Part shown: piece by piece, positions 1 to 63,034 of the stretch
Numbering within the stretch: position 1 is the stretch's first letter
How the letters are laid out: each line of letters starts with the position of its first letter
From: Candidatus Scalinduaceae bacterium
GTDB taxonomy: Bacteria > Planctomycetota > Brocadiia > Brocadiales > Scalinduaceae
Assembly: GCA_046759445.1 (NCBI GenBank)
Contig: JBHICG010000013.1
Location: forward strand, 1-63,034
DNA: 63,034 nt
Direction of reading: 5' to 3'
Notes under the pieces: generated by a model
The model's input: only the letters and a program-made list of their open reading frames with translations
Told to the model about the DNA's origin: nothing
Databases searched by the model: none
Made by a program: the position numbers and the translations under genes

Positions 1-1008
1 CATACGCCATAATCCTGCATCCACATCACGCATCACAGAAAATTCTGAGTAAAATACCGCATCCGTTGGCAATGGAAACGTCATTACAGGAGATGAAAAG
101 GTATCCAGGTTATTAACAGTTGTTTCCATGACATCAATCCGATTAGCGAACCATCTATCGCGCGTCTCAAAGACACTTACTACTCCATTGGTATGCAGTA
201 TTGGTTCTGTCCTTCTTCTCAAACTGACAAGTGGGGCAGAGTTCGCTGCTTTGAATGAGTTGGCTGCATCGCCAATGGCCAGAGCCTTCTTATATCCTCC
301 TCCCAATGCATCTGTAATATACCAGAGATGCCATTGACCATTTACAGAAGACGTTCCTCCTTGAGCACGCAACAATCCCAGCGGCCATGATTCTGAATTT
401 TGTGGAATCCCAGATACCAATCCCTGATCGGTAAAATTAAACCCATCTCCGGAAGTCGAAAGATGCAATTGGGTATCCACTGAACTCTGGTTTATGGCCA
501 CATTCGCTCCCCAATATAATAGAAACTCACCATTACTGTCCAATGTCGCCACAGGAAATTCAGCGCCTTCTTCTTCCTCATTGATTCCTTTTCCTGAACT
601 AAAAGTAATAATAGGGTTGCCTGAATACTTGGTGAAGTTGATACCGTCGGCACTGGTCGCGACACCGATGGCCCTGAATGCGGGTCCGTCATCAGATCTG
701 GCGTCAGGTGCCCCTTGATAGTACATATAATAAACTCCATTTTTCTTAACAACGGAACCAACATGAAAACCCGGCTGAGCAACGGCAGGTGAATAATCCC
801 ACTCTCCGGGATTCCCCCGGCTAAGCACGACGCCCTGCTCTGTCCAATTCCACGGAGGAGGAATCTCAGATGCAAGACTTAATTTGGTTAAAGTTACTAT
901 CCATACAAAACACATAAAGAAAAAATAGCCTAAACTTTTCGTAACCAATTTTGCACTCATTCTTTTATCGTTAAAGAATATATTCGAAAAAAGTCTGTTT
1001 AATACCAT
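1..1008 (-). CDS. Secreted glycosidase-like five-bladed beta-propeller protein (runs off window start)
   Basis: Absent from the ORF track because it has no stop in the window. Manual translation from ATG 1008 (RBS AAGGAG 1015-1020): MVLNRLFS...SLASEIPPPWNWTEQGVVLSRGNPGEWDY...GSVVKKNGVYYMYYQG...IGVATSADGINFTKYSGNPIITF. Clearly paralogous to the propeller domain of 1305-4907. Confidence 0.85.
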   Translation of the reverse strand, partial: MVLNRLFSNIFFNDKRMSAKLVTKSLGYFFFMCFVWIVTLTKLSLASEIPPPWNWTEQGVVLSRGNPGEWDYSPAVAQPGFHVGSVVKKNGVYYMYYQGAPDARSDDGPAFRAIGVATSADGINFTKYSGNPIITFSSGKGINEEEEGAEFPVATLDSNGEFLLYWGANVAINQSSVDTQLHLSTSGDGFNFTDQGLVSGIPQNSESWPLGLLRAQGGTSSVNGQWHLWYITDALGGGYKKALAIGDAANSFKAANSAPLVSLRRRTEPILHTNGVVSVFETRDRWFANRIDVMETTVNNLDTFSSPVMTFPLPTDAVFYSEFSVMRDVDAGLWRM

Positions 1009-1054
1009 ATATGTCTCCTTGCTTTTTTAATGAATAAATTAAGTCACTAATCAA

Positions 1055-1240
1055 CAGGTTGTCCGAGAATAAGCAAAATACCATTTTTTGTCATTCTGAC
1101 CCCGCTTCTTGCTTTCGCAAGAAAGCAGCGGGGTCAGAATCTGTAATTATAAGTACTTACAGAAGTATTAGATTCCGCCCCCATTCCTAGCTTACGCAAG
1201 GAAGCTATGGGGGGCGGAATGACAATTCTCGAACAGCCTG
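1055..1240. mobile_element. MITE (186 bp) with 16-bp TIRs and 4-bp TSD, carrying two GTCATTC/GAATGAC REP-type hairpins
   Basis: Ends CAGGTTGTCCGAGAAT ... ATTCTCGAACAGCCTG (14/16 inverted). TCAA directly flanks both ends (1051-1054, 1241-1244). Confidence 0.8.
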
Positions 1241-1304
1241 TCAAGGTGTGACCATAATTACCTCCAAAAACTGTCAAAATGTTTTTTAAAAATATATTTT
1301 TACC

Positions 1305-4300
1305 TCATTGTATCACTGTTAATCCTGTTGGAGTTGTTGGTGGGGTAGTATCAGGAGGGGTTGAACTACTTCCCTGGCCTAATATTACAACCGTATACAT
1401 ACTATTCCCGCTGCCTTGGTTGCCGCCTAAGGTGACTGCGCCGGCAGGGAAATCCTTTGCAAACAGCCTTAATGCCGTATCCGTTGTTACAATATCCTCG
1501 CCTGTGTCGGTAAAGCCTGCAAGCCATGAAGGTTTGGTGGTAATACGGTTATCATGCCCCACGTACACCGTCACATTTTGATTGACATCAAAGGTTAAAA
1601 ATGATGTTCCGGTTGAACTCTTGTCATTGTTGGCGGTCTGGATATACGTCGCGCCATTGACACTAGCCGGAACCGTGCTGAAGGTGAAGCTCCGGTCAAT
1701 ATAAGTCGCCGCTCCGGTCTGTAATCCATCCGGCACCACCACGTAGGCCGACCCGCTTCCTGCCGATAGATTACCGATGACTAATTGAGCCGCAAAGGTA
1801 TAGGTCCCCTGGGTATCCGGGGTAATCATATTAGGCGCGCTTGCCCTGTCCTGAATATTATTCACCGTTACCGTATAGGTAATCCCTTCACTGTGCGGAC
1901 TTGTAATCAGTGTTATGGTTTTGAGGTCTGAACCTAATGACGCGCCTGATACGGTAATGCCGTTGTCAATGCTATAGTTTGACGGGTCTTCCGCGCTTGT
2001 CCGCTCGACCGGCTCGCTGAAGACAACCGTGACCCCGGCGGCATTGCCGCTGGCGCTGACTGAGGTTATGGTGGGTGGAGTGGTATCTGTTAAAGTTGTC
2101 GCTGAAACAGACGCACTTTTTGCCGATTCTAGTCCAGCGCCGTTGACGGCTGTGACCTCGTAGGTGTAGCTCGTTCCTTCGCTAAGTCCGGTATCGGAAA
2201 AGGTGGTTGTGACGGATTGCCCGACGTTGGCGCCGTCCCGGTAGATATTGTAATGGTCGATACCGGATTCCGGATCAGTCGCAGCTTGCCAGGCGAGATC
2301 GATTTGAGATTCGCTTTGGGGTGTGGCGCTGACACTTTGCGGTGTTGTGGGAGGGGTGGAATCAGTCACGGACATAGGAGCCGTCCTCAGGCGAATACGC
2401 TTGTCCCCATCAGAATAATACATCCGCCACTCATTTTCACCAATATCCGGCAATACCATTACTTGCGTATAGTGTTCCGCAAGCGGATTCGGAAATGTAA
2501 TCACCGGCGCAGAATATGTGTCAAGGTTATCGACTGTCGTTTTGATTACTTTAAGCGTGCTGGGGGACCATCCGGGTGATGCGTCAAACAAGCTGACCGT
2601 TCCGTCTTGATGTAACACCGGCCACTCCGCCCTTGCTATACTCGATATAACCGGACCATTTTGATCGACCGACAAGGAGCCGGGTGTATCTCCTGTTGCC
2701 AACCAAACACTATATGGTCCAAACTGATCCGACATAAACCAAAGGTGCCATTTTCCGGTCAAACCCGAAGATGTTCCTCCCTGGGCATGCAGGACGCCAA
2801 CAGGCCAGTTTTCGCTCGCAACTAGACCCGGTATTTCTCCATGGTCTGTAAAGTTAAATCCATCACTTGAAGTTGAGTAGTGAACGCTCCCATCCACTCC
2901 AGTTGCGCTAATCGCCGTAATCGCCTCCCAGAACATTACAACATCGCCGTTATTGTCTAGCGCCGCTACGCAAAAAGCGGCGCCCTCCTCACATGGGTTA
3001 ATTTGAGAATTAGGTCCTTGATACGTTATGATGGGGTTTCCTGAATATTTGGTAAAATTAATGCCGTCTGAACTTATGGCTACGCCAATTTTTCTATAAT
3101 CAACGCCTCCATCGCTACAGCCTGCGCCGGACGATCCGACATAATACAAAAAGTATGTGCCGTTTTTTTTAACCACAGCGCCAACGCGAACATAATTGCC
3201 ATTAGCGTCCCATGCGCCGTCAGGTCCTTTCTCGATCACAACTCCCCGCTCCGTCCACTGGCTCGGGTCCGGTATGCCGGGAGGAGGAAGTTGGACCACA
3301 GGCGGGCCACTTAAAAGCAGCACTGAATCACCGGAGAAAGGAGAAGTTAGCGTCCTCGAAGCGCCTCCATTTACACTCCCAGCATTTTGCTCGTTCCCAT
3401 TCTTCGGGTCGTACCAGAGCACGGAAAAGGCATCAGATGAAGCTGTTCCGGAAAGATCAATGGTGATCGATCCGCCATCTTCGTCATAGACCAAATATTC
3501 CTGCCCTGGGATTCCTGAGGCAATCTGCCGGGCAGAACTTGAGACCAGGTTATTAAGCTGCTGGTACTGCCGGTATTGTGTCTTGGAGTAAAAGAAGTCA
3601 AACATTATCTGAATAAAGGGCTCCCCTTCGCCGTTCCATTGCCCGCCTGCGGGAGGATGTGTTAACCAATCCTCACTATAAAGGGGCATGACCCCAGCAA
3701 ACATTATGCCCCACGCTGCTCGTCGGACCTCAACTCCATTTCGTGGGTTACCATCCGTTCCATCTGCCGTTTCCCAAATATCTTCGGATGCAATAATTGG
3801 CTTGTTGACAAAGGAACCTTGCACGCCACCGTGTTGACCTCCCGTTCGAGTATTGCCCGAAAATACATTTCTACTCTGAAGTTGCCGCATTGAAAACCCT
3901 CCCCAACTATCAAAACTAGCTCGCATCGAATCATGGCTCGTAAGCAAGGTATTGAAGGGATTCCAATTAGATGGATTAGACATCCAACTATTTACAGTAG
4001 ATTCGCTCCAACTCTCCGGCCACTCAAAAGTCAGGCTATTGCCTAAGTTATTCCAAAAGGCCCCTGTTCGAGCTATATAATACCGCCAGAAACGTTTTTG
4101 TCGATCGACAGTTCCTAATGTTGCATTCACATCACCCTGACCTACAAGAGAAAAATAAAAGACGTAAATCTCATTCACTCGATAATGGTTGATGACTCGA
4201 TCCTCGTTTGTCCAAGTTTTAATCTGGAATCGATCAAGATCAGTATTTGAACCATCAAAATACCACCAGTTATGTCCTGGACGAGCAAGAAAACCAGGTC

Positions 4301-4907
4301 CATCTACCATAACCATGTTGTAGCCACCAGGTATAACGTGGTTATCAACATCTGACAGGTACTCATCTATGCTATTGTTGAATAGTTGGGAAGAACGGCT
4401 CCACCACCATCCATTGGTCGTAGTGTATCCGCGAAAGTTAAATGGCTCATTCCGAGCCGTCATAAAGTACCACGGGTTATCGCTGGCGATATTTAAAGGC
4501 CCAGGGAGTTCTGTGTCTACTACACTAAAACTCCCTGATCCTCCTGGTGTGCCATCTGTCCAGGTGTAGGTATAAGTCCACGTCCCAATCTCATCCGGCA
4601 TAAACCGCAGTTTCCATACATTACCTGTTTGTCCTCCATTGCCGTCTCCATCGTGGAACCCGAAGAAGTTTATCTGTTTATTTGAGGGAGCGGTAAAAGT
4701 TGCCTGAAGTTCAATTTCATTATAATCAAATGGGTTAGAATAACTGTTCGTATTGATTACCTGAGTCTCCCACACATCATAGAGTCCCACCTGGCTCATC
4801 CCTAAAGCTTGATTGCTTATAAATCCAAATACAAGAGATAAGGCAATAACCAACATAAAATATAACCTACAAACGCAAGACATATTTGTTTGTTTTTTCG
4901 CTTTCAT
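1305..4907 (-). CDS. 1200-aa secreted multidomain protein: DUF5060-like, TIM-barrel glycosidase-like, collagen-binding-like domain, beta-propeller, FN3, Ig-like, C-terminal beta domain
   Basis: Signal peptide. DUF5060-like motif F-T-A-P-S...FFGFHDGDG...WKLRFMPDE.G.W.Y. WYDPKNG module, SSDGINFTK repeats, FN3 (YNIYRDG...GLSEGTSYTYEVTAVN), VVFSEPV Ig-like domain. Confidence 0.85.
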   Translation of the reverse strand: MKAKKQTNMSCVCRLYFMLVIALSLVFGFISNQALGMSQVGLYDVWETQVINTNSYSNPFDYNEIELQATFTAPSNKQINFFGFHDGDGNGGQTGNVWKLRFMPDEIGTWTYTYTWTDGTPGGSGSFSVVDTELPGPLNIASDNPWYFMTARNEPFNFRGYTTTNGWWWSRSSQLFNNSIDEYLSDVDNHVIPGGYNMVMVDGPGFLARPGHNWWYFDGSNTDLDRFQIKTWTNEDRVINHYRVNEIYVFYFSLVGQGDVNATLGTVDRQKRFWRYYIARTGAFWNNLGNSLTFEWPESWSESTVNSWMSNPSNWNPFNTLLTSHDSMRASFDSWGGFSMRQLQSRNVFSGNTRTGGQHGGVQGSFVNKPIIASEDIWETADGTDGNPRNGVEVRRAAWGIMFAGVMPLYSEDWLTHPPAGGQWNGEGEPFIQIMFDFFYSKTQYRQYQQLNNLVSSSARQIASGIPGQEYLVYDEDGGSITIDLSGTASSDAFSVLWYDPKNGNEQNAGSVNGGASRTLTSPFSGDSVLLLSGPPVVQLPPPGIPDPSQWTERGVVIEKGPDGAWDANGNYVRVGAVVKKNGTYFLYYVGSSGAGCSDGGVDYRKIGVAISSDGINFTKYSGNPIITYQGPNSQINPCEEGAAFCVAALDNNGDVVMFWEAITAISATGVDGSVHYSTSSDGFNFTDHGEIPGLVASENWPVGVLHAQGGTSSGLTGKWHLWFMSDQFGPYSVWLATGDTPGSLSVDQNGPVISSIARAEWPVLHQDGTVSLFDASPGWSPSTLKVIKTTVDNLDTYSAPVITFPNPLAEHYTQVMVLPDIGENEWRMYYSDGDKRIRLRTAPMSVTDSTPPTTPQSVSATPQSESQIDLAWQAATDPESGIDHYNIYRDGANVGQSVTTTFSDTGLSEGTSYTYEVTAVNGAGLESAKSASVSATTLTDTTPPTITSVSASGNAAGVTVVFSEPVERTSAEDPSNYSIDNGITVSGASLGSDLKTITLITSPHSEGITYTVTVNNIQDRASAPNMITPDTQGTYTFAAQLVIGNLSAGSGSAYVVVPDGLQTGAATYIDRSFTFSTVPASVNGATYIQTANNDKSSTGTSFLTFDVNQNVTVYVGHDNRITTKPSWLAGFTDTGEDIVTTDTALRLFAKDFPAGAVTLGGNQGSGNSMYTVVILGQGSSSTPPDTTPPTTPTGLTVIQ

Positions 4908-5340
4908 AAAAATTCTCCTTTAGCCGACTATACTTCTCAAAGAGGATCATCGCACTCTTACCTTTGAGACAGTCCAATATGGTTGATACCGAATACTTCT
5001 ACTTCGGCGAGATACTTAAACACATATGGATATGATCCAAGTATACCTTTGCTTCCAATATTTTTATGCCTTTGTACTCGCATAATCAATGCAAGATTAT
5101 CCCCCACCTCTCAGCGTAATTTCCATATATGATTTTCTCCTTCGCTTCGGCACCCATACCACATGATATTTACACTCCCACACGGTGTGAGATAAGCTTT
5201 TTTTCATATCTGATGCTCCTTTCCTATAGATCGTGCCACAGAGATAGCTTCGGCGCTATTCTACGGTAGGAGCATTTTCTTAGTAAATACTTCAGCATAG
5301 CTTTTGTTATTCTCCCCAGCTTAACTGGGGGCTTAATTCA
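4908..5340 (-). pseudogene. tnpA: IS200/IS605-family Y1 transposase (tnpA) relic with left-end hairpin
   Basis: From ATG 5207: MKKSLSHTVWECKYHVVWVPKRRRK..YGKLR..LCEYKG..DHIHM (HuH motif)..LKGKSAMILFEKYSRL. Contains internal stops and frameshifts and is truncated before the catalytic Tyr. Hairpin CCCCAG-CTTAA-CTGGGG at 5314-5330. Confidence 0.9.
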
Positions 5341-5369
5341 GAAGTTACCACCACCCGATTAAACAGGAA

Positions 5370-8300
5370 TTACTGAACTATTCTTAATCCAACAGGATCT
5401 GCTGGTGGTGTAGTATCAGGGGGAGTTGAACCACTTCCCTGGCCTAATATTACAACCGTATACATGCTATTCCCACTACCTTCATTACCACCAAGTACAA
5501 CCGCACCGGCAGGAAAATCCTTTGCAAATAGACTTAATGCCGTATCCGTAGTTACAATATCCTCGCCAGTATCAGTAAAAGGCGACATCCATGATGGTTT
5601 AGGAGTAATACGATTATCATGGGCAACCAACACCGTTACATCCTGATTTACGTCAAACGTAAAGAAAGATGTCCCCGTTGACGATTTGTCATTGTTAGCC
5701 GTCTTAATATAGGTGGTTCCTTGCACCGAGGCAGGAACGGTACTATATGTAAAGCTTCGGTCAATGTATGCCAGGGCTCCATTTTGCAGCCCATCTTCGA
5801 CTACCTCATAAATTTTGCCATTTACCACTGTCAAATTACTGATTATTAATTGAGCTACAAAGGTATACGTTGCCTGCGTATTAGCAGTAATCACATTAGG
5901 AGTGCTTGCCCTATCCTGGATGTTATTGACAGTCAATGTATAAGTGGTCCCCTCACTGTGCGGGCTGGTGGTCAGGGTTACGGTCTTGAGGTCTGTACCC
6001 AGGGAAGCAACTGATATTGTGATGCCGTTGTCTATATCGTAATTTGATATCTCTTCCGCGCTAACCTGCTCTACTGGCTCGCTGAAGACAACTGTGACCC
6101 AGACGGCATTGTCGCTTACGCTTACAGAGGTTATAGTGGGCGGTATGGTATCAGCTAAGGTCGTTGCTGAAATAGGCGTACTCCTTGCGGATTCCAGTCC
6201 CGCGCCGTTTACGGCTGAGACCTCGTAGGTATATGTAGTTCCCTCGTCAAGTCCGGCATCTGAGAACGAGGTGGTTGTAGGTTGCCCTACATTAGCACCA
6301 TCTCTGTAAATATTGTATTTGCTGATCCCTGATTCAGGGTCATCCGCTGCCTGCCATGTGAAGTCGATCTGTGATTCGCTTTTGGCAGTAGCGCTTAGGT
6401 TTTGAGGAATGGTTGGAGGAGTGGCGTCAGGAGGAACGCCTCCTAAAAGCAGCACAGAATCACTAGAAAAAGGAGAGGTAAGAGTTCTGGAAGCCCCGCC
6501 GTTGACACTGCCGCCAGCCTGCTCGATTCCATTGTCTTTTGGATCATACCAAAGGACTGAAAAGGCATCAGATGAAGCTGTTCCGGAAAGATCAATGGTG
6601 ATCGATCCGCCGTCTTCGTCATAGACCAGATATTCCTGCCCTGGGATTCCTGAGGCAATCTGCCGGGCTGAGCTTGAAACCAGGCTATTAAGCTTCTGGT
6701 ACTGCCGGTATTGTGTCTTAGAGTAAAAGAAATCAAACATTCTTTTTACATCATCCTTGCCTTCTCCTTGACCAAAGCTCGACTTATTCCTCGTTCCAAA
6801 TTCAGTGTATATGGGCATCACACCAGCCAGCATCCCTCCCCAGGCACCCCGGCGGACCTCTGTTTCGTTACGGGGATTACCAAAACCCCCATCTAGATCT
6901 TCCCAAATATCCTCTGCTCCGATAATCGGCATATTAATAAATGGTCCCTGAATGCCGCCATGTTGACCCGCAGATCTGGAGTTGCCTGTAAAAACCGTAC
7001 GGCTTTGGCGCTGCCGGGCAGAAAAGCTCATCCAGTTCGTAAAGCTGGAACGGGAGCTATCGTGGGATGTTAACAGTGTAGAAAAAGGATTCCAGTCCTT
7101 GACTTGACTCATTACCTGAGTAACTTGACTCTCACTCAAAACTTCAGGCCATTCCCAGGTCAGGCTCCATCCATTCCAATTATAATAGGGGGCCATACGT
7201 GCTACCCAGTAGCGCAAAAACACTTTCTCATCGCTAAAAGCATAGAATTGTCCCTGTCTAAAGAATGCACTCCATGGCATCGCATAAACACGCTGGTCTT
7301 TTAGAAAGGTCAATAAATCATCCATGGCTGTCCAGACTGTCAGGTCAAAAATCTTTTTGCCGGATTCTGACCCATCTATCCACCATGATTCAGGATGACT
7401 TACTTGCTCTCGATCACTATTGGCATTAGTATAGATAAAGTTACAGCCCACAGAATCGATATCTGACTGAATGGCGGCCTTGTACTCTTCGAGTTTTGCA
7501 GTAAAAGAAAAGTTCTTAAAGCCACTTATTTGATCAATATCTTTATGCCAAAACATAAACCCACACCCACGAAAATGAAAAGGCTCTCCTCTCGCGGTCT
7601 CAAAATACCATGGGTTATCAGTCGCAATCTTCAAATGACCTGGCAACCCGGTATCTACTACCTCAAAACTGCCTGATCCTCCTGGTGTACCATCTGTCCA
7701 GGTGTAATTGTAACTCCACGTACTTGTTTCATCCGGCATAAATCTTAGTTTCCATACATTGCCAGTTTGCCCTCCATTGCCGTCCCCATCGTAAAAACCA
7801 AAGAAGTCTACAGTCTTCCCTGAAGGCGCAGTGAACGTTGCCTGCAGTTCGATCACCGTATAATCAAAGGGATTGGAATAGTTTTTGGTATTAGTTACCT
7901 GAGTCTCAAACACATCATAGAGACCAACTTGATTCTGGATAGAGGATTGAGTAATTGCCAGGACAGATGGTGAACGTCCTGACTCATTCCCCGCGGCATC
8001 AAATGCAGAGACTGCGTAAGCATAGCTAGTCCCAGGTGTCAGCCCGCTGTCCGGATAGGACGTTGTCATCGTAGTGACAATCTCTACGCCGTCTCTGTAT
8101 ACCCTGTACCCCGCCACTCCGCTCACTTGCCCTGAACCTGTCGAAGGATCAGTTGACGCATCCCAGGAGAGGTTAATCTCTGATTGAGACAGGGGTTGTG
8201 CACTAAGGTTTTGTGGGATAGTGGGAGCAGTTATATCAGCAAGAGATAATGTGGTAAAGGTAAGATCATTCGATACGGCCATATTCCCTGAGCCGTCCCT

Positions 8301-8918
8301 GGAAATGATGATGTAATGATACTCTGTGTTGGGCAATAGACCTGTTACTTGTAAGGTGTGACTTATGACCATTAGAGAATCTAACACAGTGTTTCCGTAA
8401 CTGGTATCTAACCCGTAGTCGACTTGCGAATCTGCCGGTTCATCGGTCGTCCACGTAATCGTCACGCTGTTGTCGGTTAAACTCTGAAGAGTGATGGCTG
8501 AAATAACTGGCGGTGTGGTATCGGGCGCGGACACTATCTCCACTGTCAGCCGGCTCTCGCCCGTTGCCTGTCCGTCTGTCACGCGTAATATCCAGTCATA
8601 TATCTTGGGCGCGGAACTTAGAGCATAGTCGAAACTCACCGGCGTCACTGTACCGCTTCCATTGCCAAAAAGAATCTCGGCCCCGCCATTGACCGTGTAG
8701 AGCCACTCCCAGCTTAACGGATCGCCGTCAGGGTCACTGGCCGAACCTGTGTACGTCACGGTCGTCCCTTCAGTTACCTGCAGCCCTGCTTTCGCAGAAT
8801 CCGCATCGGTGGCATCATGGCTAACAGCACTTACTACCGGCGCGCGGTTTACGTTATTCACCGTTATCGTAATATCTTCACTATCGGTTAATGCGCCGTC
8901 GCTTACTTCAAAGTGCAC
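5370..8918 (-). CDS. C-terminal fragment of giant secreted protein (Ig/cadherin-like, FN3 x3, DUF5060-like, TIM-barrel-like, collagen-binding-like, Ig, C-terminal domain); frame open upstream to ~9140
   Basis: No signal peptide or RBS. The frame continues upstream (PVNNAPQLNLIGDKNVNEGESLNVNITASDIDGD...) to the G7 run at 9136-9142. Strongly paralogous to 1305-4907. Confidence 0.8.
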   Translation of the reverse strand: MHFEVSDGALTDSEDITITVNNVNRAPVVSAVSHDATDADSAKAGLQVTEGTTVTYTGSASDPDGDPLSWEWLYTVNGGAEILFGNGSGTVTPVSFDYALSSAPKIYDWILRVTDGQATGESRLTVEIVSAPDTTPPVISAITLQSLTDNSVTITWTTDEPADSQVDYGLDTSYGNTVLDSLMVISHTLQVTGLLPNTEYHYIIISRDGSGNMAVSNDLTFTTLSLADITAPTIPQNLSAQPLSQSEINLSWDASTDPSTGSGQVSGVAGYRVYRDGVEIVTTMTTSYPDSGLTPGTSYAYAVSAFDAAGNESGRSPSVLAITQSSIQNQVGLYDVFETQVTNTKNYSNPFDYTVIELQATFTAPSGKTVDFFGFYDGDGNGGQTGNVWKLRFMPDETSTWSYNYTWTDGTPGGSGSFEVVDTGLPGHLKIATDNPWYFETARGEPFHFRGCGFMFWHKDIDQISGFKNFSFTAKLEEYKAAIQSDIDSVGCNFIYTNANSDREQVSHPESWWIDGSESGKKIFDLTVWTAMDDLLTFLKDQRVYAMPWSAFFRQGQFYAFSDEKVFLRYWVARMAPYYNWNGWSLTWEWPEVLSESQVTQVMSQVKDWNPFSTLLTSHDSSRSSFTNWMSFSARQRQSRTVFTGNSRSAGQHGGIQGPFINMPIIGAEDIWEDLDGGFGNPRNETEVRRGAWGGMLAGVMPIYTEFGTRNKSSFGQGEGKDDVKRMFDFFYSKTQYRQYQKLNSLVSSSARQIASGIPGQEYLVYDEDGGSITIDLSGTASSDAFSVLWYDPKDNGIEQAGGSVNGGASRTLTSPFSSDSVLLLGGVPPDATPPTIPQNLSATAKSESQIDFTWQAADDPESGISKYNIYRDGANVGQPTTTSFSDAGLDEGTTYTYEVSAVNGAGLESARSTPISATTLADTIPPTITSVSVSDNAVWVTVVFSEPVEQVSAEEISNYDIDNGITISVASLGTDLKTVTLTTSPHSEGTTYTLTVNNIQDRASTPNVITANTQATYTFVAQLIISNLTVVNGKIYEVVEDGLQNGALAYIDRSFTYSTVPASVQGTTYIKTANNDKSSTGTSFFTFDVNQDVTVLVAHDNRITPKPSWMSPFTDTGEDIVTTDTALSLFAKDFPAGAVVLGGNEGSGNSMYTVVILGQGSGSTPPDTTPPADPVGLRIVQ
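8127..8147 (-). repeat. In-frame REP-like insertion encoding PSTGSGQ
   Basis: CCTTCGACAGGTTCAGGGCAA lies inside an FN3 loop (ASTD-PSTGSGQ-VSGVAGY). The sibling FN3 domains read AADDPESGISKY. Confidence 0.55.
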
Positions 8919-9103
8919 ACTTGAATAAGAACCTGATTGGGTATTGTCCGGTGTCCATGTGAATAATCCCGTGCCGCCGCCGTTATCCGTAAAACCCGCT
9001 CCTTGAGGCAGATTTGAAGCTGAAAGTGTCAGGGTATCTCCATCTATATCACTCGCTGTAATATTAACATTTAAGCTCTCCCCTTCATTAACGTTCTTAT
9101 CCC

Positions 9104-12100
9104 CTATAAGATTGAGTTGAGGGGCATTGTTAACAGGGGGGGCGGCGGAGATTCACTCCTTCCCGCGTTATAATTCAGCGTCACTTCCTGGGCCGTTAAA
9201 GCTTTATCGTAAATGGCGACCAGATAAATCTTTCCAAGCCAGGGACGGTTCGCACTGTTTTCATTACCCAGAATCAATGGCCATGAGGTGTTCCACGTCG
9301 AGAAATCTCCGGCAACCGCCACGGTAGTTGACTGCAGTTGCCCGTCAAAGTAAACGTGTTTATTCTGACCGTCAAACGTAACCACGATGTGTCTCGGTGA
9401 TGTTGTGTCAAGAAATGCCCCGGGAACGGTTAATTGATCCCAGCCTGTGACGCTTGTGTGTGTACGAAAGCTTGCCCGAGTGTCTGACTGCCCAAGATGG
9501 GCATTTAGCTGACTGTCCGAAGTACCATTCGACAATGTAACTATTCTCGCAGGGCCTCCCTGGGTCATATTCAATGGCGTCACCCATGCCTCCATGCTCA
9601 ATTGATTTGCGGCCATGATACGGTTATAAAGCTTTGACGCATCGATGCTTTTGATGATACTGCTGCTTGTTATTTCAATCCCGTTTCTGCCCGTGAGCCA
9701 GTTAACCGCACCGCTTTGAACGGATAGATCGACAACCGGCGTTATGCCGCTGATATCTTTGATCAGGCTGCCAGTGCCCTCATTAAAATCGTATAAAGCC
9801 ACCAACCCATCTCCCACACGTGGTAAGAATGTGTAGGTCGCCTGTGTATTCGTGGCAATCACATTAGGAGTGCTAGCCCGATCCTGAATATTATTCACCG
9901 TTACAGTATAAGTAATCCCTTCGCTGTGCAAACTTGTAGTCAGAGTTACGGTTTTAAGGTCTGAACCTAATGATGCGCCTGATACGATAATTCCGTTGTC
10001 AATGCTATAGTTTGATGCATCTTCTGCGCTTGTCTGCTCCACCGGCTTGCTGAAGACAACTGTGACCTCAGTGGCATTGCCGCTTGCGCTGACTGAGGTT
10101 ATGGTGGGTGGAGTGGTATCTGCTAAAGTTGTCGCTGAAACAGACGCACTTCTTGCCGATTTCAATCCGGCGCCGTTGACCGCCAGCACCTCGTAGGTAT
10201 AAGTGGTGCCTTCACTAAGTCCTGTGTCTGAAAATGAGGTTGTAATGGATTGCCCTACATTAACGCCGTCTCTGTAAATAGTGTATTTGCTGATACCAGA
10301 TTCCGGGTCATCTGCTGCCTGCCAGGTAATATCAATCCGCGATTCGCTGACAGCGCTCGCGTTGAGACCTTGCGGTATGCCCGGAGCAGTATCGTCAGGC
10401 GGTGGCGGCGGTGTGGTCAAACAGGTAAAGCCATTAATTTCGGGATGGGCTGTGTCATCCGTACACGGCGCAACAGCCCCGGCAATCGCTATCCCGTATT
10501 TCTCCCAGTTTTCTTGGTTTGTGAGTCCTCCTTCAGGGGAACCCACAAGGTTTCCACCAGACAAAGGTACAATGAAACTTGGATGCTGTTGTTTATAAAA
10601 CACCTGAAAATTGTTGTTAAGAATTCCATTGTAATCTTCCACAAACACCTCATCGCGCTGGATCAGGTTGGCTGAGCCATTCTGCGAACTATAATCCATG
10701 GAAATATTATATGGAGTGCTGCCCAATTTCCAGCCTGTTATTAAACCAAATTTTACGTTCCTGATAATGAGCTTTTTGGGTAATCTTTGCTTTCCGTCAG
10801 GGCCGTTTCCTGGAGCACCGAGGGTTCTAACAGAAATATTAACCCGATTTCTGAGATAGGAATCTTCTATAATCGTGGTCGTACTTCCACGCGTTGCCGA
10901 TCCTCCGTAATAAGGATCGATAATGCCTGTGCTATATCCCTGGATGTCAGCGTTCCTTATAATGATATCCTGACCAAGATAATCGCCAAACCACATCCCT
11001 AGAGCAAATTCGTGAAGGTTGGAAAGGAAACTTTTATCCCCCCTGGCCACGAAACCATCAAAAGTAACGTTACTCATCGGATAGCCATAAAACCCATATT
11101 GGTAAATGTGCCATAACCGAAAATCCTTGACCACGCTTTCGCCGGCATTTTGAGCTTGATTGCCCCATGAGTTGAGATACCAGATAGTAAACCCTCTTCG
11201 TGAGCCATATACCTCATTGCCGGCAAATTCCAGGATAGGAATGGAATGTGGACTTTTGGCTGTATATTCCGCTTTCACCGTAGTATCTGCACCCTGAAAA
11301 TTTGGGATATTGACTGTTCCACCCAGAGGTGCAGCATTTTGTCCTACATAAATATTATATCCATAATTCGCTGTGACATTGGCCGCTACATTATCCCGGA
11401 CATAATTGTTCGGCCCCCTAAACCAGAATGCTGTGCCTTGACGAGGTGTCCCGCGAGAACCACTCCCATGCACGCGTACCACAAAGTTTTTTTCAAAAAC
11501 ATTTTTTGTTTCTGATGCATCAACTGTGGCTATACCTACACCGAAGATGTTATACACCACATTCTGGCTGATCAAACCATAATGGCTGTCATGAATGGTC
11601 ATGCCCCAGGCAAACGGATTATCCTGGCTGCCGCCGTCTATGGCATTGCCAACCACAGTGAACTGAAAACCATTGGCCGGACTGCTTACCGGGCCATACA
11701 GATGATGGGTATGAAACGCAAAACGCATATTTTGGTTTGAGCCGATATGTGTGACATTGCCGTTTGAATCAAATGTCGTGTTATCGACTGGATTATTCGT
11801 AGTACGTCCGAGATCTTTAAACTGCACATAACGAATGTCCACAGTTGAGCGGTTTCCAATCAGAGTGTGTCCTCTGGTGCCTTGCGGATTTTCTGAACGG
11901 ATTGTGATATTTCTCGTGAGATTCCCAACGTGGGGTAGAAATTCCAGGATATCATCCCCGTCTCTTGCCCCTAAATGGTCAAAGGCGAGCGGTGTCGTCA
12001 GAGTAATGGTCTGACCAGAGATGGCTTGCACGGTGAGTTCTTCCCACTCTTTAAAAAATGTAGCAGTACTTGAAGCTGATCCTTGCCTTGTTCCAGGCAG

Positions 12101-12220
12101 TATGATCCGGTCGCCGCTCTGCCAGCCGGAGGCAGCCTTCTCTAATATAAGAGTCGTATCCCCTGCTTTCGGCTCTGTACTCAGCCGCACAAAGGTGGGC
12201 GTTCTGAGTGCCCCATGCAT
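9104..12220 (-). CDS. Middle fragment of giant secreted protein: TMEM2/CEMIP-like parallel beta-helix, FN3, Ig-like, LamG
   Basis: VGNLTRNITIRS..GTRGH, HTHH, GMTIHDSH.GLI..NVVYN..G.GI.T.D.SE..N.FEKN, FWFRGPNNYVRDNVAA motifs. LamG: ALYDFNEG...HIVVTFDG...LVAIYDKALT. Confidence 0.8.
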   Translation of the reverse strand: MHGALRTPTFVRLSTEPKAGDTTLILEKAASGWQSGDRIILPGTRQGSASSTATFFKEWEELTVQAISGQTITLTTPLAFDHLGARDGDDILEFLPHVGNLTRNITIRSENPQGTRGHTLIGNRSTVDIRYVQFKDLGRTTNNPVDNTTFDSNGNVTHIGSNQNMRFAFHTHHLYGPVSSPANGFQFTVVGNAIDGGSQDNPFAWGMTIHDSHYGLISQNVVYNIFGVGIATVDASETKNVFEKNFVVRVHGSGSRGTPRQGTAFWFRGPNNYVRDNVAANVTANYGYNIYVGQNAAPLGGTVNIPNFQGADTTVKAEYTAKSPHSIPILEFAGNEVYGSRRGFTIWYLNSWGNQAQNAGESVVKDFRLWHIYQYGFYGYPMSNVTFDGFVARGDKSFLSNLHEFALGMWFGDYLGQDIIIRNADIQGYSTGIIDPYYGGSATRGSTTTIIEDSYLRNRVNISVRTLGAPGNGPDGKQRLPKKLIIRNVKFGLITGWKLGSTPYNISMDYSSQNGSANLIQRDEVFVEDYNGILNNNFQVFYKQQHPSFIVPLSGGNLVGSPEGGLTNQENWEKYGIAIAGAVAPCTDDTAHPEINGFTCLTTPPPPPDDTAPGIPQGLNASAVSESRIDITWQAADDPESGISKYTIYRDGVNVGQSITTSFSDTGLSEGTTYTYEVLAVNGAGLKSARSASVSATTLADTTPPTITSVSASGNATEVTVVFSKPVEQTSAEDASNYSIDNGIIVSGASLGSDLKTVTLTTSLHSEGITYTVTVNNIQDRASTPNVIATNTQATYTFLPRVGDGLVALYDFNEGTGSLIKDISGITPVVDLSVQSGAVNWLTGRNGIEITSSSIIKSIDASKLYNRIMAANQLSMEAWVTPLNMTQGGPARIVTLSNGTSDSQLNAHLGQSDTRASFRTHTSVTGWDQLTVPGAFLDTTSPRHIVVTFDGQNKHVYFDGQLQSTTVAVAGDFSTWNTSWPLILGNENSANRPWLGKIYLVAIYDKALTAQEVTLNYNAGRSESPPPPLLTMPLNSIL

Positions 12221-12300
12221 TCTAACGGTACCATCGATAGCCAGGAACCCTGTTCCATATTGCTGCGGATCAAAGACACCAACTCCATCATCAGAAGTAT

Positions 12301-12747
12301 CTACAGGCTGATAGCAATAATGATCTCTGCCGTTACCTGTGACTGAATCGGGCTCTGCTCGGTTCCTACTTCAAGTGTTCCTCCGGGCATTACAAGTAGT
12401 GTACCTACCTTTAATCTCGTATTAGTATCGTTTTTGAATTTGAGAATTCCACCAACGTCGATCCCAATAGTCTTTGCTTCTCCCGATGTATTTCCATAAG
12501 TAACCATATGATTAATGAGAATCACGTCTCCTGCAGCAGGAAGCCGTGCCGGGGACCAGGTATTCGGGTCAGACCATAAGCCATTTTGAGCGCTCAGGAT
12601 GGTTGGAAACTGTGCAAAATTAGGAATCTTACCATGAGAAGTTATTAAATGAGGTTGATTTTGTGCAAAAGCGCTTTGTAAATTATATATAAAAGTAAAT
12701 GACAAAATTATGCTAATTATAAAAATTTGTTTAAAATACTTCTTCAT
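12301..12747 (-). CDS. N-terminal fragment of giant secreted protein: signal peptide plus G8 domain
   Basis: Signal peptide ending SAFA-Q. G8 motif SAQNGLWSDPNTWSPARLPAAGDVILI...GGTLEVGTEQSPI. RBS GAGGAG upstream. Frameshift near 12313 joins it to the next fragment. Confidence 0.85.
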   Translation of the reverse strand: MKKYFKQIFIISIILSFTFIYNLQSAFAQNQPHLITSHGKIPNFAQFPTILSAQNGLWSDPNTWSPARLPAAGDVILINHMVTYGNTSGEAKTIGIDVGGILKFKNDTNTRLKVGTLLVMPGGTLEVGTEQSPIQSQVTAEIIIAISL

Positions 12748-12917
12748 TACTTGCTCCTCTCAAATACTTGGTTTTACATAATTGTTAGAAAAGCATAAAA
12801 TAGTATTACTATTTTATTTTTTTTTTGAAGCTGAGTATTTGCTCCCTCAAAAACAATGCCAATATATCTTATTACGACTATGGCTCTGAAGATTTAGTTA
12901 CTTCGTCTGACTCCTTT

Positions 12918-12969
12918 TAGCCACACAGAGCACGTAGAGAACACAGAGGATTAATTTTCTCTGTGGCTA
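12918..12969. repeat. Inverted repeat with CACAGAG-type periodic units
   Basis: TAGCCACACAGAGCACGTAGAGAACACAGAG...CTCTGTGGCTA. Confidence 0.55.
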
Positions 12970-13043
12970 GAATTTTATATTCCTGTTCTAAAAACAAACA
13001 ATCTAATTCACTATAGGACAATTCAATAGAAATTACTCAAAAA

Positions 13044-13160
13044 TCACTTCCTCTCAAAAGCTACCCATCCTTTCGAACAGGTACAGAAGCCTATCATCGC
13101 TCCTGTTAACGCCCCGAGTACATCGGTAATATCAGGATTCACAGGAATGATGTAGATGAG
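13044..13160 (-). pseudogene. Possible VanZ-like C-terminal remnant
   Basis: Reads IYIIPVNPDITDVLGALTGAMIGF...*, resembling the VanZ C-terminal DxxDV motif. No intact 5' part. Confidence 0.3.
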
Positions 13161-13266
13161 TTATGGTTTGATGTATACTAAGTATAAAATGGTGCGGCAT
13201 AGACGTAACCAAAAGTAGGTAGTTTACAGTAGGCAGTATGCAAACTTTAGCGCTTTAAGAATCTTA

Positions 13267-13303
13267 TTGACATAGGTGGCTACTAACAGATATAACGTGG
13301 CTA
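13267..13303 (+). promoter_or_regulatory. sigma70-type promoter with GTGGCTA direct repeat (putative TA operator)
   Basis: TTGACA (13267) - 18 bp - TATAAC (13291). GTGGCTA at 13276 and 13297. ATG at 13303 suggests a leaderless transcript. Confidence 0.55.
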
Positions 13304-13573
13304 TGATTGCAGTCGGTATTAAAGATTTAAAAAATAAATTAAATTACTATCTTCACAAGATAAAGAAAGGCGAAAAGATTGTAATTACTGAAAGAGAGAA
13401 GGCAATAGCCACCATTGTTCCTGTAGAAAGGGTGGAGGAGGATTCCAAACTGCTTTCCCTTGTTAAAGAGGGTTTTTACCACATGAAAAGGTAGTAAACC
13501 AATGGGGAGTAAACAATCTGCCAAAATCAAAGAAAAAACCATCTCAGAAATCGTTATTGAAGATAGAAGATGA
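13303..13573 (+). pseudogene. Phd/YefM antitoxin, frameshifted, followed by a stub of a PIN/VapC toxin start
   Basis: MIAVGIKDLKNKLNYYLHKIKKGEKIVITER.K.IATIVP is typical of Phd. The natural C-terminus KGSKP..TISEIVIEDRR* is in another frame after a T5 run (~13473). Overlapping ATGA opens MIVY and then decays. Confidence 0.75.
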
Positions 13574-13710
13574 TTGTTTATATTTTTCAAGTAATAACAA
13601 TAAACTGAATCAATCCGCGGAAAAAGAAGGAATCATCGTTTTGTAAAGTTTTCAATAAATAAGTCCCCAATGTCTATTTCTGGTGAATACCAAAAATCCA
13701 GTTTCTTTAA

Positions 13711-14901
13711 ATGGCAAAAAATAATGGTAAATTATTCTCGATACAAATAGTCTTATTAACGTTTGCCCACCTATTTAATGATTTTTACGCTGGTTTTTTA
13801 GTACCCCTTTTATCATACTTTAAGGAATATCTCCATTTAACAATAACTCAGGCGTCTCTACTACCTACGGTATTGGCTGTATTTGGTTCGATTTTGCAAC
13901 CGGTATGTGGATATTTTGGTGATAGGTTTAGTAGAAAAACGTTTATTGTAATTGGAGTTTTATGTTCTGCAATATTTATGAGCAGTATTTGCTTTGCGCC
14001 AAATTTCATTATCCTGGTTTTAATGCTCATAATCGGGTCTTCAGGTGTTGCTGCCTTTCACCCTAATGGCGCTGCAACGGTAGCAAGTCTATGTGATGTC
14101 AAATCCACATTTATGATGTCTGTTTTCCTTATGGCTGGAGGCATCGGGTTGGCGGGGGCTCCATTTATTATTGCATTGGTTGCCTCAGAATACGGCATTG
14201 GAAAGTTGTGGCTTGCCTCAATACCTGGAATAATATTAGCGATAATGTTGATTAATATCTTGTCTGGAGACTCCAAGACTGAAAGTAAGGTAAATCTGTC
14301 AGGTTTGAAAGTGCTTTTTGTTAGATATTCATGGCCGTTGTGGATTATGTTTCTAATAATGTTTCTTAGGTCAATCGTCATTACGAGTTTTATGTGTTTC
14401 ATGTCAATACTCTTTGCAGAAAGAGAACTCTCAATGCAGAAGAGTGGGATTGCAATATCTGTTTTCCTAATTAGCGGTACTATTGGCGGTTTGATAGGCG
14501 GATATCTTGCGGACAACATTAATAGGAAAATAGTAATAACGACTTCCTCAATCCTGGCATGTCCGTTACTTGTATGGTTTCTAAATGAAAGTGCGGATTA
14601 TTCTATGGTATTACTTGGCTTAAGCGGTATGATTTTATTTGCAGCCTCTGCCGTTAATGTCATAATAGTCCAAGAACTTTGCCCGAAAATGGCCAGCGCT
14701 GTCTCAGGGATTGCGATGGGCCTTGTCTGGGGCACTGCCGGGCTTATGCTTCCCATAATTGGTAACGTTGCAGATAAGTATAGTATGAAAATATCGTTAG
14801 AAATTGTAGCATATTTAGCGCCATTAGCAGGGTTGTTGGTCTTTTTGCTACCGAATATTAATTATCCAACTCAACAACTGGGGGAACAGGCAGTAAGGTG
14901 A
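13711..14901 (+). CDS. MFS transporter (Fsr-like)
   Basis: AHLFNDFY, QPVCGYFGDRF, AAFHP motifs; about 12 TM helices. Confidence 0.9.
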   Translation: MAKNNGKLFSIQIVLLTFAHLFNDFYAGFLVPLLSYFKEYLHLTITQASLLPTVLAVFGSILQPVCGYFGDRFSRKTFIVIGVLCSAIFMSSICFAPNFIILVLMLIIGSSGVAAFHPNGAATVASLCDVKSTFMMSVFLMAGGIGLAGAPFIIALVASEYGIGKLWLASIPGIILAIMLINILSGDSKTESKVNLSGLKVLFVRYSWPLWIMFLIMFLRSIVITSFMCFMSILFAERELSMQKSGIAISVFLISGTIGGLIGGYLADNINRKIVITTSSILACPLLVWFLNESADYSMVLLGLSGMILFAASAVNVIIVQELCPKMASAVSGIAMGLVWGTAGLMLPIIGNVADKYSMKISLEIVAYLAPLAGLLVFLLPNINYPTQQLGEQAVR

Positions 14902-14956
14902 TAGGTGGTAGGGAAAAGGGCATAGGGATGTAATGAATGAGGTTAGGCTTTTAGTT

Positions 14957-15356
14957 TGAAATCCGAAAATCGAAACACGAAACAAATTTACCCCGTGAAA
15001 TAGGAGATGTAAAGAGTACAAAAAAACTATATCTACCCCTTATTTTACCGATTTCGTCTTGTGAAATAACACAGTTATATTTCACAGGGTGAAAATGACC
15101 AAACAGAAAAATTCAAAACAGTATGATCTGGAAGATTTTACTCGTTCCCACGCAGAGCATGGGAACGAGTAAAATTAGCAGGGTTGCTGGTCTTTCTATT
15201 ACCGAGGGAATTATCCCATTTCAGATTGACTGAACGAAGTCAGGTGGGTTACTAATTTAGGTTAAACCATTTTTGTTATTACCTAACAATGTCATTCCCG
15301 TGCAGACGGGAATCGAGGAATTATCATCATAGATTCCTGCTTTCGCAGGAATGACA
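14957..15356. repeat. Composite of nested micro-elements: heptamer run, CCCCGT-TIR MITE (14990-15090), four-helix-bundle gene stub (15095-15136), 16-bp perfect palindrome (15135-15175), displaced MFS 3' end, GTCATTCC REP pair (15290-15356)
   Basis: ACCCCGTGAAATA/TATTTCACAGGGT; stub MTKQKNSKQYDLED; ATTTTACTCGTTCCCA/TGGGAACGAGTAAAAT; TGTCATTCCCG..CGGGAATC..GATTCCTGC..GCAGGAATGACA. Confidence 0.75.
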
Positions 15357-15384
15357 ATAATAGTTACTTGGGTTATCAAATATT

Positions 15385-17100
15385 ATGGATATTTTTATCA
15401 AAAACATAATCTCTTTACTAAAAAAGGAAATGCCACTGTCTGATGAAGAAATAGAAGCCTTGTTAGAGATTCCTCCAGATATAAAGATGGGTGATTATGC
15501 ATTTCCTTGTTTTTCTGTTGCAAAACAATTAAGAAAAGACCCAAAAAAAATTGCATCTGAACTATCTCAAAAACTTGTCCCTAATAACATAATAATTCGC
15601 TCATATGCACATGGACCATATCTGAATTTTTATGTCAGCAAAAATATGCTTTTCAGGACAGTCTTAGAGGGGATTCTTAGTGAAGGAGATTCCTATGGAG
15701 CTTCTGATTTGGGTGAGGGTAAAATGGTTGTTATAGATTACTCTTCCCCAAATATCGCAAAGCATCTGGCAGTTCATCATCTTCGTTCAGCCGTTATTGG
15801 AAATGCGATTTATAATCTTTACAAGGCATTGGGATACAAGTGCATCGGCATAAACCACCTGGGAGATTGGGGGACGCAATTTGGACAATTAATCGTTGCC
15901 TTTAAGAAATGGGGTTTAAAATCAAAGGTACAGAATTCGACAAAAGAAACAGACCTCGATATCAGTAAACTTAATGAGCTGTATGTTAGGTTTCATAAAG
16001 AAACAAAGGATAATCCCTCTCTAGAGGATGAAGCCAGGGATTGGTTTAAAAAATTGGAGGAAGGGGATAAAGAAGCAAGAAAAATATGGCAGTATTTTAA
16101 AGAGATAAGTCTGGCAGAATTTGAGAGAGTATACAAAAGATTGGGCGTAAGTTTTGATTCATTCGCTGGCGAAAGCTTTTATAACAACATGCTCGATGAC
16201 ACAATTAAGAGAATCAAAGATGCTGGCTTGACCGAAATAAGTGAAGAAGCCTTGATCGTAAACCTGGACAAATTCGACATGCCGCCATGCATACTGCGAA
16301 AAAAGGATGAGGCAAGTTTGTATGCTACTCGAGACATATGTGCGGCCGAATATAGAAAACGAGAATACAATTTTGATAAAATGGTTTACGTTGTCGGTTC
16401 GGAACAGAGGTTGCATTTTAGACAGTTCTTCAAGGTCCTGGAAGGCATGGGATACGAATGGGTAAAGGATTGCGTACACGTGGACTTTGGATTGGTTAAG
16501 TTTAAACACGGCAAGATGTCAACGAGGGAGGGAAAGGTTATATTATTAGAAGATTTGTTAGAAGAGTCGTGTAAAATTGCTAAGGAGATAATGGAGGAGA
16601 AAAATCCTGAATTAGAGAACAAGGCAGAAGTGGCAAATGAAGTGGGCATTGGGGCCATAATCTTTTCCGAGCTGAGCACAAAAAGGGTTAAGGATGTCTT
16701 ATTCGATTGGGACGTGATCCTTAACTTCGATGGAGAAACAGGCCCTTACGTACAATATACACATGCCAGGTTGTGCAGTGTCTTAAGAAAGTATGGTGAA
16801 AAAGTTACAACCGATATAGATTACGATATATTAAAAGAAGATGATGAATTACTATTAGTCAAACGACTCGAGTCATTCCCACTCACCATATTGCGTGCTG
16901 CAAACAACTACGAACCTTCCATACTAAGTAAACATCTGCTTGACCTGTGTAGTACGTTTAATCGATACTACCAGCATCACAGGATTCTTATTGACGATGC
17001 GGAATTGAAAAAGGCAAGAATTCTATTAGTTGATTCAATCAGGCAGGTCATAAAAAACGGACTGAGCATTCTCGGACTCAAATCACCTGAGAGGATGTGA
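15385..17100 (+). CDS. argS: Arginine--tRNA ligase
   Basis: DYSSPNIAKHLAVHHLRS (HIGH-like), GDWGTQFG, KMSTREG, GETGPYVQYTHAR, C-terminal PERM. Confidence 0.97.
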   Translation: MDIFIKNIISLLKKEMPLSDEEIEALLEIPPDIKMGDYAFPCFSVAKQLRKDPKKIASELSQKLVPNNIIIRSYAHGPYLNFYVSKNMLFRTVLEGILSEGDSYGASDLGEGKMVVIDYSSPNIAKHLAVHHLRSAVIGNAIYNLYKALGYKCIGINHLGDWGTQFGQLIVAFKKWGLKSKVQNSTKETDLDISKLNELYVRFHKETKDNPSLEDEARDWFKKLEEGDKEARKIWQYFKEISLAEFERVYKRLGVSFDSFAGESFYNNMLDDTIKRIKDAGLTEISEEALIVNLDKFDMPPCILRKKDEASLYATRDICAAEYRKREYNFDKMVYVVGSEQRLHFRQFFKVLEGMGYEWVKDCVHVDFGLVKFKHGKMSTREGKVILLEDLLEESCKIAKEIMEEKNPELENKAEVANEVGIGAIIFSELSTKRVKDVLFDWDVILNFDGETGPYVQYTHARLCSVLRKYGEKVTTDIDYDILKEDDELLLVKRLESFPLTILRAANNYEPSILSKHLLDLCSTFNRYYQHHRILIDDAELKKARILLVDSIRQVIKNGLSILGLKSPERM

Positions 17101-17263
17101 TATTTACTCGACAACCTATATGAACGATGTTCGGTGTGTGTCATTCATTTAGGGAAGTGCAGTTTTAGAATATGTATAAGCAGTTTTGGCAAGTCACTTT
17201 ATACTGGATATTCGGTGAATTGGTCGGGTAATAATATTTGCTATTCTTTCGAGTGCTGTATCA

Positions 17264-18640
17264 TCATTTCGCTATGAAATCGTGCTGGTTTGCCTGGTAC
17301 CATCTCCGCCAAGCTTCGATATCCTTGCCGAAGTCCTGAATGGTAATGAACTTCAAGCTGTCAAGTACAGTCTTAGCCACAGACTCATCAGGGTCGATGG
17401 CTACCTCAATGAGAGCGGCAACTGTTTTTCTACGATCGTACTTTTCGCTCGTCATGTTGCCAAGGGCGTATGCAGCCTCCTTACGCACAAGTTTGCTGTT
17501 GTCTTTCATCAATGTTTCAACGAGCTTCTCAGAGAGCTTCTCGAAGTTCCCCCTGTATCTGACGAAGTACTCTTCATGCTTGCCAGGGAGTACAATAAAT
17601 TCTCCTGCAGATGCACAGGCTGCGGAACGTATCATCTCTGCTTCTTCATTATCTTTGTACTTATCGAAGACCTTTAGAAGAAGCCCCATGAGGTTCGGAT
17701 TACCAGTTCTGCCAATAGCGCCAACAGCAGCGAAGGTAACCTGGCGGTCACTGTTACTCTTTATTATCCTCTCCAGCGTATTTGCCAGGGTAGGTATCTT
17801 GGACCCACTCTTTACGGCGAACGTCAGCAGGTTTATAAGATCAATGCGGAGGTCTTTATTTCTCTGATCGCTATCTATGATATGGAGGAGGTCTCTGGCT
17901 TTCACTGAACCAATTTTGAGGTTACTTTGAATTATCTGATTCTTGATGGACTTGATAGCTGGCCTGCGGATATACAAGTCATTGGTAACCACATCTTTCC
18001 AAATGCGAGTGCTCAAGTCCCAGTTCCACAGGTTGAGTGTTTCCATAATGGCCTTAGTGAGAATGGTATCGTTTGCGTCGAGCTGCTTTTCGAGGTAATA
18101 TCCAACCGCCCCTCGTTCGCTGAAATCTCTTTGCATGAGAGGGTCGGTTACGATTTTTTTTCGCTTTTCAGTTTTCACACCACCATGGCCCCATGTACTT
18201 CCTTTATATTTGGCGCCGGTATCTTTTGACATGAGAGGGCCGATTACGACTATGGCCTTTGCTCTTACTACCGAATTCATATTTTCATTCTTAATAGTTT
18301 TAACGATTAGGTCGATGATTTTAAGCTTATCAAATTCAGAGGCATCACTTCCTTGGACTCCCAGTGCGTTAACCACTGCCTGTTGCACATGCGGAGAATC
18401 ATCCTCCTTAAGAACCTTAGTAAAAGGCACCCATGCATCGTAGGCAATAAGGTCTTCAGTCTTAAACTTAGCCAGAACCCCGGCAGCCTCAACTCGTTCA
18501 CGACTGGTTCCGCCGATGAAGATCGTAATTGCCTCCTTGATCTTCTCTCCCACATTCACCTCTTCTTCAGTCGCTATTGCGCTGGGCGTGAAGATCATAA
18601 GCACAATCCCGATTATGAGTGCCAGACACCTGATGGACAT
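17264..18640 (-). CDS. Exported HEAT/PBS-lyase-like repeat protein
   Basis: Signal peptide. Repeats such as DDSPHVQQAVVNALG, VRAKAIVVIG, DNSKLVRKEAAYALG. C-terminal QDFGKDIEAWRRW. RBS AGGAG. Confidence 0.8.
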   Translation of the reverse strand: MSIRCLALIIGIVLMIFTPSAIATEEEVNVGEKIKEAITIFIGGTSRERVEAAGVLAKFKTEDLIAYDAWVPFTKVLKEDDSPHVQQAVVNALGVQGSDASEFDKLKIIDLIVKTIKNENMNSVVRAKAIVVIGPLMSKDTGAKYKGSTWGHGGVKTEKRKKIVTDPLMQRDFSERGAVGYYLEKQLDANDTILTKAIMETLNLWNWDLSTRIWKDVVTNDLYIRRPAIKSIKNQIIQSNLKIGSVKARDLLHIIDSDQRNKDLRIDLINLLTFAVKSGSKIPTLANTLERIIKSNSDRQVTFAAVGAIGRTGNPNLMGLLLKVFDKYKDNEEAEMIRSAACASAGEFIVLPGKHEEYFVRYRGNFEKLSEKLVETLMKDNSKLVRKEAAYALGNMTSEKYDRRKTVAALIEVAIDPDESVAKTVLDSLKFITIQDFGKDIEAWRRWYQANQHDFIAK

Positions 18641-18982
18641 GATATTCTCCTACCTTCTGGACAAGGCGTACTCTCGTGTGAATAATATTAAACTTACGTT
18701 AAAAATGTTTTATTAAAAATAGTTAAGTATTGCAAATAAAATTTGCAGAATTAAACTATTTTGCACTGAACTTTTTTACTACTTTCTAAGTGAATTGTAA
18801 AGAAATAAATGTACAAATAAGTATCACAATAATCAAGTAGAGAATTCTAAGAAAGTTTTTCATCTGATAGGATTACCCGCCTGCGGCGGACCTAGAAGTT
18901 GCACACAGGGGCGCCTCTGGCGGCAGAATGAACATGAATCTTGTTTTAATTTACAACATAACATAAAATATTTTGTCTGCAT

Positions 18983-19045
18983 GTAAAATGCCAGATTACA
19001 ATCAAACCACTCCACCAGTTCCATGATTTTATTAAGTACTGCCAT
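18983..19045 (-). pseudogene. Possible N-terminal stub of a type IIG restriction-modification enzyme
   Basis: Good RBS (GAGGAG) then MAVLNKIMELVEWFDCNLAFY, resembling from memory the xxELVERFxxNLxxY start of Eco57I-like fusions. Sequence after it is junk. Confidence 0.35.
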
Positions 19046-19094
19046 ACTTACTCCTCAGTTAGTTTATGTCTGTGAGGAAGATATATATGATACT

Positions 19095-19165
19095 TTTTGG
19101 ACAGGAATTACAGGATGATCAGGTTAATAAAAAAATCTTGTATATCCCGTTTATCTTGTCAAAAA
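19095..19165. repeat. Imperfect inverted repeat of 9-nt ACAGGA-type units
   Basis: TTTTGGACAGGAATTACAGGATGATCAGG ... ATCTTGTATATCCCGTTTATCTTGTCAAAAA. Confidence 0.55.
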
Positions 19166-19178
19166 GTCAACTGAAAAT

Positions 19179-19424
19179 CTAGGCAGTTTCATAAACATTT
19201 ACTTCTTTGTTAAGTCTTGTTGTAAGTCTATCTTCTTCAATATCTAGATCATAATCCATCTGTAAACCAAGCCAAACCTGTGGAGACATTTTGAAGTAAT
19301 GCCCTAGACGGAGCGCTGTATCGGCTGTGATCCTGCGTTTGCCATGCACTATTTCATTAATTCGTCGTGGGGGAACTCCAATATCAACAGCCAATCTATT
19401 TTCGGACAAAACATTCATTACCAT
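19179..19424 (-). pseudogene. higA: HigA-family antitoxin, N-terminally truncated, no toxin
   Basis: RLAVDIGVPPRRINEIVHGKRRITADTALRLGHYF..SPQVWLGLQMDYDL. Lacks the N-terminal HPGEIL. A REP-type hairpin lies upstream (~19454-19499). Confidence 0.8.
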
Positions 19425-19714
19425 ATATGGTCGCCACGAACAATGAAAATCCTGGATTCCCCGTCAACTTGCCATGCTGTCAATACCACGGGAATGATAT
19501 GGAAGGGTAACACCTTAGCTATTTTCGTTCAATATTATATGTGAGGAGAAAAGGTGATTATGGAAAATTATTAGAAAGGATTCGTTATATCCTCCATGAG
19601 ATTTATTCACTCATGGCAATTAGCCAGGACTTCGCAAGTTACAAGATTGTAATTAATCTAATTAAGCCACTAACTTTCAGGCTGTATCACGAACCGAAAA
19701 ATGAGCATTTATGT

Positions 19715-20503
19715 TTATTCTTTAATCTTTTTAGCCCTATTCTGGGTATAAGCATCCTGAACGGCAATGTACGGATCAATGGCTGGTTCTACTATGTTCT
19801 CATAAGCCTCTCCTTTATCCAGGGAGACTTCGTTAAATTCATTGTAAACTCCAGCCCCTGAAGTCACAAAGGGAGTGACTACAAAGGATACGATGGTTAA
19901 GGGGTTAAGTGCCGCGTCCCCTACAAGACCAATAGTATCACGCAGATTGGATGGACCCAGAAGAGGCCATTCTATAAAAGCACCCTGTCCAACCTTGTAA
20001 TGACCAAGAGTCTGTCCAAAATCTTCTTCCTGTATTTCAAGGTGAAAGTGTTTTTTTGCCGGATCAGAAAAACCGATTCCTCCCACGGTGCTATTAATAA
20101 CAAAACGCAATGCCTCCGTGCCAGCGCCCTTGAATTTGCCCTGGAAGAGGCAATTGAAAAAGCGGATAGGCATTTTGATATTTGTGAAGAAATTCCTAAC
20201 ACCTATACGCGCCTTTTCGGGTACCACTTTGTTGTATCCTTTATACATCGGCCTAATAGCATGATAATAAAGTTTGTCATTGAAGGTAAATATGGCACGG
20301 TTGTATGGCTGAATTGGGTCTTTCACAAAAGTTGTTTCTAGCTCTACATCCGCATGCTCCAAATCTTCATCATCAAACTCCTTCTCAGCGCTTACGGTTT
20401 CACTAGTTTGTCCCCCGGAAACAGGCGCACTCTCAGCCCTAACAGATACGTTATATGAAAAAGTTATAAATACAAAAAGAATGAATAATAGAGATTTCCT
20501 CAT
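19715..20503 (-). CDS. mlaA: MlaA/VacJ family protein
   Basis: DPIQPYNRAIFTFND, RFVINSTVG, EDFGQTL, PLLGPSNLRD. Confidence 0.92.
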   Translation of the reverse strand: MRKSLLFILFVFITFSYNVSVRAESAPVSGGQTSETVSAEKEFDDEDLEHADVELETTFVKDPIQPYNRAIFTFNDKLYYHAIRPMYKGYNKVVPEKARIGVRNFFTNIKMPIRFFNCLFQGKFKGAGTEALRFVINSTVGGIGFSDPAKKHFHLEIQEEDFGQTLGHYKVGQGAFIEWPLLGPSNLRDTIGLVGDAALNPLTIVSFVVTPFVTSGAGVYNEFNEVSLDKGEAYENIVEPAIDPYIAVQDAYTQNRAKKIKE

Positions 20504-20552
20504 TTGTTTACGCCTCCTAGAGTGTTGTTATTATTGATTTACTAAAATTTTT

Positions 20553-21203
20553 TTAATTTGTAGAGGTTTTACTTTGTTTCTGCTTTATCTTTTTTACCAG
20601 TTCTTCATATGAAGATTTAACGAGGATGTTATTAAATTGATTACGGTAATTGTTTACGAGGCTGACACCTTCAATAACCGCGTCATAAATCTTCCATTTA
20701 CCACTGTTACTGAGCAAGCTAAAATCTACCGAAACTTCTTTTCCTGTACTAGTGATAAATATGGTTTGAACTTTTGTACGGTTATCTCTTTGTTTTTCTC
20801 TAAGATAAATAATCTTCTCGTTGGAATAACTGTCAGTTTTCCCTATGTATGTGTCTTTAAGGATGTTGGTAAATAATTCCACAAATTCCCTTTTTTCTTC
20901 AAGGGAACGTTTTCTCCAATATTTGCCTAGAGACCTCTTGGACATTTCTTCAAAATTAAAGAGGGGTGAAATTTCATCCCATAGTTTTTGTTTACGTTCC
21001 TGCAACTTATCTTCTCCGTTCAATGACGGATCCTTAAGAACGGTTAAACCCCTTTCTATTGTTGTCATAACAAGTTCTCCCGGTTTCTCTGCCCATAGAT
21101 AAGTTGATGTATGTATCTGAAGTAGTAAAGTAATAAATATTACAAATATAATTTTAATATATTTCATTTTTCTAAAGACCTCTCTTGTTATCATTATATT
21201 CAC
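20553..21203 (-). CDS. mlaC: MlaC/Ttg2D periplasmic phospholipid-binding protein
   Basis: FNFEEMSKRSLG, WKIYDAVIEGVSLVNNYRNQF. Confidence 0.92.
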   Translation of the reverse strand: MNIMITREVFRKMKYIKIIFVIFITLLLQIHTSTYLWAEKPGELVMTTIERGLTVLKDPSLNGEDKLQERKQKLWDEISPLFNFEEMSKRSLGKYWRKRSLEEKREFVELFTNILKDTYIGKTDSYSNEKIIYLREKQRDNRTKVQTIFITSTGKEVSVDFSLLSNSGKWKIYDAVIEGVSLVNNYRNQFNNILVKSSYEELVKKIKQKQSKTSTN

Positions 21204-21276
21204 AAAATTCTTTAATTGTAGTACAAACAGTACTCCGCTGTTTTTATTAATCTAAATTTTAGGACAGGAAATATCT

Positions 21277-21729
21277 TTATTTTACTTCCCCAAAGACAAA
21301 ATTTCCTATCAATTTTTCTAAATCAATAGGCGGTTCTGTTTCAAATATTATACCTCCTGGTTGTATCAAAATATCTGATCCTCCAGGCATAATTTCTACG
21401 TATTTTTCTCCCAGGAGTCCTTTAGTTCGTATAGAGGCGATAGCATCTTCCTGTAATTCTATGTTGTCTCTGATTCGTAAAGTTATTACAGCCTCGTAAT
21501 TTTCCAGTCTGATGTCATTAACCTTGCCAATTTGGACACCTGCTATTTCCACTGCGGTATCTTTTTTGAGTCCCTTTACGGAGCTAAAAACTGCCTTTAC
21601 CGTATAATAGTCCTTGCTAAATAAGTTAACGTTTCCCAGATTTATGGAGATATAAGCCAGAAAAAGCAAGCCAAAAAATATAAAGATACCAACCACAATT
21701 TCAACATCTAATTTCTTCACATTTGCCAC
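21277..21729 (-). CDS. mlaD: MlaD MCE-domain protein
   Basis: GLKKDTAVEIAGVQIGKV, ASIRTKGLLGEKYVEI.PGG. Confidence 0.93.
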   Translation of the reverse strand: MANVKKLDVEIVVGIFIFFGLLFLAYISINLGNVNLFSKDYYTVKAVFSSVKGLKKDTAVEIAGVQIGKVNDIRLENYEAVITLRIRDNIELQEDAIASIRTKGLLGEKYVEIMPGGSDILIQPGGIIFETEPPIDLEKLIGNFVFGEVK

Positions 21730-21754
21730 CTTTCATATCTATTGGAAAAGATAT

Positions 21755-22501
21755 TCATTTTACGGGGATAGGGCCTTCCAGTTCTCCTTGAATAAATTGA
21801 CGAACTATTGGGTCTTTTGAATTCTCCATTTCTTGAGGAGTACCATGTGCAATAATTTTGCCATTGTATAACATGGCAACTTGATCCACTAGAGGGAAAA
21901 TTGCCGGAATTTCATGAGTTACTATGATAGCAGTAAGATTGTGACTCTTTTGACATGATCTTATCATTTTGTGTATTGCCTTGCCGATTAAGGGATCGAG
22001 ACCGGTTGTGGGTTCGTCAAACAGGATTATCTCTGGATTAAGGACCAGACAACGGGCAAGTGCTACTCGTTTTTTCATTCCCCCGCTGATCTCAGCCGGA
22101 TACTTATTCTCGGAGCCCGATAAGCCTACCTCAGCCAACTCCTTAAGTACAGTCTCCTTAATTTGTGAAGATTTCATCTTTGTCTTTTCACTTAGCGGAA
22201 ATGCTACATTTTCAAAAACCGTAAGGGAATCGAAAAGTGCGCCCCCTTGAAAGACAATGCCAAATCGTTCTTTTAATCGTTTAAGGGCTTTTCCTCTAAG
22301 TCGGCTAACATCCTGGTTGTCTATCAATATCTTACCACTATCTGGCTTCGCCAGACCGATGATATGCCTCAGCAATACTGATTTCCCCTTACCACTTAAC
22401 CCTATTAGGGCCAGGGTTTTGCCATCTTCTACAGTTAGGTTAACACCGCAAAGGACTTCCTGGCCGTTAAAACTCCTGTATAAATCAACAACCTTAATCA
22501 T
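21755..22501 (-). CDS. mlaF: MlaF ABC ATPase
   Basis: GLSGKGKS, FQGGALFDSLTV, ISGGMKKRVALAR, DEPTTGLDP. Confidence 0.93.
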   Translation of the reverse strand: MIKVVDLYRSFNGQEVLCGVNLTVEDGKTLALIGLSGKGKSVLLRHIIGLAKPDSGKILIDNQDVSRLRGKALKRLKERFGIVFQGGALFDSLTVFENVAFPLSEKTKMKSSQIKETVLKELAEVGLSGSENKYPAEISGGMKKRVALARCLVLNPEIILFDEPTTGLDPLIGKAIHKMIRSCQKSHNLTAIIVTHEIPAIFPLVDQVAMLYNGKIIAHGTPQEMENSKDPIVRQFIQGELEGPIPVK

Positions 22502-22512
22502 ATATATCTATG

Positions 22513-23295
22513 TTAAAATACAAGTATAGACGTCATAAAATAATCCCATATCAGGATAACAACCGATGAAAGCACGACAGCCTGGGTGGTTGCCTTACTT
22601 ACTCCTTCAGCTCCGTACCCCGTAAAAAACCCCTTGTAGCAACATATCCATGTTATCAAGATACCAAAGCTTAATGATTTGTATAAACCCTCAAGGATAT
22701 CTTTTGCATCAACGAAATCCCTGATTCCTCCAAAATAAGTTCCACTGGACAAGCCCATGAGTCCTACGCCAACAGAATATCCCCCAAAAACACCGACAAC
22801 AACAAAGAAAGCATTTAAGAGAGGAAGAGATATTACGCCTGCTAATAAGTTGGGAATGACCAGATACTTGTATGGATTAAGCGCCATGGCATCAAGGGCG
22901 TCGATTTGTTCGGTTATTCTCATAATACCAATTTCTGCCGTCAAAGCAGAACCTGCACGTCCTACAACCATCAAACCGGAAATAACCGGTCCCAGTTCCT
23001 TAATCAATGACAGGGCTACCACAGAACCCAACCTTGCTTCAGCGCCAAACTTGACTAGTGTGTAGTAAATCTGTAGTGCAAGAACCATCCCCGTAAATGC
23101 ACCGGTCAGCACAATTACCAGGATAGTCTTTACACCAATAAAATTAATTTGCTTAATAACTCTTTGTATCAGATATGGGGGGAATAACATCCAGAATAAG
23201 GATTCAATAAAAAATAAACCCATCCTGCCTAATTCCCTGACGAATTTGTGGGTAAAACTTCCAATAAGTTTAAATGGTATTAAAATCAAGTTCAT
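22513..23295 (-). CDS. mlaE: MlaE permease
   Basis: ELGPV, GRAGSALTAEIGIMRITEQIDAL, GAEGVSKATTQAVV. Confidence 0.95.
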   Translation of the reverse strand: MNLILIPFKLIGSFTHKFVRELGRMGLFFIESLFWMLFPPYLIQRVIKQINFIGVKTILVIVLTGAFTGMVLALQIYYTLVKFGAEARLGSVVALSLIKELGPVISGLMVVGRAGSALTAEIGIMRITEQIDALDAMALNPYKYLVIPNLLAGVISLPLLNAFFVVVGVFGGYSVGVGLMGLSSGTYFGGIRDFVDAKDILEGLYKSLSFGILITWICCYKGFFTGYGAEGVSKATTQAVVLSSVVILIWDYFMTSILVF

Positions 23296-23410
23296 TTAAA
23301 TTCAAAATTTATTCACGGATGATTCCCAATTGGCTGTAATTAAATCATCTAGGACAAAAATTGTCAAGAGTTGAAATATAGTCGTTCAAGAAAGCATTTA
23401 ATATGGTTAT

Positions 23411-24046
23411 TTAACGCCACCAAATCCTTGATCGTAATTCATCAATCCATTTAGTTACTTCATGTTTTATTCTTACACCATCGCTAATCAAAATATTAAT
23501 TTCATTTTCAGGAAATAATGCCTTCGCCCTCAATTTCTCAAGCGAATAAATACAAATCTTAGCATTTTTTAATGCGCGTTTACAAATTGCTATATTTCCA
23601 CATAGTGAATCTTTCTCGTAGCCCATGCCATGACCTCCGGCTACTTTTGCCGAAACAAAAGCTGATGCAGAAATAGCATCCATAACGTCTTCATCAATGT
23701 CCACATCTTTTTTGTTCTTATTTTTAAAATACTTGTTTAGTTTTATGTAAAATTCATAACTTTTTTTATAAGCGGGAATCTTTTTAACATCTTCTATGTC
23801 TTCTTCTATTATTTCATCATATTGAAGATTATTTATATATGCTTGACATTCATCATTTTTTTCACAATCATTTCCTTTGTGATACCATCCCATCTCTTTC
23901 GCTACAAGCTCATCACAATCAGGATGATTATGAAGGGTTTCGAATAATTCTAAATACTTCGCCGTACGGACATCAGCTTTTTGCAAGAACCTTTCCCAGT
24001 CATCCTCATCCCAATCTTCATGTTCACAAAATTCTCTATCTCTCAT
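23411..24046 (-). CDS. Hypothetical protein, acidic N-terminus and helical C-terminus
   Basis: Long ORF with RBS AGGAG. WDEDDWERFL start and IDELR end. Confidence 0.7.
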   Translation of the reverse strand: MRDREFCEHEDWDEDDWERFLQKADVRTAKYLELFETLHNHPDCDELVAKEMGWYHKGNDCEKNDECQAYINNLQYDEIIEEDIEDVKKIPAYKKSYEFYIKLNKYFKNKNKKDVDIDEDVMDAISASAFVSAKVAGGHGMGYEKDSLCGNIAICKRALKNAKICIYSLEKLRAKALFPENEINILISDGVRIKHEVTKWIDELRSRIWWR

Positions 24047-24108
24047 CTTCTAATCTCCTTTTAAACGTTGTCTCCTTATTGGTTCATGTATGTTTGGGTA
24101 ATCCGTGA

Positions 24109-25200
24109 TTAATGATTGTTTATGATGTTGTAATAACAGTCCCTCTGCATTGCCTCAAAGCCTAAATCTTCTATTAATGCCACTATTTCCTCTTTTTTCA
24201 TGCGGTAGTTTACACCAGCCGCTTTTACTACGTTTTCCTCAATCATTGTGCTTCCCATATCATTTGCTCCGAACTTTAATGCGAGTTGTGCAATCTTTGC
24301 ACCCTGTGTTACCCATGAGGCCTGGATGTTTGGAATATTATCCAGATATAATCTGGAAACTGCAACAGTTCTAAGGTAATCGAATCCACCAACTTTGAAA
24401 CCTGCCATTTTTTCTCTGGACAATGACAGGGTTGTATTTTTTGACTGGAATGTCCATGGAATAAATGCCGTAAAACCACATGTTTCATCCTGAAGTTGTC
24501 GGATTTTTTCCAGATGAATAATCCTCTCTTCCAGGCTTTCGATATGACCAAACATCATTGTTGCAGTGCTTTTAAGACCTAACCTATGTGCTTCTTTCAT
24601 TACCTGAAGCCATTCATTTACAGAGCATTTGTGAGGGCTTAAAATACCCCTGCATCTATCTGTAAGTATTTCAGCGCCACCACCCGGGATTGTATCAAGA
24701 CCGGCATCCTTTAGCAATATCAGGATTTCCCTTATCGGTAAGTTATTCAATTCTGTAAAATAAATTATTTCTGGAGGAGAAAATGAATGAACGTGTATAT
24801 TAAACCTTTTTTTAATAGCCCTTAAGAGGTCTATATAAAAATCAATTTTTAAATCGGGATGTAAACCACCTTGCATTAGGATCTGCGTTCCCCCGAGAGA
24901 TATTGTTTCCTCTATTTTTTTAAAAAGTTCATCTTTAGATAACAAATAACTATCCTTGCTATCTTTATCTCTATAAAAAGCGCAGAATTTACAACCAGAA
25001 GTACAAACGTTAGTATAATTTATATTACGGTCAATTATGTACGTTCTATATTGTTCCGGGTGAAGTTTTTTACAGAACCTGTCTGCTGCAGTGCCTAGAC
25101 CCAGCAAATCGTATGACTTAATAAGACTCACACCTTCTTCGAAAGAAAGCCTTTCATGGGAACATTCTTTTTCCATTAAATTATTCGTCGTAGAATTCAA
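24109..25200 (-). CDS. mqnC: Cyclic dehypoxanthine futalosine synthase (radical SAM)
   Basis: DRNINYTNVCTSGCKFCAF, QILMQGG, IPGGGAEIL, NIQASWVTQG, GSTMIEENVV. Adjacent to mqnA. Confidence 0.93.
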   Translation of the reverse strand: MNSTTNNLMEKECSHERLSFEEGVSLIKSYDLLGLGTAADRFCKKLHPEQYRTYIIDRNINYTNVCTSGCKFCAFYRDKDSKDSYLLSKDELFKKIEETISLGGTQILMQGGLHPDLKIDFYIDLLRAIKKRFNIHVHSFSPPEIIYFTELNNLPIREILILLKDAGLDTIPGGGAEILTDRCRGILSPHKCSVNEWLQVMKEAHRLGLKSTATMMFGHIESLEERIIHLEKIRQLQDETCGFTAFIPWTFQSKNTTLSLSREKMAGFKVGGFDYLRTVAVSRLYLDNIPNIQASWVTQGAKIAQLALKFGANDMGSTMIEENVVKAAGVNYRMKKEEIVALIEDLGFEAMQRDCYYNIINNH

Positions 25201-25975
25201 TCTTAACTCCCTTGCAAACTGTGTCTATTCCAAGAGCATGATTATAAAAAGATTTAAGACCCTTTATTTCCTGCTCTCCTAAATTGTATTTAATTGACTC
25301 CCCAAGATACCTGATACAATGTTCTTTTCCCAGATTAAGTCTAAGAGCCTCTGCGCTTGCTATTTTGTTTAAGGATTTTAGACCGCATTCTTTTGCTTCC
25401 GTTAATATTTTATCAATCCTGCATAACTTAGATTTTGACTTGGTTACCCAGAGTGCATAAACAAAAGGCAACCCCACTAACTCCTTCCATTCCTTTCCTA
25501 AGTCTAAAATGATAAAGTCCTCATCCTTTATTTTCATAGCATTGTCTCCTATTACGAGGAATGCATCGGCATATTCATTATAAATCTTACTTTGATCTTC
25601 AAGTGTTACGAACTCTGGCTTCAGTGAATATCTTTTCCGAAGAATGATTTTAGTAAGAACGCACGAGGTTAGAGAATCTTTGTCAAGGGCAACAACCTTA
25701 ATCTTTTCAATCGATGGAGTTTTGATAAAAAGTTTCACACTTTCAACAGGACCATCTGAAGAGATGGAACTTCCAGGGATAATCTTATAACCAGAGGTTC
25801 TGAAATAGTTCACAGAAGGCATTAGTGTTACGTCTAATTCATTATTTTCAAGCATTCCAGGTAAAGCAGCTGGAACGGCATATATTAAATCTATTTTTTC
25901 GGGCTGATTTTCAAGTCCATATATTAATGGTTTTGCATTCATATATGGGACAACGCCAATCTTAAGCTTAGTCAT
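25181..25975 (-). CDS. mqnA: Chorismate dehydratase
   Basis: IGVVPYMNAKPLIYG, GPVESV, IGDNA, DLGKEW..GLPFVYALW. Confidence 0.92.
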   Translation of the reverse strand: MTKLKIGVVPYMNAKPLIYGLENQPEKIDLIYAVPAALPGMLENNELDVTLMPSVNYFRTSGYKIIPGSSISSDGPVESVKLFIKTPSIEKIKVVALDKDSLTSCVLTKIILRKRYSLKPEFVTLEDQSKIYNEYADAFLVIGDNAMKIKDEDFIILDLGKEWKELVGLPFVYALWVTKSKSKLCRIDKILTEAKECGLKSLNKIASAEALRLNLGKEHCIRYLGESIKYNLGEQEIKGLKSFYNHALGIDTVCKGVKIEFYDE

Positions 25976-26152
25976 AGTATCGTGTTCATGAGTAAGGAGA
26001 ATATTATATTACCATAAAATAAACTATTTATATATTCATTGACTACAGTTGTAGGTTATTTAATTAATTGCTTCATTTTGCCTTATGTTGCATATCCCTG
26101 CTTTGTATCTTGTCTGTACGACTGAAATTATTTCCGATATGTTATGGGGTTT

Positions 26153-26743
26153 TTAGGCGTGTCGAGAGGACATTTCTATAACCTTTTTTGAGGTTAAACG
26201 AGAAAGGTTTGCTGCGTAAGCCAAAATTTCTTCTTTTTTGGGATGCCTGTCAAAGTAAAATTTGCCAAGCTCTTTGCTTCTCAAACTCAACAACCAGTGT
26301 CCAGCACGTACCCTTTTACCTGACTCTTCCGCCTTTATCGCAGAAACTGTTTTACCTTTGCATACGTTTTCTACCAGAATTTCATCTATCTTAGAAAAAG
26401 GAATTCTAACTCTCCAGACAGGTAAAAACAGGAATTTAAAACGTATACAAATTTCCCCTAAACGCTTGTCTACTTCTATCTTCTTATCGTAAAAGAGCAA
26501 GAAGAATCCCAGGAGAGGAAAGAGAAAAAACGAAGCGATAATAACAAAAAATAGTGCTTTATCCAAAATGGCAGGCGAATTATATAATAACAATAGATAT
26601 ACACTGGCGGCCTTATACATAACGAAAAAGACAAGACTTAGGACTAAAAGCATACATCCCATTGCCTTGGGAAATCTGGTACGTTCCAGGCGCATTTTGT
26701 TATCGTCTACTTCTGCAATATGAAGTGTTACAACCAATCCCAT
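26153..26743 (-). CDS. Hypothetical membrane protein (2 TM plus soluble domain)
   Basis: Two hydrophobic segments. RBS GAGG. Confidence 0.7.
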   Translation of the reverse strand: MGLVVTLHIAEVDDNKMRLERTRFPKAMGCMLLVLSLVFFVMYKAASVYLLLLYNSPAILDKALFFVIIASFFLFPLLGFFLLFYDKKIEVDKRLGEICIRFKFLFLPVWRVRIPFSKIDEILVENVCKGKTVSAIKAEESGKRVRAGHWLLSLRSKELGKFYFDRHPKKEEILAYAANLSRLTSKKVIEMSSRHA

Positions 26744-26910
26744 AATAGTTTCCTCTCTTTCTTCAGTTTTATATAGATTTTAGCTTATATGCAAAATGCG
26801 TCAACTAATTTTTAGTAAAACTCGTATTTTTATAATGAAAATGACACATAGTTCAAGTAAACTCGTATGCAAATTCTTACTATCTATTTTTAATATATGG
26901 ATTAATATTT

Positions 26911-28047
26911 ATGCGTGGAAATACGTGGATTGAAATCAACCTTGATGATGTGGCACATAATCTTAGAGTCATTAAGGAGAAGACAGGAAATAATACAAAG
27001 ATTCTCGCAATTGTCAAGGCTGATGCATATGGACATGGTATCGTCAAAGTCAGTAAGGTACTGGTAAAAAATGGTGTAGACATGCTTGGAGTGGCTTTTC
27101 ATGAGGAAGGAATCAAACTCAGGGATAATAACCTTAATATACCTATACTTCTCTTTAATCCAGTTCTGCCAGAACAAATAGAAGATGTCTTGAAATATTC
27201 ATTGGTGTTAACAGTATGTAATCTTAATACGGCAAAAGAATTGTCTCAAATTGCAAAAGGAAGTCGCCGTAGCATCAAAGTTCATGTAGAGGTTGATACT
27301 GGAATGGGGGGAGCAGGTGTGCATCACGATGAAGCATTATCCCTCATAAAGGCATTACTCTTAATCGATAATTTAACAATTGAAGGGATATTTACGCACT
27401 TCCATTCATCAGACGAAAAGGATAAATCGTTTACGCATGAACAAAACAAAATCTTTAAAAAGGTCCTCAAGCAGCTCGAAGAGGAAAAAATATATGTTCC
27501 ATTAGTGCACGCAGCCAATAGCGCCGCAATATTAGACATACCAGATTCGTATTTCAATATGGTTAGGCCTGGCTTAATCCTGTATGGAATATTTCCTTCA
27601 AATTACGTTTCAAAAAATATTGACTTGAAACCAGTTATGAGTTTCAAGACAAGGATAATCAATATTAAGCATCTCGATACAGGAAGTACTGTTGGTTATG
27701 GAAGGACATTCAAGATATCAAAACCCACAAAAGTAGCAACAATACCTGTTGGGTACAGAGACGGCTATAGCAGAAATTTTTCTAATTTGGGAAAAGCGCT
27801 CATAGATGGCAAGCGTGTCTCAATTATTGGTAGAGTGTGTATGGATCGGTGTTTCATAGATGTAACTAATCTACCTGATGTTAATATTGGAAGTGAGGTT
27901 GTATTGTACGGAAAGCAGAAGAATGAAACAATTTCAGTTGAATCCGCTGCGGAATTAATAAATACGATACCGTATGAAGTTGTTTGCAATATAGGAAGAA
28001 ATGTTCCAAAGAAATATATAAACAATGGAAAGTCAACTATAACGTAG
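26911..28047 (+). CDS. alr: Alanine racemase
   Basis: VKADAYGHG, VDTGM, HAANSA, VRPG, GYRDG, GRVCMD. Confidence 0.96.
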   Translation: MRGNTWIEINLDDVAHNLRVIKEKTGNNTKILAIVKADAYGHGIVKVSKVLVKNGVDMLGVAFHEEGIKLRDNNLNIPILLFNPVLPEQIEDVLKYSLVLTVCNLNTAKELSQIAKGSRRSIKVHVEVDTGMGGAGVHHDEALSLIKALLLIDNLTIEGIFTHFHSSDEKDKSFTHEQNKIFKKVLKQLEEEKIYVPLVHAANSAAILDIPDSYFNMVRPGLILYGIFPSNYVSKNIDLKPVMSFKTRIINIKHLDTGSTVGYGRTFKISKPTKVATIPVGYRDGYSRNFSNLGKALIDGKRVSIIGRVCMDRCFIDVTNLPDVNIGSEVVLYGKQKNETISVESAAELINTIPYEVVCNIGRNVPKKYINNGKSTIT

Positions 28048-28085
28048 AGAAGCACACGAGGGTATTTTCAACTTTGAATTAAGAA

Positions 28086-29432
28086 ATGACTGATAAAAAT
28101 TTACTTAAAGAAACTGCGATAGATATAGTTAAACGCCTCAGGGAGAAGGGCTATAACGCATTGTTTGCAGGTGGTTGTGTTCGTGATATGCTGATGGGCA
28201 GTGTGCCGGAGGATTACGATATTGCCACAGACGCTAGTCCCAAGGATATTTTAAGTATTTTCAAAAAGACTGTTCCAGTGGGAGTCCACTATGGAGTTAT
28301 TTTAGTTGTAGAGAATGATTTTCAATTTGAGGTTGCTACGTTCAGATCTGACGGAACATATACTAATGGTCGGCACCCTGATACGGTGACATTCTGTGAT
28401 GCAAAGGGCGATGCCCTGAGGCGGGATTTTACCATAAACGGAATGTTTTATGACCCGATTAATAATAAGTGTTTTGATTATGTTGGAGGTATGAGCGACA
28501 TAAAGGCTCATCTTATCAGGGCTATCGGTAACCCATCTGAGAGATTTAACGAAGACAGGTTGCGTATGATAAGGGCCGTTCGTTTTGCATGCAGATTTAA
28601 CTATGAAATTGAAGGCCGAACAGCAGAAGCCATAATAAAATTTCATGATAGAGTTTCATCCGTAAGTGCAGAAAGGATTAGAGAAGAACTCGAAAAGATA
28701 TTAACAGGCCCTAATCCACATACAGGTATCAAAATGATGGACGAACTTAATATCCTGAAAGAAATACTTCCAGAGGTAACGGCTATGAAGGGTGTGGAGC
28801 AACCTGACAACTACCATCCAGAGGGTGATGTGTTCACGCATACGCTGCTTACGTTATCAGAGTTAGACACCTCTCGAAAGTCTACTGGTTTCCATGGTGG
28901 GTGGGAGTTGGCTATGGCAGCACTCCTTCATGATATTGGCAAACCCGTAACCTTCGAGATTGCAGATCGTATAAGATTTAATAATCATGATAATATCGGC
29001 GCTAAGATGGCTGAAAAGATATGCGACCGCTTAAGGATGTCAAATGCAGAAAAGGAACGCATAGCATGGCTGGTAAAAAACCATCTGTATTTAAGGAATG
29101 CACAGAAGATGAGGATAAGTAAGCTTAAGAGGCTTTTCGCTCATGAAGGATATCCCGAACTTGCAGAATTATACAGGATAGATTCTCTTTCAAGTACTGG
29201 AAATCTGGATGATTATGTTTTTTGTCAGGAGATGTATGAGGAATTGCAGGAAGAGGAGGTAAAACCTGAGCCTCTTATTACGGGTCATGATTTGATAGCA
29301 TTGGGACTAAAACCAGGCCCGATCTTCTCAAAGATTTTGGATGCAATAAAAGATGAACAGTTAGAAAATAAGATTACGACAAAGGAACAGGCAATAAAAA
29401 GGGCAAAGGAACTCGTAGACTTGAACTCCTGA
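28086..29432 (+). CDS. cca: CCA tRNA nucleotidyltransferase with HD domain
   Basis: GGCVRD, DYDIAT, RRDFTIN, EDRLRMIRAVRF, HPEGDVFTH, LLHDIGK. CC- versus CCA-adding specificity not determinable. Confidence 0.9.
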   Translation: MTDKNLLKETAIDIVKRLREKGYNALFAGGCVRDMLMGSVPEDYDIATDASPKDILSIFKKTVPVGVHYGVILVVENDFQFEVATFRSDGTYTNGRHPDTVTFCDAKGDALRRDFTINGMFYDPINNKCFDYVGGMSDIKAHLIRAIGNPSERFNEDRLRMIRAVRFACRFNYEIEGRTAEAIIKFHDRVSSVSAERIREELEKILTGPNPHTGIKMMDELNILKEILPEVTAMKGVEQPDNYHPEGDVFTHTLLTLSELDTSRKSTGFHGGWELAMAALLHDIGKPVTFEIADRIRFNNHDNIGAKMAEKICDRLRMSNAEKERIAWLVKNHLYLRNAQKMRISKLKRLFAHEGYPELAELYRIDSLSSTGNLDDYVFCQEMYEELQEEEVKPEPLITGHDLIALGLKPGPIFSKILDAIKDEQLENKITTKEQAIKRAKELVDLNS

Positions 29433-29473
29433 AATTAATATCTCAACATATCACAAACAAATTACAATATCAA

Positions 29474-29608
29474 ATGGTCAAAAACAAGCCACATGATTTA
29501 GAAGAAAGAACGTTAGAATTTGCCAAAGGTATAATTAGGTTATGTAAGAAATTATCAAAAGACATAATCAATATAAAGCTCATCGGTCAGTTAGTCGATT
29601 ATCATTGA
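29474..29608 (+). pseudogene. Truncated four-helix-bundle (TIGR02436-like) protein flanked by a 15-bp inverted repeat
   Basis: MVKNKPHDLEERTLEFAKGIIRLCKKLSKDIINIKLIGQLV then stop. AACAAATTACAATAT (29456-29470) and its perfect reverse complement (29777-29791). Confidence 0.8.
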
Positions 29609-29661
29609 TAAATCAAAATAGATATCAGTTTTGGTATTGTAATTTTGTAATTGTATATTGC

Positions 29662-29761
29662 CTGCCCCGTTAGATAATATAATTTCATTGTATGTTGACA
29701 TATTTGAAAGAATTACTATTATGTCGGCCACGCCCCTATAAAAACCATCTAATGGGGTGAA
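29662..29761. mobile_element. CCCCGT-TIR mini-MITE
   Basis: GCCCCGTTAGAT ... ATCTAATGGGGT, inserted in a TTGTAAT-type repeat run. Confidence 0.6.
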
Positions 29762-29880
29762 TAAGTTGTGGTTTGTATATTGTAATTTGTTGCTTATCAT
29801 AATAAAGAACGTTCAATTGACAAATATTTTACCATAAGTGGACAAGATTGAAGAAGTAAAGTAGCGATAGGAGCTTATAG

Positions 29881-30801
29881 TTGATATCGCAGTTAACTGA
29901 GGAAACATTTGAACAGATACTTTCTAAAGAATTATCTCATATATATGACTTACAGTTTGCGAATTACGATTCCATTAAAATTCCAAATCTAAAATCCCAA
30001 GTCGTAAATCTCAAATCTCATATTGACCTTAGACATATCTCTTTTATAGACCCCTATGGCATGGTTGGCTTACTTGAGATGGGGGAATTTTTAAAATCAA
30101 AGGGCATACAAAAAACCATTTATCTCCCTGAATCGGAAGAAGTAATCAAGTACCTTGAGAGGATGGACTTCTTTAAATATGCAAGGGGATATTTTAAGCT
30201 CAAACCGCAAGAATTAAAGATTCCTGATAAGTACTCAAGAAGTTCTTTTTCTGATGTCCTGCTTGAGATAACTCCTATAGAAAAATCAGATGACATCCAT
30301 TTTATAGTAGGCCTAGTAAAGGATAGATCAAATAAAATACTTAAGAGGCATCTTCATTATGATGAGCGAGCTATAAATGGTTTTATAGTTGCGCTTTCAG
30401 AGGTATGTCAGAATATCGTTGAACATAGTGAGAATACAGGATTTGTAGGAATCCAGAAGTATCACTTCAATAATATCAACAAGAATGTCGTAAAGATTGC
30501 CGTGATGGATTTAGGAATAGGTTTTAAAAATTCACTTAAAACAAGATTTGATATCAGAGATGACATAGATGCCATAGAAAGAGCACTCTTTCATGGAGCA
30601 TCGAGATATTCAGATACGGGGCGCGGACACGGTTTGGCGTCAGTAAGACGTTTTATAAAGCAATGGAATGGTAGAATCTCCATCCGTTCAGGAACAGCGA
30701 GTCTTTCAATAATTCCTAAGTGGGCTTGGGGTAATGAGAAAGAACAAAATCTTACTCATTTCCCTGGAGCTCAGATAAACCTCCTCCTACCTGAAATTTA
30801 A
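29881..30801 (+). CDS. STAS-like plus HATPase_c (anti-sigma kinase-like) protein
   Basis: IDLRHISFIDPYG (STAS-like). N box ALSEVCQNIVEHS, G1 VMDLGIGF, G2 GRGHGL, terminal FPGAQI. Confidence 0.82.
   Translation: MISQLTEETFEQILSKELSHIYDLQFANYDSIKIPNLKSQVVNLKSHIDLRHISFIDPYGMVGLLEMGEFLKSKGIQKTIYLPESEEVIKYLERMDFFKYARGYFKLKPQELKIPDKYSRSSFSDVLLEITPIEKSDDIHFIVGLVKDRSNKILKRHLHYDERAINGFIVALSEVCQNIVEHSENTGFVGIQKYHFNNINKNVVKIAVMDLGIGFKNSLKTRFDIRDDIDAIERALFHGASRYSDTGRGHGLASVRRFIKQWNGRISIRSGTASLSIIPKWAWGNEKEQNLTHFPGAQINLLLPEI
29934..30023 (+). repeat. In-frame 81-bp heptamer-repeat insertion with 9-bp direct repeat
   Basis: ATCTCATAT at 29934-29942 and 30015-30023. Internal heptamers AAATTCC AAATCTA AAATCCC AAGTCGT AAATCTC AAATCTC face an inverted NNGATTT-like arm. 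Confidence 0.7.
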
Positions 30802-30825
30802 TTCTCATTTTCCTCAATTTTCTAT

Positions 30826-30867
30826 TTGACAAGTATCATAATTTATGATTCAATTGATTCAATTGAA
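30826..30867 (+). promoter_or_regulatory. Putative promoter with tandem palindromic operator TTCAATTGA x2
   Basis: TTGACA at 30826-30831. TTCAATTGATTCAATTGAA at 30849-30867, overlapping the expected -10 position. Confidence 0.45.
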
Positions 30868-30959
30868 TTGCCTTATAAAATGTGTAGAGTGCAAATGAGC
30901 CAAATAATATTGTGTATTTTGAGAGATTAAATAAGAAGAGAAGTATAAGAGAAAATTAG

Positions 30960-32948
30960 ATGAAAGAAAAGAAGGTTGTTAATGAAATAAGAAAACATAT
31001 GAAGAAGAATATACGACAGATGAAAATCAAATACATCACACAAGTTACAGAACTTGTTTCGTGTGGTGTAAAAGATAAAGAAATACGGAGTGTAATAAGT
31101 AATAGTCAAACAAAAATTGAGAAGGAGATAAATTACCTTTTAAAGAATAGAGGCAAAATAATTGAAATATTAAAGCTTTTGTTTTCTGAAAATATTCCAA
31201 TTAGTTCTAATTTTTATAGAAAACTATCAGATATTGAATATTACCTTGGATTTAAACCTATTGCTAATAAATTGACAGGACACTTATGGATTGAAGCCTA
31301 TAAGCTTTTACCAAAACGTAATGCACTGGAATTATTGCAACTTTTAGTTGAGGATGAGAGCATTGATATTTTCCCTCGAATCAGGTCTCTTCCCATTTTC
31401 CTATCTGAAGTAGAAATATCTTCCGATTTTGCCTCCAGCTGGTTCTTTTCGATGGCAGAAAAAATTGGTGCTGACTTAGCAGGTGGTAATTTTTTTAAAG
31501 CAGTGAATGAATATGCATTTAATTTTCCACAATCTGGATTAAAAGTATTTGAACAGTATGTATCTGAAGGTTTGGACAACCTTAGATTGAATCTTTCCGC
31601 AATAATTCTTGGTGCACTTCGAGCAAGCTCAGAAAAAAGGCTTATTCAAAAAGAAATTATAGAAGGATGGGAAGAGAAACTTATCAATAGTCCTCAAACA
31701 GAATCGAGGCTATGTTACCACAAGTCTTGGATAACCTCGTTCTGGAGAGGGATAATTTCCATTGAACAATTAGAATCTAAATTAGCAAAAATGATGGAAG
31801 GAACTCAAGAAGAAATAGACGAGGCTTTTTATGTTCTTTACAAATGTTTACTCAATCAGTTAACAAGTGAAGTGTTTGTGAAATTTTCCATGCAGTGGTT
31901 CAATAAAAATGCGTCAGGCAAGATACCGCCACTTGCAAAATATTGCGTTGTGAATTCAATGCTTAGATTATGTGATGTCCGTGAAGCCAAAAGTAGATTG
32001 ATAAACATCAGCGACGCAAACAAACTGATTATTAAGGTACAACCAATACCTCAGGAAAATAACGGTACGTGGAGTGATATTGAATATTATTTAATTGATA
32101 GATTGCATGAAGACAAAAAGTCATTTGCTGATATTTTAAATCTACTCAATGAAGCTAATCCAGAAACATTATTTAAGAAGTTTAGAAGTAATGAATTTGA
32201 TTATCTAACGTCTAAATTATCTAAATCGGACGCAAGCTGGTTGATAACTAATTTAATATTTTCACAAGATGCTAAAAAAAGAAAACTTGGCAATATCTTA
32301 TTTCAGAAAATAAAGATTAATCAATTCTCAAGTGAGATAGTAGAAAAAACGGATGAAACGCAAATGAGTATAGTTCTTTGGGAGTTCATACGTAGACCGT
32401 TTTTAGGTGCCGAGGTTTCAAGATTCTTAATTATGTTAGAACCCAGATATCGTATCTGTAGTACTAAAATGCAAGAAGAATACAAGCGTGAAATGGTAAT
32501 GCAGGCAATTAATTATCCAGGAGAATGTTTAGAAAATTGGAAGAAAATGAGAAACCCATCTAAACTGCTAAAAAGTGTTATAGAGTCTGCAGAGAAGTAT
32601 TTTGAAAACTTGAAGAAAACAAGGAATTCGCCTGCAAATAGCTTTTCATTTCCTGAACTCAATCAATCTGCTAAAAAGGGATATAGAGAGTACTCCAGAA
32701 AAATATCAGAAGATGCCCATAAAACATCAATATTATCGAGGCTGGCTAAACATATAGACATTATGTATGGCGATCAATGGAGCATAATGGCTCAGGGCAA
32801 ATTGGGCGATCCAACTCCTTTTAAGGAAGTATCGCATTCTATTGAAGCTCCAAGGCTTGAAGAAATCGATCCTGAAGGGATGGTATTAAGAAAAGTACAG
32901 GCTAATACTCAAATAAAAGAGGCCGAAAAAGGGAGAACTAACAAATGA
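30960..32948 (+). CDS. Helical-repeat-like hypothetical protein, putative defence system component A (Olokun OloA-like?)
   Basis: 662 aa, apparently all-alpha, very AT-rich. C-terminal SHSIEAPRLEEIDPEG. Overlaps the next gene by 4 bp. Confidence 0.6.
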   Translation: MKEKKVVNEIRKHMKKNIRQMKIKYITQVTELVSCGVKDKEIRSVISNSQTKIEKEINYLLKNRGKIIEILKLLFSENIPISSNFYRKLSDIEYYLGFKPIANKLTGHLWIEAYKLLPKRNALELLQLLVEDESIDIFPRIRSLPIFLSEVEISSDFASSWFFSMAEKIGADLAGGNFFKAVNEYAFNFPQSGLKVFEQYVSEGLDNLRLNLSAIILGALRASSEKRLIQKEIIEGWEEKLINSPQTESRLCYHKSWITSFWRGIISIEQLESKLAKMMEGTQEEIDEAFYVLYKCLLNQLTSEVFVKFSMQWFNKNASGKIPPLAKYCVVNSMLRLCDVREAKSRLINISDANKLIIKVQPIPQENNGTWSDIEYYLIDRLHEDKKSFADILNLLNEANPETLFKKFRSNEFDYLTSKLSKSDASWLITNLIFSQDAKKRKLGNILFQKIKINQFSSEIVEKTDETQMSIVLWEFIRRPFLGAEVSRFLIMLEPRYRICSTKMQEEYKREMVMQAINYPGECLENWKKMRNPSKLLKSVIESAEKYFENLKKTRNSPANSFSFPELNQSAKKGYREYSRKISEDAHKTSILSRLAKHIDIMYGDQWSIMAQGKLGDPTPFKEVSHSIEAPRLEEIDPEGMVLRKVQANTQIKEAEKGRTNK

Positions 32949-34765
32949 GTACTGAATCACTTGATAGTTTTTTAACAGATTATGTTATGAGCTTGGTCGA
33001 AAGAACGAGGATAGAAAATGGAGTAGTTAAAATTGGGTTTGACTGGATAATTTATAACTTAGCTCTTGCCAATAGCTGGACACCTGTAAGATTACCCTTC
33101 TTTAGACGATCAAATGTCTTGGCAGCAAAAACAAAAACTGAAGCTGAATTTGGGATAGATATGATGTTCAGTCTTCCAACTGGTAAGGGGTTAGTCATTT
33201 TTGTATTAAAGGATGAAGAACTCAATAATAAAAATTGGACTTCTCAGAGCTTCGAATCAGATTTACGAAAGGCTGCAACTCCTGATCTAACCCCAAAAGA
33301 ATTGGAATTAATAAGAGAAGTAAAAGTAATCCTTGCATACAACAAAGATGAGGACAGAAATGGAATTGAACTATTTGATCGACTAACAAACTCTTTGGGG
33401 ACAAAGATTGGAGATAAAGTGTCACTATCTTTTGAGCGGTGGAACCTTTCTAGAATAACAGAAATGGCTAAAGATTATTTGATTTCTCCAGACTTATTAC
33501 CGCAGCATCTATCAAGCCAATTTAGCTACATTTGCTCTCAAATGGCTGACTTTGATTATGGGACAATAGAGTGGGAAAGTCAACTTATCCCTAACTGGAA
33601 GTATTTTCTGAGAAAGTTGTTAAAAGAGCCTATTGATGAAAGAAAGCTAAGACTTGTTCCTGTTACCTTGCTAATATTGTATCACTACAAAAAGCAAAGC
33701 CCCAACTCATATCCAGGATGGATTGACTTGATTGAATGGGCAATACTATCTCTTTGGGAGTGCTATAGAAACTTGAAAACCAGAAAACTGAAAAAAATAG
33801 TTATCGATATTTGGATGCATTTCTATATAAATGAACTAGAAAGGTATTTTTTGAAAGTATCTCATGTTTTAACTACAGAACATGGCTTGCACGCCAGTGG
33901 AAAAGGTGTTGGTCTTGTTCCAATAAATGATGCATATATGGCTTACTGGCACATTGGACGATTAGGTATTCTAACTCTTGCTCCGCAGGAATTCACAGAC
34001 GAAGAAAATAAAGAAGGTAAAGAGATAATTATAAACATAATAAATCGATCTGCCGATTGGATTATCAGATGTCTTAGAGTAAATCCTGCTACAACAAGAC
34101 CATTAATAGATTTAAATCATATAGAATTGTTCTTAGTTTGGTTAATACTATGGCAGTCGGGTAGAGATGAAGAAATTTTTAAATGGCTTTCTCAACTTGA
34201 ATCTTGCCTGCTTGTTAGGAGAATTGGAAAAACCAACATACCATTCATTGAAGCAAGAAATAGGATAGATTTAGTAGCTGAATGTGCAGCAACTTCTGAG
34301 AAGCCTCCAGAGTATACTGATAACAGTTCATATCTGTTGTTAATGATTTTGGAGCTTTGTTTTTCATTAGAAGATAAATATAGGGATGAACTTCTAGATA
34401 GATATTATCGAAGGATCGTTAAAGGAATGAGCGATGATGGAAAATCTTTAGCTGATAAAGAAATAGATTTAATTGGATGGTCTTCTCCTGACAATTGGGG
34501 TCAAAGGATTTTACGTGAACATGTTACTGATGGGATAGCTATAACAATAAATAATTTTGAAACTATCTCTGGAGGGAACAAATCCTTATCGGAAAGAATA
34601 AAGGGGTTTGTTGATCGATCAAGTGAAAAATTTCCATCTAAGATACCGGCAAATATACCTCGTGCCGTATTGATTTTAGCTTGTATTAAACATCGTTCTC
34701 CACTTCCCTCCGAATTCTGGCGTGGAACAATATTTACAAGAGATAAAAAAATAAAGAAGTTTTGA
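32945..34765 (+). CDS. PD-(D/E)XK-like N-terminal nuclease domain protein, putative defence component B (OloB-like?)
   Basis: EFGIDM...VIFVLKD fits the Mrr-like GxD...xxK arrangement. WNLSRI closes the domain and a long helical C-terminus follows. Confidence 0.6.
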   Translation: MSTESLDSFLTDYVMSLVERTRIENGVVKIGFDWIIYNLALANSWTPVRLPFFRRSNVLAAKTKTEAEFGIDMMFSLPTGKGLVIFVLKDEELNNKNWTSQSFESDLRKAATPDLTPKELELIREVKVILAYNKDEDRNGIELFDRLTNSLGTKIGDKVSLSFERWNLSRITEMAKDYLISPDLLPQHLSSQFSYICSQMADFDYGTIEWESQLIPNWKYFLRKLLKEPIDERKLRLVPVTLLILYHYKKQSPNSYPGWIDLIEWAILSLWECYRNLKTRKLKKIVIDIWMHFYINELERYFLKVSHVLTTEHGLHASGKGVGLVPINDAYMAYWHIGRLGILTLAPQEFTDEENKEGKEIIINIINRSADWIIRCLRVNPATTRPLIDLNHIELFLVWLILWQSGRDEEIFKWLSQLESCLLVRRIGKTNIPFIEARNRIDLVAECAATSEKPPEYTDNSSYLLLMILELCFSLEDKYRDELLDRYYRRIVKGMSDDGKSLADKEIDLIGWSSPDNWGQRILREHVTDGIAITINNFETISGGNKSLSERIKGFVDRSSEKFPSKIPANIPRAVLILACIKHRSPLPSEFWRGTIFTRDKKIKKF

Positions 34766-34934
34766 ATGCAGCTTTAATGATTTAAAGAATTCTATACAAC
34801 CAAATCTTATAAGATCGTAACCAACAAAATTATAAAAGCTTAGGAGAAATGGGCATTATTTATGATTAAGGTAATTCATATTTGCTATGGTCAGTTTTTT
34901 TAGACAAAAAATAGACACTATGAGGTAAGAAAGT

Positions 34935-35057
34935 ATGTCAAAAGCAAACAAACAATTAGAACTTTTTCCAGTGAAAAAATCTTTAAAGATAAAATCAAAG
35001 TTTTCACCAAAGAATCAGATAACAATTTATAAGGTGATTGATTTCTTTAACTATTAA
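34935..35057 (+). pseudogene. N-terminal stub of a DNA methyltransferase
   Basis: MSKANKQLELFPVKK...NQITIYK then GTGATTG. A one-base shift gives YKGDx, echoing the ILNGDC start of the downstream MTase. Confidence 0.4.
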
Positions 35058-35140
35058 GATGAATTTCCAAATAAACAATGTTTATCGATGTTTTAAAAGC
35101 GTGGATTACCGATTGACAATTTGTATTTAAGGAAAAATGA

Positions 35141-35998
35141 ATGGAAATATCAGCAAAAATATTAAATGGTGATTGCACTGAAAAATTAAAAGAAATAGAG
35201 GATAATTCAATTGATCTTATTTTCACTTCTCCACCTTATGCGGATCAACGCAAGTGTACATACGGTGGTGTACATCCGGATAAATATGTTGAATGGTTTT
35301 TGCCAATTTCGAAGGAGTTGTTAAGAGTTCTAAAACCAACCGGTACATTCATTCTGAATATAAAAGAACGTGTTGTTAATGGTGAGCGGCATACGTATGT
35401 ATTGGAGTTAATTATGGAAATGCGTAAACAAGGTTGGCTTTGGACAGAGGAATTTATATGGCATAAAAAAAATTGTTATCCTGGTAAATGGCCTAACCGT
35501 TTCAGGGATGCTTGGGAAAGACTGCTTCAATTCAACAAAAACAAAAAATTTAAGATGTTACAAGAAGCTGTTATGGTACCAATGGGTGAGTGGGCAAAAA
35601 CAAGGCTAAATAATTTAAGTGAAACTGACAAAATACGAGATGAATCTAGGGCGGGAAGTGGATTTGGAAAAAATGTTTCTAATTGGATAAAAAGAAATAA
35701 GGCCTATCCAACAAATGTGTTAAAGATGGCAACTGAGTGTAATAATAAGAATCATAGTGCTGTTTTTCCAGAATCTCTTCCAGAATGGTTTATTAAACTC
35801 TTTACAGAAAAAGAAGATTGGGTGCTAGATCCTTTCATGGGCTCTGGAACGACAAATAAGGTAGCACAGCGTTTAAGAAGAAATTCCATTGGGATAGATA
35901 TTCAACAAAGTTATTACAAAATGGTTAAGAAACAAATTCGATCAAAGGAATTATTTTTGTTAGAAGAAAGTAAAGAATATGGAAAAGATAAGAATTGA
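35141..35998 (+). CDS. Site-specific N4-cytosine/N6-adenine DNA methyltransferase (beta class)
   Basis: IDLIFTSPPY catalytic motif precedes the VLDPFMGSGTT SAM motif; HSAVFP. Confidence 0.95.
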   Translation: MEISAKILNGDCTEKLKEIEDNSIDLIFTSPPYADQRKCTYGGVHPDKYVEWFLPISKELLRVLKPTGTFILNIKERVVNGERHTYVLELIMEMRKQGWLWTEEFIWHKKNCYPGKWPNRFRDAWERLLQFNKNKKFKMLQEAVMVPMGEWAKTRLNNLSETDKIRDESRAGSGFGKNVSNWIKRNKAYPTNVLKMATECNNKNHSAVFPESLPEWFIKLFTEKEDWVLDPFMGSGTTNKVAQRLRRNSIGIDIQQSYYKMVKKQIRSKELFLLEESKEYGKDKN

Positions 35999-36725
35999 CG
36001 ATGTAAAAAAATACGTTGTAAGTAACATAGGTAGTTTTCATTCTAAACGTTTACAAAATCTAGAAGAACTTAAATTGAGTAAAATCCTTAAAAGAAAGAA
36101 TCCATATCTATTTAAAGCCAAAAATATTTTGACCGCCCAGGACTTGGTCAAAACACTTCTCGATGCCCATTTGTCATCTCAAGAAGAAACAATTTTTGGT
36201 AATTTCTTAGAGGGACTAGCAATTTTTATTAACAGAAAAGTTTATGGTGGTAGAAAATCTTCAGCAGAGGGAATTGACTTAGAGTTTGAAGACAATGCTA
36301 TTAATTATATTGTTACAATCAAATCTGGCCCCAATTGGGGTAATAGCGAACAGATTAAAAAGATGAGAGACAATTTCAAAAAAGCAAAACGAATATTGCG
36401 AACAAGTAATTCCAAACTTCAAATTATAGCAATCAACGGTTGTTGTTATGGAAGAGATAATAAACCTGATAAAGGTGATTATTTCAAATATTGCGGTCAA
36501 AAATTTTGGGAATTTATTTCTGACAATGGGGACCTGTATTTAGAGATAATTGAACCATTAGGACATAAAGCCAAGAAAAGGAATGAAGATTTTATCGAAA
36601 AATATTCTCAAATTATAAATAAGTTTACGCTTGAGTTTAGCCAGGTTTATTGCGTTGATGGGAAAATAGACTGGGATGTTTTGGTGAAATTTAACTCTTC
36701 TATTTCTAAACCCGTAAAGAAGTAA
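35979..36725 (+). CDS. Type II restriction endonuclease (PmeII/EcoO109I-like)
   Basis: LKRKNPYLFKAK, SSQEETIFGNFLE, GIDLEF, IKSGPNWGN, CGQKFWEFIS. Overlaps the MTase gene. Confidence 0.85.
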   Translation: MEKIRIDDVKKYVVSNIGSFHSKRLQNLEELKLSKILKRKNPYLFKAKNILTAQDLVKTLLDAHLSSQEETIFGNFLEGLAIFINRKVYGGRKSSAEGIDLEFEDNAINYIVTIKSGPNWGNSEQIKKMRDNFKKAKRILRTSNSKLQIIAINGCCYGRDNKPDKGDYFKYCGQKFWEFISDNGDLYLEIIEPLGHKAKKRNEDFIEKYSQIINKFTLEFSQVYCVDGKIDWDVLVKFNSSISKPVKK

Positions 36726-36766
36726 CATCTAAACAATCTTGAGGTGTTTTAGCATGTAATTATGGA

Positions 36767-37069
36767 TTGGAGGCAGATACTATGTGTGTGGAAAGTGTAG
36801 CAACTTTAGATCACGAAAGATTATATCTTGCAACTTTTGAATTCGTTAGTGGTGAATATGTACAGATGTTTGAAAAGGCGTTTTATGCAAAGAACGAAGA
36901 AGATTTAGAGAATAAAATCCATGAATACCTTATTAATTACTATGGTGAAGGTAATACTTCAGAGATAGATGGGGATGTTTATTATTACTGGAATGGTGAA
37001 GTCGCAGTTAAAGAACATGGATGGCGGGAAATCACAAACTTTGAACAACTTGTAAACAAACTTCTTTAA
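36767..37069 (+). CDS. Small acidic hypothetical protein (probable start ATG 36782)
   Basis: GGAGG precedes ATG 36782. E/D/Y-rich. Confidence 0.65.
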   Translation: MEADTMCVESVATLDHERLYLATFEFVSGEYVQMFEKAFYAKNEEDLENKIHEYLINYYGEGNTSEIDGDVYYYWNGEVAVKEHGWREITNFEQLVNKLL

Positions 37070-37098
37070 TCTCGTTAAAGAAAAGGACATGTTGACCA

Positions 37099-37386
37099 AT
37101 GAATGGAGAGTTTATTATGAGCAAAAAATATGTTACTAAAAATACCGGTGTTACTACTTATCAATTACCTCAACCATGTATAGCAAAATATATAGTTGTA
37201 GTAGTAGATAGGGGTATAGCATGCGAAGTCAACTATTTTGATTCACTGAAAGAAGCCAAAAGGACTTTTGGAGAAATAGCCAATGATTATGGTTATGAAC
37301 CCGAAGAGATAAATGGATCGGATTATTATGATATCTCAATATGGGAATGGACAGAAAATAGGTATGAAAAAATTTATGGATATTGA
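37099..37386 (+). CDS. Small hypothetical protein with acidic C-terminus
   Basis: GGAG precedes internal ATG (MSKKY). Co-oriented with the island. Confidence 0.6.
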   Translation: MNGEFIMSKKYVTKNTGVTTYQLPQPCIAKYIVVVVDRGIACEVNYFDSLKEAKRTFGEIANDYGYEPEEINGSDYYDISIWEWTENRYEKIYGY

Positions 37387-37955
37387 TAAGAGATATGCCT
37401 AAATACGACCTTTACAAAATATTAAAAGAAGAACTTAAGAATGGCTCAAGTGACCTTGTTACAAGACCATCAGGACAGGTGATAAGAAGACGAATAGAGG
37501 AGGATATTGTAAAAGAAGGTGATAGGGTAGTAGTTGCCCTGGATTTTTCAAAGATTGGCGTAATAGATTATTCATGTGCTGATGAAATTGTTGCAAAGCT
37601 TGTCTCTCGTTTGCTAGGTGGAGAATATGGTGATAAATATATCGTTCTTACCGGTCTTAATGAAAACCAGAAGGAAAATATTGAGGTTGCCCTTGAGAGA
37701 AAGGGCCTTGCCATAATGGCAAAGACAAGAAACAATAAGAAAATCTTTTTGGGAAATATCAATAACTACCTCAAACAAACATTAGACCTCATCCTTGAAA
37801 AAGATAAGATCACTGCCAGGGAACTTTCAGATATCATGAAACTTGAAGCCAATACAAGTGGCACAAGACTCCTAAACCTTCATAAAAAACGCCTCGTGAA
37901 AAGGACTGAAGAAATAATGAATGGAGGAAGAGTTTGGATTTATGAGAGTGTATAA
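37383..37955 (+). CDS. STAS-like (DUF4325-like) plus winged-helix regulator
   Basis: VTRPSGQVIR, ALDFSKIGVIDYSCADEIV (STAS-like with Ser). C-terminal TARELSD..LEANTSGTRLLNLHKKRLV wHTH. Likely start MPKYD. Confidence 0.8.
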   Translation: MIRDMPKYDLYKILKEELKNGSSDLVTRPSGQVIRRRIEEDIVKEGDRVVVALDFSKIGVIDYSCADEIVAKLVSRLLGGEYGDKYIVLTGLNENQKENIEVALERKGLAIMAKTRNNKKIFLGNINNYLKQTLDLILEKDKITARELSDIMKLEANTSGTRLLNLHKKRLVKRTEEIMNGGRVWIYESV

Positions 37956-37987
37956 TCGCTTTTTTACTCAATGAAATATGGGAACCA

Positions 37988-38383
37988 ATGAAAAATGATA
38001 AAAGCTTTAGGAGTTTTGAAGAATTAGATTGCTGGAATGCTTGCAGAGAGTTAAGACAATATATTGCGAAATTAGTTAAACAATACCCTAAAGATGAAAA
38101 ATACAGAATTGTTGATAATATACTTAGGGCTGCACGATCTACGACACATAACATTGCAGAGGGATTTGGCCGTTTCCATTATCAAGAGAATATTCAATTT
38201 TGCAGGCATTCACGTGGTTCTCTATATGAATTGAAAGACCAAATTATCTGTTCCCTTGATGAGGGATTCATCAATGATGAGGAGTATAAAAAGTGTTTAG
38301 ATTTAATTAATAGTGCAAGTGCTTTACTTAATGGTTATATTAATTATCTTAAAAGAAAAAAACAAATAACAGATAACAAATAA
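37988..38383 (+). CDS. Four-helix-bundle protein (TIGR02436-like)
   Basis: SFEELDCW, PKDEKY, RAARSTTHNIAEGFGR, SRGSLYE. Ends in ATAACA/ATAACT heptamers (38365-38392). Confidence 0.92.
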   Translation: MKNDKSFRSFEELDCWNACRELRQYIAKLVKQYPKDEKYRIVDNILRAARSTTHNIAEGFGRFHYQENIQFCRHSRGSLYELKDQIICSLDEGFINDEEYKKCLDLINSASALLNGYINYLKRKKQITDNK

Positions 38384-38460
38384 CTAATAACAATCTTATA
38401 TATAGGAAATTCTCTGTGGATGGAATTTAACTGTGTATGCAATAGTATAGGAAACATTAC

Positions 38461-39426
38461 ATGACGAATTTAAACAAGGTTTCATTAGTAAAATGTACAA
38501 GTTATTCTAAAGAAGAAGTAAGTGATGCGATAGACAGGACTTTTTCTTTTTTCGGTGGGATTGAGAGCATTATTCAAAAAGGATCAAGGGTTCTCCTGAA
38601 ACCAAATTTCTTAAAGGAAAGTAGTCCTAGAAAATGTGTGATTACGCACCCAATTATAATAGAAACGGTAGCAGAAAAGATCCTCGAAGCGGGCGCAACA
38701 CCCGTCATAGGAGATAGCCCTGCCTTTGGTTCTATGAAAAAAATAACCAGACGCATAGGACTGGATAAGTTTGCCGAAAAGATGGGTATCGATATCATTG
38801 AACTGGATAAACCCCGAAAGGTATCTGTCAATTGTGGAGGCAAGGAGTTTTCTCTAACTGTTTCAGGCAAGGCTCTGGATATTGATGCTATAATAAATCT
38901 TCCTAAATTAAAGGCTCATGTCCAATTACTCTTCACAGCAGGTGTCAAAAACTTGTATGGGTGTGTTAGCGGCAAAAGAAAGGTATGGAGACATTTAAAG
39001 GCAAAAAACAATCTGGACTGGTATACGGATATGTTAATTGCCAATTACCAGTTGGTTAAACCAACATTCACCATTCTTGACAGTGTTATGGCAATGGAAA
39101 AGAAAGGTCCCACGGGAGGTTTGCCCAAAGAGGTCTCACTAATTATGGGTGGAATAGATGGTATTGCAATAGATAGAGTTGTCGCAGAACTACTTTCAGT
39201 CAATCCAGAAAAGGTTCCAATACTCAAAGCCGCAAAAAGATTACAAGTAGGCGAGCAGGATTTATCAAAGATAGAAATAGCCGGTGAAGACTTATCTTCT
39301 GTTAAACCTCATAATTTTATCCTTCCGGAACTGTCACCGATAGGCTTTGATATCTTCCGAGTCATAAAGAGCGTTATCAAACACCTGTGGCTGAAGTCTA
39401 TTGGCAAACCAGAGCCGCAAACATAA
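38461..39426 (+). CDS. DUF362 domain protein
   Basis: VLLKPNFL, THP, GDSP, INLPKLKAH, GVKNLYG, MEKKGPTGG. Confidence 0.9.
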   Translation: MTNLNKVSLVKCTSYSKEEVSDAIDRTFSFFGGIESIIQKGSRVLLKPNFLKESSPRKCVITHPIIIETVAEKILEAGATPVIGDSPAFGSMKKITRRIGLDKFAEKMGIDIIELDKPRKVSVNCGGKEFSLTVSGKALDIDAIINLPKLKAHVQLLFTAGVKNLYGCVSGKRKVWRHLKAKNNLDWYTDMLIANYQLVKPTFTILDSVMAMEKKGPTGGLPKEVSLIMGGIDGIAIDRVVAELLSVNPEKVPILKAAKRLQVGEQDLSKIEIAGEDLSSVKPHNFILPELSPIGFDIFRVIKSVIKHLWLKSIGKPEPQT

Positions 39427-39481
39427 TATTTTCATATTAAAACTTCATGTCACTAAGTGGCGCTACGAAGGATGAAAATTT

Positions 39482-39675
39482 TAGATTCCCGTTGGAATTT
39501 ATCCTCACGAAAGTGGGGACGGGAATGACAGACATATGAAATTGCAGGAATAATATAAAATGTAACAATCTGTCATTCCCGAGGAGTCAGCCTGCATGGC
39601 TAGTAAAACAGGGAATCTAGTTTCGGGTCAAAATCTTCTCATCCCCCTTTTGACAAAGAGGGAAAAAGGGGAATT
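39482..39675. repeat. GTCATTCC-type REP pair with cargo in the loops, plus CCCCC..GGGG REP
   Basis: AGATTCCCGT..ACGGGAATGACA (39482-39530). TGTCATTCCCGAGG..AAACAGGGAATCTAG (39571-39620). CCCCCTTTTGACAAAGAGGGAAAAAGGGG. Confidence 0.7.
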
Positions 39676-39742
39676 ATATTTTCGTTTTCTTTCGGATCAA
39701 TTTGTCAATGTGAACATTTTATAAACTTATTATTAGCAAAAA

Positions 39743-40459
39743 ATGGTCAGGGTTGCAGTTGCACAAATAAAGGTTGTAAAAGATGTGGAAAATAATCTGC
39801 AGCAAATATTAAAATTTATAGATAAGGCATCAAATAAACGGGCTGACATTGTATGTTTTCCAGAAACATGCCTGAGTTCAGATAGCGAAAATGTCTTAGA
39901 TATATCAAACCAGATTGAGGAAATCTGTGAAAAATGTTGTAATGAATCTATTTATTGTATTTTTGGCACGTATATAAGGAAACGTAATAAGATATATAAC
40001 ACAGCCTTCCTGATAGATAGCTCTGGAAGTGTTTTATATAAATACAAGAAAGTCAATCTATGGAAGTCTGAATTGAAAAATGTATCACCCGGAAAAATAA
40101 ATAAGGTAGTCGAAACAGATTTTGGAAAGATTGGCATAATTACCTGTTGGGACTTTGCCTTTCCTGAGTTCGTAAAAAGCCTATCCAAAAAAGGCGCAAA
40201 GATTATCTTCTGCCCATCATACCTGGTTGACTATGAGAGAGACAAAGAACTTTTGAGAAATATTCCACTGGTGAGGGCATTTGAAAATATGTCTTACTTT
40301 ATTTCTTGCGATGCCTTTACGGATAAGACACTCTCTGAGAGTTACATCTGCCATCCATTACGGACATTAAAGGCAATTAAAAAGAGAGAAGGAATTATGT
40401 TTGAAGACTTAAACGTAAAAGAGATTGATTCCCTAAGAAAGTACTATGACCTTCTATAG
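39743..40459 (+). CDS. Carbon-nitrogen hydrolase (nitrilase superfamily)
   Basis: E-K-C triad: FPE, YKKVNL, TCWDFAFPE. Confidence 0.92.
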   Translation: MVRVAVAQIKVVKDVENNLQQILKFIDKASNKRADIVCFPETCLSSDSENVLDISNQIEEICEKCCNESIYCIFGTYIRKRNKIYNTAFLIDSSGSVLYKYKKVNLWKSELKNVSPGKINKVVETDFGKIGIITCWDFAFPEFVKSLSKKGAKIIFCPSYLVDYERDKELLRNIPLVRAFENMSYFISCDAFTDKTLSESYICHPLRTLKAIKKREGIMFEDLNVKEIDSLRKYYDLL

Positions 40460-40642
40460 AATTATGGTCGCACACGAAAAGGAGTAAGTTCTCAACTTAT
40501 TGAGAACTTACATACAAAGGATATCGTATAAAATCTTTGAAGAGACTCTGGCTGAACTAAAGGAGACTTGAAAAAATTGGCTAGAATTGTAGTTTTTAAC
40601 TTGTATTTCTTAAATTAAAGACGCTCACAGGATTATGGCATA

Positions 40643-41209
40643 TTACATCCTACTTTCCTTTCCCCCCTTGCCTTTCTGAACAACGTATATTACTTTCTTT
40701 TGAATGCCAAACTTCAAAGCCTCCTTATGATTGGGAAACCATACATCAATATGATTCCCCTTTATTGCTCCACCTACATCCTCAGCCCTGAAAGTAGTGT
40801 TTGGGAATCCCTCTATCTTTAGCTTGCTTCCTAATTTTATTACCTTTCTATCTACGGCTACAGTTCCCCACCTTGCCCTGGTGCCTGTTGCAGTAATTCC
40901 ATACCACTTGTCTGAAGGGTCTTTATCACAACATTTTTTGCATGAGCAGTAAGCGGTTGCCGTAAACATCTCTGCCCTCAAATTATTCACATAAATCAAG
41001 TTTAACACAAATATCAATATTCCAATAGCAAACACATGTATCACACGGCTTATGCTAAACAACGCAAAAACCTTCATATTTATACTAAATTTCATTCTAT
41101 GCCTTCCTTTTTTTTGAAAATTATTTTTCATAATCTTATGATTACTTGGTTTGTCGATACAACCAAAAAAGATGTTTTGATCCTCTAGGTAAATAGTGTT
41201 TACGTACAC
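40643..41209 (-). CDS. 3D-domain protein (true start probably ~41096)
   Basis: TATAYC, GITATG, VAVD..VIKLG, AEDVGGAIKGNHIDVW. Confidence 0.88.
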   Translation of the reverse strand: MYVNTIYLEDQNIFFGCIDKPSNHKIMKNNFQKKGRHRMKFSINMKVFALFSISRVIHVFAIGILIFVLNLIYVNNLRAEMFTATAYCSCKKCCDKDPSDKWYGITATGTRARWGTVAVDRKVIKLGSKLKIEGFPNTTFRAEDVGGAIKGNHIDVWFPNHKEALKFGIQKKVIYVVQKGKGGKESRM

Positions 41210-41940
41210 ATACTGTTTAACACCAACTCAAGTCTTTTGGGTCTCTCTGTCATCTGTAGCTTTGTAGGAACCCTCTCCTTTCTCCCTAACATACTTTTCA
41301 TTACTGTTAATAAGAAGACTTTTAAATCCAGCATCCAGCACATCCTCTTTATATAACGCAAGTCATAATAGAGTTTTTTCTGAACGTCTGGAATAGTTTC
41401 ATCATATTTATGATAATACTGCGCCATACCTGCTATTCCTGGCTTCACAGATAAACGTTTGGTGTAACCGGGGATATTGTCTTTGAATTCACTTACAAAA
41501 AACGGTCTTTCCGGCCTTGGGCCAACAATACTCATCTCTCCTCTAATTACGTTAATAAGTTGTGGTAATTCATCCAGGTGTGTTCTTCTTAGAAATCTAC
41601 CAAAGGCGGTTGTCCGTGTGTCCTCTTTTCTAGCCCAGACGGGACCAGTTTGAGATTCTGCATTTATGCGCATTGTCCTGAATTTGATTATCTCGAATAA
41701 AAGACCATCCTTGCCTACCCTTTCCTGGGCGTAGAATACAGGTCCACGTGAGGTTAGTTTTATTATTATTCCTATTGCAAGAAAAACTGGTGAGGCGATC
41801 AATAAACCAACAATTGAAATAAAACAATCCAATAATGGTTTTAATTGTTGATATCCATTTTTTATTAAATGAATAGATAAGATTGAAGTTAACGTATGCG
41901 GTTGATAAACATTTACGACTTTTTGGTTGATTACGCTCAT
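41200..41940 (-). CDS. Polyprenyl glycosylphosphotransferase (bacterial sugar transferase)
   Basis: GPVFYAQERVG, KFRTM, DELPQLINV, GEMSIVGPRPERP, VKPGI. Confidence 0.92.
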   Translation of the reverse strand: MSVINQKVVNVYQPHTLTSILSIHLIKNGYQQLKPLLDCFISIVGLLIASPVFLAIGIIIKLTSRGPVFYAQERVGKDGLLFEIIKFRTMRINAESQTGPVWARKEDTRTTAFGRFLRRTHLDELPQLINVIRGEMSIVGPRPERPFFVSEFKDNIPGYTKRLSVKPGIAGMAQYYHKYDETIPDVQKKLYYDLRYIKRMCWMLDLKVFLLTVMKSMLGRKERVPTKLQMTERPKRLELVLNSMCT

Positions 41941-42576
41941 GACAACTTGATTTTCCTCCTTTATTAAATGAATCAGAAAACTGAGTTATAATTACATTGT
42001 TTTGATGATGGACTGTACACTTAAAACAATATTCATACCAAAAATAAGTTAATTGAATTTTAGAAGTAAATTGTGCTGTAAGTGCTTATAAATAAGTACT
42101 TTATAGTTTGGTATGATAATGATGGTGAGGGTTGAGGGATGCTTGTTTTAGCATGAGAAAAGTTTACTAAAATAAACAAAAATTTTGCAAAAAAACAAAT
42201 ATTTTAATGTAAGTATCTGCTTTACAAAGACTAAAAATATTTTAGTACTCCTTGACTCTTATTCAACAATAGTTGACAAAAAAGTTTTATCGGCAACCTC
42301 CTTTTCACATTATAAAGGATGTTACCGAAATACTGAAGAACTACACTTATGGCAGGCAAGCTAAGGATTGTGTATGGAAGGGGAGAAAGTGAAAATATCC
42401 TTGCAAAAATTTCTCTACTTACTTTATTTACAGTAGTAAGGTGAATGGTATTATGGTAACAATGTTAATTAGAATTTTTATTCTTTAAGTCATTATTACA
42501 AAATAGATATCCTATTATTTGCTTCTTATCCTGTTTTCCCACTTATGTGAGAATGACAAACTAGTATTTTATGTTT

Positions 42577-44367
42577 TTACTTCCTCTTGAACTGTTTTTC
42601 GAGTTCAGATATTTTGAATTCAAGGGTTGTTGGACGGCCATGAGGGCAAAAACCTGTAGCAGTATTATCCCTCTTTTTTTCTAAAAGCGCCTGGATTTCT
42701 TGAGGTGTTAATCTCTGGCCTGATTTTACTGCACCTTTACACGCCATTATCTTGACAATTTTTCTTAGAATGCTGTCCGCATTACGTTTAATTTCGTCAC
42801 TATCAATCTCTTCCAACAAGCTTTGTATAAGTTCACGAAAATCCAAGTTTTTTAATATTTGCGGATGTGTGCGAACGGCTATAGTACTCTTACCAAATTC
42901 TTCTATCTCTATCCCGAGTGTATTAAGTTCGCTTTTAAGACTCATAATGGCAAGGTAATCTCGAGGCACCAGTTCTACCAATTCTGGGATCAACATATTT
43001 TGTGTTACAAGCTTTGACGATTTGATTTGCTCCAATATCTCGTGGTAAAGGATAATCTCATGTAAGGCATGCTGGTCGATTATGTTTAATCCATCGGCCG
43101 CTTCTTCAATTATGTATGAGTTGTGTATCTGTAAGAAAGGAGTAGGTATCTTAATTCGTTCAGGATAATTTTCATCTTTTGAATGTGGGAAATAAACCTG
43201 CTTATGTTCATTTTTATGATAAGTATGCTTGTTCTCTGAGGATCTCGAAAAGAAATCCGACATAGACTTCATTACGGATTCCTGTTTTTCATGTGATATC
43301 GTTTCCTTGCTTTCCTTTGGTAAGTTTTCTGTGTTGGTGTGTATGGGCGGGCTTGTAGCTTTAAGTGAAGGATGAAACTCAGTCCTCGTAAGGGCAGTAT
43401 GTATTGTTGTATATACCTGATCGTGAATAAGTCCTGCATTTCTGAATCTAACCTCAATTTTCGTTGGATGCACATTAACATCCACTTCCTTACTATCAAC
43501 CTGAAGAAACAGGAAGACAATGGGTGACCTTTTTGTCATCAAAAGATTCGAGTAAGCGGCGTTTATGGCATGGAGAATTATGTTATCCCTGATATACCTT
43601 CCGTTGAGAAAGATAAACTGCATCTTTGTATTTGGGCGGTTATGTGTGGGTGGCAAAACGTATCCATATAAAGAAGCGTTAGGTTCTTTTGAATTTATGG
43701 TAATAAGATCTTTGCTCATCTCATTTCCAAAAATATTTACTATCCTTTCTTTTGTGTCCTTTGCAGGTGGAAAGTTTGAGACATTCTTTCCATTATGGAT
43801 TGTATTAAAATGGATATTTGGGTATGCAAGCGCAAATCTTGTAACCATTTCAGATATATGAGCCATTTCAGTATGTGTGCTCTTAAGGAACTTGCGTCTA
43901 ACAGGTGTATTGAAAAATAAATTGCGTACGTCAACCTGTGTGCCTTCAGGCGAACCTATTTCTTTAACCTTATGCAGGTTACATCCTTCGATTTGAATTT
44001 CTGCGCCTGCTAAGGCGCCTTTTGGGCGTGATATTATCCTTGCCTGGGAGACCGAACCTATACTTGGTAGAGCTTCTCCCCGAAACCCCAATGTTTTAAT
44101 TGAAAAAAGATCTTCATCGTTTTCTAATTTACTTGTAGAGTGACTTATAAAGGCTAATCCCATGTCATCTCTGTCCATTCCAATTCCATTATCAGAAACC
44201 TTTATAAGTTTTCTGCCACCATCCTCCAGTTGAATTTCTATATGCATTGCGCCAGCATCAATAGAATTTTCAATTAACTCTTTTAAAACAGAAGCAGGGC
44301 GCTCAATGACTTCTCCCGCAGCGATTTTATTTACAACATTTTGCGGTAATATTTTTATATTAGACAC
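42577..44367 (-). CDS. mutL: DNA mismatch repair endonuclease MutL
   Basis: IAAGEVIERPASVLKELIENSIDAGA, LGFRGEAL, DVNVHPTK, DQHALHE, CPHGRP. Confidence 0.97.
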   Translation of the reverse strand: MSNIKILPQNVVNKIAAGEVIERPASVLKELIENSIDAGAMHIEIQLEDGGRKLIKVSDNGIGMDRDDMGLAFISHSTSKLENDEDLFSIKTLGFRGEALPSIGSVSQARIISRPKGALAGAEIQIEGCNLHKVKEIGSPEGTQVDVRNLFFNTPVRRKFLKSTHTEMAHISEMVTRFALAYPNIHFNTIHNGKNVSNFPPAKDTKERIVNIFGNEMSKDLITINSKEPNASLYGYVLPPTHNRPNTKMQFIFLNGRYIRDNIILHAINAAYSNLLMTKRSPIVFLFLQVDSKEVDVNVHPTKIEVRFRNAGLIHDQVYTTIHTALTRTEFHPSLKATSPPIHTNTENLPKESKETISHEKQESVMKSMSDFFSRSSENKHTYHKNEHKQVYFPHSKDENYPERIKIPTPFLQIHNSYIIEEAADGLNIIDQHALHEIILYHEILEQIKSSKLVTQNMLIPELVELVPRDYLAIMSLKSELNTLGIEIEEFGKSTIAVRTHPQILKNLDFRELIQSLLEEIDSDEIKRNADSILRKIVKIMACKGAVKSGQRLTPQEIQALLEKKRDNTATGFCPHGRPTTLEFKISELEKQFKRK

Positions 44368-44876
44368 TTTACCTTTTCCCTGAGCTTCCTCAAGAAATCC
44401 TTATACCTTTCTCCCTTATAAGATACATGGATATCTCTTGACGTGGCGTTTATTATCGTAATCGTGATTTTTATAAACTCATCCGGCAGACATTCAATCA
44501 CCTTATCTGCCCATTCTATAATTGATATACCATCATTCCAAAAGTAATCGATACAGTCAATATCATACATTTCATTTGGTGATTCCATTCTGTATGCATC
44601 GAAATGATAAATTGGTAATCTTCCCATATATTGCTTTACCAACACATAGCTTGGACTTGTTACTACTTTCCTGTCCATTACACCCTGGCCTTCAGCAACT
44701 CCCTTTACCATATACGTCTTGCCTGCACCCAACTGACCTATAAGCGCTATTACGTCACCTGCTCCAAGAAGAGAGCCTATCACACGTCCGAGTTCTATTG
44801 TCTCTTCAACGTTATTAGTTTTAATATGGATTGGATTTCCCGTAATAAAGACTTTTGTTTTCCTTAAAATGTTCAT
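44355..44876 (-). CDS. tsaE: t6A biosynthesis ATPase
   Basis: GQLGAGKT, VTSPSYVL, YHFDAYR, IIEWA. Confidence 0.95.
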   Translation of the reverse strand: MNILRKTKVFITGNPIHIKTNNVEETIELGRVIGSLLGAGDVIALIGQLGAGKTYMVKGVAEGQGVMDRKVVTSPSYVLVKQYMGRLPIYHFDAYRMESPNEMYDIDCIDYFWNDGISIIEWADKVIECLPDEFIKITITIINATSRDIHVSYKGERYKDFLRKLREKVKCLI

Positions 44877-45780
44877 ACCCTTTGGGCTTTATTTTTTTCC
44901 GCTTACCATTGGAATTTTGTATAAACAAACCGATTGATTTTTTGATATGACCAATCTTAGATACACGTATTGGAAATGCCCTTGATTCTACCAACTTATC
45001 AGATTCCTTATTTGGAAGAGTAAAAAGCAATTCGTAATCTTCACCGTCATGAAGTGCGTGATGAAGTGTACTTAAACCTGTTTTGCGTGCCAACCTTCTT
45101 GCATCAGGAGATATTGGTATCTTATCCTCGTATAAAATTGCGCCAACCCTGCTTTCCTCAAGAATGTGATTCAAATCTGCTATTAAGCCATCACTTACGT
45201 CTATCATAGAATTTATATGGAATTTCTTATTTAGTATTAGACCTTCTCTTAGACGTGGTTTGAATGCAATATGTTTTCTTAATATCGAACCGCCAAGTGT
45301 TCCCGTTACCATAATAATATCACCTGCCCTCGCACCAGAGCGTGTCAAGGGTATTAATCCATCATTCTCACCAAATATCGCCACGTTTATGGCTAATATT
45401 TTTTTTCCGCTAACAATATCTCCCCCTACTATTTTAATATTATACTCATCAGCTTCTTTCTTCATTCCCATAAACAATTCCTTTGCAAACTTCGTTTTAA
45501 CATTATAATGAAAACATATTGATATTACAGCATATTTAGGAAAACAACCCATAGCGGCTATATCACTGACACTGCATGCTATTGATTTCCTCCCTATTTC
45601 CTTAGGTGTGTTTTTTTTTAGTTCAAAGTGAGTCCCTTCAATTAACATATCTGTTGTTACAAGGTACACTTTGTTATCATTAACTTTTATGGAAGAGCAA
45701 TCATCACCGATACCAATTGTAATGTTTTTGTCTTTTTTTTGCTGATTTCTTATCCATTTTATAAAAGCAAATTCGTCCAT
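44821..45780 (-). CDS. thiL: Thiamine-monophosphate kinase
   Basis: IGDDC, SDIAAMG, GGD, IDVSDGL, GEDYELLFT. Confidence 0.95.
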   Translation of the reverse strand: MDEFAFIKWIRNQQKKDKNITIGIGDDCSSIKVNDNKVYLVTTDMLIEGTHFELKKNTPKEIGRKSIACSVSDIAAMGCFPKYAVISICFHYNVKTKFAKELFMGMKKEADEYNIKIVGGDIVSGKKILAINVAIFGENDGLIPLTRSGARAGDIIMVTGTLGGSILRKHIAFKPRLREGLILNKKFHINSMIDVSDGLIADLNHILEESRVGAILYEDKIPISPDARRLARKTGLSTLHHALHDGEDYELLFTLPNKESDKLVESRAFPIRVSKIGHIKKSIGLFIQNSNGKRKKIKPKGYEHFKENKSLYYGKSNPY

Positions 45781-45902
45781 ATTTTGTAAAAATTATATTA
45801 TCTTTTTACTTAAAAACCAATATATTTTGTTGAAAAAGCACTTAATTTGGCCGATAATTAAAATAAACATTTGCAATTATAAATTTCTTTTTTAGGTAAA
45901 CC

Positions 45903-46751
45903 ATGAAAAAAGAAGAAGTTATTCGAGAATTTCAAAAAGACAGCTTGCAAAAACTCCCTGATAAAGACCTCCTTTTTCTTATCGAAAGTTATGTAACGAT
46001 ACGGAATGATTATGATAATATTGCAAATCTGGTAAGGGGAGATGAGGATATAATAGGCAAGATGATTGACAATGACAGGGTATTCGATAAGGTGATGAAT
46101 TGTACAGATCGCATTTTGGAGATATCTCCTTATTTCTTGTTTATGCTGTTTTTAAAACGAGCATTTAAGGAAAAAAGGAGAGATAGAGAATTTATTGAAA
46201 AGACTATAGAGGTATTAAACGGTACTGATCCTGCAACCCCCTGGAATAAGAAAAGGCTTTTAAGTTTGCTTGAAGATTCACAGGTCTCAAACTATATTGC
46301 AAATATACTGACACAATTCACCAAGAGTTCGAGATTGTTTAAGATAAGGGAAGCCGAAAAAGAGTCTTATCAATATATAGTGGACATGATTGCGGATTCA
46401 TTGCGATCGGATAATAATAGAAAATTTTACATTTACTGTCATATAGGGAATTACACGCTTTTCTTGACAGGGATGTTTCCAGAATATATTGAATACAGAT
46501 ATGAACGTAAACGTAGATCTGTTGATAAACAGTATTATATAGATTTTGGAAAGACATATTACGCATTGGCTTCTGAACATACCAATGTAAGGGGGAATAG
46601 GCTCTCTGGCACTTTATCATACCTGTCAGAGGGTTTTGAGGTTGTTGCGCAAGTTTTACATTTTATGAACGGGGAATACCTTTTTCCTAAAAAGGGTAAA
46701 TTTAAAGAAAAATCCGCCAATCATTTCGTGTCAGATGAAAATGAGAACTAA
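45903..46751 (+). CDS. Conserved-looking hypothetical protein (HIGNYTLFLTG motif)
   Basis: YIANILTQF, CHIGNYTLFLTGMFPE, YYIDFGKTYY, LSEGF. Overlaps the next gene. Confidence 0.75.
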   Translation: MKKEEVIREFQKDSLQKLPDKDLLFLIESYVTIRNDYDNIANLVRGDEDIIGKMIDNDRVFDKVMNCTDRILEISPYFLFMLFLKRAFKEKRRDREFIEKTIEVLNGTDPATPWNKKRLLSLLEDSQVSNYIANILTQFTKSSRLFKIREAEKESYQYIVDMIADSLRSDNNRKFYIYCHIGNYTLFLTGMFPEYIEYRYERKRRSVDKQYYIDFGKTYYALASEHTNVRGNRLSGTLSYLSEGFEVVAQVLHFMNGEYLFPKKGKFKEKSANHFVSDENEN

Positions 46752-47433
46752 GTGCTCTTTGCTTGAAGAATTACAGAGAAAGATAGAAAAGACGTATGCG
46801 CTAGACACAGGGATTACCAACATTTATCAATTTGTTATTGGTGACATAGGATATAGCAAATTTTATGCAAAAGAAGAAATCAAAACAGTCATCAATAATA
46901 ATTTTTCAGGATCACGTGTACTCATAAGGGATGTTGGACATAAACTTAGGTTAAGTATCTACTATCCAGATGGATTGATTAGGATATTGGAGAATAATGA
47001 TCCGAGGAAAAGCATTCATGATGATAATATTGATGCCTGTGCAAGCTTTGTGGAAGAACTGGATCATTTTTTATTTATAGCTCAGAATTTTAAAATGAAT
47101 CGTCCTTTTAGCCTTCTTGAATTGGAGTTACAGGCAAATGTAACTAAATACTTGGTACTAAAATATTTTATCGCACTACAAAACAAATCAATAAAGTTAA
47201 GTAATTTCGATAAAGAATACATAAGGTACCACCTCTTTTATAAACGTAAATATGATATTGAAAATGTTGCTGAGAGAAAAAGATACGAAGATGCAAGGAC
47301 ATTCGGCATGATGTATACTAAGCATATTGATCGACTCTCACACGAAGACCGCTTGCGTGATTTAAGGCAATTTTGTAGAATGACGTGTACATCTAAGATA
47401 AGACACATTCAGTCAACAAGAAATTCCATCTAA
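46735..47433 (+). CDS. Hypothetical protein with EExxH...LELELQA putative metal-binding motif
   Basis: VEELDHFLF, RPFSLLELELQANVTKY, ERKRYEDA, LRDLRQF. Confidence 0.75.
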   Translation: MKMRTKCSLLEELQRKIEKTYALDTGITNIYQFVIGDIGYSKFYAKEEIKTVINNNFSGSRVLIRDVGHKLRLSIYYPDGLIRILENNDPRKSIHDDNIDACASFVEELDHFLFIAQNFKMNRPFSLLELELQANVTKYLVLKYFIALQNKSIKLSNFDKEYIRYHLFYKRKYDIENVAERKRYEDARTFGMMYTKHIDRLSHEDRLRDLRQFCRMTCTSKIRHIQSTRNSI

Positions 47434-47469
47434 ATAGAATTCTGTAATTTAACCATTATTAGACCTCAA

Positions 47470-48396
47470 TTAAAACAGTAACCATCTGAAGCCAATATTA
47501 AAAGAGTAATCGATATCTAGTTGATTACCCTTTAAATCTTCATAAATTGGTTTTTGAAAAGATGCCTCGATTAAGTAATTTTTTGCCGGTATAAACTGAA
47601 TACCTGGTGATATAAAAATCGTATTCCTTCCAGAGTCGTCAATTCTCTTACTGTTCTGTTTATTCTTTTGGCTTAATTTGCCGTTAAACTCCAAAAACAA
47701 ATTTAAATGTTTTGCAGGATATGTTTCATATACTACAGGCAATAATCTGTATCCAAAGGCAATATCATAATTCAATGTATTGCCAAACTCAAAATTATTT
47801 GCCTCTGTTTTGAGAGTATAGATTAAATCAGCGTTTATCCCAAAACGCTTTTTAATGTGTGTAAATATAAGTCCCAGGGTATAATCATCGGAACCAGTAC
47901 CTAATTGCACAGGTGCTGGCAGCCTTACTCCAGCGCTTGTTTTTTCATCGTCTTCTCCTGTAGGAACCTTGACCTTTCCTAATACAGATACTCTCGTCGT
48001 CTGTAAGTGGGCGTCCCTCTGGAAAAACTGATACTTGCCAAAAAGGGTTAAGTCCCCAAACCCTGAGTCTGAGAAACTCTTTCTCTTCCCATTTATTAAA
48101 GTCTTTTTTTCTTTATCAAGGTAAGGGATAGAGGCTCCTACTACAAGCCTGTTTGGCAATAGCTCATAGGGAACGATAAGTGGAATAGAGATAATATTAA
48201 GTTCACCTCGTCCCCCCGGGAGAGAACCAAGTAGCCTCGTTGCCTTCCCAAAGCTCCGTACGGCGCCGCTTTCAAGACCAGTTACAAATGCCGTCTCAGT
48301 ATTGATTGGTGGGCCTTGAGCCTCTGCCTGATTGATAATGTTACTTCCTAAAAGAATGATGGCTAAGAAACATAAAGATATAACATATTTTTTCAT
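47470..48396 (-). CDS. Putative outer-membrane beta-barrel (MetA-pathway/transporter-like)
   Basis: Signal peptide. SGFGDL, VKVPTG, QLGTGSDD, ISPGIQF, C-terminal aromatic residue. Confidence 0.75.
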   Translation of the reverse strand: MKKYVISLCFLAIILLGSNIINQAEAQGPPINTETAFVTGLESGAVRSFGKATRLLGSLPGGRGELNIISIPLIVPYELLPNRLVVGASIPYLDKEKKTLINGKRKSFSDSGFGDLTLFGKYQFFQRDAHLQTTRVSVLGKVKVPTGEDDEKTSAGVRLPAPVQLGTGSDDYTLGLIFTHIKKRFGINADLIYTLKTEANNFEFGNTLNYDIAFGYRLLPVVYETYPAKHLNLFLEFNGKLSQKNKQNSKRIDDSGRNTIFISPGIQFIPAKNYLIEASFQKPIYEDLKGNQLDIDYSFNIGFRWLLF

Positions 48397-48464
48397 ATTA
48401 ATGCTACGTTTGTTGGAGGCCTAAAGACCTCCTCTACATAAAATGGAAATTCCATATTATTTAA

Positions 48465-48983
48465 TTATTCGATCTTATAATCCCTTATTTCCAAAACATA
48501 AGGATGTAGACCATGGCCTTTTATTCTCTCTTCTTGTACTAAACCAGTTATAGTAACAATCTTATCCTGAGTCTTTTCGGATGTTATTATCTCTTTAAGC
48601 ATTTCATTATATTTTAATATAAATCTATCATCGCCAATTTTTAAGTTCATTCTGCCACCAAATTCCTCTATCTTTCCCTTTAGTGTAACAAGCATTTCCC
48701 TGGGAGTAAATCCACCGTCCTTCACGGCCTTCTTTATTTCATCAACATCAATTGATTTACCTTCTTTTATCTTGAACTCAGCTAATCCAGCATTAACTAA
48801 TATCTTTAAATCTTCAACCGCTTCTATTCTTTTTAGCTTTTTCTCTAGATTATATGCGCAAAACGTGCATACAAGACCATCCAACTTGACCTGAACCTTA
48901 CCAGTTTCTCCTGATGCTAATCTAATGAATATCACCAGGATAAAAATAATAGGTACTAAGATTAAAAAGTTCTTTTTCCTCAT
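48465..48983 (-). CDS. Exported heavy-metal-associated (HMA) domain protein
   Basis: N-terminal hydrophobic segment, then LDGLVCTFCA (GxxCxxC) and AVKDGGF, with an extra C-terminal beta domain. Confidence 0.85.
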   Translation of the reverse strand: MRKKNFLILVPIIFILVIFIRLASGETGKVQVKLDGLVCTFCAYNLEKKLKRIEAVEDLKILVNAGLAEFKIKEGKSIDVDEIKKAVKDGGFTPREMLVTLKGKIEEFGGRMNLKIGDDRFILKYNEMLKEIITSEKTQDKIVTITGLVQEERIKGHGLHPYVLEIRDYKIE

Positions 48984-49057
48984 TTTAGATTACCTCCTTC
49001 CTTTTCTTGTCTCTTTGTATTATTAATATTGCGGCTGCAAAATCATATTTTTTGTGC

Positions 49058-49128
49058 GCAAGCCCCGTAGAATTAACAATATTTAAATCTTCGAGCAATT
49101 ATATAAGTTATTATTCAACGGGGCAAGC
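49058..49128. mobile_element. CCCCGT-TIR mini-MITE flanked by GCAAGC direct repeat
   Basis: GCAAGCCCCGTAGAAT ... TTATTCAACGGGGCAAGC. Same termini as 50202-50299. Confidence 0.7.
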
Positions 49129-49238
49129 ACATGTCCAAAAATGGCGTGAAGCAACGACATGCCCGCCTGCCATTAAGTCGGGCAGGGATGTCGTTGTAGC
49201 CATTTTGAAAGAGTTGCGTATGATGCGCTCAACTCGAT

Positions 49239-49481
49239 TTAACAACATTTCTTATTTATCTGAATAGGCGGACATGGAACAGAACCGTATGAACAGAATA
49301 CACAACAATCACCTTCTTTTGGTTTTAATAATGCTTTACAATTTGTACATTCATAAAAAAATCTACACGAAGCTGTTGGCATGGTTTCTTTCTTCGCAAA
49401 ACTACATTCTGGACATGTAATAACTGATTCTAAGATTAAGTTTGACATTATCTTCCTCTTTTTAAAACCGTTATCAATCAT
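49239..49481 (-). CDS. GDCCVxC domain protein (probable start ATG 49448)
   Basis: ITCPEC..ETMP..C.FFYEC..C..LLKPKEGDCCVFCSYGSVPCPP. Confidence 0.92.
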   Translation of the reverse strand: MIDNGFKKRKIMSNLILESVITCPECSFAKKETMPTASCRFFYECTNCKALLKPKEGDCCVFCSYGSVPCPPIQINKKCC

Positions 49482-49581
49482 CCTCTGAAAAGAAAAATTA
49501 TTCAGAAGTTATTGAAGTTTGTAACCAATATCTTCTATAGCAGTTAAAAGCCTATTCTTTAAGCAATTATGGATAATAAAT

Positions 49582-49992
49582 TTACTTCCTAGTTTTCTTC
49601 TGAGTCAAACTCTCGATGATTGGACACCCGGAGATTTTTCTTTTGCCAAGACACTTTTTAACCAAATCATTCAAGACCATTTTTATTTTTTGAAGGTCAC
49701 GGATACGGGTTTCAATGTCCTTAACCTTATCCTCTGCAAATTTGCGGATGTCCTTACAAGCAGAATTCCCATCTGCCACAGCAAGAAGTTCACAGATTTC
49801 TTTTAGTGTAAAACCCAAGGCTTGTGCCCTTTTTATAAAAAGTATTCGATCAATGTATTTAGGTGGAAATTCTCTATATCCTGATTCTCGTCTGGGTGGT
49901 TCAAGAATCAATCCACGCCGTTCGTAATAACGTATGGTTTCAATATTAATTCCGGTTTCTTTGGCTAATTGTCCTATAGTTAGATTCTTCAT
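49582..49992 (-). CDS. merR: Hg(II)-type MerR-family regulator
   Basis: TIGQLAK..IETIRYYERRGL, FIKRAQALGFTL. Three Cys (ACKD, KKCL, GCPII) positioned like the Hg-binding triad. Confidence 0.85.
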   Translation of the reverse strand: MKNLTIGQLAKETGINIETIRYYERRGLILEPPRRESGYREFPPKYIDRILFIKRAQALGFTLKEICELLAVADGNSACKDIRKFAEDKVKDIETRIRDLQKIKMVLNDLVKKCLGKRKISGCPIIESLTQKKTRK

Positions 49993-50007
49993 TTCTTTCT
50001 GTTAATA

Positions 50008-50039
50008 ATTATAAACCTTGTACTATAGTACAGAGTCAA
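50008..50039 (-). promoter_or_regulatory. MerR-type promoter/operator
   Basis: -35 TTGACT (50039-50034), 20-bp spacer containing the perfect dyad TGTACTATAGTACA (50019-50032), -10 TATAAT (50013-50008). Confidence 0.9.
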
Positions 50040-50131
50040 GTCTTTTTTTACATTGGTATTATAAAATACAAATAAGGACACAATTTCTTAGCTATGCTAC
50101 TTTTCTATTTCATATCTTTTGATACGAAAAC

Positions 50132-50313
50132 AGATTCCCGATCAGGGTTGGGAATGACAGATAATACAACACATTGTCATTCCCGAGGCATTGCCCGCCT
50201 GGCAAGCCCCGTAGAATATATAATTATATGCATAGATTATACAAGTTTTCTTATCTGAATAATTTTCACTCCAAAATAGTATTATTCAACGGGGCAAGCA
50301 AACAGGGAATCTG
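50132..50313. repeat. GTCATTCC REP pair with nested CCCCGT mini-MITE (50202-50299)
   Basis: AGATTCCCGATCAGGGTTGGGAATGACA; TGTCATTCCCGAGG-[...GCAAGCCCCGTAGAAT...TTATTCAACGGGGCAAGC]-AAACAGGGAATCT. Confidence 0.75.
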
Positions 50314-50474
50314 GATTTTTCATAATTCATTGCGAGTAATCCAATCCCATCTACGAGGTGGGCAGGTTGTTACACATTCTTGATTTTTTTAATATAGCTG
50401 TACCAAAGAACTTAATATATAATAGCAGTTAGTTTTTTTCACACATCTTATACATTAATAATTTTTACAAAACT

Positions 50475-50810
50475 ATGTTAACAACTAAATCAATTATACT
50501 ATTCATACTCGCTGGATTATGCGAGATAGGGGGTGGTTACCTCGTATGGCTCTGGCTTCGGGAAGGCAAGAGTTTTTTAATTGCTATATTGGGAGGGGTA
50601 GTTTTAGTACTTTATGGAATAATTCCTACTTTTCAACCTGCTCACTTCGGCAGAGTTTATGCAGCATACGGTGGGGTATTTGTAATTATGTCAATTTTGT
50701 GGGGGTGGAAGATAGACAAAATAAATCCTGATAAATATGACATCATTGGCGGCATAATATGTCTTGTCGGTATATTTGTGATAATGTACTGGCCAAGGGA
50801 TATAGGATAA
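50475..50810 (+). CDS. ynfA: YnfA/UPF0060 SMR-like membrane protein
   Basis: [29 protein letters not shown]. Confidence 0.92.
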
Positions 50811-50943
50811 AAGCAAATGAATTTTTTCGTTTATAATCTGGAGACATTATTATTTAAGGTGATTGTAAAAGATCGATGCAAAAAATATGAAATTTTTACG
50901 AATACTTTATAAATACCATTTTAATTTTTAAGATTGTCTAAAA

Positions 50944-51017
50944 TGGCTGGGGTACCAGGATTCGAACCTGGACTAAATGATCCAGAGTCACTCGTGCTAC
51001 CGTTACACTATACCCCA
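50944..51017 (-). tRNA. tRNA-Gln(CUG)
   Basis: TGGGGTATAGTGTAACGGTAGCACGAGTGACTCTGGATCATTTAGTCCAGGTTCGAATCCTGGTACCCCAGCCA. Anticodon CTG, T-loop GTTCGAATC, encoded CCA. Confidence 0.95.
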
Positions 51018-51088
51018 TCAATTTAATATTTTATTTCACATTGATTTTATATCAACATAAAATTTATCATGGAAGAAGCAAATGGAGA

Positions 51089-51853
51089 CTATGAAGGTTT
51101 CTTGCCTATATGTATCGTAACTATACCTAATGTCTTTTCAAAAATCTTAATATCTCTTAAACCACATTCCTCCATTTTTTTTTTCAAGCCTAATTTATCT
51201 GGAAAAACAATGACCGAATGCGGTAAGTAGGAATATGCATCAAACTTGCACCGTAGCGGCACGCTGCTTCGAGATATTAACCTTCCAATTATCGGTAATA
51301 TCTTGGTAAAGTAGAAAAAGTAAATATGTTTAAAAAGGAAATTTGTTGGCTGTGAAAATTCAAGTATGACAACCTTGCCATCTGGTTTAACCACTCTTCC
51401 CATCTCCCTGATACCTGCTTCCAAATCTGCAACGTTTCTTATACCAAAGGCGACAGTAGATATCTCGAATGAATCGTCACGGAATGGCAGTTTTAATGTA
51501 TCAGCCTCTATTAACTTAATCTTATCTTCAAGATGCCTCTTTTTAATCTTTGGCAGTCCATACCTTAGCATATCATGGCAATAATCACTTCCTACTACCA
51601 TACCTTTCCCATTTAATAGCTTTGAATAAGAAATGGCAAGGTCTCCTGTCCCCGTACAAACATCAAGAACCTTTGTATTTGGCTTTATGCCACTTACTTT
51701 TGTTGCAAATTCTCTCCATGACTTGTCAAAGTTAAGACTTAGGAGTGAATTCAAGAAATCATATACCCTGACAATCGAGGCAAACATGGTTCTTATGTTT
51801 TCCGCTCTTTTTTTTAAAATCTCCTCTTGCGTTACTCTATTCTTAGAATTCAT
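51089..51853 (-). CDS. menG: Demethylmenaquinone methyltransferase
   Basis: YDFLNSLLS, LDVCTGTGD, AFGIRNV, ILEFSQP, AYSYLP. Confidence 0.92.
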   Translation of the reverse strand: MNSKNRVTQEEILKKRAENIRTMFASIVRVYDFLNSLLSLNFDKSWREFATKVSGIKPNTKVLDVCTGTGDLAISYSKLLNGKGMVVGSDYCHDMLRYGLPKIKKRHLEDKIKLIEADTLKLPFRDDSFEISTVAFGIRNVADLEAGIREMGRVVKPDGKVVILEFSQPTNFLFKHIYFFYFTKILPIIGRLISRSSVPLRCKFDAYSYLPHSVIVFPDKLGLKKKMEECGLRDIKIFEKTLGIVTIHIGKKPS

Positions 51854-52680
51854 TGGATATCTTGAGAAAGATTGCCACCAAGGACTTCATTCATGCTTCC
51901 ACTACGAAATCCTGCTAAATCTACCGTAACATAAATAAAACCTATTTCCTTGAACTTGTTTATTAATTCTCCCCTTATCGAAGGTTTAAGAACAAAATGC
52001 ATATCTTCGGGCAAGACCTCAATCCTCGCTATTGTTTCATGATGTCTCACTCTAAATTGTTTTAGACCTAAGCTCCTTAAATATTCTTCTGCCGCTGAAA
52101 CCATCTTAAGTTTCTCCATGGTAATTGACTGTCCATACGGAAATCTAGAAGACATACAGGCATATGCAGGTTTATCCCAAGTAGGGAGATTTAACATTTT
52201 TGAGGCCTCACGTACATCATTTTTTGTCATCCCTGCTTCTTTAAGTGGGCTCCTAACCTTCAGTTTTTTCGAGGCCTCCAACCCTGGTCTGTAATCCTCC
52301 ATATCATCTAAATTTGCGCCGTCTGCAACATGCAAGAATCCATGTTGTTTTGCAATATCTTTTAGTTTCTCAAAGAGTTCTGTCTTACAATAATAACATC
52401 TATTCGGTGGGTTACTCGCAAATCCTTCAATTGCGAGCTCACTCGTGTTAATCACCAAATGATTTATGCCTATCTCCTTAGCCAGCTTTTTGGATTCTTC
52501 GAATTCAAAATCAGGATAAGTTTCCGACCTTGCTGTAACAGCCAGAGAGTTGTCTTTAAGAACCTCGTAACATACTTTAGCAACAAGTGTACTGTCAACG
52601 CCGCCAGAAAACGCAACGACAACACTTTTCATGTCTTTTACAATTTCCCTTACTTTAGACAACTTTTCTTCTATCTTCAA
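51850..52680 (-). CDS. larE: LarE-family ATP-dependent sulfur transferase
   Basis: AFSGGVDS PP-loop, NRCYYCK, DYRPG, KPAYACMSSRF, RVRHH, GFRSGSMN. Confidence 0.9.
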   Translation of the reverse strand: MKIEEKLSKVREIVKDMKSVVVAFSGGVDSTLVAKVCYEVLKDNSLAVTARSETYPDFEFEESKKLAKEIGINHLVINTSELAIEGFASNPPNRCYYCKTELFEKLKDIAKQHGFLHVADGANLDDMEDYRPGLEASKKLKVRSPLKEAGMTKNDVREASKMLNLPTWDKPAYACMSSRFPYGQSITMEKLKMVSAAEEYLRSLGLKQFRVRHHETIARIEVLPEDMHFVLKPSIRGELINKFKEIGFIYVTVDLAGFRSGSMNEVLGGNLSQDIQ

Positions 52681-52702
52681 AACGTTTTTTTCAAATAATC
52701 TG

Positions 52703-53878
52703 TTATTTTGTTCCTAAAACATTGTAAGCTACAACTGGGTTATGGAGTCCTTTAAGATTTATATTCTGAATTTTCTCCATTTTAAATACATTTTTTGCCA
52801 TGCTGTATGTTCTTTGACTAATAAGGATCTGATCATTCTTTGCCTCAGATTGTAATCTTTGTGCCAGATTCACATGATTCCCGATTACGGTATATTCCAT
52901 TCTTTCCTCTGAACCTATATTTCCAACCGTTACATAGCCAGTGCTTATTCCGATACTTATACTTAAATTGCAACCTATATCTTCCCATTTTGGTTGTAAT
53001 GTATTTACTAAACTCTTCATTTCAATTGCCGTTCTTATAGCCTTTTCAGCATGGTCTTTAATCTCCAAAGGATCTCCAAAAAAAGCCAAAATTCCATCTC
53101 CCATAAACTTATCAATCATTCCTCCGTACTTAAATATCAACCTTGTCATTTTAGAAAAATACTCATTTAAGAGGCTTATTGTATCCTCAGGCTCTAAATT
53201 CTCCGTCATGGAGGTAAATCCTCTTATATCTGAGAAAAATATTGTTAGAAGCTTTCTTGAATTTTCTAAACATATTTCGTTACCTTTAGAAATTACGGCA
53301 TCAACAATTTGAGGAGAAAAATATCTTTTCAATCTATTAATTCTTTGGATTTCATCTACTTGATTTTTAACTTTTTCTTCCAGGTTCCTATTAAGTTCGT
53401 CTATTTCTTCGTTTCTTTTAGTAAGTTCTTCATTAAATCTTATGTTTTCTATAATATTTTTATGAGCCTCCACTGCACTTGCCACTGTATCCAGTAATTG
53501 ATCAGGATCGCTCCCCTTTATTACATAGGCATGCGGTCTGAATTGCCTTCTTATATCCTTTCTATCCTCCTTTTTGGCAAAGGCAGTGTGAAAAATTATA
53601 GGTACATAAGGGTTTTTAGCCTTGATCTTCTCAAATATTTGAAACCCTGTCAAATCCGGCATATTAATGTCTAATATCACAGCGTTAATATTCTTGTTTA
53701 ATTTGTCTATCGCCTCCTTCCCCGTTGAACATAATTTAACTTGATACCCTTCATCTTCAAGTATAAATCCTAATGTTCTAAGAACAGAATCTTCATCATC
53801 TACCACCATAACTATTGGCTTGGCTTGTTCATGGAAACCAGTATTTTTATTACTTTTGTAATTGTTTAAGTCGTTCAC
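52703..53878 (-). CDS. Receiver plus class III adenylate cyclase
   Basis: REC (VVDD, LDINMP), coiled coil, FSDIRGFT, DKFMGDG, YTVIGNHVNLAQRL (Lys/Thr ATP-specifying pair). Confidence 0.93.
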   Translation of the reverse strand: MNDLNNYKSNKNTGFHEQAKPIVMVVDDEDSVLRTLGFILEDEGYQVKLCSTGKEAIDKLNKNINAVILDINMPDLTGFQIFEKIKAKNPYVPIIFHTAFAKKEDRKDIRRQFRPHAYVIKGSDPDQLLDTVASAVEAHKNIIENIRFNEELTKRNEEIDELNRNLEEKVKNQVDEIQRINRLKRYFSPQIVDAVISKGNEICLENSRKLLTIFFSDIRGFTSMTENLEPEDTISLLNEYFSKMTRLIFKYGGMIDKFMGDGILAFFGDPLEIKDHAEKAIRTAIEMKSLVNTLQPKWEDIGCNLSISIGISTGYVTVGNIGSEERMEYTVIGNHVNLAQRLQSEAKNDQILISQRTYSMAKNVFKMEKIQNINLKGLHNPVVAYNVLGTK

Positions 53879-53889
53879 TCTCTTTTTTC

Positions 53890-54618
53890 CTACTTTTTTA
53901 TTGCCTTAGTTACCAGCCATAATAATTCAATCATATCAAAAGGTTTGGGTATACATGCAAAGGCTCCTTGAGATAAAGCTTTATCAACAAAACCCTCTAT
54001 ATCGTGACCCGTCATCATTATTACGTGTGCTTTGGGGTCAGCTTTTTTGATCTCTTCAAAAGCCTTAAATCCATCTATCCCTGGCATTACTACATCTATA
54101 AACATAACATCAAAATGTTTTTGCTTAGCTACTTCTATAGCTTTAAGTCCGTCCTCTGCAACAACAACCTTGTATCCCTTGTCTTCTAACACCCCTTTTA
54201 ACGTTTCTCGTGTAGTAGATTCATCGTCTACCACAAGGATGATACCCTGTCCCATGTCTTCATTTATAAGTCTCAAGACTAACTCCATATCCAAAGGTTT
54301 GTAAAGTACTGTTTGTACTCCCAGCTTTACGGCTTCTTTCAATTGGTCTTCGGCAAAAAAAGCTGTCATAACAAATACTACAGTGTCAGGGCTAATTTTC
54401 TTGATCTCCTTAAAAGTCTCTACACCATTAATTCCAGGCATTTTCATATCAATAAAGGCAATCGCAAAATTTGTTTTTTTTACTGCTTCTATTCCTTTAT
54501 AACCATCCTCCGCCATAACAACATTATATCCCTCATCCTCCAAGACTCCAGCTAAAGTCATTCTCATCCCCGGTTCATCATCAATAACTAGTATATTAAC
54601 TCGCTCTTGCATTTTCAT
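53890..54618 (-). CDS. Tandem receiver (REC-REC) response regulator
   Basis: Two REC domains (IDMKMPG..KP; IDVVMPG..KP), no output domain. Confidence 0.92.
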   Translation of the reverse strand: MKMQERVNILVIDDEPGMRMTLAGVLEDEGYNVVMAEDGYKGIEAVKKTNFAIAFIDMKMPGINGVETFKEIKKISPDTVVFVMTAFFAEDQLKEAVKLGVQTVLYKPLDMELVLRLINEDMGQGIILVVDDESTTRETLKGVLEDKGYKVVVAEDGLKAIEVAKQKHFDVMFIDVVMPGIDGFKAFEEIKKADPKAHVIMMTGHDIEGFVDKALSQGAFACIPKPFDMIELLWLVTKAIKK

Positions 54619-56218
54619 CTCCTAACGGTATCCTTATGAACATGTTTGTGCCTTTACCTTTACAACTTTCTACATCGATTGTTCCTTCATGTTTTTGAAT
54701 GATTCCATGACATATTGCCAAACCCATTCCTATTCCGTTAGTTTTTGTAGTAAACAGTGGATCAAATATCTTCTTAATTTTTTTTTCAGAAATACCACAC
54801 CCCGAATCAGCAAATTCTATTTCTGCTAGACCATTTGACTCTTTTGTACTAATTTTCAATTCGCCACCATCATGCATAGCCTGACATGCATTATCGATCA
54901 TATTAATAAATACTTGACCTATTTGATTCTCATCCATCATTACCTTTGGTAAATCCGGTTGGAAGTTTTTATACACTTTTACGTTATTTACTATTTTTAC
55001 TCTGGAAAGAGCTTCATCAATTACCTTTGCAATATCACAAGGAATCCTTTTTGGTTTAGCGACTCTGGCAAACCCTAAAAGGTCATTGATAATTTTATTA
55101 CTCCTATCTATTTCTTTATCCATAATATCGAGAAATTGTATGATTTTTTCATCAATATCTGGTAATTCTTTCTTTGATAATTTTCTCTTCAAAAAGAAAA
55201 CGGCATTCTTTATGGAACCTAATGGATTTCTTAGCTCATGGCTCACTCCTGAAGCCAATTTGCCTATGGCTGCCAATTTCTCAGTTCTTATCAATCTTTC
55301 TTGTGCTTCCTCAAGTTCTTCATTTGTGCGAACCAACTCATCATTGGCTGACATTAGCTTCTTATTTAAATCTTTAAGATCAACCATAATATTTTCTTTT
55401 TCATCCATGAGTTGCTTTAAACTTTTTGTCATTTGATTAAATCGTGAAGCAAGCATTCCTATTTCATCTCCTGAACTTATTTTAACTGTTTGTTCTAAAT
55501 CTCCAGATGCTATTCTATCAGTCATTTTTACAAGACCCTCAACAGGTTTTACAACACTTCTTGCTATAAAATATGAAACTCCTATACCTACTAACACAAT
55601 TACAAACCCCAATGGTATACTACTAGTCCACAAGAATTTCTGCATTTTTTTATTAACTCTTTCGGGCGTCAAACCAATCTGAACGATACCCAGGAATCTT
55701 TTCCCTTTCTGGTCATAACCCTCACCTGAACCAAACACTTGTGCTGCAAATTCTTCTTCACTTATTGTACTTTTTTCATAGACAGGAGCTACAAAATCAT
55801 AGAATTGCTCACCACTATCTGTAATGAGGACATCAAAAACAGGTTCATTTATATCCTCAATATTGTTATATACTGGTATATGGTCTATTTCTGTCTTGAT
55901 CCATGATTCCTTCTCTTCAAGCAAGATATTATCTGGGACTAATACTACACGCCAATAAGCCAAAACCATTTCCCTATCGATATTACGAAGTCTCATCATT
56001 GGTTCTTCAAAAAATGCCTTCTGTGCAACTCTCAACGAATCCTTAACTTCTCCATCCTGCGCAAGTTGAGCTAAAAAAGAATAACCACTCTTCACTAGTT
56101 CCTCCTCTAGTTGTTTCTTAGCTCTAGTGGAAAAATACCAACTATTAGCCGCACCAATAGAGGTAATTAACAAACTAGTAAACAAAACAAATTTGAATCT
56201 TATGCCAATTCTCTTCAT
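54596..56218 (-). CDS. Membrane sensor histidine kinase (periplasmic, HAMP, HisKA, HATPase)
   Basis: 2 TM, DEIGMLA (HAMP), SHELRNPL, NMIDNA, DSGCG, PLFTTK, GMGL. Confidence 0.95.
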   Translation of the reverse strand: MKRIGIRFKFVLFTSLLITSIGAANSWYFSTRAKKQLEEELVKSGYSFLAQLAQDGEVKDSLRVAQKAFFEEPMMRLRNIDREMVLAYWRVVLVPDNILLEEKESWIKTEIDHIPVYNNIEDINEPVFDVLITDSGEQFYDFVAPVYEKSTISEEEFAAQVFGSGEGYDQKGKRFLGIVQIGLTPERVNKKMQKFLWTSSIPLGFVIVLVGIGVSYFIARSVVKPVEGLVKMTDRIASGDLEQTVKISSGDEIGMLASRFNQMTKSLKQLMDEKENIMVDLKDLNKKLMSANDELVRTNEELEEAQERLIRTEKLAAIGKLASGVSHELRNPLGSIKNAVFFLKRKLSKKELPDIDEKIIQFLDIMDKEIDRSNKIINDLLGFARVAKPKRIPCDIAKVIDEALSRVKIVNNVKVYKNFQPDLPKVMMDENQIGQVFINMIDNACQAMHDGGELKISTKESNGLAEIEFADSGCGISEKKIKKIFDPLFTTKTNGIGMGLAICHGIIQKHEGTIDVESCKGKGTNMFIRIPLGDENARAS

Positions 56219-56242
56219 TCGATATTTCCAATTTTTGAAAAT

Positions 56243-57181
56243 TTATGGATATACAATTACATGTGGTTTTCCCCGGACTGGTTTTAGTTCTAATCCAAGC
56301 TTTTTTGCCGTGTTAGAATTTATTGATAATTTAAATTCATCAGGGAATACTATTCCGAGTGAACCTGCAGGAGACACAGTTAGTAGTTTCTTGGCTAGTT
56401 GAGCTGCTTGCTTTCCAATACTTTTGTAATCTGAAAATACTGCAGCTAATGCGCCTGCCTTCACAAAGGCATCTGTTGTGCACAACAAAGGGGTATTGTT
56501 TTTGAGTGTAGTGTATTTTATAAGATCAAAAGATTTCTTGGTTACTACCGTACTATCAGGTAGAATCCATATGGCATCAACCTTGCCAATTAAGCTATCT
56601 AAAGCCTTAGACACCATTTTTGAGGATTTAATCTTATATTTAACTAAATTCACGCCGAGTCCTTTCATCTTCAATTCTGCACTTTCAACAATATTACCAG
56701 TTTTAGAAGGATCATAAATTACGCCTATGTCCTGTAGTGAATTCAATAGGTCCTTGTATCCCTCCAATTGTTTTTCGATGGCAATTTCAGTAGTAATACC
56801 TGTTATATTAAGCCCTGCAAGTTTAAATCTTCCTTGATTAATTACCATACAGAAAATTATAGGAATATCTTTAATCTCCTCCTTTACTATAGTTGTAGCC
56901 AGGATGCCAATTGTTAATATAATATCTGGTTCATCTTTCTTAATCTCGCGTAATATCTTATAGCCTATCTTCATCTTACCTTTCATATCATAAATGTACT
57001 TTATACTGATATTATTTTTAATACATTCGCTTTTAAAACCATCTATAGCCTCATTATAGGCAGAAATGTCTTGGCTCTTAATCACAACTGCCGCCTTCTC
57101 TCCATAAGCACAATATATACCCTGAAATAGTATTAGAAAAATAAAGATGAAAACAGAACATATACAGGTTTTATTTATCAT
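56243..57181 (-). CDS. Periplasmic ABC substrate-binding-like protein
   Basis: Signal peptide. IPIIFCMV, IGVIYDP, DAIWILPD, IGKQAA, IN..TAKKLG. Confidence 0.85.
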   Translation of the reverse strand: MINKTCICSVFIFIFLILFQGIYCAYGEKAAVVIKSQDISAYNEAIDGFKSECIKNNISIKYIYDMKGKMKIGYKILREIKKDEPDIILTIGILATTIVKEEIKDIPIIFCMVINQGRFKLAGLNITGITTEIAIEKQLEGYKDLLNSLQDIGVIYDPSKTGNIVESAELKMKGLGVNLVKYKIKSSKMVSKALDSLIGKVDAIWILPDSTVVTKKSFDLIKYTTLKNNTPLLCTTDAFVKAGALAAVFSDYKSIGKQAAQLAKKLLTVSPAGSLGIVFPDEFKLSINSNTAKKLGLELKPVRGKPHVIVYP

Positions 57182-57184
57182 CGA

Positions 57185-59290
57185 TTAAAATTCGTAACGC
57201 AACTCAACCATAAACGACCTTCCCGGTTGGGGGAAATCGGTAGGTACCGTATTTCTAGGAGCAGGGTCTTCATATCCCTTATCAAAGAGATTATGTACTG
57301 AACCCCTTATCTCAAAGTTGTCCATAAAGTTTTTACCAATAATGGTAAGATCAACCACTGCGTATGAAGGCATATCTCTCCTGGGATCTCCAAACTCCCT
57401 TGGCCTTGGCCCACTGAGGAACGTATGCAGGTTGGCATTCGCATACTTCCAGAATCCTACGTTCACGCCAAAATTCGCCTTGTGTACGGGCACGTCAGGC
57501 AATCGATTTCTATTCCTTGTCTCTTCCGCTTTCTGAAAGGTATAATTGGCATAAGCGTAATTATCATTCCCAAAATCGGCCTTTATTTCTGCCTCAACAC
57601 CCATAACCCTTGCTCCTCCTGAATTTTGAAATTGCCTGGGGCTTCCCGTATCTAACTGAATCCTATCCCTTATACGGTTAAAAAAGTAATTCATGTTCCC
57701 CCTGACGCTTTTAGTAAAATTATAGCCCAGGCCAATCTCGTATGTATTTATCTTTTCCGGGTCAAGCCCAGGATTACCTATAAAAGCAGGATTATTTATA
57801 AAAAACAATTCGTTAAAACTAGGCGCCCTGAAGGCGGTTGCAAAAAGGAGCTTCAGGTATGCGTCCTCCATAAACCGCCATATCAATCCTATCCTTGGAT
57901 TGGTTGTGCCCCCAAACCGCTTAAACTGGTCATGCCTCACTCCAATCGTTAAATCAATATCCTTTGTAATGTTCCACTCATCCTGCAGATAGAGAGCCCA
58001 TATCTGCCTTGTAGCCCTCCTGGCAAAAGGAAGGCTACTGGAAAAGTCCCTGAATGAGGGAAGGGGAGCAAACGTCATGGGATCAACAAAGAAAAGGGGA
58101 TGAAAATTAGCTCCGAATTTAATGTCACCCTGGTGAATCCATTCATATTGAAAGCCAAACGTCAAGTCATTTCCCTCAAACAACTTATAATTAAGTTGAT
58201 TTTCAAAACCGACAGTCCGATATTTAATCCTCGTCAACCCCTTTAGGCCGTCGGGAAAGAGAACTGGAAATGGAAACGCAGCCGTTTCTACAAAACCTTC
58301 TGGACGTGACTCAATAAATGCGTCACTGTTATATTGGTCATAATACGCCTTTGTTATCATATTCAGCTTTTCTCCCAGAGGTAGTCTATAAATAAGTTCA
58401 CTAAATACATAAGTATCCTTCCATATAGTATCATCACTAAGTGCATTATCGAAACCTATATAACCTTCGCGCCTCTTCTTCATATATTTGGACTTAAGCT
58501 CCAGGTTTTTGTATGATAGCTTCAGATTCAGGTCTGTCTTTTCCTTTCTATTTTGAGACCTCCCGGGGCTCATAGAAAAAGGAGCGGGGAAAAGAATATC
58601 CTGCTCAATCTTTTTGCTGAAACCCTCTGTGTCAAGGTAATCAAAAAAACCTGATATCTTTAGATCACCATATTCCTTTCCGAATAACATATTATAATTC
58701 TGTGTATCAAAGCTTCCACCACTTGTCGTCCACTGAAAGCCATCAATATCCTCCGTATCCTTTGTTATGATATTAATAACTGCAAGAAACGCATTCTGAC
58801 CATAAAGGGCTGAACCGGGTCCCCTGATAATCTCTATCCTTTTTGCATTCTCTACCACAAGGTCAAAAAAATTAAACGAGGCACCACCTCCCCCAGGTTC
58901 ATTAACGGAATGCCCATCTATCAGCACCTTCACTTTTTGTGACTCCTTATCCAGCACACCTCTTGCAATAAACTCTGTTTCTCCATTATTGTCCATCTGG
59001 ATATCAAAACCGGGTATTGTTGCTAAAACATCCGACAATGTCCTGAGACCCATTTGTTTTATCTGTTTGTCCGTAATCACACTCATTATGGCTGGAGATT
59101 TCAAGACCGTTTTGGGCTTTTTTAAGGCACTAACAACCTCTTCCTCTTCCGTAAATATAGCAAATATCTCTTCAAGTCCTGCCTCCACTTCCTGAGCATG
59201 CAAACTTTCTGAAGTGAACAAGATCAGATTCAAAAATAAAAGCAGGATAAAATTAAAACATATAAATATTTTTGTAATTTTCGAATTCAA
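57185..59290 (-). CDS. TonB-dependent receptor (start likely TTG 59290 rather than 59437)
   Basis: Plug SPAIMSVIT...RIEIIRGPGSALYG.NA..AVINIITK. Barrel YLQDEW, FRAPSFNE, LDPEKI, NLFDKGY, C-terminal Phe. The signal peptide begins at L50 of the tracked ORF. Confidence 0.92.
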   Translation of the reverse strand: MNSKITKIFICFNFILLLFLNLILFTSESLHAQEVEAGLEEIFAIFTEEEEVVSALKKPKTVLKSPAIMSVITDKQIKQMGLRTLSDVLATIPGFDIQMDNNGETEFIARGVLDKESQKVKVLIDGHSVNEPGGGGASFNFFDLVVENAKRIEIIRGPGSALYGQNAFLAVINIITKDTEDIDGFQWTTSGGSFDTQNYNMLFGKEYGDLKISGFFDYLDTEGFSKKIEQDILFPAPFSMSPGRSQNRKEKTDLNLKLSYKNLELKSKYMKKRREGYIGFDNALSDDTIWKDTYVFSELIYRLPLGEKLNMITKAYYDQYNSDAFIESRPEGFVETAAFPFPVLFPDGLKGLTRIKYRTVGFENQLNYKLFEGNDLTFGFQYEWIHQGDIKFGANFHPLFFVDPMTFAPLPSFRDFSSSLPFARRATRQIWALYLQDEWNITKDIDLTIGVRHDQFKRFGGTTNPRIGLIWRFMEDAYLKLLFATAFRAPSFNELFFINNPAFIGNPGLDPEKINTYEIGLGYNFTKSVRGNMNYFFNRIRDRIQLDTGSPRQFQNSGGARVMGVEAEIKADFGNDNYAYANYTFQKAEETRNRNRLPDVPVHKANFGVNVGFWKYANANLHTFLSGPRPREFGDPRRDMPSYAVVDLTIIGKNFMDNFEIRGSVHNLFDKGYEDPAPRNTVPTDFPQPGRSFMVELRYEF

Positions 59291-59309
59291 TATTTCGCGA
59301 AATGTTTTC

Positions 59310-59755
59310 CCGACCGTACCTGGGCACAATAAGTCCTTTTGAGAGAATGTAGTTTGCAGATTTTTAGATTCGCTTGAGAGGAGAGTCTTGTTCAAGTTCC
59401 TTAATAATTTCTGGAAAAACATCTTCAACTTCTCCAATCACCACTTCGTCAACATGTTCAAGAGCTTCTTCAGGTAGTAACTAGGCATGAAAACCTCACA
59501 CAATAACGAGTGTTCCGCAATTGCGAAAGTGAGTTACCGTTTATAGGTATGAATATCGTTAGTATCATATAGATTAAGGCTACGAGATCAACGTCTATAT
59601 CATAATCAACCGGTCGAACTTGTTCATTGCGTATTGTTATATTGGTATCGGAAGGAAATACGGCAACAAAACAAGGAGCTGTAAGAAGGACAAATACATT
59701 ATTTTTTTACTCCATCATTTTGACTTTCTCAGACACCAATAATTTCAACATTCAT
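59310..59755 (-). pseudogene. Decayed B12-binding radical SAM gene (N-terminal part)
   Basis: RBS AAGGAG plus ATG 59755. Pieced frames read ITIRNEQVRPVDYDIDVDLVAL ... GFHA*LLPEEALEHVDEVVIGEVED, typical of the cobalamin-binding domain, with multiple stops and frameshifts. Confidence 0.75.
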
Positions 59756-59802
59756 ATAATCTCCTTCTTTGTTATTGGACAAACAGATTTTTTTTAAAAT
59801 AT

Positions 59803-60912
59803 TTAAAGTAACAATCTTCCTTCTTTTCCTTGAAACATTTCAATCATACGCCAGTTGAATTTGTGATTAACAAATGACTTTGTTAATCGTAACCAAGGAA
59901 AAATACGGTATTTTCTTTTCACTATCTTTTCGTAATTTGCAAGTTCTACCTGCTCATTATTATTCAAATAATTTGAGATTGCATGAGCGGCAAATCTCCC
60001 ACTTATCAGTGCCTGAGAAATTCCCTCTCCAGTAAAAGCACTTACAATCCTTCCTGCCTCTCCCACATACAAAATGTTTCTATCAACAATATCTTTTATA
60101 CGATATGTATATCGAAATGGAAACCCTCTCGCGAATCCAATAGGTTTTGCTTCCTTCATATATTGACTTAAATACGTTGATAAAATTCTTTTAAGATATT
60201 CCTTTATTTTATCTTTACTGTACTTCGGCCATTCCAAACCTATTCCAATATTAACCAGATCATCTGCTACAGGAAACATCCATCCATATAGTGGAAGAAA
60301 GTCTTTATCATAAATCATGTAAGCAATATTTTTTTCAAATTTTGTCCTCTCAAACCATCCCATATAGCCAATTGCCTGAATATACTGTCGTCTCTTCAAA
60401 TCAAAACGAGATAAATTTGCACCTGTAGCAACTACAATAATTTTTGCCCTAATATGTTCGTCTGCCGTAGATATTACTCCACATATTTTACCATTATCTT
60501 CCCATAATCCTCTTATGCGCATTCCATCTCTCACAGGGACTCTCAATTTTCTTACGTGGTTCAATAAAATATTGTCAAATTTTTTTCTCCTCAAGACAAG
60601 CATCTCAGGTTTTGGATTTTCTATCCTTCTTCCTTTTAGAATTGTTCCATAAGGTGTAATGTAGTAAACTCTATAAACATCATATGCATGAACCTTTACC
60701 TCATCTAAGATTCCCATTTCATCAAGACACACCTGCGCTTCTATAGACAACCCTCCTGCACATATCTTATCTCTCGGAAATACACTTTTGTCGACTAACA
60801 AAATGTTCTTTACACCTTGCTGACTAAGATGATGTGCAACTGAAGAACCCGCAGGTCCGGCTCCTATAATAACAACATCGTAAACATAAGACATGGCACA
60901 CCATTCTTTCAA
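59803..60912 (-). CDS. Geranylgeranyl reductase-family FAD oxidoreductase
   Basis: DVVIIGAGPAG, FPRDKICAGG, RKKFD, YGWMFP, NIGIG, GEA...FTGEGI. Confidence 0.9.
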   Translation of the reverse strand: MKEWCAMSYVYDVVIIGAGPAGSSVAHHLSQQGVKNILLVDKSVFPRDKICAGGLSIEAQVCLDEMGILDEVKVHAYDVYRVYYITPYGTILKGRRIENPKPEMLVLRRKKFDNILLNHVRKLRVPVRDGMRIRGLWEDNGKICGVISTADEHIRAKIIVVATGANLSRFDLKRRQYIQAIGYMGWFERTKFEKNIAYMIYDKDFLPLYGWMFPVADDLVNIGIGLEWPKYSKDKIKEYLKRILSTYLSQYMKEAKPIGFARGFPFRYTYRIKDIVDRNILYVGEAGRIVSAFTGEGISQALISGRFAAHAISNYLNNNEQVELANYEKIVKRKYRIFPWLRLTKSFVNHKFNWRMIEMFQGKEGRLLL

Positions 60913-61014
60913 TCTCCCAAAAGAAGGAAGAAGTGGAAACCAGAACTTTACAGACTATTCAACAATAATAATAAAGCACCGGTGACATTTCTTAAATAGA
61001 TAACTAGACAACTA

Positions 61015-61980
61015 TCAGGCAATATACCATGTAAGAATAGCTGACGCTACACCGGCATTTGTAGCCCAAGGTACCATACGCTTTGACGCATCAGCAGCTT
61101 TTTTGGGTAATACCATTGATAGTAGAATCAAACTGCCTGCTACAACGAAAAATGACACAATTGATATAAATGGGAATACACCTGACCTATACTCGTTTAT
61201 TATCAGACTTGATAATAAAAAAAAGATGAATCCCACTATCCAATAAGTTTTCCTTTTACCTAATACGATCACCGTTGTCTTAATATTGGCGCCTAAATCA
61301 TCCTCATACTCATATAATTGGTGGTTTAGAAGTGCTAAGACAGTTCCTGAAGCAAATATCAAACTTACTGGCAACACACGATTCCCCCATAAGACACCTT
61401 CATGTGATGACCATGCTGATGAAAGAAAAATTAACCCGCCAACAATGGCGTGAATGAATACATCCCAAAAAGGCATTGCTTTTATTCTAAAGGGCCTCCA
61501 CGAATATAAGAAGGCGGCAATAAGAATTGCCAAAATAATTAAGCATACCGTAACACCCGCAATAATTGATAATGAAAGACTTATAGCACCAGCCACTGCT
61601 GCCACAAAATAACCGGTACCTTTTGAGACTTTTCCTAACGCAATAACATTCCTTGTAGTGCGTGCAAGTATATCGTCAGGTGCATCCTCAGCATCATTAA
61701 ATGCAAATGTGGCTACTAAAGCAAATGTATTGGCTAGTCCAATAGTCAAAAGACGTACTAATCCATCTGAGTTACCTGCTATGTGTAACCCCACTATTGT
61801 ACTAAAAAAACATATGGGCATGTAAACGTGCAATCTGGCAAGAGAAAAGATTGTGGAAACATTCAATCCATTCAGTAAATTTGTATTACCTCTCATAATA
61901 TTATTAATCCTCTTTTGAATAAATACTAGAGACGCTTTTTTGAAAGTATAAAAGTGGGACAGGTTTATCATATAAGACAC
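61015..61980 (-). CDS. UbiA-family prenyltransferase
   Basis: FNDAEDAPDD, YSWRPFRIK, degenerate second motif HQLYEYEDD...IKTT; multi-TM. Confidence 0.85.
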   Translation of the reverse strand: MSYMINLSHFYTFKKASLVFIQKRINNIMRGNTNLLNGLNVSTIFSLARLHVYMPICFFSTIVGLHIAGNSDGLVRLLTIGLANTFALVATFAFNDAEDAPDDILARTTRNVIALGKVSKGTGYFVAAVAGAISLSLSIIAGVTVCLIILAILIAAFLYSWRPFRIKAMPFWDVFIHAIVGGLIFLSSAWSSHEGVLWGNRVLPVSLIFASGTVLALLNHQLYEYEDDLGANIKTTVIVLGKRKTYWIVGFIFFLLSSLIINEYRSGVFPFISIVSFFVVAGSLILLSMVLPKKAADASKRMVPWATNAGVASAILTWYIA

Positions 61981-62541
61981 CTACCTTTAGGATGGCATTA
62001 CAAGGTTATTGTCGAAAATGAACTAAATATAATTTTATAAAGTTTTAAAGGAAAATATCAAACCAGGTTCTAAGCTCTACAATGAACAATTTAAGGTTGA
62101 TTTAACAGGAGAAATAACTAATAACTGTTAACAAAGATATTGACGTGTCTTCTTAATCGGATTGTGAATTCTGCATCATAGTCTTAAGAATCTAGTTAAA
62201 ATCCACTAAAGTCAAGAAAATTTTCATAATAGATTGATTTAAACTTGTTCAGCTTACTTTTAACTTTAACTTAAGCTTTTATGATAACCAAATTAGTCTG
62301 TTCTACTGATGTATTTCTTAATACAAGAAATGCTGGAAGTCTTATAGAGGATTTGTTTACGAGACGGAATTATAACATGAGATTGACAATTTGTATTCTT
62401 AAAAATAGAAATATTGAGAAAAAGATATTTTTCTATGGTAAGATTCTCCAGAAATAATATTTAAAATCTCGAATAATAATTAACTTACTGGACTAATCTA
62501 AAAAAGCCCGAGAATAGTTAGAAATGTTTCTTATATCCTTT

Positions 62542-63000
62542 CTATTTTCCCTCATACTCAAGGACTATAGACTCTTGTTCGATTGTCTCTATAGAGCCTG
62601 GTCTTTTTCTTCTAACTTCTTCAATTGCATTTGCCGCACTAAACCCCTTGCTTACAAGGTAACATGCCAGCATAGTTCCTGTCCTTCCTATACCAGCATC
62701 GCAATGCACAACTAATTTCTTTCTATCAGTTCTTATTTTCTTTGCAAAGTTTAAAAAATTCTCTATTTGTTCCATACTTGGTGTCTCAAAATCTTTAATT
62801 GGGATATGCTTAGTCTCAAAACCAAATTCCTCTACCAAACTTTTATTAAGAGGAAATTCAGTAAGAGATACAATCGCTTCAATATCATTATCTTTGAGAA
62901 ATTCAAAATCAACCACTGAAGATGCTGGCTTAGCCATACCGGCTATCTCACCTTCTATTAACCAGCTAAAATTCTTAATCATAGTCATAACGCACCCCAT
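62542..63000 (-). CDS. Dual-specificity protein phosphatase (DUSP23/Cdc14-like); start probably MIKNF
   Basis: NFSWL, HIPIKDF, VHCDAGIGRTG, RPGSIET.EQ. Confidence 0.92.
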   Translation of the reverse strand: MGCVMTMIKNFSWLIEGEIAGMAKPASSVVDFEFLKDNDIEAIVSLTEFPLNKSLVEEFGFETKHIPIKDFETPSMEQIENFLNFAKKIRTDRKKLVVHCDAGIGRTGTMLACYLVSKGFSAANAIEEVRRKRPGSIETIEQESIVLEYEGK

Positions 63001-63034
63001 AAAGGGGTGGCTTGACGGTTATGAGCTGTCTCAA

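Follow-up and report, generated by a model that had tools for sequence, protein, structure and literature searches.

A probable Olokun defence system of a deeply divergent subfamily in a Candidatus Scalinduaceae bacterium

Two coupled genes of a Candidatus Scalinduaceae bacterium very probably encode an Olokun anti-phage defence system (oloA–oloB), and their sequences place them in a deeply divergent subfamily that occurs mainly in uncultivated environmental bacteria. The genes lie in a stretch of 63,034 nucleotides (contig JBHICG010000013.1 of assembly GCA_046759445.1), hereafter the window. The pair is a recognisable, known type of defence system and no new kind; according to a review (PMC12926258), the first report of Olokun was that of Millman et al. 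2022. The features discussed below are as follows.

30960..32948, + strand: oloA, intact ORF of 662 aa, predicted HEAT/adaptin-like alpha-solenoid
32598..32888, + strand: OloA C-terminal tail, residues 547–643, predicted anchor to OloB (complex model, conservation)
32945..32948, + strand: ATGA start/stop overlap of the oloA TGA and the oloB ATG, read directly
32945..34765, + strand: oloB, intact ORF of 606 aa, N-terminal alpha/beta nuclease-like domain and C-terminal helical domain
32945..33502, + strand: OloB N-terminal domain, residues 1–186, putative PD-(D/E)XK/Mrr-like nuclease (AF2, conservation)
32999–33001, + strand: OloB E19, conserved in 27/27 sequences (12 clade and 15 canonical)
33158–33160, + strand: OloB D72, conserved in 27/27 of the same set
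33209–33211, + strand: OloB K89, conserved in 26/27 of the same set
33503..34762, + strand: OloB helical domain, residues 187–606, predicted to dock the OloA tail (AF2, complex model)
35141–35998, + strand: N6_N4 DNA methylase (PF01555, E 5e-46; PADLOC MTase_II, E 1.8e-49)
35979–36725, + strand: EcoO109I-type endonuclease (PF14511, E 9e-94)

The oloA–oloB locus and its divergence from canonical Olokun

The initial annotation described coupled ORFs of 662 and 606 aa with no housekeeping motifs, directly upstream of a restriction-modification (R-M) system. Both ORFs are present on the same strand with a 4-nt overlap, neither protein matches a Pfam family at E≤0.1 or an NCBIfam family at E≤0.001, and a type II R-M pair (35141..36725, + strand) follows oloB as the next genes. 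The position of Met21 in OloA is the first residue in 19 of 21 aligned OloA homologs, and the true oloA start may therefore be 31020 (642 aa) instead of 30960. A toxin-antitoxin reading was rejected, both proteins being far above the typical size of such components, as was that of a mobile-element gene pair, since transposase and integrase domains are absent from the ORFs between 24109 and 44367 in the Pfam search. Rfam and tRNA scans of the whole window returned a single tRNA-Gln (50944–51017).

Assignment to Olokun was made by a PADLOC HMM scan of both proteins. OloA matches model PDLC03925 with residues 143–642 on model positions 86–583 of 596 (E 7.5e-18, 63.1 bits), and OloB matches PDLC03926 with residues 63–596 on positions 38–554 of 556 (E 7.3e-28, 95.9 bits). 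Because both models match over nearly their full length, we regard the pair as Olokun; at E≤0.1 neither protein hits any further PADLOC family. The initial annotation had wavered between a divergent Olokun-like system and an undescribed one, and had proposed such a scan to decide. The matches, the canonical gene order and the 4-nt overlap agree with the former, and the option of an undescribed system is set aside by the same two matches. It had also held that a strong OloAB hit would take away novelty, and by that measure most of it is gone.

The distance to previously recognised members is nevertheless large. On the PADLOC OloB model, canonical proteins score 286–650 bits and proteins of the clade that contains the window sequence 41–102 bits; on the OloA model, the two canonical proteins reach 349 and 356 bits, compared with 43–88 bits for the clade. 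A profile built from clade OloB gives 440–825 bits inside the clade and 75–146 bits for canonical proteins. A canonical Rhizobium locus (L054; 349 bits for OloA and 650 bits for OloB) has the same gene order and an overlap of 4 nt annotated at 5001–5004. The window OloB shares 18% pairwise identity with a canonical OloB, and the window OloA gave no significant BLASTP match to canonical OloA, so that the function of the clade proteins could have drifted from that of the canonical ones, to judge from sequence. For the reading of the clade as a second Olokun type, we note that OloA has diverged past pairwise recognition.

In an OloB tree of hand-chosen sequences (12 clade and 15 canonical), the two groups are split with support of 100/100 by a long branch of 1.37 + 1.18 substitutions per site. 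Two inserts, at residues 22–31 and 47–65, are found in OloB of the clade only, although the insert at 22–31 is missing from P0183, the member that branches deepest in the clade, and the features thus grade into each other. Both window proteins are also longer than the canonical ones (662/606 aa versus about 576/581 aa, a difference of about 25–85 aa). The clade hosts are mainly uncultivated members of Planctomycetota, Verrucomicrobiota, Latescibacterota, Ignavibacteria, Nitrospirota and Acidobacteriota, with one Nealsonbacteria MAG and one Thorarchaeota MAG in addition, whereas the canonical matches on plasmids come from Klebsiella, Rhizobium, Agrobacterium and Tolypothrix.

The linkage of the two genes is retained in other genomes: among 52 related loci, 50 have oloA directly upstream of oloB and on its strand. 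Of the other two, L051 ends at a contig edge, and in L002 a partial upstream ORF matches neither an OloA tail nor a middle gene. Forty-four of the 50 linked loci have the two-gene arrangement, and in six a third gene, which encodes the OloB nuclease domain on its own, stands between oloA and oloB. In two loci an HTH-HipA kinase is fused to OloA. Co-localisation with defence islands, suggested in the initial annotation as a check, is seen both in the window, where the R-M pair adjoins the locus, and elsewhere: PADLOC defence families (E≤1e-20, within three ORFs) occur in 19 of 52 loci and 37 of 263 neighbour ORFs, as a raw count without background control. They include AbiE, type I R-M, Gabija, Azaca, DISARM-like, ThsB, SIR2-pAgo, Avs2, Lamassu and PifA. 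A defence-island setting is also a feature of Olokun.

The OloA solenoid, its tail and the predicted complex

The helical-repeat character that the initial annotation had assigned to the first protein is borne out by structure prediction. In its AF2 model (pLDDT 84.2), OloA is a HEAT-like alpha-solenoid, all-helical across residues 20–555, and Foldseek aligned it to HEAT-repeat proteins such as SF3B1 and PP2A-A (E 3e-4 to 1e-3, TM 0.2–0.29). Pfam Adaptin_N was undetected in the window OloA, in nine further clade OloA and in two canonical OloA. The solenoid is followed by a tail that is modelled at low confidence in the monomer (mean pLDDT 43–56 for 10-residue blocks from 551 to 630), and that carries the conserved motifs SPANSFSF and PRLE-IDPEG. 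Invariant or near-invariant tail residues are S557, P558, A559, F562, F564, E629, P631–E634, P638 and E639. BLASTP aligns no part of OloA other than this tail to a canonical OloA, with a C-terminal E-x-P-x-L...DP-x-G motif common to both, and the tail is the only region matched in OloA of L038 and L047.

Prediction of the complex, another proposal of the initial annotation, supports binding of OloA to OloB through this tail on the helical domain. A 1:1 model of OloA residues 281–662 with OloB gave ipSAE values of 0.84/0.84/0.82 compared with 0.01 for the best of three controls, with at least 88% of contacts in agreement between runs and a partner pLDDT of at least 82; of 157 solved complexes, 116 attain the mark used for this score, as do 2 of 215 mismatched pairs. 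All contacts on the OloA side of the model fall within residues 547–578 and 635–643, and the OloB interface consists of residues 204–212, 252–258, 301–336, 381–385 and 420–452. Conservation is marginally higher in the OloA interface than elsewhere (0.684 versus 0.619; 622 of 10000 random sets were as high), with no excess in the OloB interface (0.600 versus 0.644 for other residues).

In the literature searched, a single report on OloA/OloB biochemistry was found (bioRxiv 10.1101/2025.07.10.664194). This preprint describes PfOlokun as a complex of ~278 kDa, modelled as 2:2, and terms OloB a PD-(D/E)XK nuclease. [quoted passage not shown] That the two window proteins are predicted to form a complex is in line with the published complex. 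A discrepancy is noted with respect to the contact region, which the preprint assigns to an "N-terminal helical domain" of OloB; in the window protein and in canonical sequences alike, the conserved nuclease motif stands at the N-terminus, with the helical domain after it.

The putative nuclease site of OloB

The OloB model (AF2; pLDDT 85.3, pTM 0.87) has an N-terminal domain with helices at residues 3–16, 32–42, 95–110 and 138–151, and strands at 73–76, 82–89, 125–132 and 159–166. The order of these elements fits a restriction-endonuclease-like alpha-beta-beta-beta-alpha-beta core in the model, for which the fold matches are weak. Foldseek with the whole model returned no match at E≤1e-3 in either PDB or BFVD; the PDB list is mostly helical-repeat noise caused by the C-terminal domain, and short BFVD alignments to phage "Restriction endonuclease" proteins (ranks 12, 17 and 26; probability 0.98–1.00) remained weak at E 0.07–0.14. 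A profile of 28 N-terminal domains matched no PDB sequence at E≤10, and none of the 28 domains matched a nuclease family in Pfam at E≤10. An unexplained match to Pfam VipE in three of the 28 (best 2e-5) was taken as spurious. ESM Atlas has no structure for the protein, and searches with residues 1–186 gave look-alikes scoring 0.82–0.88 (all below 0.9, and leads only), among them clusters at 0.82–0.87 in which 11–22% of members carry Mrr_cat or Mrr_cat_2. The domain is a putative Mrr-like nuclease of PD-(D/E)XK type, with a fold that the fold and profile searches leave unconfirmed.

Mrr-type domains (Mrr_cat, PF04471/PF13156) are a PD-(D/E)XK variant with a D...QxK arrangement. OloB resembles these in having a glutamate on a helix, GxD at the start of a strand, a hairpin, and [Q/V]xK on the following strand. 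It differs in the absence of significant matches to Pfam nuclease families or PDB chains, in the valine that replaces glutamine in the window clade, and in the fusion of the domain to a 420-aa helical domain.

The E..GID..VLK motif pointed out in the initial annotation is present near the N-terminus of OloB (E66, E68, G70-I-D72, and V87-L-K89-D-E) and is conserved across 35 clade homologs, with no variation at G70, D72, L88 and K89 and conservation of at least 90% at E66, E68, V87, D90 and E91. E19 and N133 are also invariant in these 35 proteins, and N133 is kept in 25/27 of the combined clade and canonical set. An N-terminal E...GxD...xK motif followed by a helical domain is likewise the arrangement of canonical OloB. 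In the AF2 model, D72 directly precedes the strand 73–76 and K89 ends the strand 82–89.

The acidic residue of the (D/E)-x-K triad is absent from the window OloB, which has V87 two residues before the lysine. This position is V9/A2/S1 in the 12 clade proteins and Q8/V5/T2 in the 15 canonical ones. The catalytic position called atypical in the initial annotation is non-acidic in 15/15 canonical OloB too, and in these sequences the non-acidic residue is a family-wide variant, not a degeneration of the clade. Because of this, and because both groups keep E19, D72 and K89, the site does not appear degenerate as had been proposed. E19 on helix 1 is likely the third ligand. What does distinguish the clade in this region is two conserved acidic pairs at 90–91 (K89-D90-E91) and 135–136 (N133-K-D135-E136), where canonical OloB has an invariant G91 (15/15) and a hydrophobic residue at 136; together with the replacement of Q87 by valine, these new pairs would make up the remodelled site of a second Olokun type.

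Alternative readings, possible mechanism and implications

Catalytically dead OloB proteins in the clade, serving as scaffold or sensor with a truly degenerate PD-(D/E)XK domain while another effector does the killing, appear improbable. V87 does occupy the middle position of the triad, which is classically acidic, and all matches to nuclease families and folds fell short of significance, but the invariance of E19, G70, D72, K89 and N133 in 35 clade proteins, and their conservation in canonical OloB, is unexpected for a dead site. Furthermore, the canonical family has the same non-acidic position, and PfOlokun cleaves DNA in vitro according to the preprint. A third conserved effector gene is missing from the window, and the two-gene loci predominate. 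An alternative that we consider possible, although at less than an even chance, is that of a functionally distinct sister system ("Olokun type II"), in which the same chassis would carry a remodelled active site and respond to another trigger or act on another substrate. The tree split and its long branch speak for this, as do the bimodal scores with clade profile and PADLOC model alike, the inserts, acidic pairs and greater lengths, and the clade-specific third gene and HipA-kinase fusion. On the other hand, the architecture, gene order, overlap, core catalytic residues and OloA tail motif are common to the canonical system, valine at position 87 is also found in 5/15 canonical proteins, and P0183 shows that the features intergrade. 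Tentatively, and at that same level, the clade may represent an undescribed second Olokun type, wide across uncultivated phyla, with a diverged OloA and accessories of its own that would go with another trigger or regulation; no description of Olokun subtypes was found in the literature searched.

It is very unlikely that oloA–oloB and the adjacent R-M system form one composite working unit. They share a strand across a gap of 375 bp, and no terminator-like site lies between them on the + strand in a simple consensus scan. That scan, however, found fewer sites than shuffled sequence does (22 promoter-like sites versus 32.8 in shuffles for 29400–37200, with one terminator-like site, on the minus strand), and gives nothing useful on operon boundaries. 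Neighbours vary between loci and a conserved R-M partner is missing in most; methylase or restriction components within three ORFs are found in 8/52 loci (L001, L004, L007, L022, L028, L032, L036 and L039), and are of differing types. We take the R-M pair as a neighbour within a small defence island, independent of Olokun and no part of it.

For the divergent Olokun system that we favour, the models suggest that the conserved OloA tail would clamp the OloB helical domain into a stable complex. By analogy with the PfOlokun work, this may be a 2:2 heterotetramer with two OloB nuclease domains side by side, which would cut phage DNA in preference to host DNA, E19, D72 and K89 serving metal-dependent hydrolysis. 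The OloA solenoid is a putative sensing or gating part that could restrain the nuclease until infection. The preprint (bioRxiv 10.1101/2025.07.10.664194) groups Hachiman HamAB, AbpAB and Gabija with Olokun; as in these systems, a PD-(D/E)XK or other nuclease that targets DNA would be complexed with a large partner, but in the window this partner is a solenoid without a Pfam match to an NTPase or helicase family at E≤0.1.

Olokun is a validated defence system with a poorly understood mechanism. A subfamily at 18% identity can be viewed as a natural mutagenesis screen, in which the residues kept across both groups (E19, D33, G70, D72, K89, W98, N133 and W166 of OloB, and the OloA tail motif) would mark the functionally essential parts, and it shows a non-acidic residue before the catalytic lysine to be normal for the family. 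For annotation, current Olokun HMMs reach the clade at low scores, so that it would be lost under stricter cut-offs. A concrete surface for mutation is offered by the contact predicted for the OloA tail on the OloB helical domain, and the stand-alone nuclease-domain gene and HipA-kinase fusions may provide leads on how Olokun is regulated.

Olokun gene pair and its distance from canonical members

The initial annotation described two neighboring genes directly upstream of a restriction-modification (R-M) system. Both open reading frames are present on the same (+) strand, with an ATGA overlap in which the ATG of oloB is shared with the TGA of oloA, and the type II R-M pair follows oloB after a gap of 375 bp.

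30960–32948, + strand: oloA, ORF of 662 aa (P0001)
32945–34765, + strand: oloB, ORF of 606 aa (P0002)
35141–35998: N6/N4 methylase of the R-M pair (PF01555, E 5e-46)
35979–36725: EcoO109I-type endonuclease of the R-M pair (PF14511, E 9e-94)

Because 19 of the 21 aligned OloA homologs start at the position of Met21, the true start of oloA may be 31020. Neither protein has a match in Pfam at E ≤ 0.1 or in NCBIfam at E ≤ 0.001. Among the PADLOC models, P0001 matches OloA (PDLC03925; E 7.5e-18, 63 bits, residues 143–642 on positions 86–583 of 596) and P0002 matches OloB (PDLC03926; E 7.3e-28, 95.9 bits, residues 63–596 on positions 38–554 of 556), and since no other family is matched by either at E ≤ 0.1, the likeness to Olokun suggested in the initial annotation proves right. 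Olokun was reportedly first described by Millman et al. in 2022, and existing HMMs for the system still detect the window pair.

In the canonical locus on a Rhizobium phaseoli plasmid (L054), two genes encoding 576 and 581 aa, in this order, are annotated with a 4-nt overlap like that of the window pair, and their products score 349 (OloA) and 650 bits (OloB) on the PADLOC models. For the canonical locus on a Tolypothrix plasmid (L053), the scores are 356 and 554 bits. A profile of the window OloB family matched 376 out of 1.84 billion representative proteins at E ≤ 1e-3. Near-full-length OloB proteins of the clade that includes the window pair score 440–825 bits on this profile, whereas the next full-length proteins (~555 aa) score just 75–146 bits. 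All 15 of the latter that were tested with PADLOC are canonical OloB (286–550 bits); five clade representatives tested alongside reach 58–78 bits on the PADLOC OloB model, and four clade OloB from genome loci 41–102 bits. Between window OloB and the Rhizobium protein, pairwise identity is 18% across 562 columns (BLASTP E 1e-4). For OloA, the BLASTP match to the canonical protein is not significant (E 0.1), and the sole aligned part is a short C-terminal E-x-P-x-L...DP-x-G segment. A maximum-likelihood tree was built from OloB sequences picked by length and score (12 from the clade and 15 canonical), which are not an exhaustive sample. The two groups split in it with 100/100 support, and the branches that separate them measure 1.37 and 1.18 substitutions per site. 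On the basis of the low cross-scores, the low identity and the tree split, the window pair is assigned to a deeply divergent subfamily of Olokun.

Linkage of the two genes and predicted complex

A locus scan with one genome per species gave 52 loci with OloB relatives (36–67% identity), from Nitrospirota, Latescibacterota, Planctomycetota, Verrucomicrobiota, Ignavibacteria, Acidobacteriota, Gemmatimonadota, Bacteroidota, Chloroflexota, Spirochaetota and one Nealsonbacteria MAG. The linkage of the two genes extends to these genomes, with a co-oriented match to the OloA HMM directly upstream of OloB in 50 of the 52 loci. In L051, OloB is truncated by the contig start, and the partial ORF within the 269 nt of upstream sequence in L002 has no likeness to the OloA tail or to the middle gene of the variant loci (see below). 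In a Planctomycetaceae MAG (L049:8064–11841), oloA and oloB are each split into several overlapping ORF fragments, as a result of either decay or misassembly. Homologs of OloB (P0016, 65% identity) and OloA (P0137, 48% identity) are also neighbors by NCBI locus tag in a Candidatus Thorarchaeota MAG; the clade may thus occur in Asgard archaea, with a binning error being possible on a contig of 5123 bases.

In 6 of the 50 linked loci, oloA and oloB are separated by an additional gene of 216–244 aa, which is absent from the window.

L001:9292–10011, middle gene
L007:9334–9984, middle gene
L023:9259–9984, middle gene
L025:9290–9976, middle gene
L031:8125–8859, middle gene
L036:5454–6155, middle gene

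All six middle genes encode a GKD...Y[IV]VK pattern and have no Pfam match, and two of them match the first ~160 positions of PADLOC OloB (E 3.3e-9 and 4.8e-6). By sequence, the middle gene appears to encode the nuclease-like domain of OloB as a separate protein. In another variant, found in two loci titled uncultured Opitutus sp. (L027:6639–10004 and L037:6630–10004), OloA is 1121–1124 aa long and has an N-terminal fusion to an HTH and a HipA_C kinase domain (PF07804, E 1e-22 and 3e-22), behind which the PADLOC OloA model is matched (E 3e-19 and 2e-25). A regulatory or sensor add-on is a possible role for the fusion.

The AF2 model of OloA (22-sequence alignment; pLDDT 84.2, pTM 0.75) is an unbroken α-solenoid from about residue 20 to 555, followed by a poorly ordered C-terminal tail. 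Its Foldseek matches, with no Olokun structure among them, are SF3B1, the PP2A A subunit, karyopherins and condensin HEAT subunits (E 3e-4 and above, TM 0.2–0.29), and judged from the model this is a generic solenoid likeness. OloB (35-sequence alignment; pLDDT 85.3, pTM 0.87) is predicted to contain an α/β domain (1–180) and a helical domain (187–600).

A complex of OloA 281–662 with full-length OloB, modelled from our own alignments, scores 0.84/0.84/0.82 compared with 0.01 for the best of three controls; the runs share at least 88% of contacts, with partner pLDDT of at least 82. Of 157 solved complexes, 116 attain the score mark, as do 2 of 215 mismatched pairs; these counts are a rough guide here, where our own alignments were used. 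The model supports OloA–OloB binding. All OloA contacts are in the tail (547–578 and 635–643), the site of the conserved SPANSFSF and IDPEG motifs, and all OloB contacts are in the helical domain (204–452). Residue conservation gives marginal support to this interface: the mean majority fraction of the OloA contacts is 0.684 versus 0.619 elsewhere, with 622 of 10000 random sets as high, and the OloB contacts show no enrichment (0.600 versus 0.644). Passages of the preprint on PfOlokun likewise place OloA on a helical domain of OloB, but label this domain N-terminal (10.1101/2025.07.10.664194). In our alignments, OloB of both the clade and the canonical subfamily has the nuclease motif in its N-terminal part.

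Nuclease-like domain and putative active site of OloB

The E..GID..VLK motif noted in the initial annotation is real and retained across an alignment of 35 OloB homologs, where Gly70, Asp72, Leu88 and Lys89 are invariant and Glu66, Glu68, Val87, Asp90 and Glu91 are at least 90% conserved. In the model, Asp72 immediately precedes strand 73–76 and Lys89 is at the end of strand 82–89, a placement expected for a restriction-endonuclease-like core. The whole OloB model has no Foldseek match at E ≤ 1e-3 in PDB or BFVD, the N-domain profile has none among PDB sequences at E ≤ 10, and none of the 28 aligned OloB N-domains matches a Pfam nuclease family. Weak yet coherent hints come from BFVD, with alignments of 168–181 columns to phage “Restriction endonuclease” proteins (ranks 12, 17 and 26; probability 0.98–1.00, E 0.07–0.14), and from look-alike clusters in the Atlas, some with Mrr_cat or Mrr_cat_2 in 11–22% of members (scores 0.82–0.87, below the 0.9 line). 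A restriction-endonuclease-like fold is the likely prediction for the N-domain. VipE (PF20876) is matched by 3 of the 28 N-domains, all from related loci and not including the window domain (best E 2e-5); this match is probably spurious.

In classical PD-(D/E)XK enzymes, an Asp or Glu is found two residues before the Lys. The corresponding residue is Val, Ala or Ser in the clade (9/2/1) and Gln, Val or Thr in canonical OloB (8/5/2), according to a joint alignment of 27 sequences. The non-acidic position is thus family-wide, and the earlier description of the window domain as degenerate does not hold in the sense of decay of this copy. Glu19, at the end of helix 1, and Asp72 are present in all 27 sequences, Lys89 in 26 and Asn133 in 25. 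Compared with canonical OloB, the clade has inserts at residues 22–31 and 47–65, the latter of low confidence in the AF2 model, and acidic pairs in K89-D90-E91 and N133-K-D135-E136. The canonical counterparts are an invariant Gly at 91 and a hydrophobic residue at 136.

OloB is called a PD-(D/E)XK nuclease in the PfOlokun preprint, passages of which describe degradation of T7, SEC 17 (as printed) and SPO1 genomic DNA by the complex, nicking of plasmid, and no degradation of E. coli genomic or plasmid DNA (10.1101/2025.07.10.664194). The same passages state that the OloAB complex is lost in purification upon mutation of the OloB active site.

Genomic setting and proposed mode of action

In all 52 loci, the ORFs flanking the pair (≥ 90 aa, a maximum of three per side) were compared with PADLOC. 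As a descriptive count, defense families are matched at E ≤ 1e-20 by 37 of 263 ORFs in 19 loci, and include AbiEi/AbiEii, type I R-M, DISARM-like DrmMI/DrmD, Gabija, Azaca, ThsB, SoFic, SIR2-pAgo, Avs2, Lamassu, PifA, bSEFIR and several PDC candidates; the first batch at E ≤ 1e-10 adds one locus (L005, AbiP, 2.5e-11). The R-M genes adjoin oloB in the window, and a functional tie between the two pairs could be considered. Because the neighbors of OloAB differ between loci, a fixed tie is disfavored, and we regard this explanation as highly improbable. G+C is 0.43–0.51 in window positions 1–12000 and 0.32–0.42 in 12001–63034, and the Olokun/R-M region (0.32–0.35) does not contrast with its surroundings.

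Just upstream of oloA, a 306-aa HATPase_c protein (29881–30801; PF02518, E 6e-8) matches positions 36–248 in the N-terminal part of the 1750-position PADLOC DrmA model (E 6.6e-15), and downstream of the R-M pair is a DUF4325 STAS-like protein (37383–37955; PF14213, E 2e-5). As ATPase/kinase and STAS-like proteins are frequent partners, the Olokun and R-M pairs may lie between two halves of another module. Two co-oriented ORFs of 100 and 95 aa (36767–37386) separate the R-M pair from the DUF4325 gene and match no family in Pfam, PADLOC or NCBIfam, and the 95-aa ORF ends 4 nt inside the DUF4325 ORF. At the island edge, a 131-aa four-helix-bundle protein (37988–38383; PF05635 23S_rRNA_IVP, E 1.6e-28; TIGR02436, E 2.6e-26) weakly resembles DGR Avd (E 1e-4). 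Among the canonical loci, that of Tolypothrix sp. PCC 7910 (L053:1724–6740) has two ISAs1-family transposase fragments (3808–4895) between oloA and oloB, and the operon is therefore probably disrupted. The Rhizobium operon is preceded by a GIY-YIG nuclease gene and followed by genes for sce7726-family, sce7725-family and RES-family NAD+ phosphorylase proteins (L054:7025–9855), another defense-island-like setting.

In the mode of action that we propose, the OloA tail would bind the helical domain of OloB to form the OloA–OloB complex, and OloB would cut DNA by means of Glu19, Asp72, Lys89 and a metal ion. Paired nuclease domains could give double-strand breaks, and the OloA solenoid may sense infection or gate the nuclease. 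For PfOlokun, the preprint passages describe a ~278 kDa complex with a modelled 2:2 stoichiometry, which cleaves certain phage DNAs selectively (10.1101/2025.07.10.664194). In our literature search, mechanistic work on OloA and OloB together was found only in that preprint, and no description of Olokun subtypes was found; the original 2022 description of the system is cited in a passage of a review (PMC12926258). Since the system has been described and existing models detect the locus, the window locus is, as judged from its genes, an Olokun system and thus a known kind of defense system. That the clade constitutes a functionally distinct second type of Olokun is conceivable, though less likely than not.
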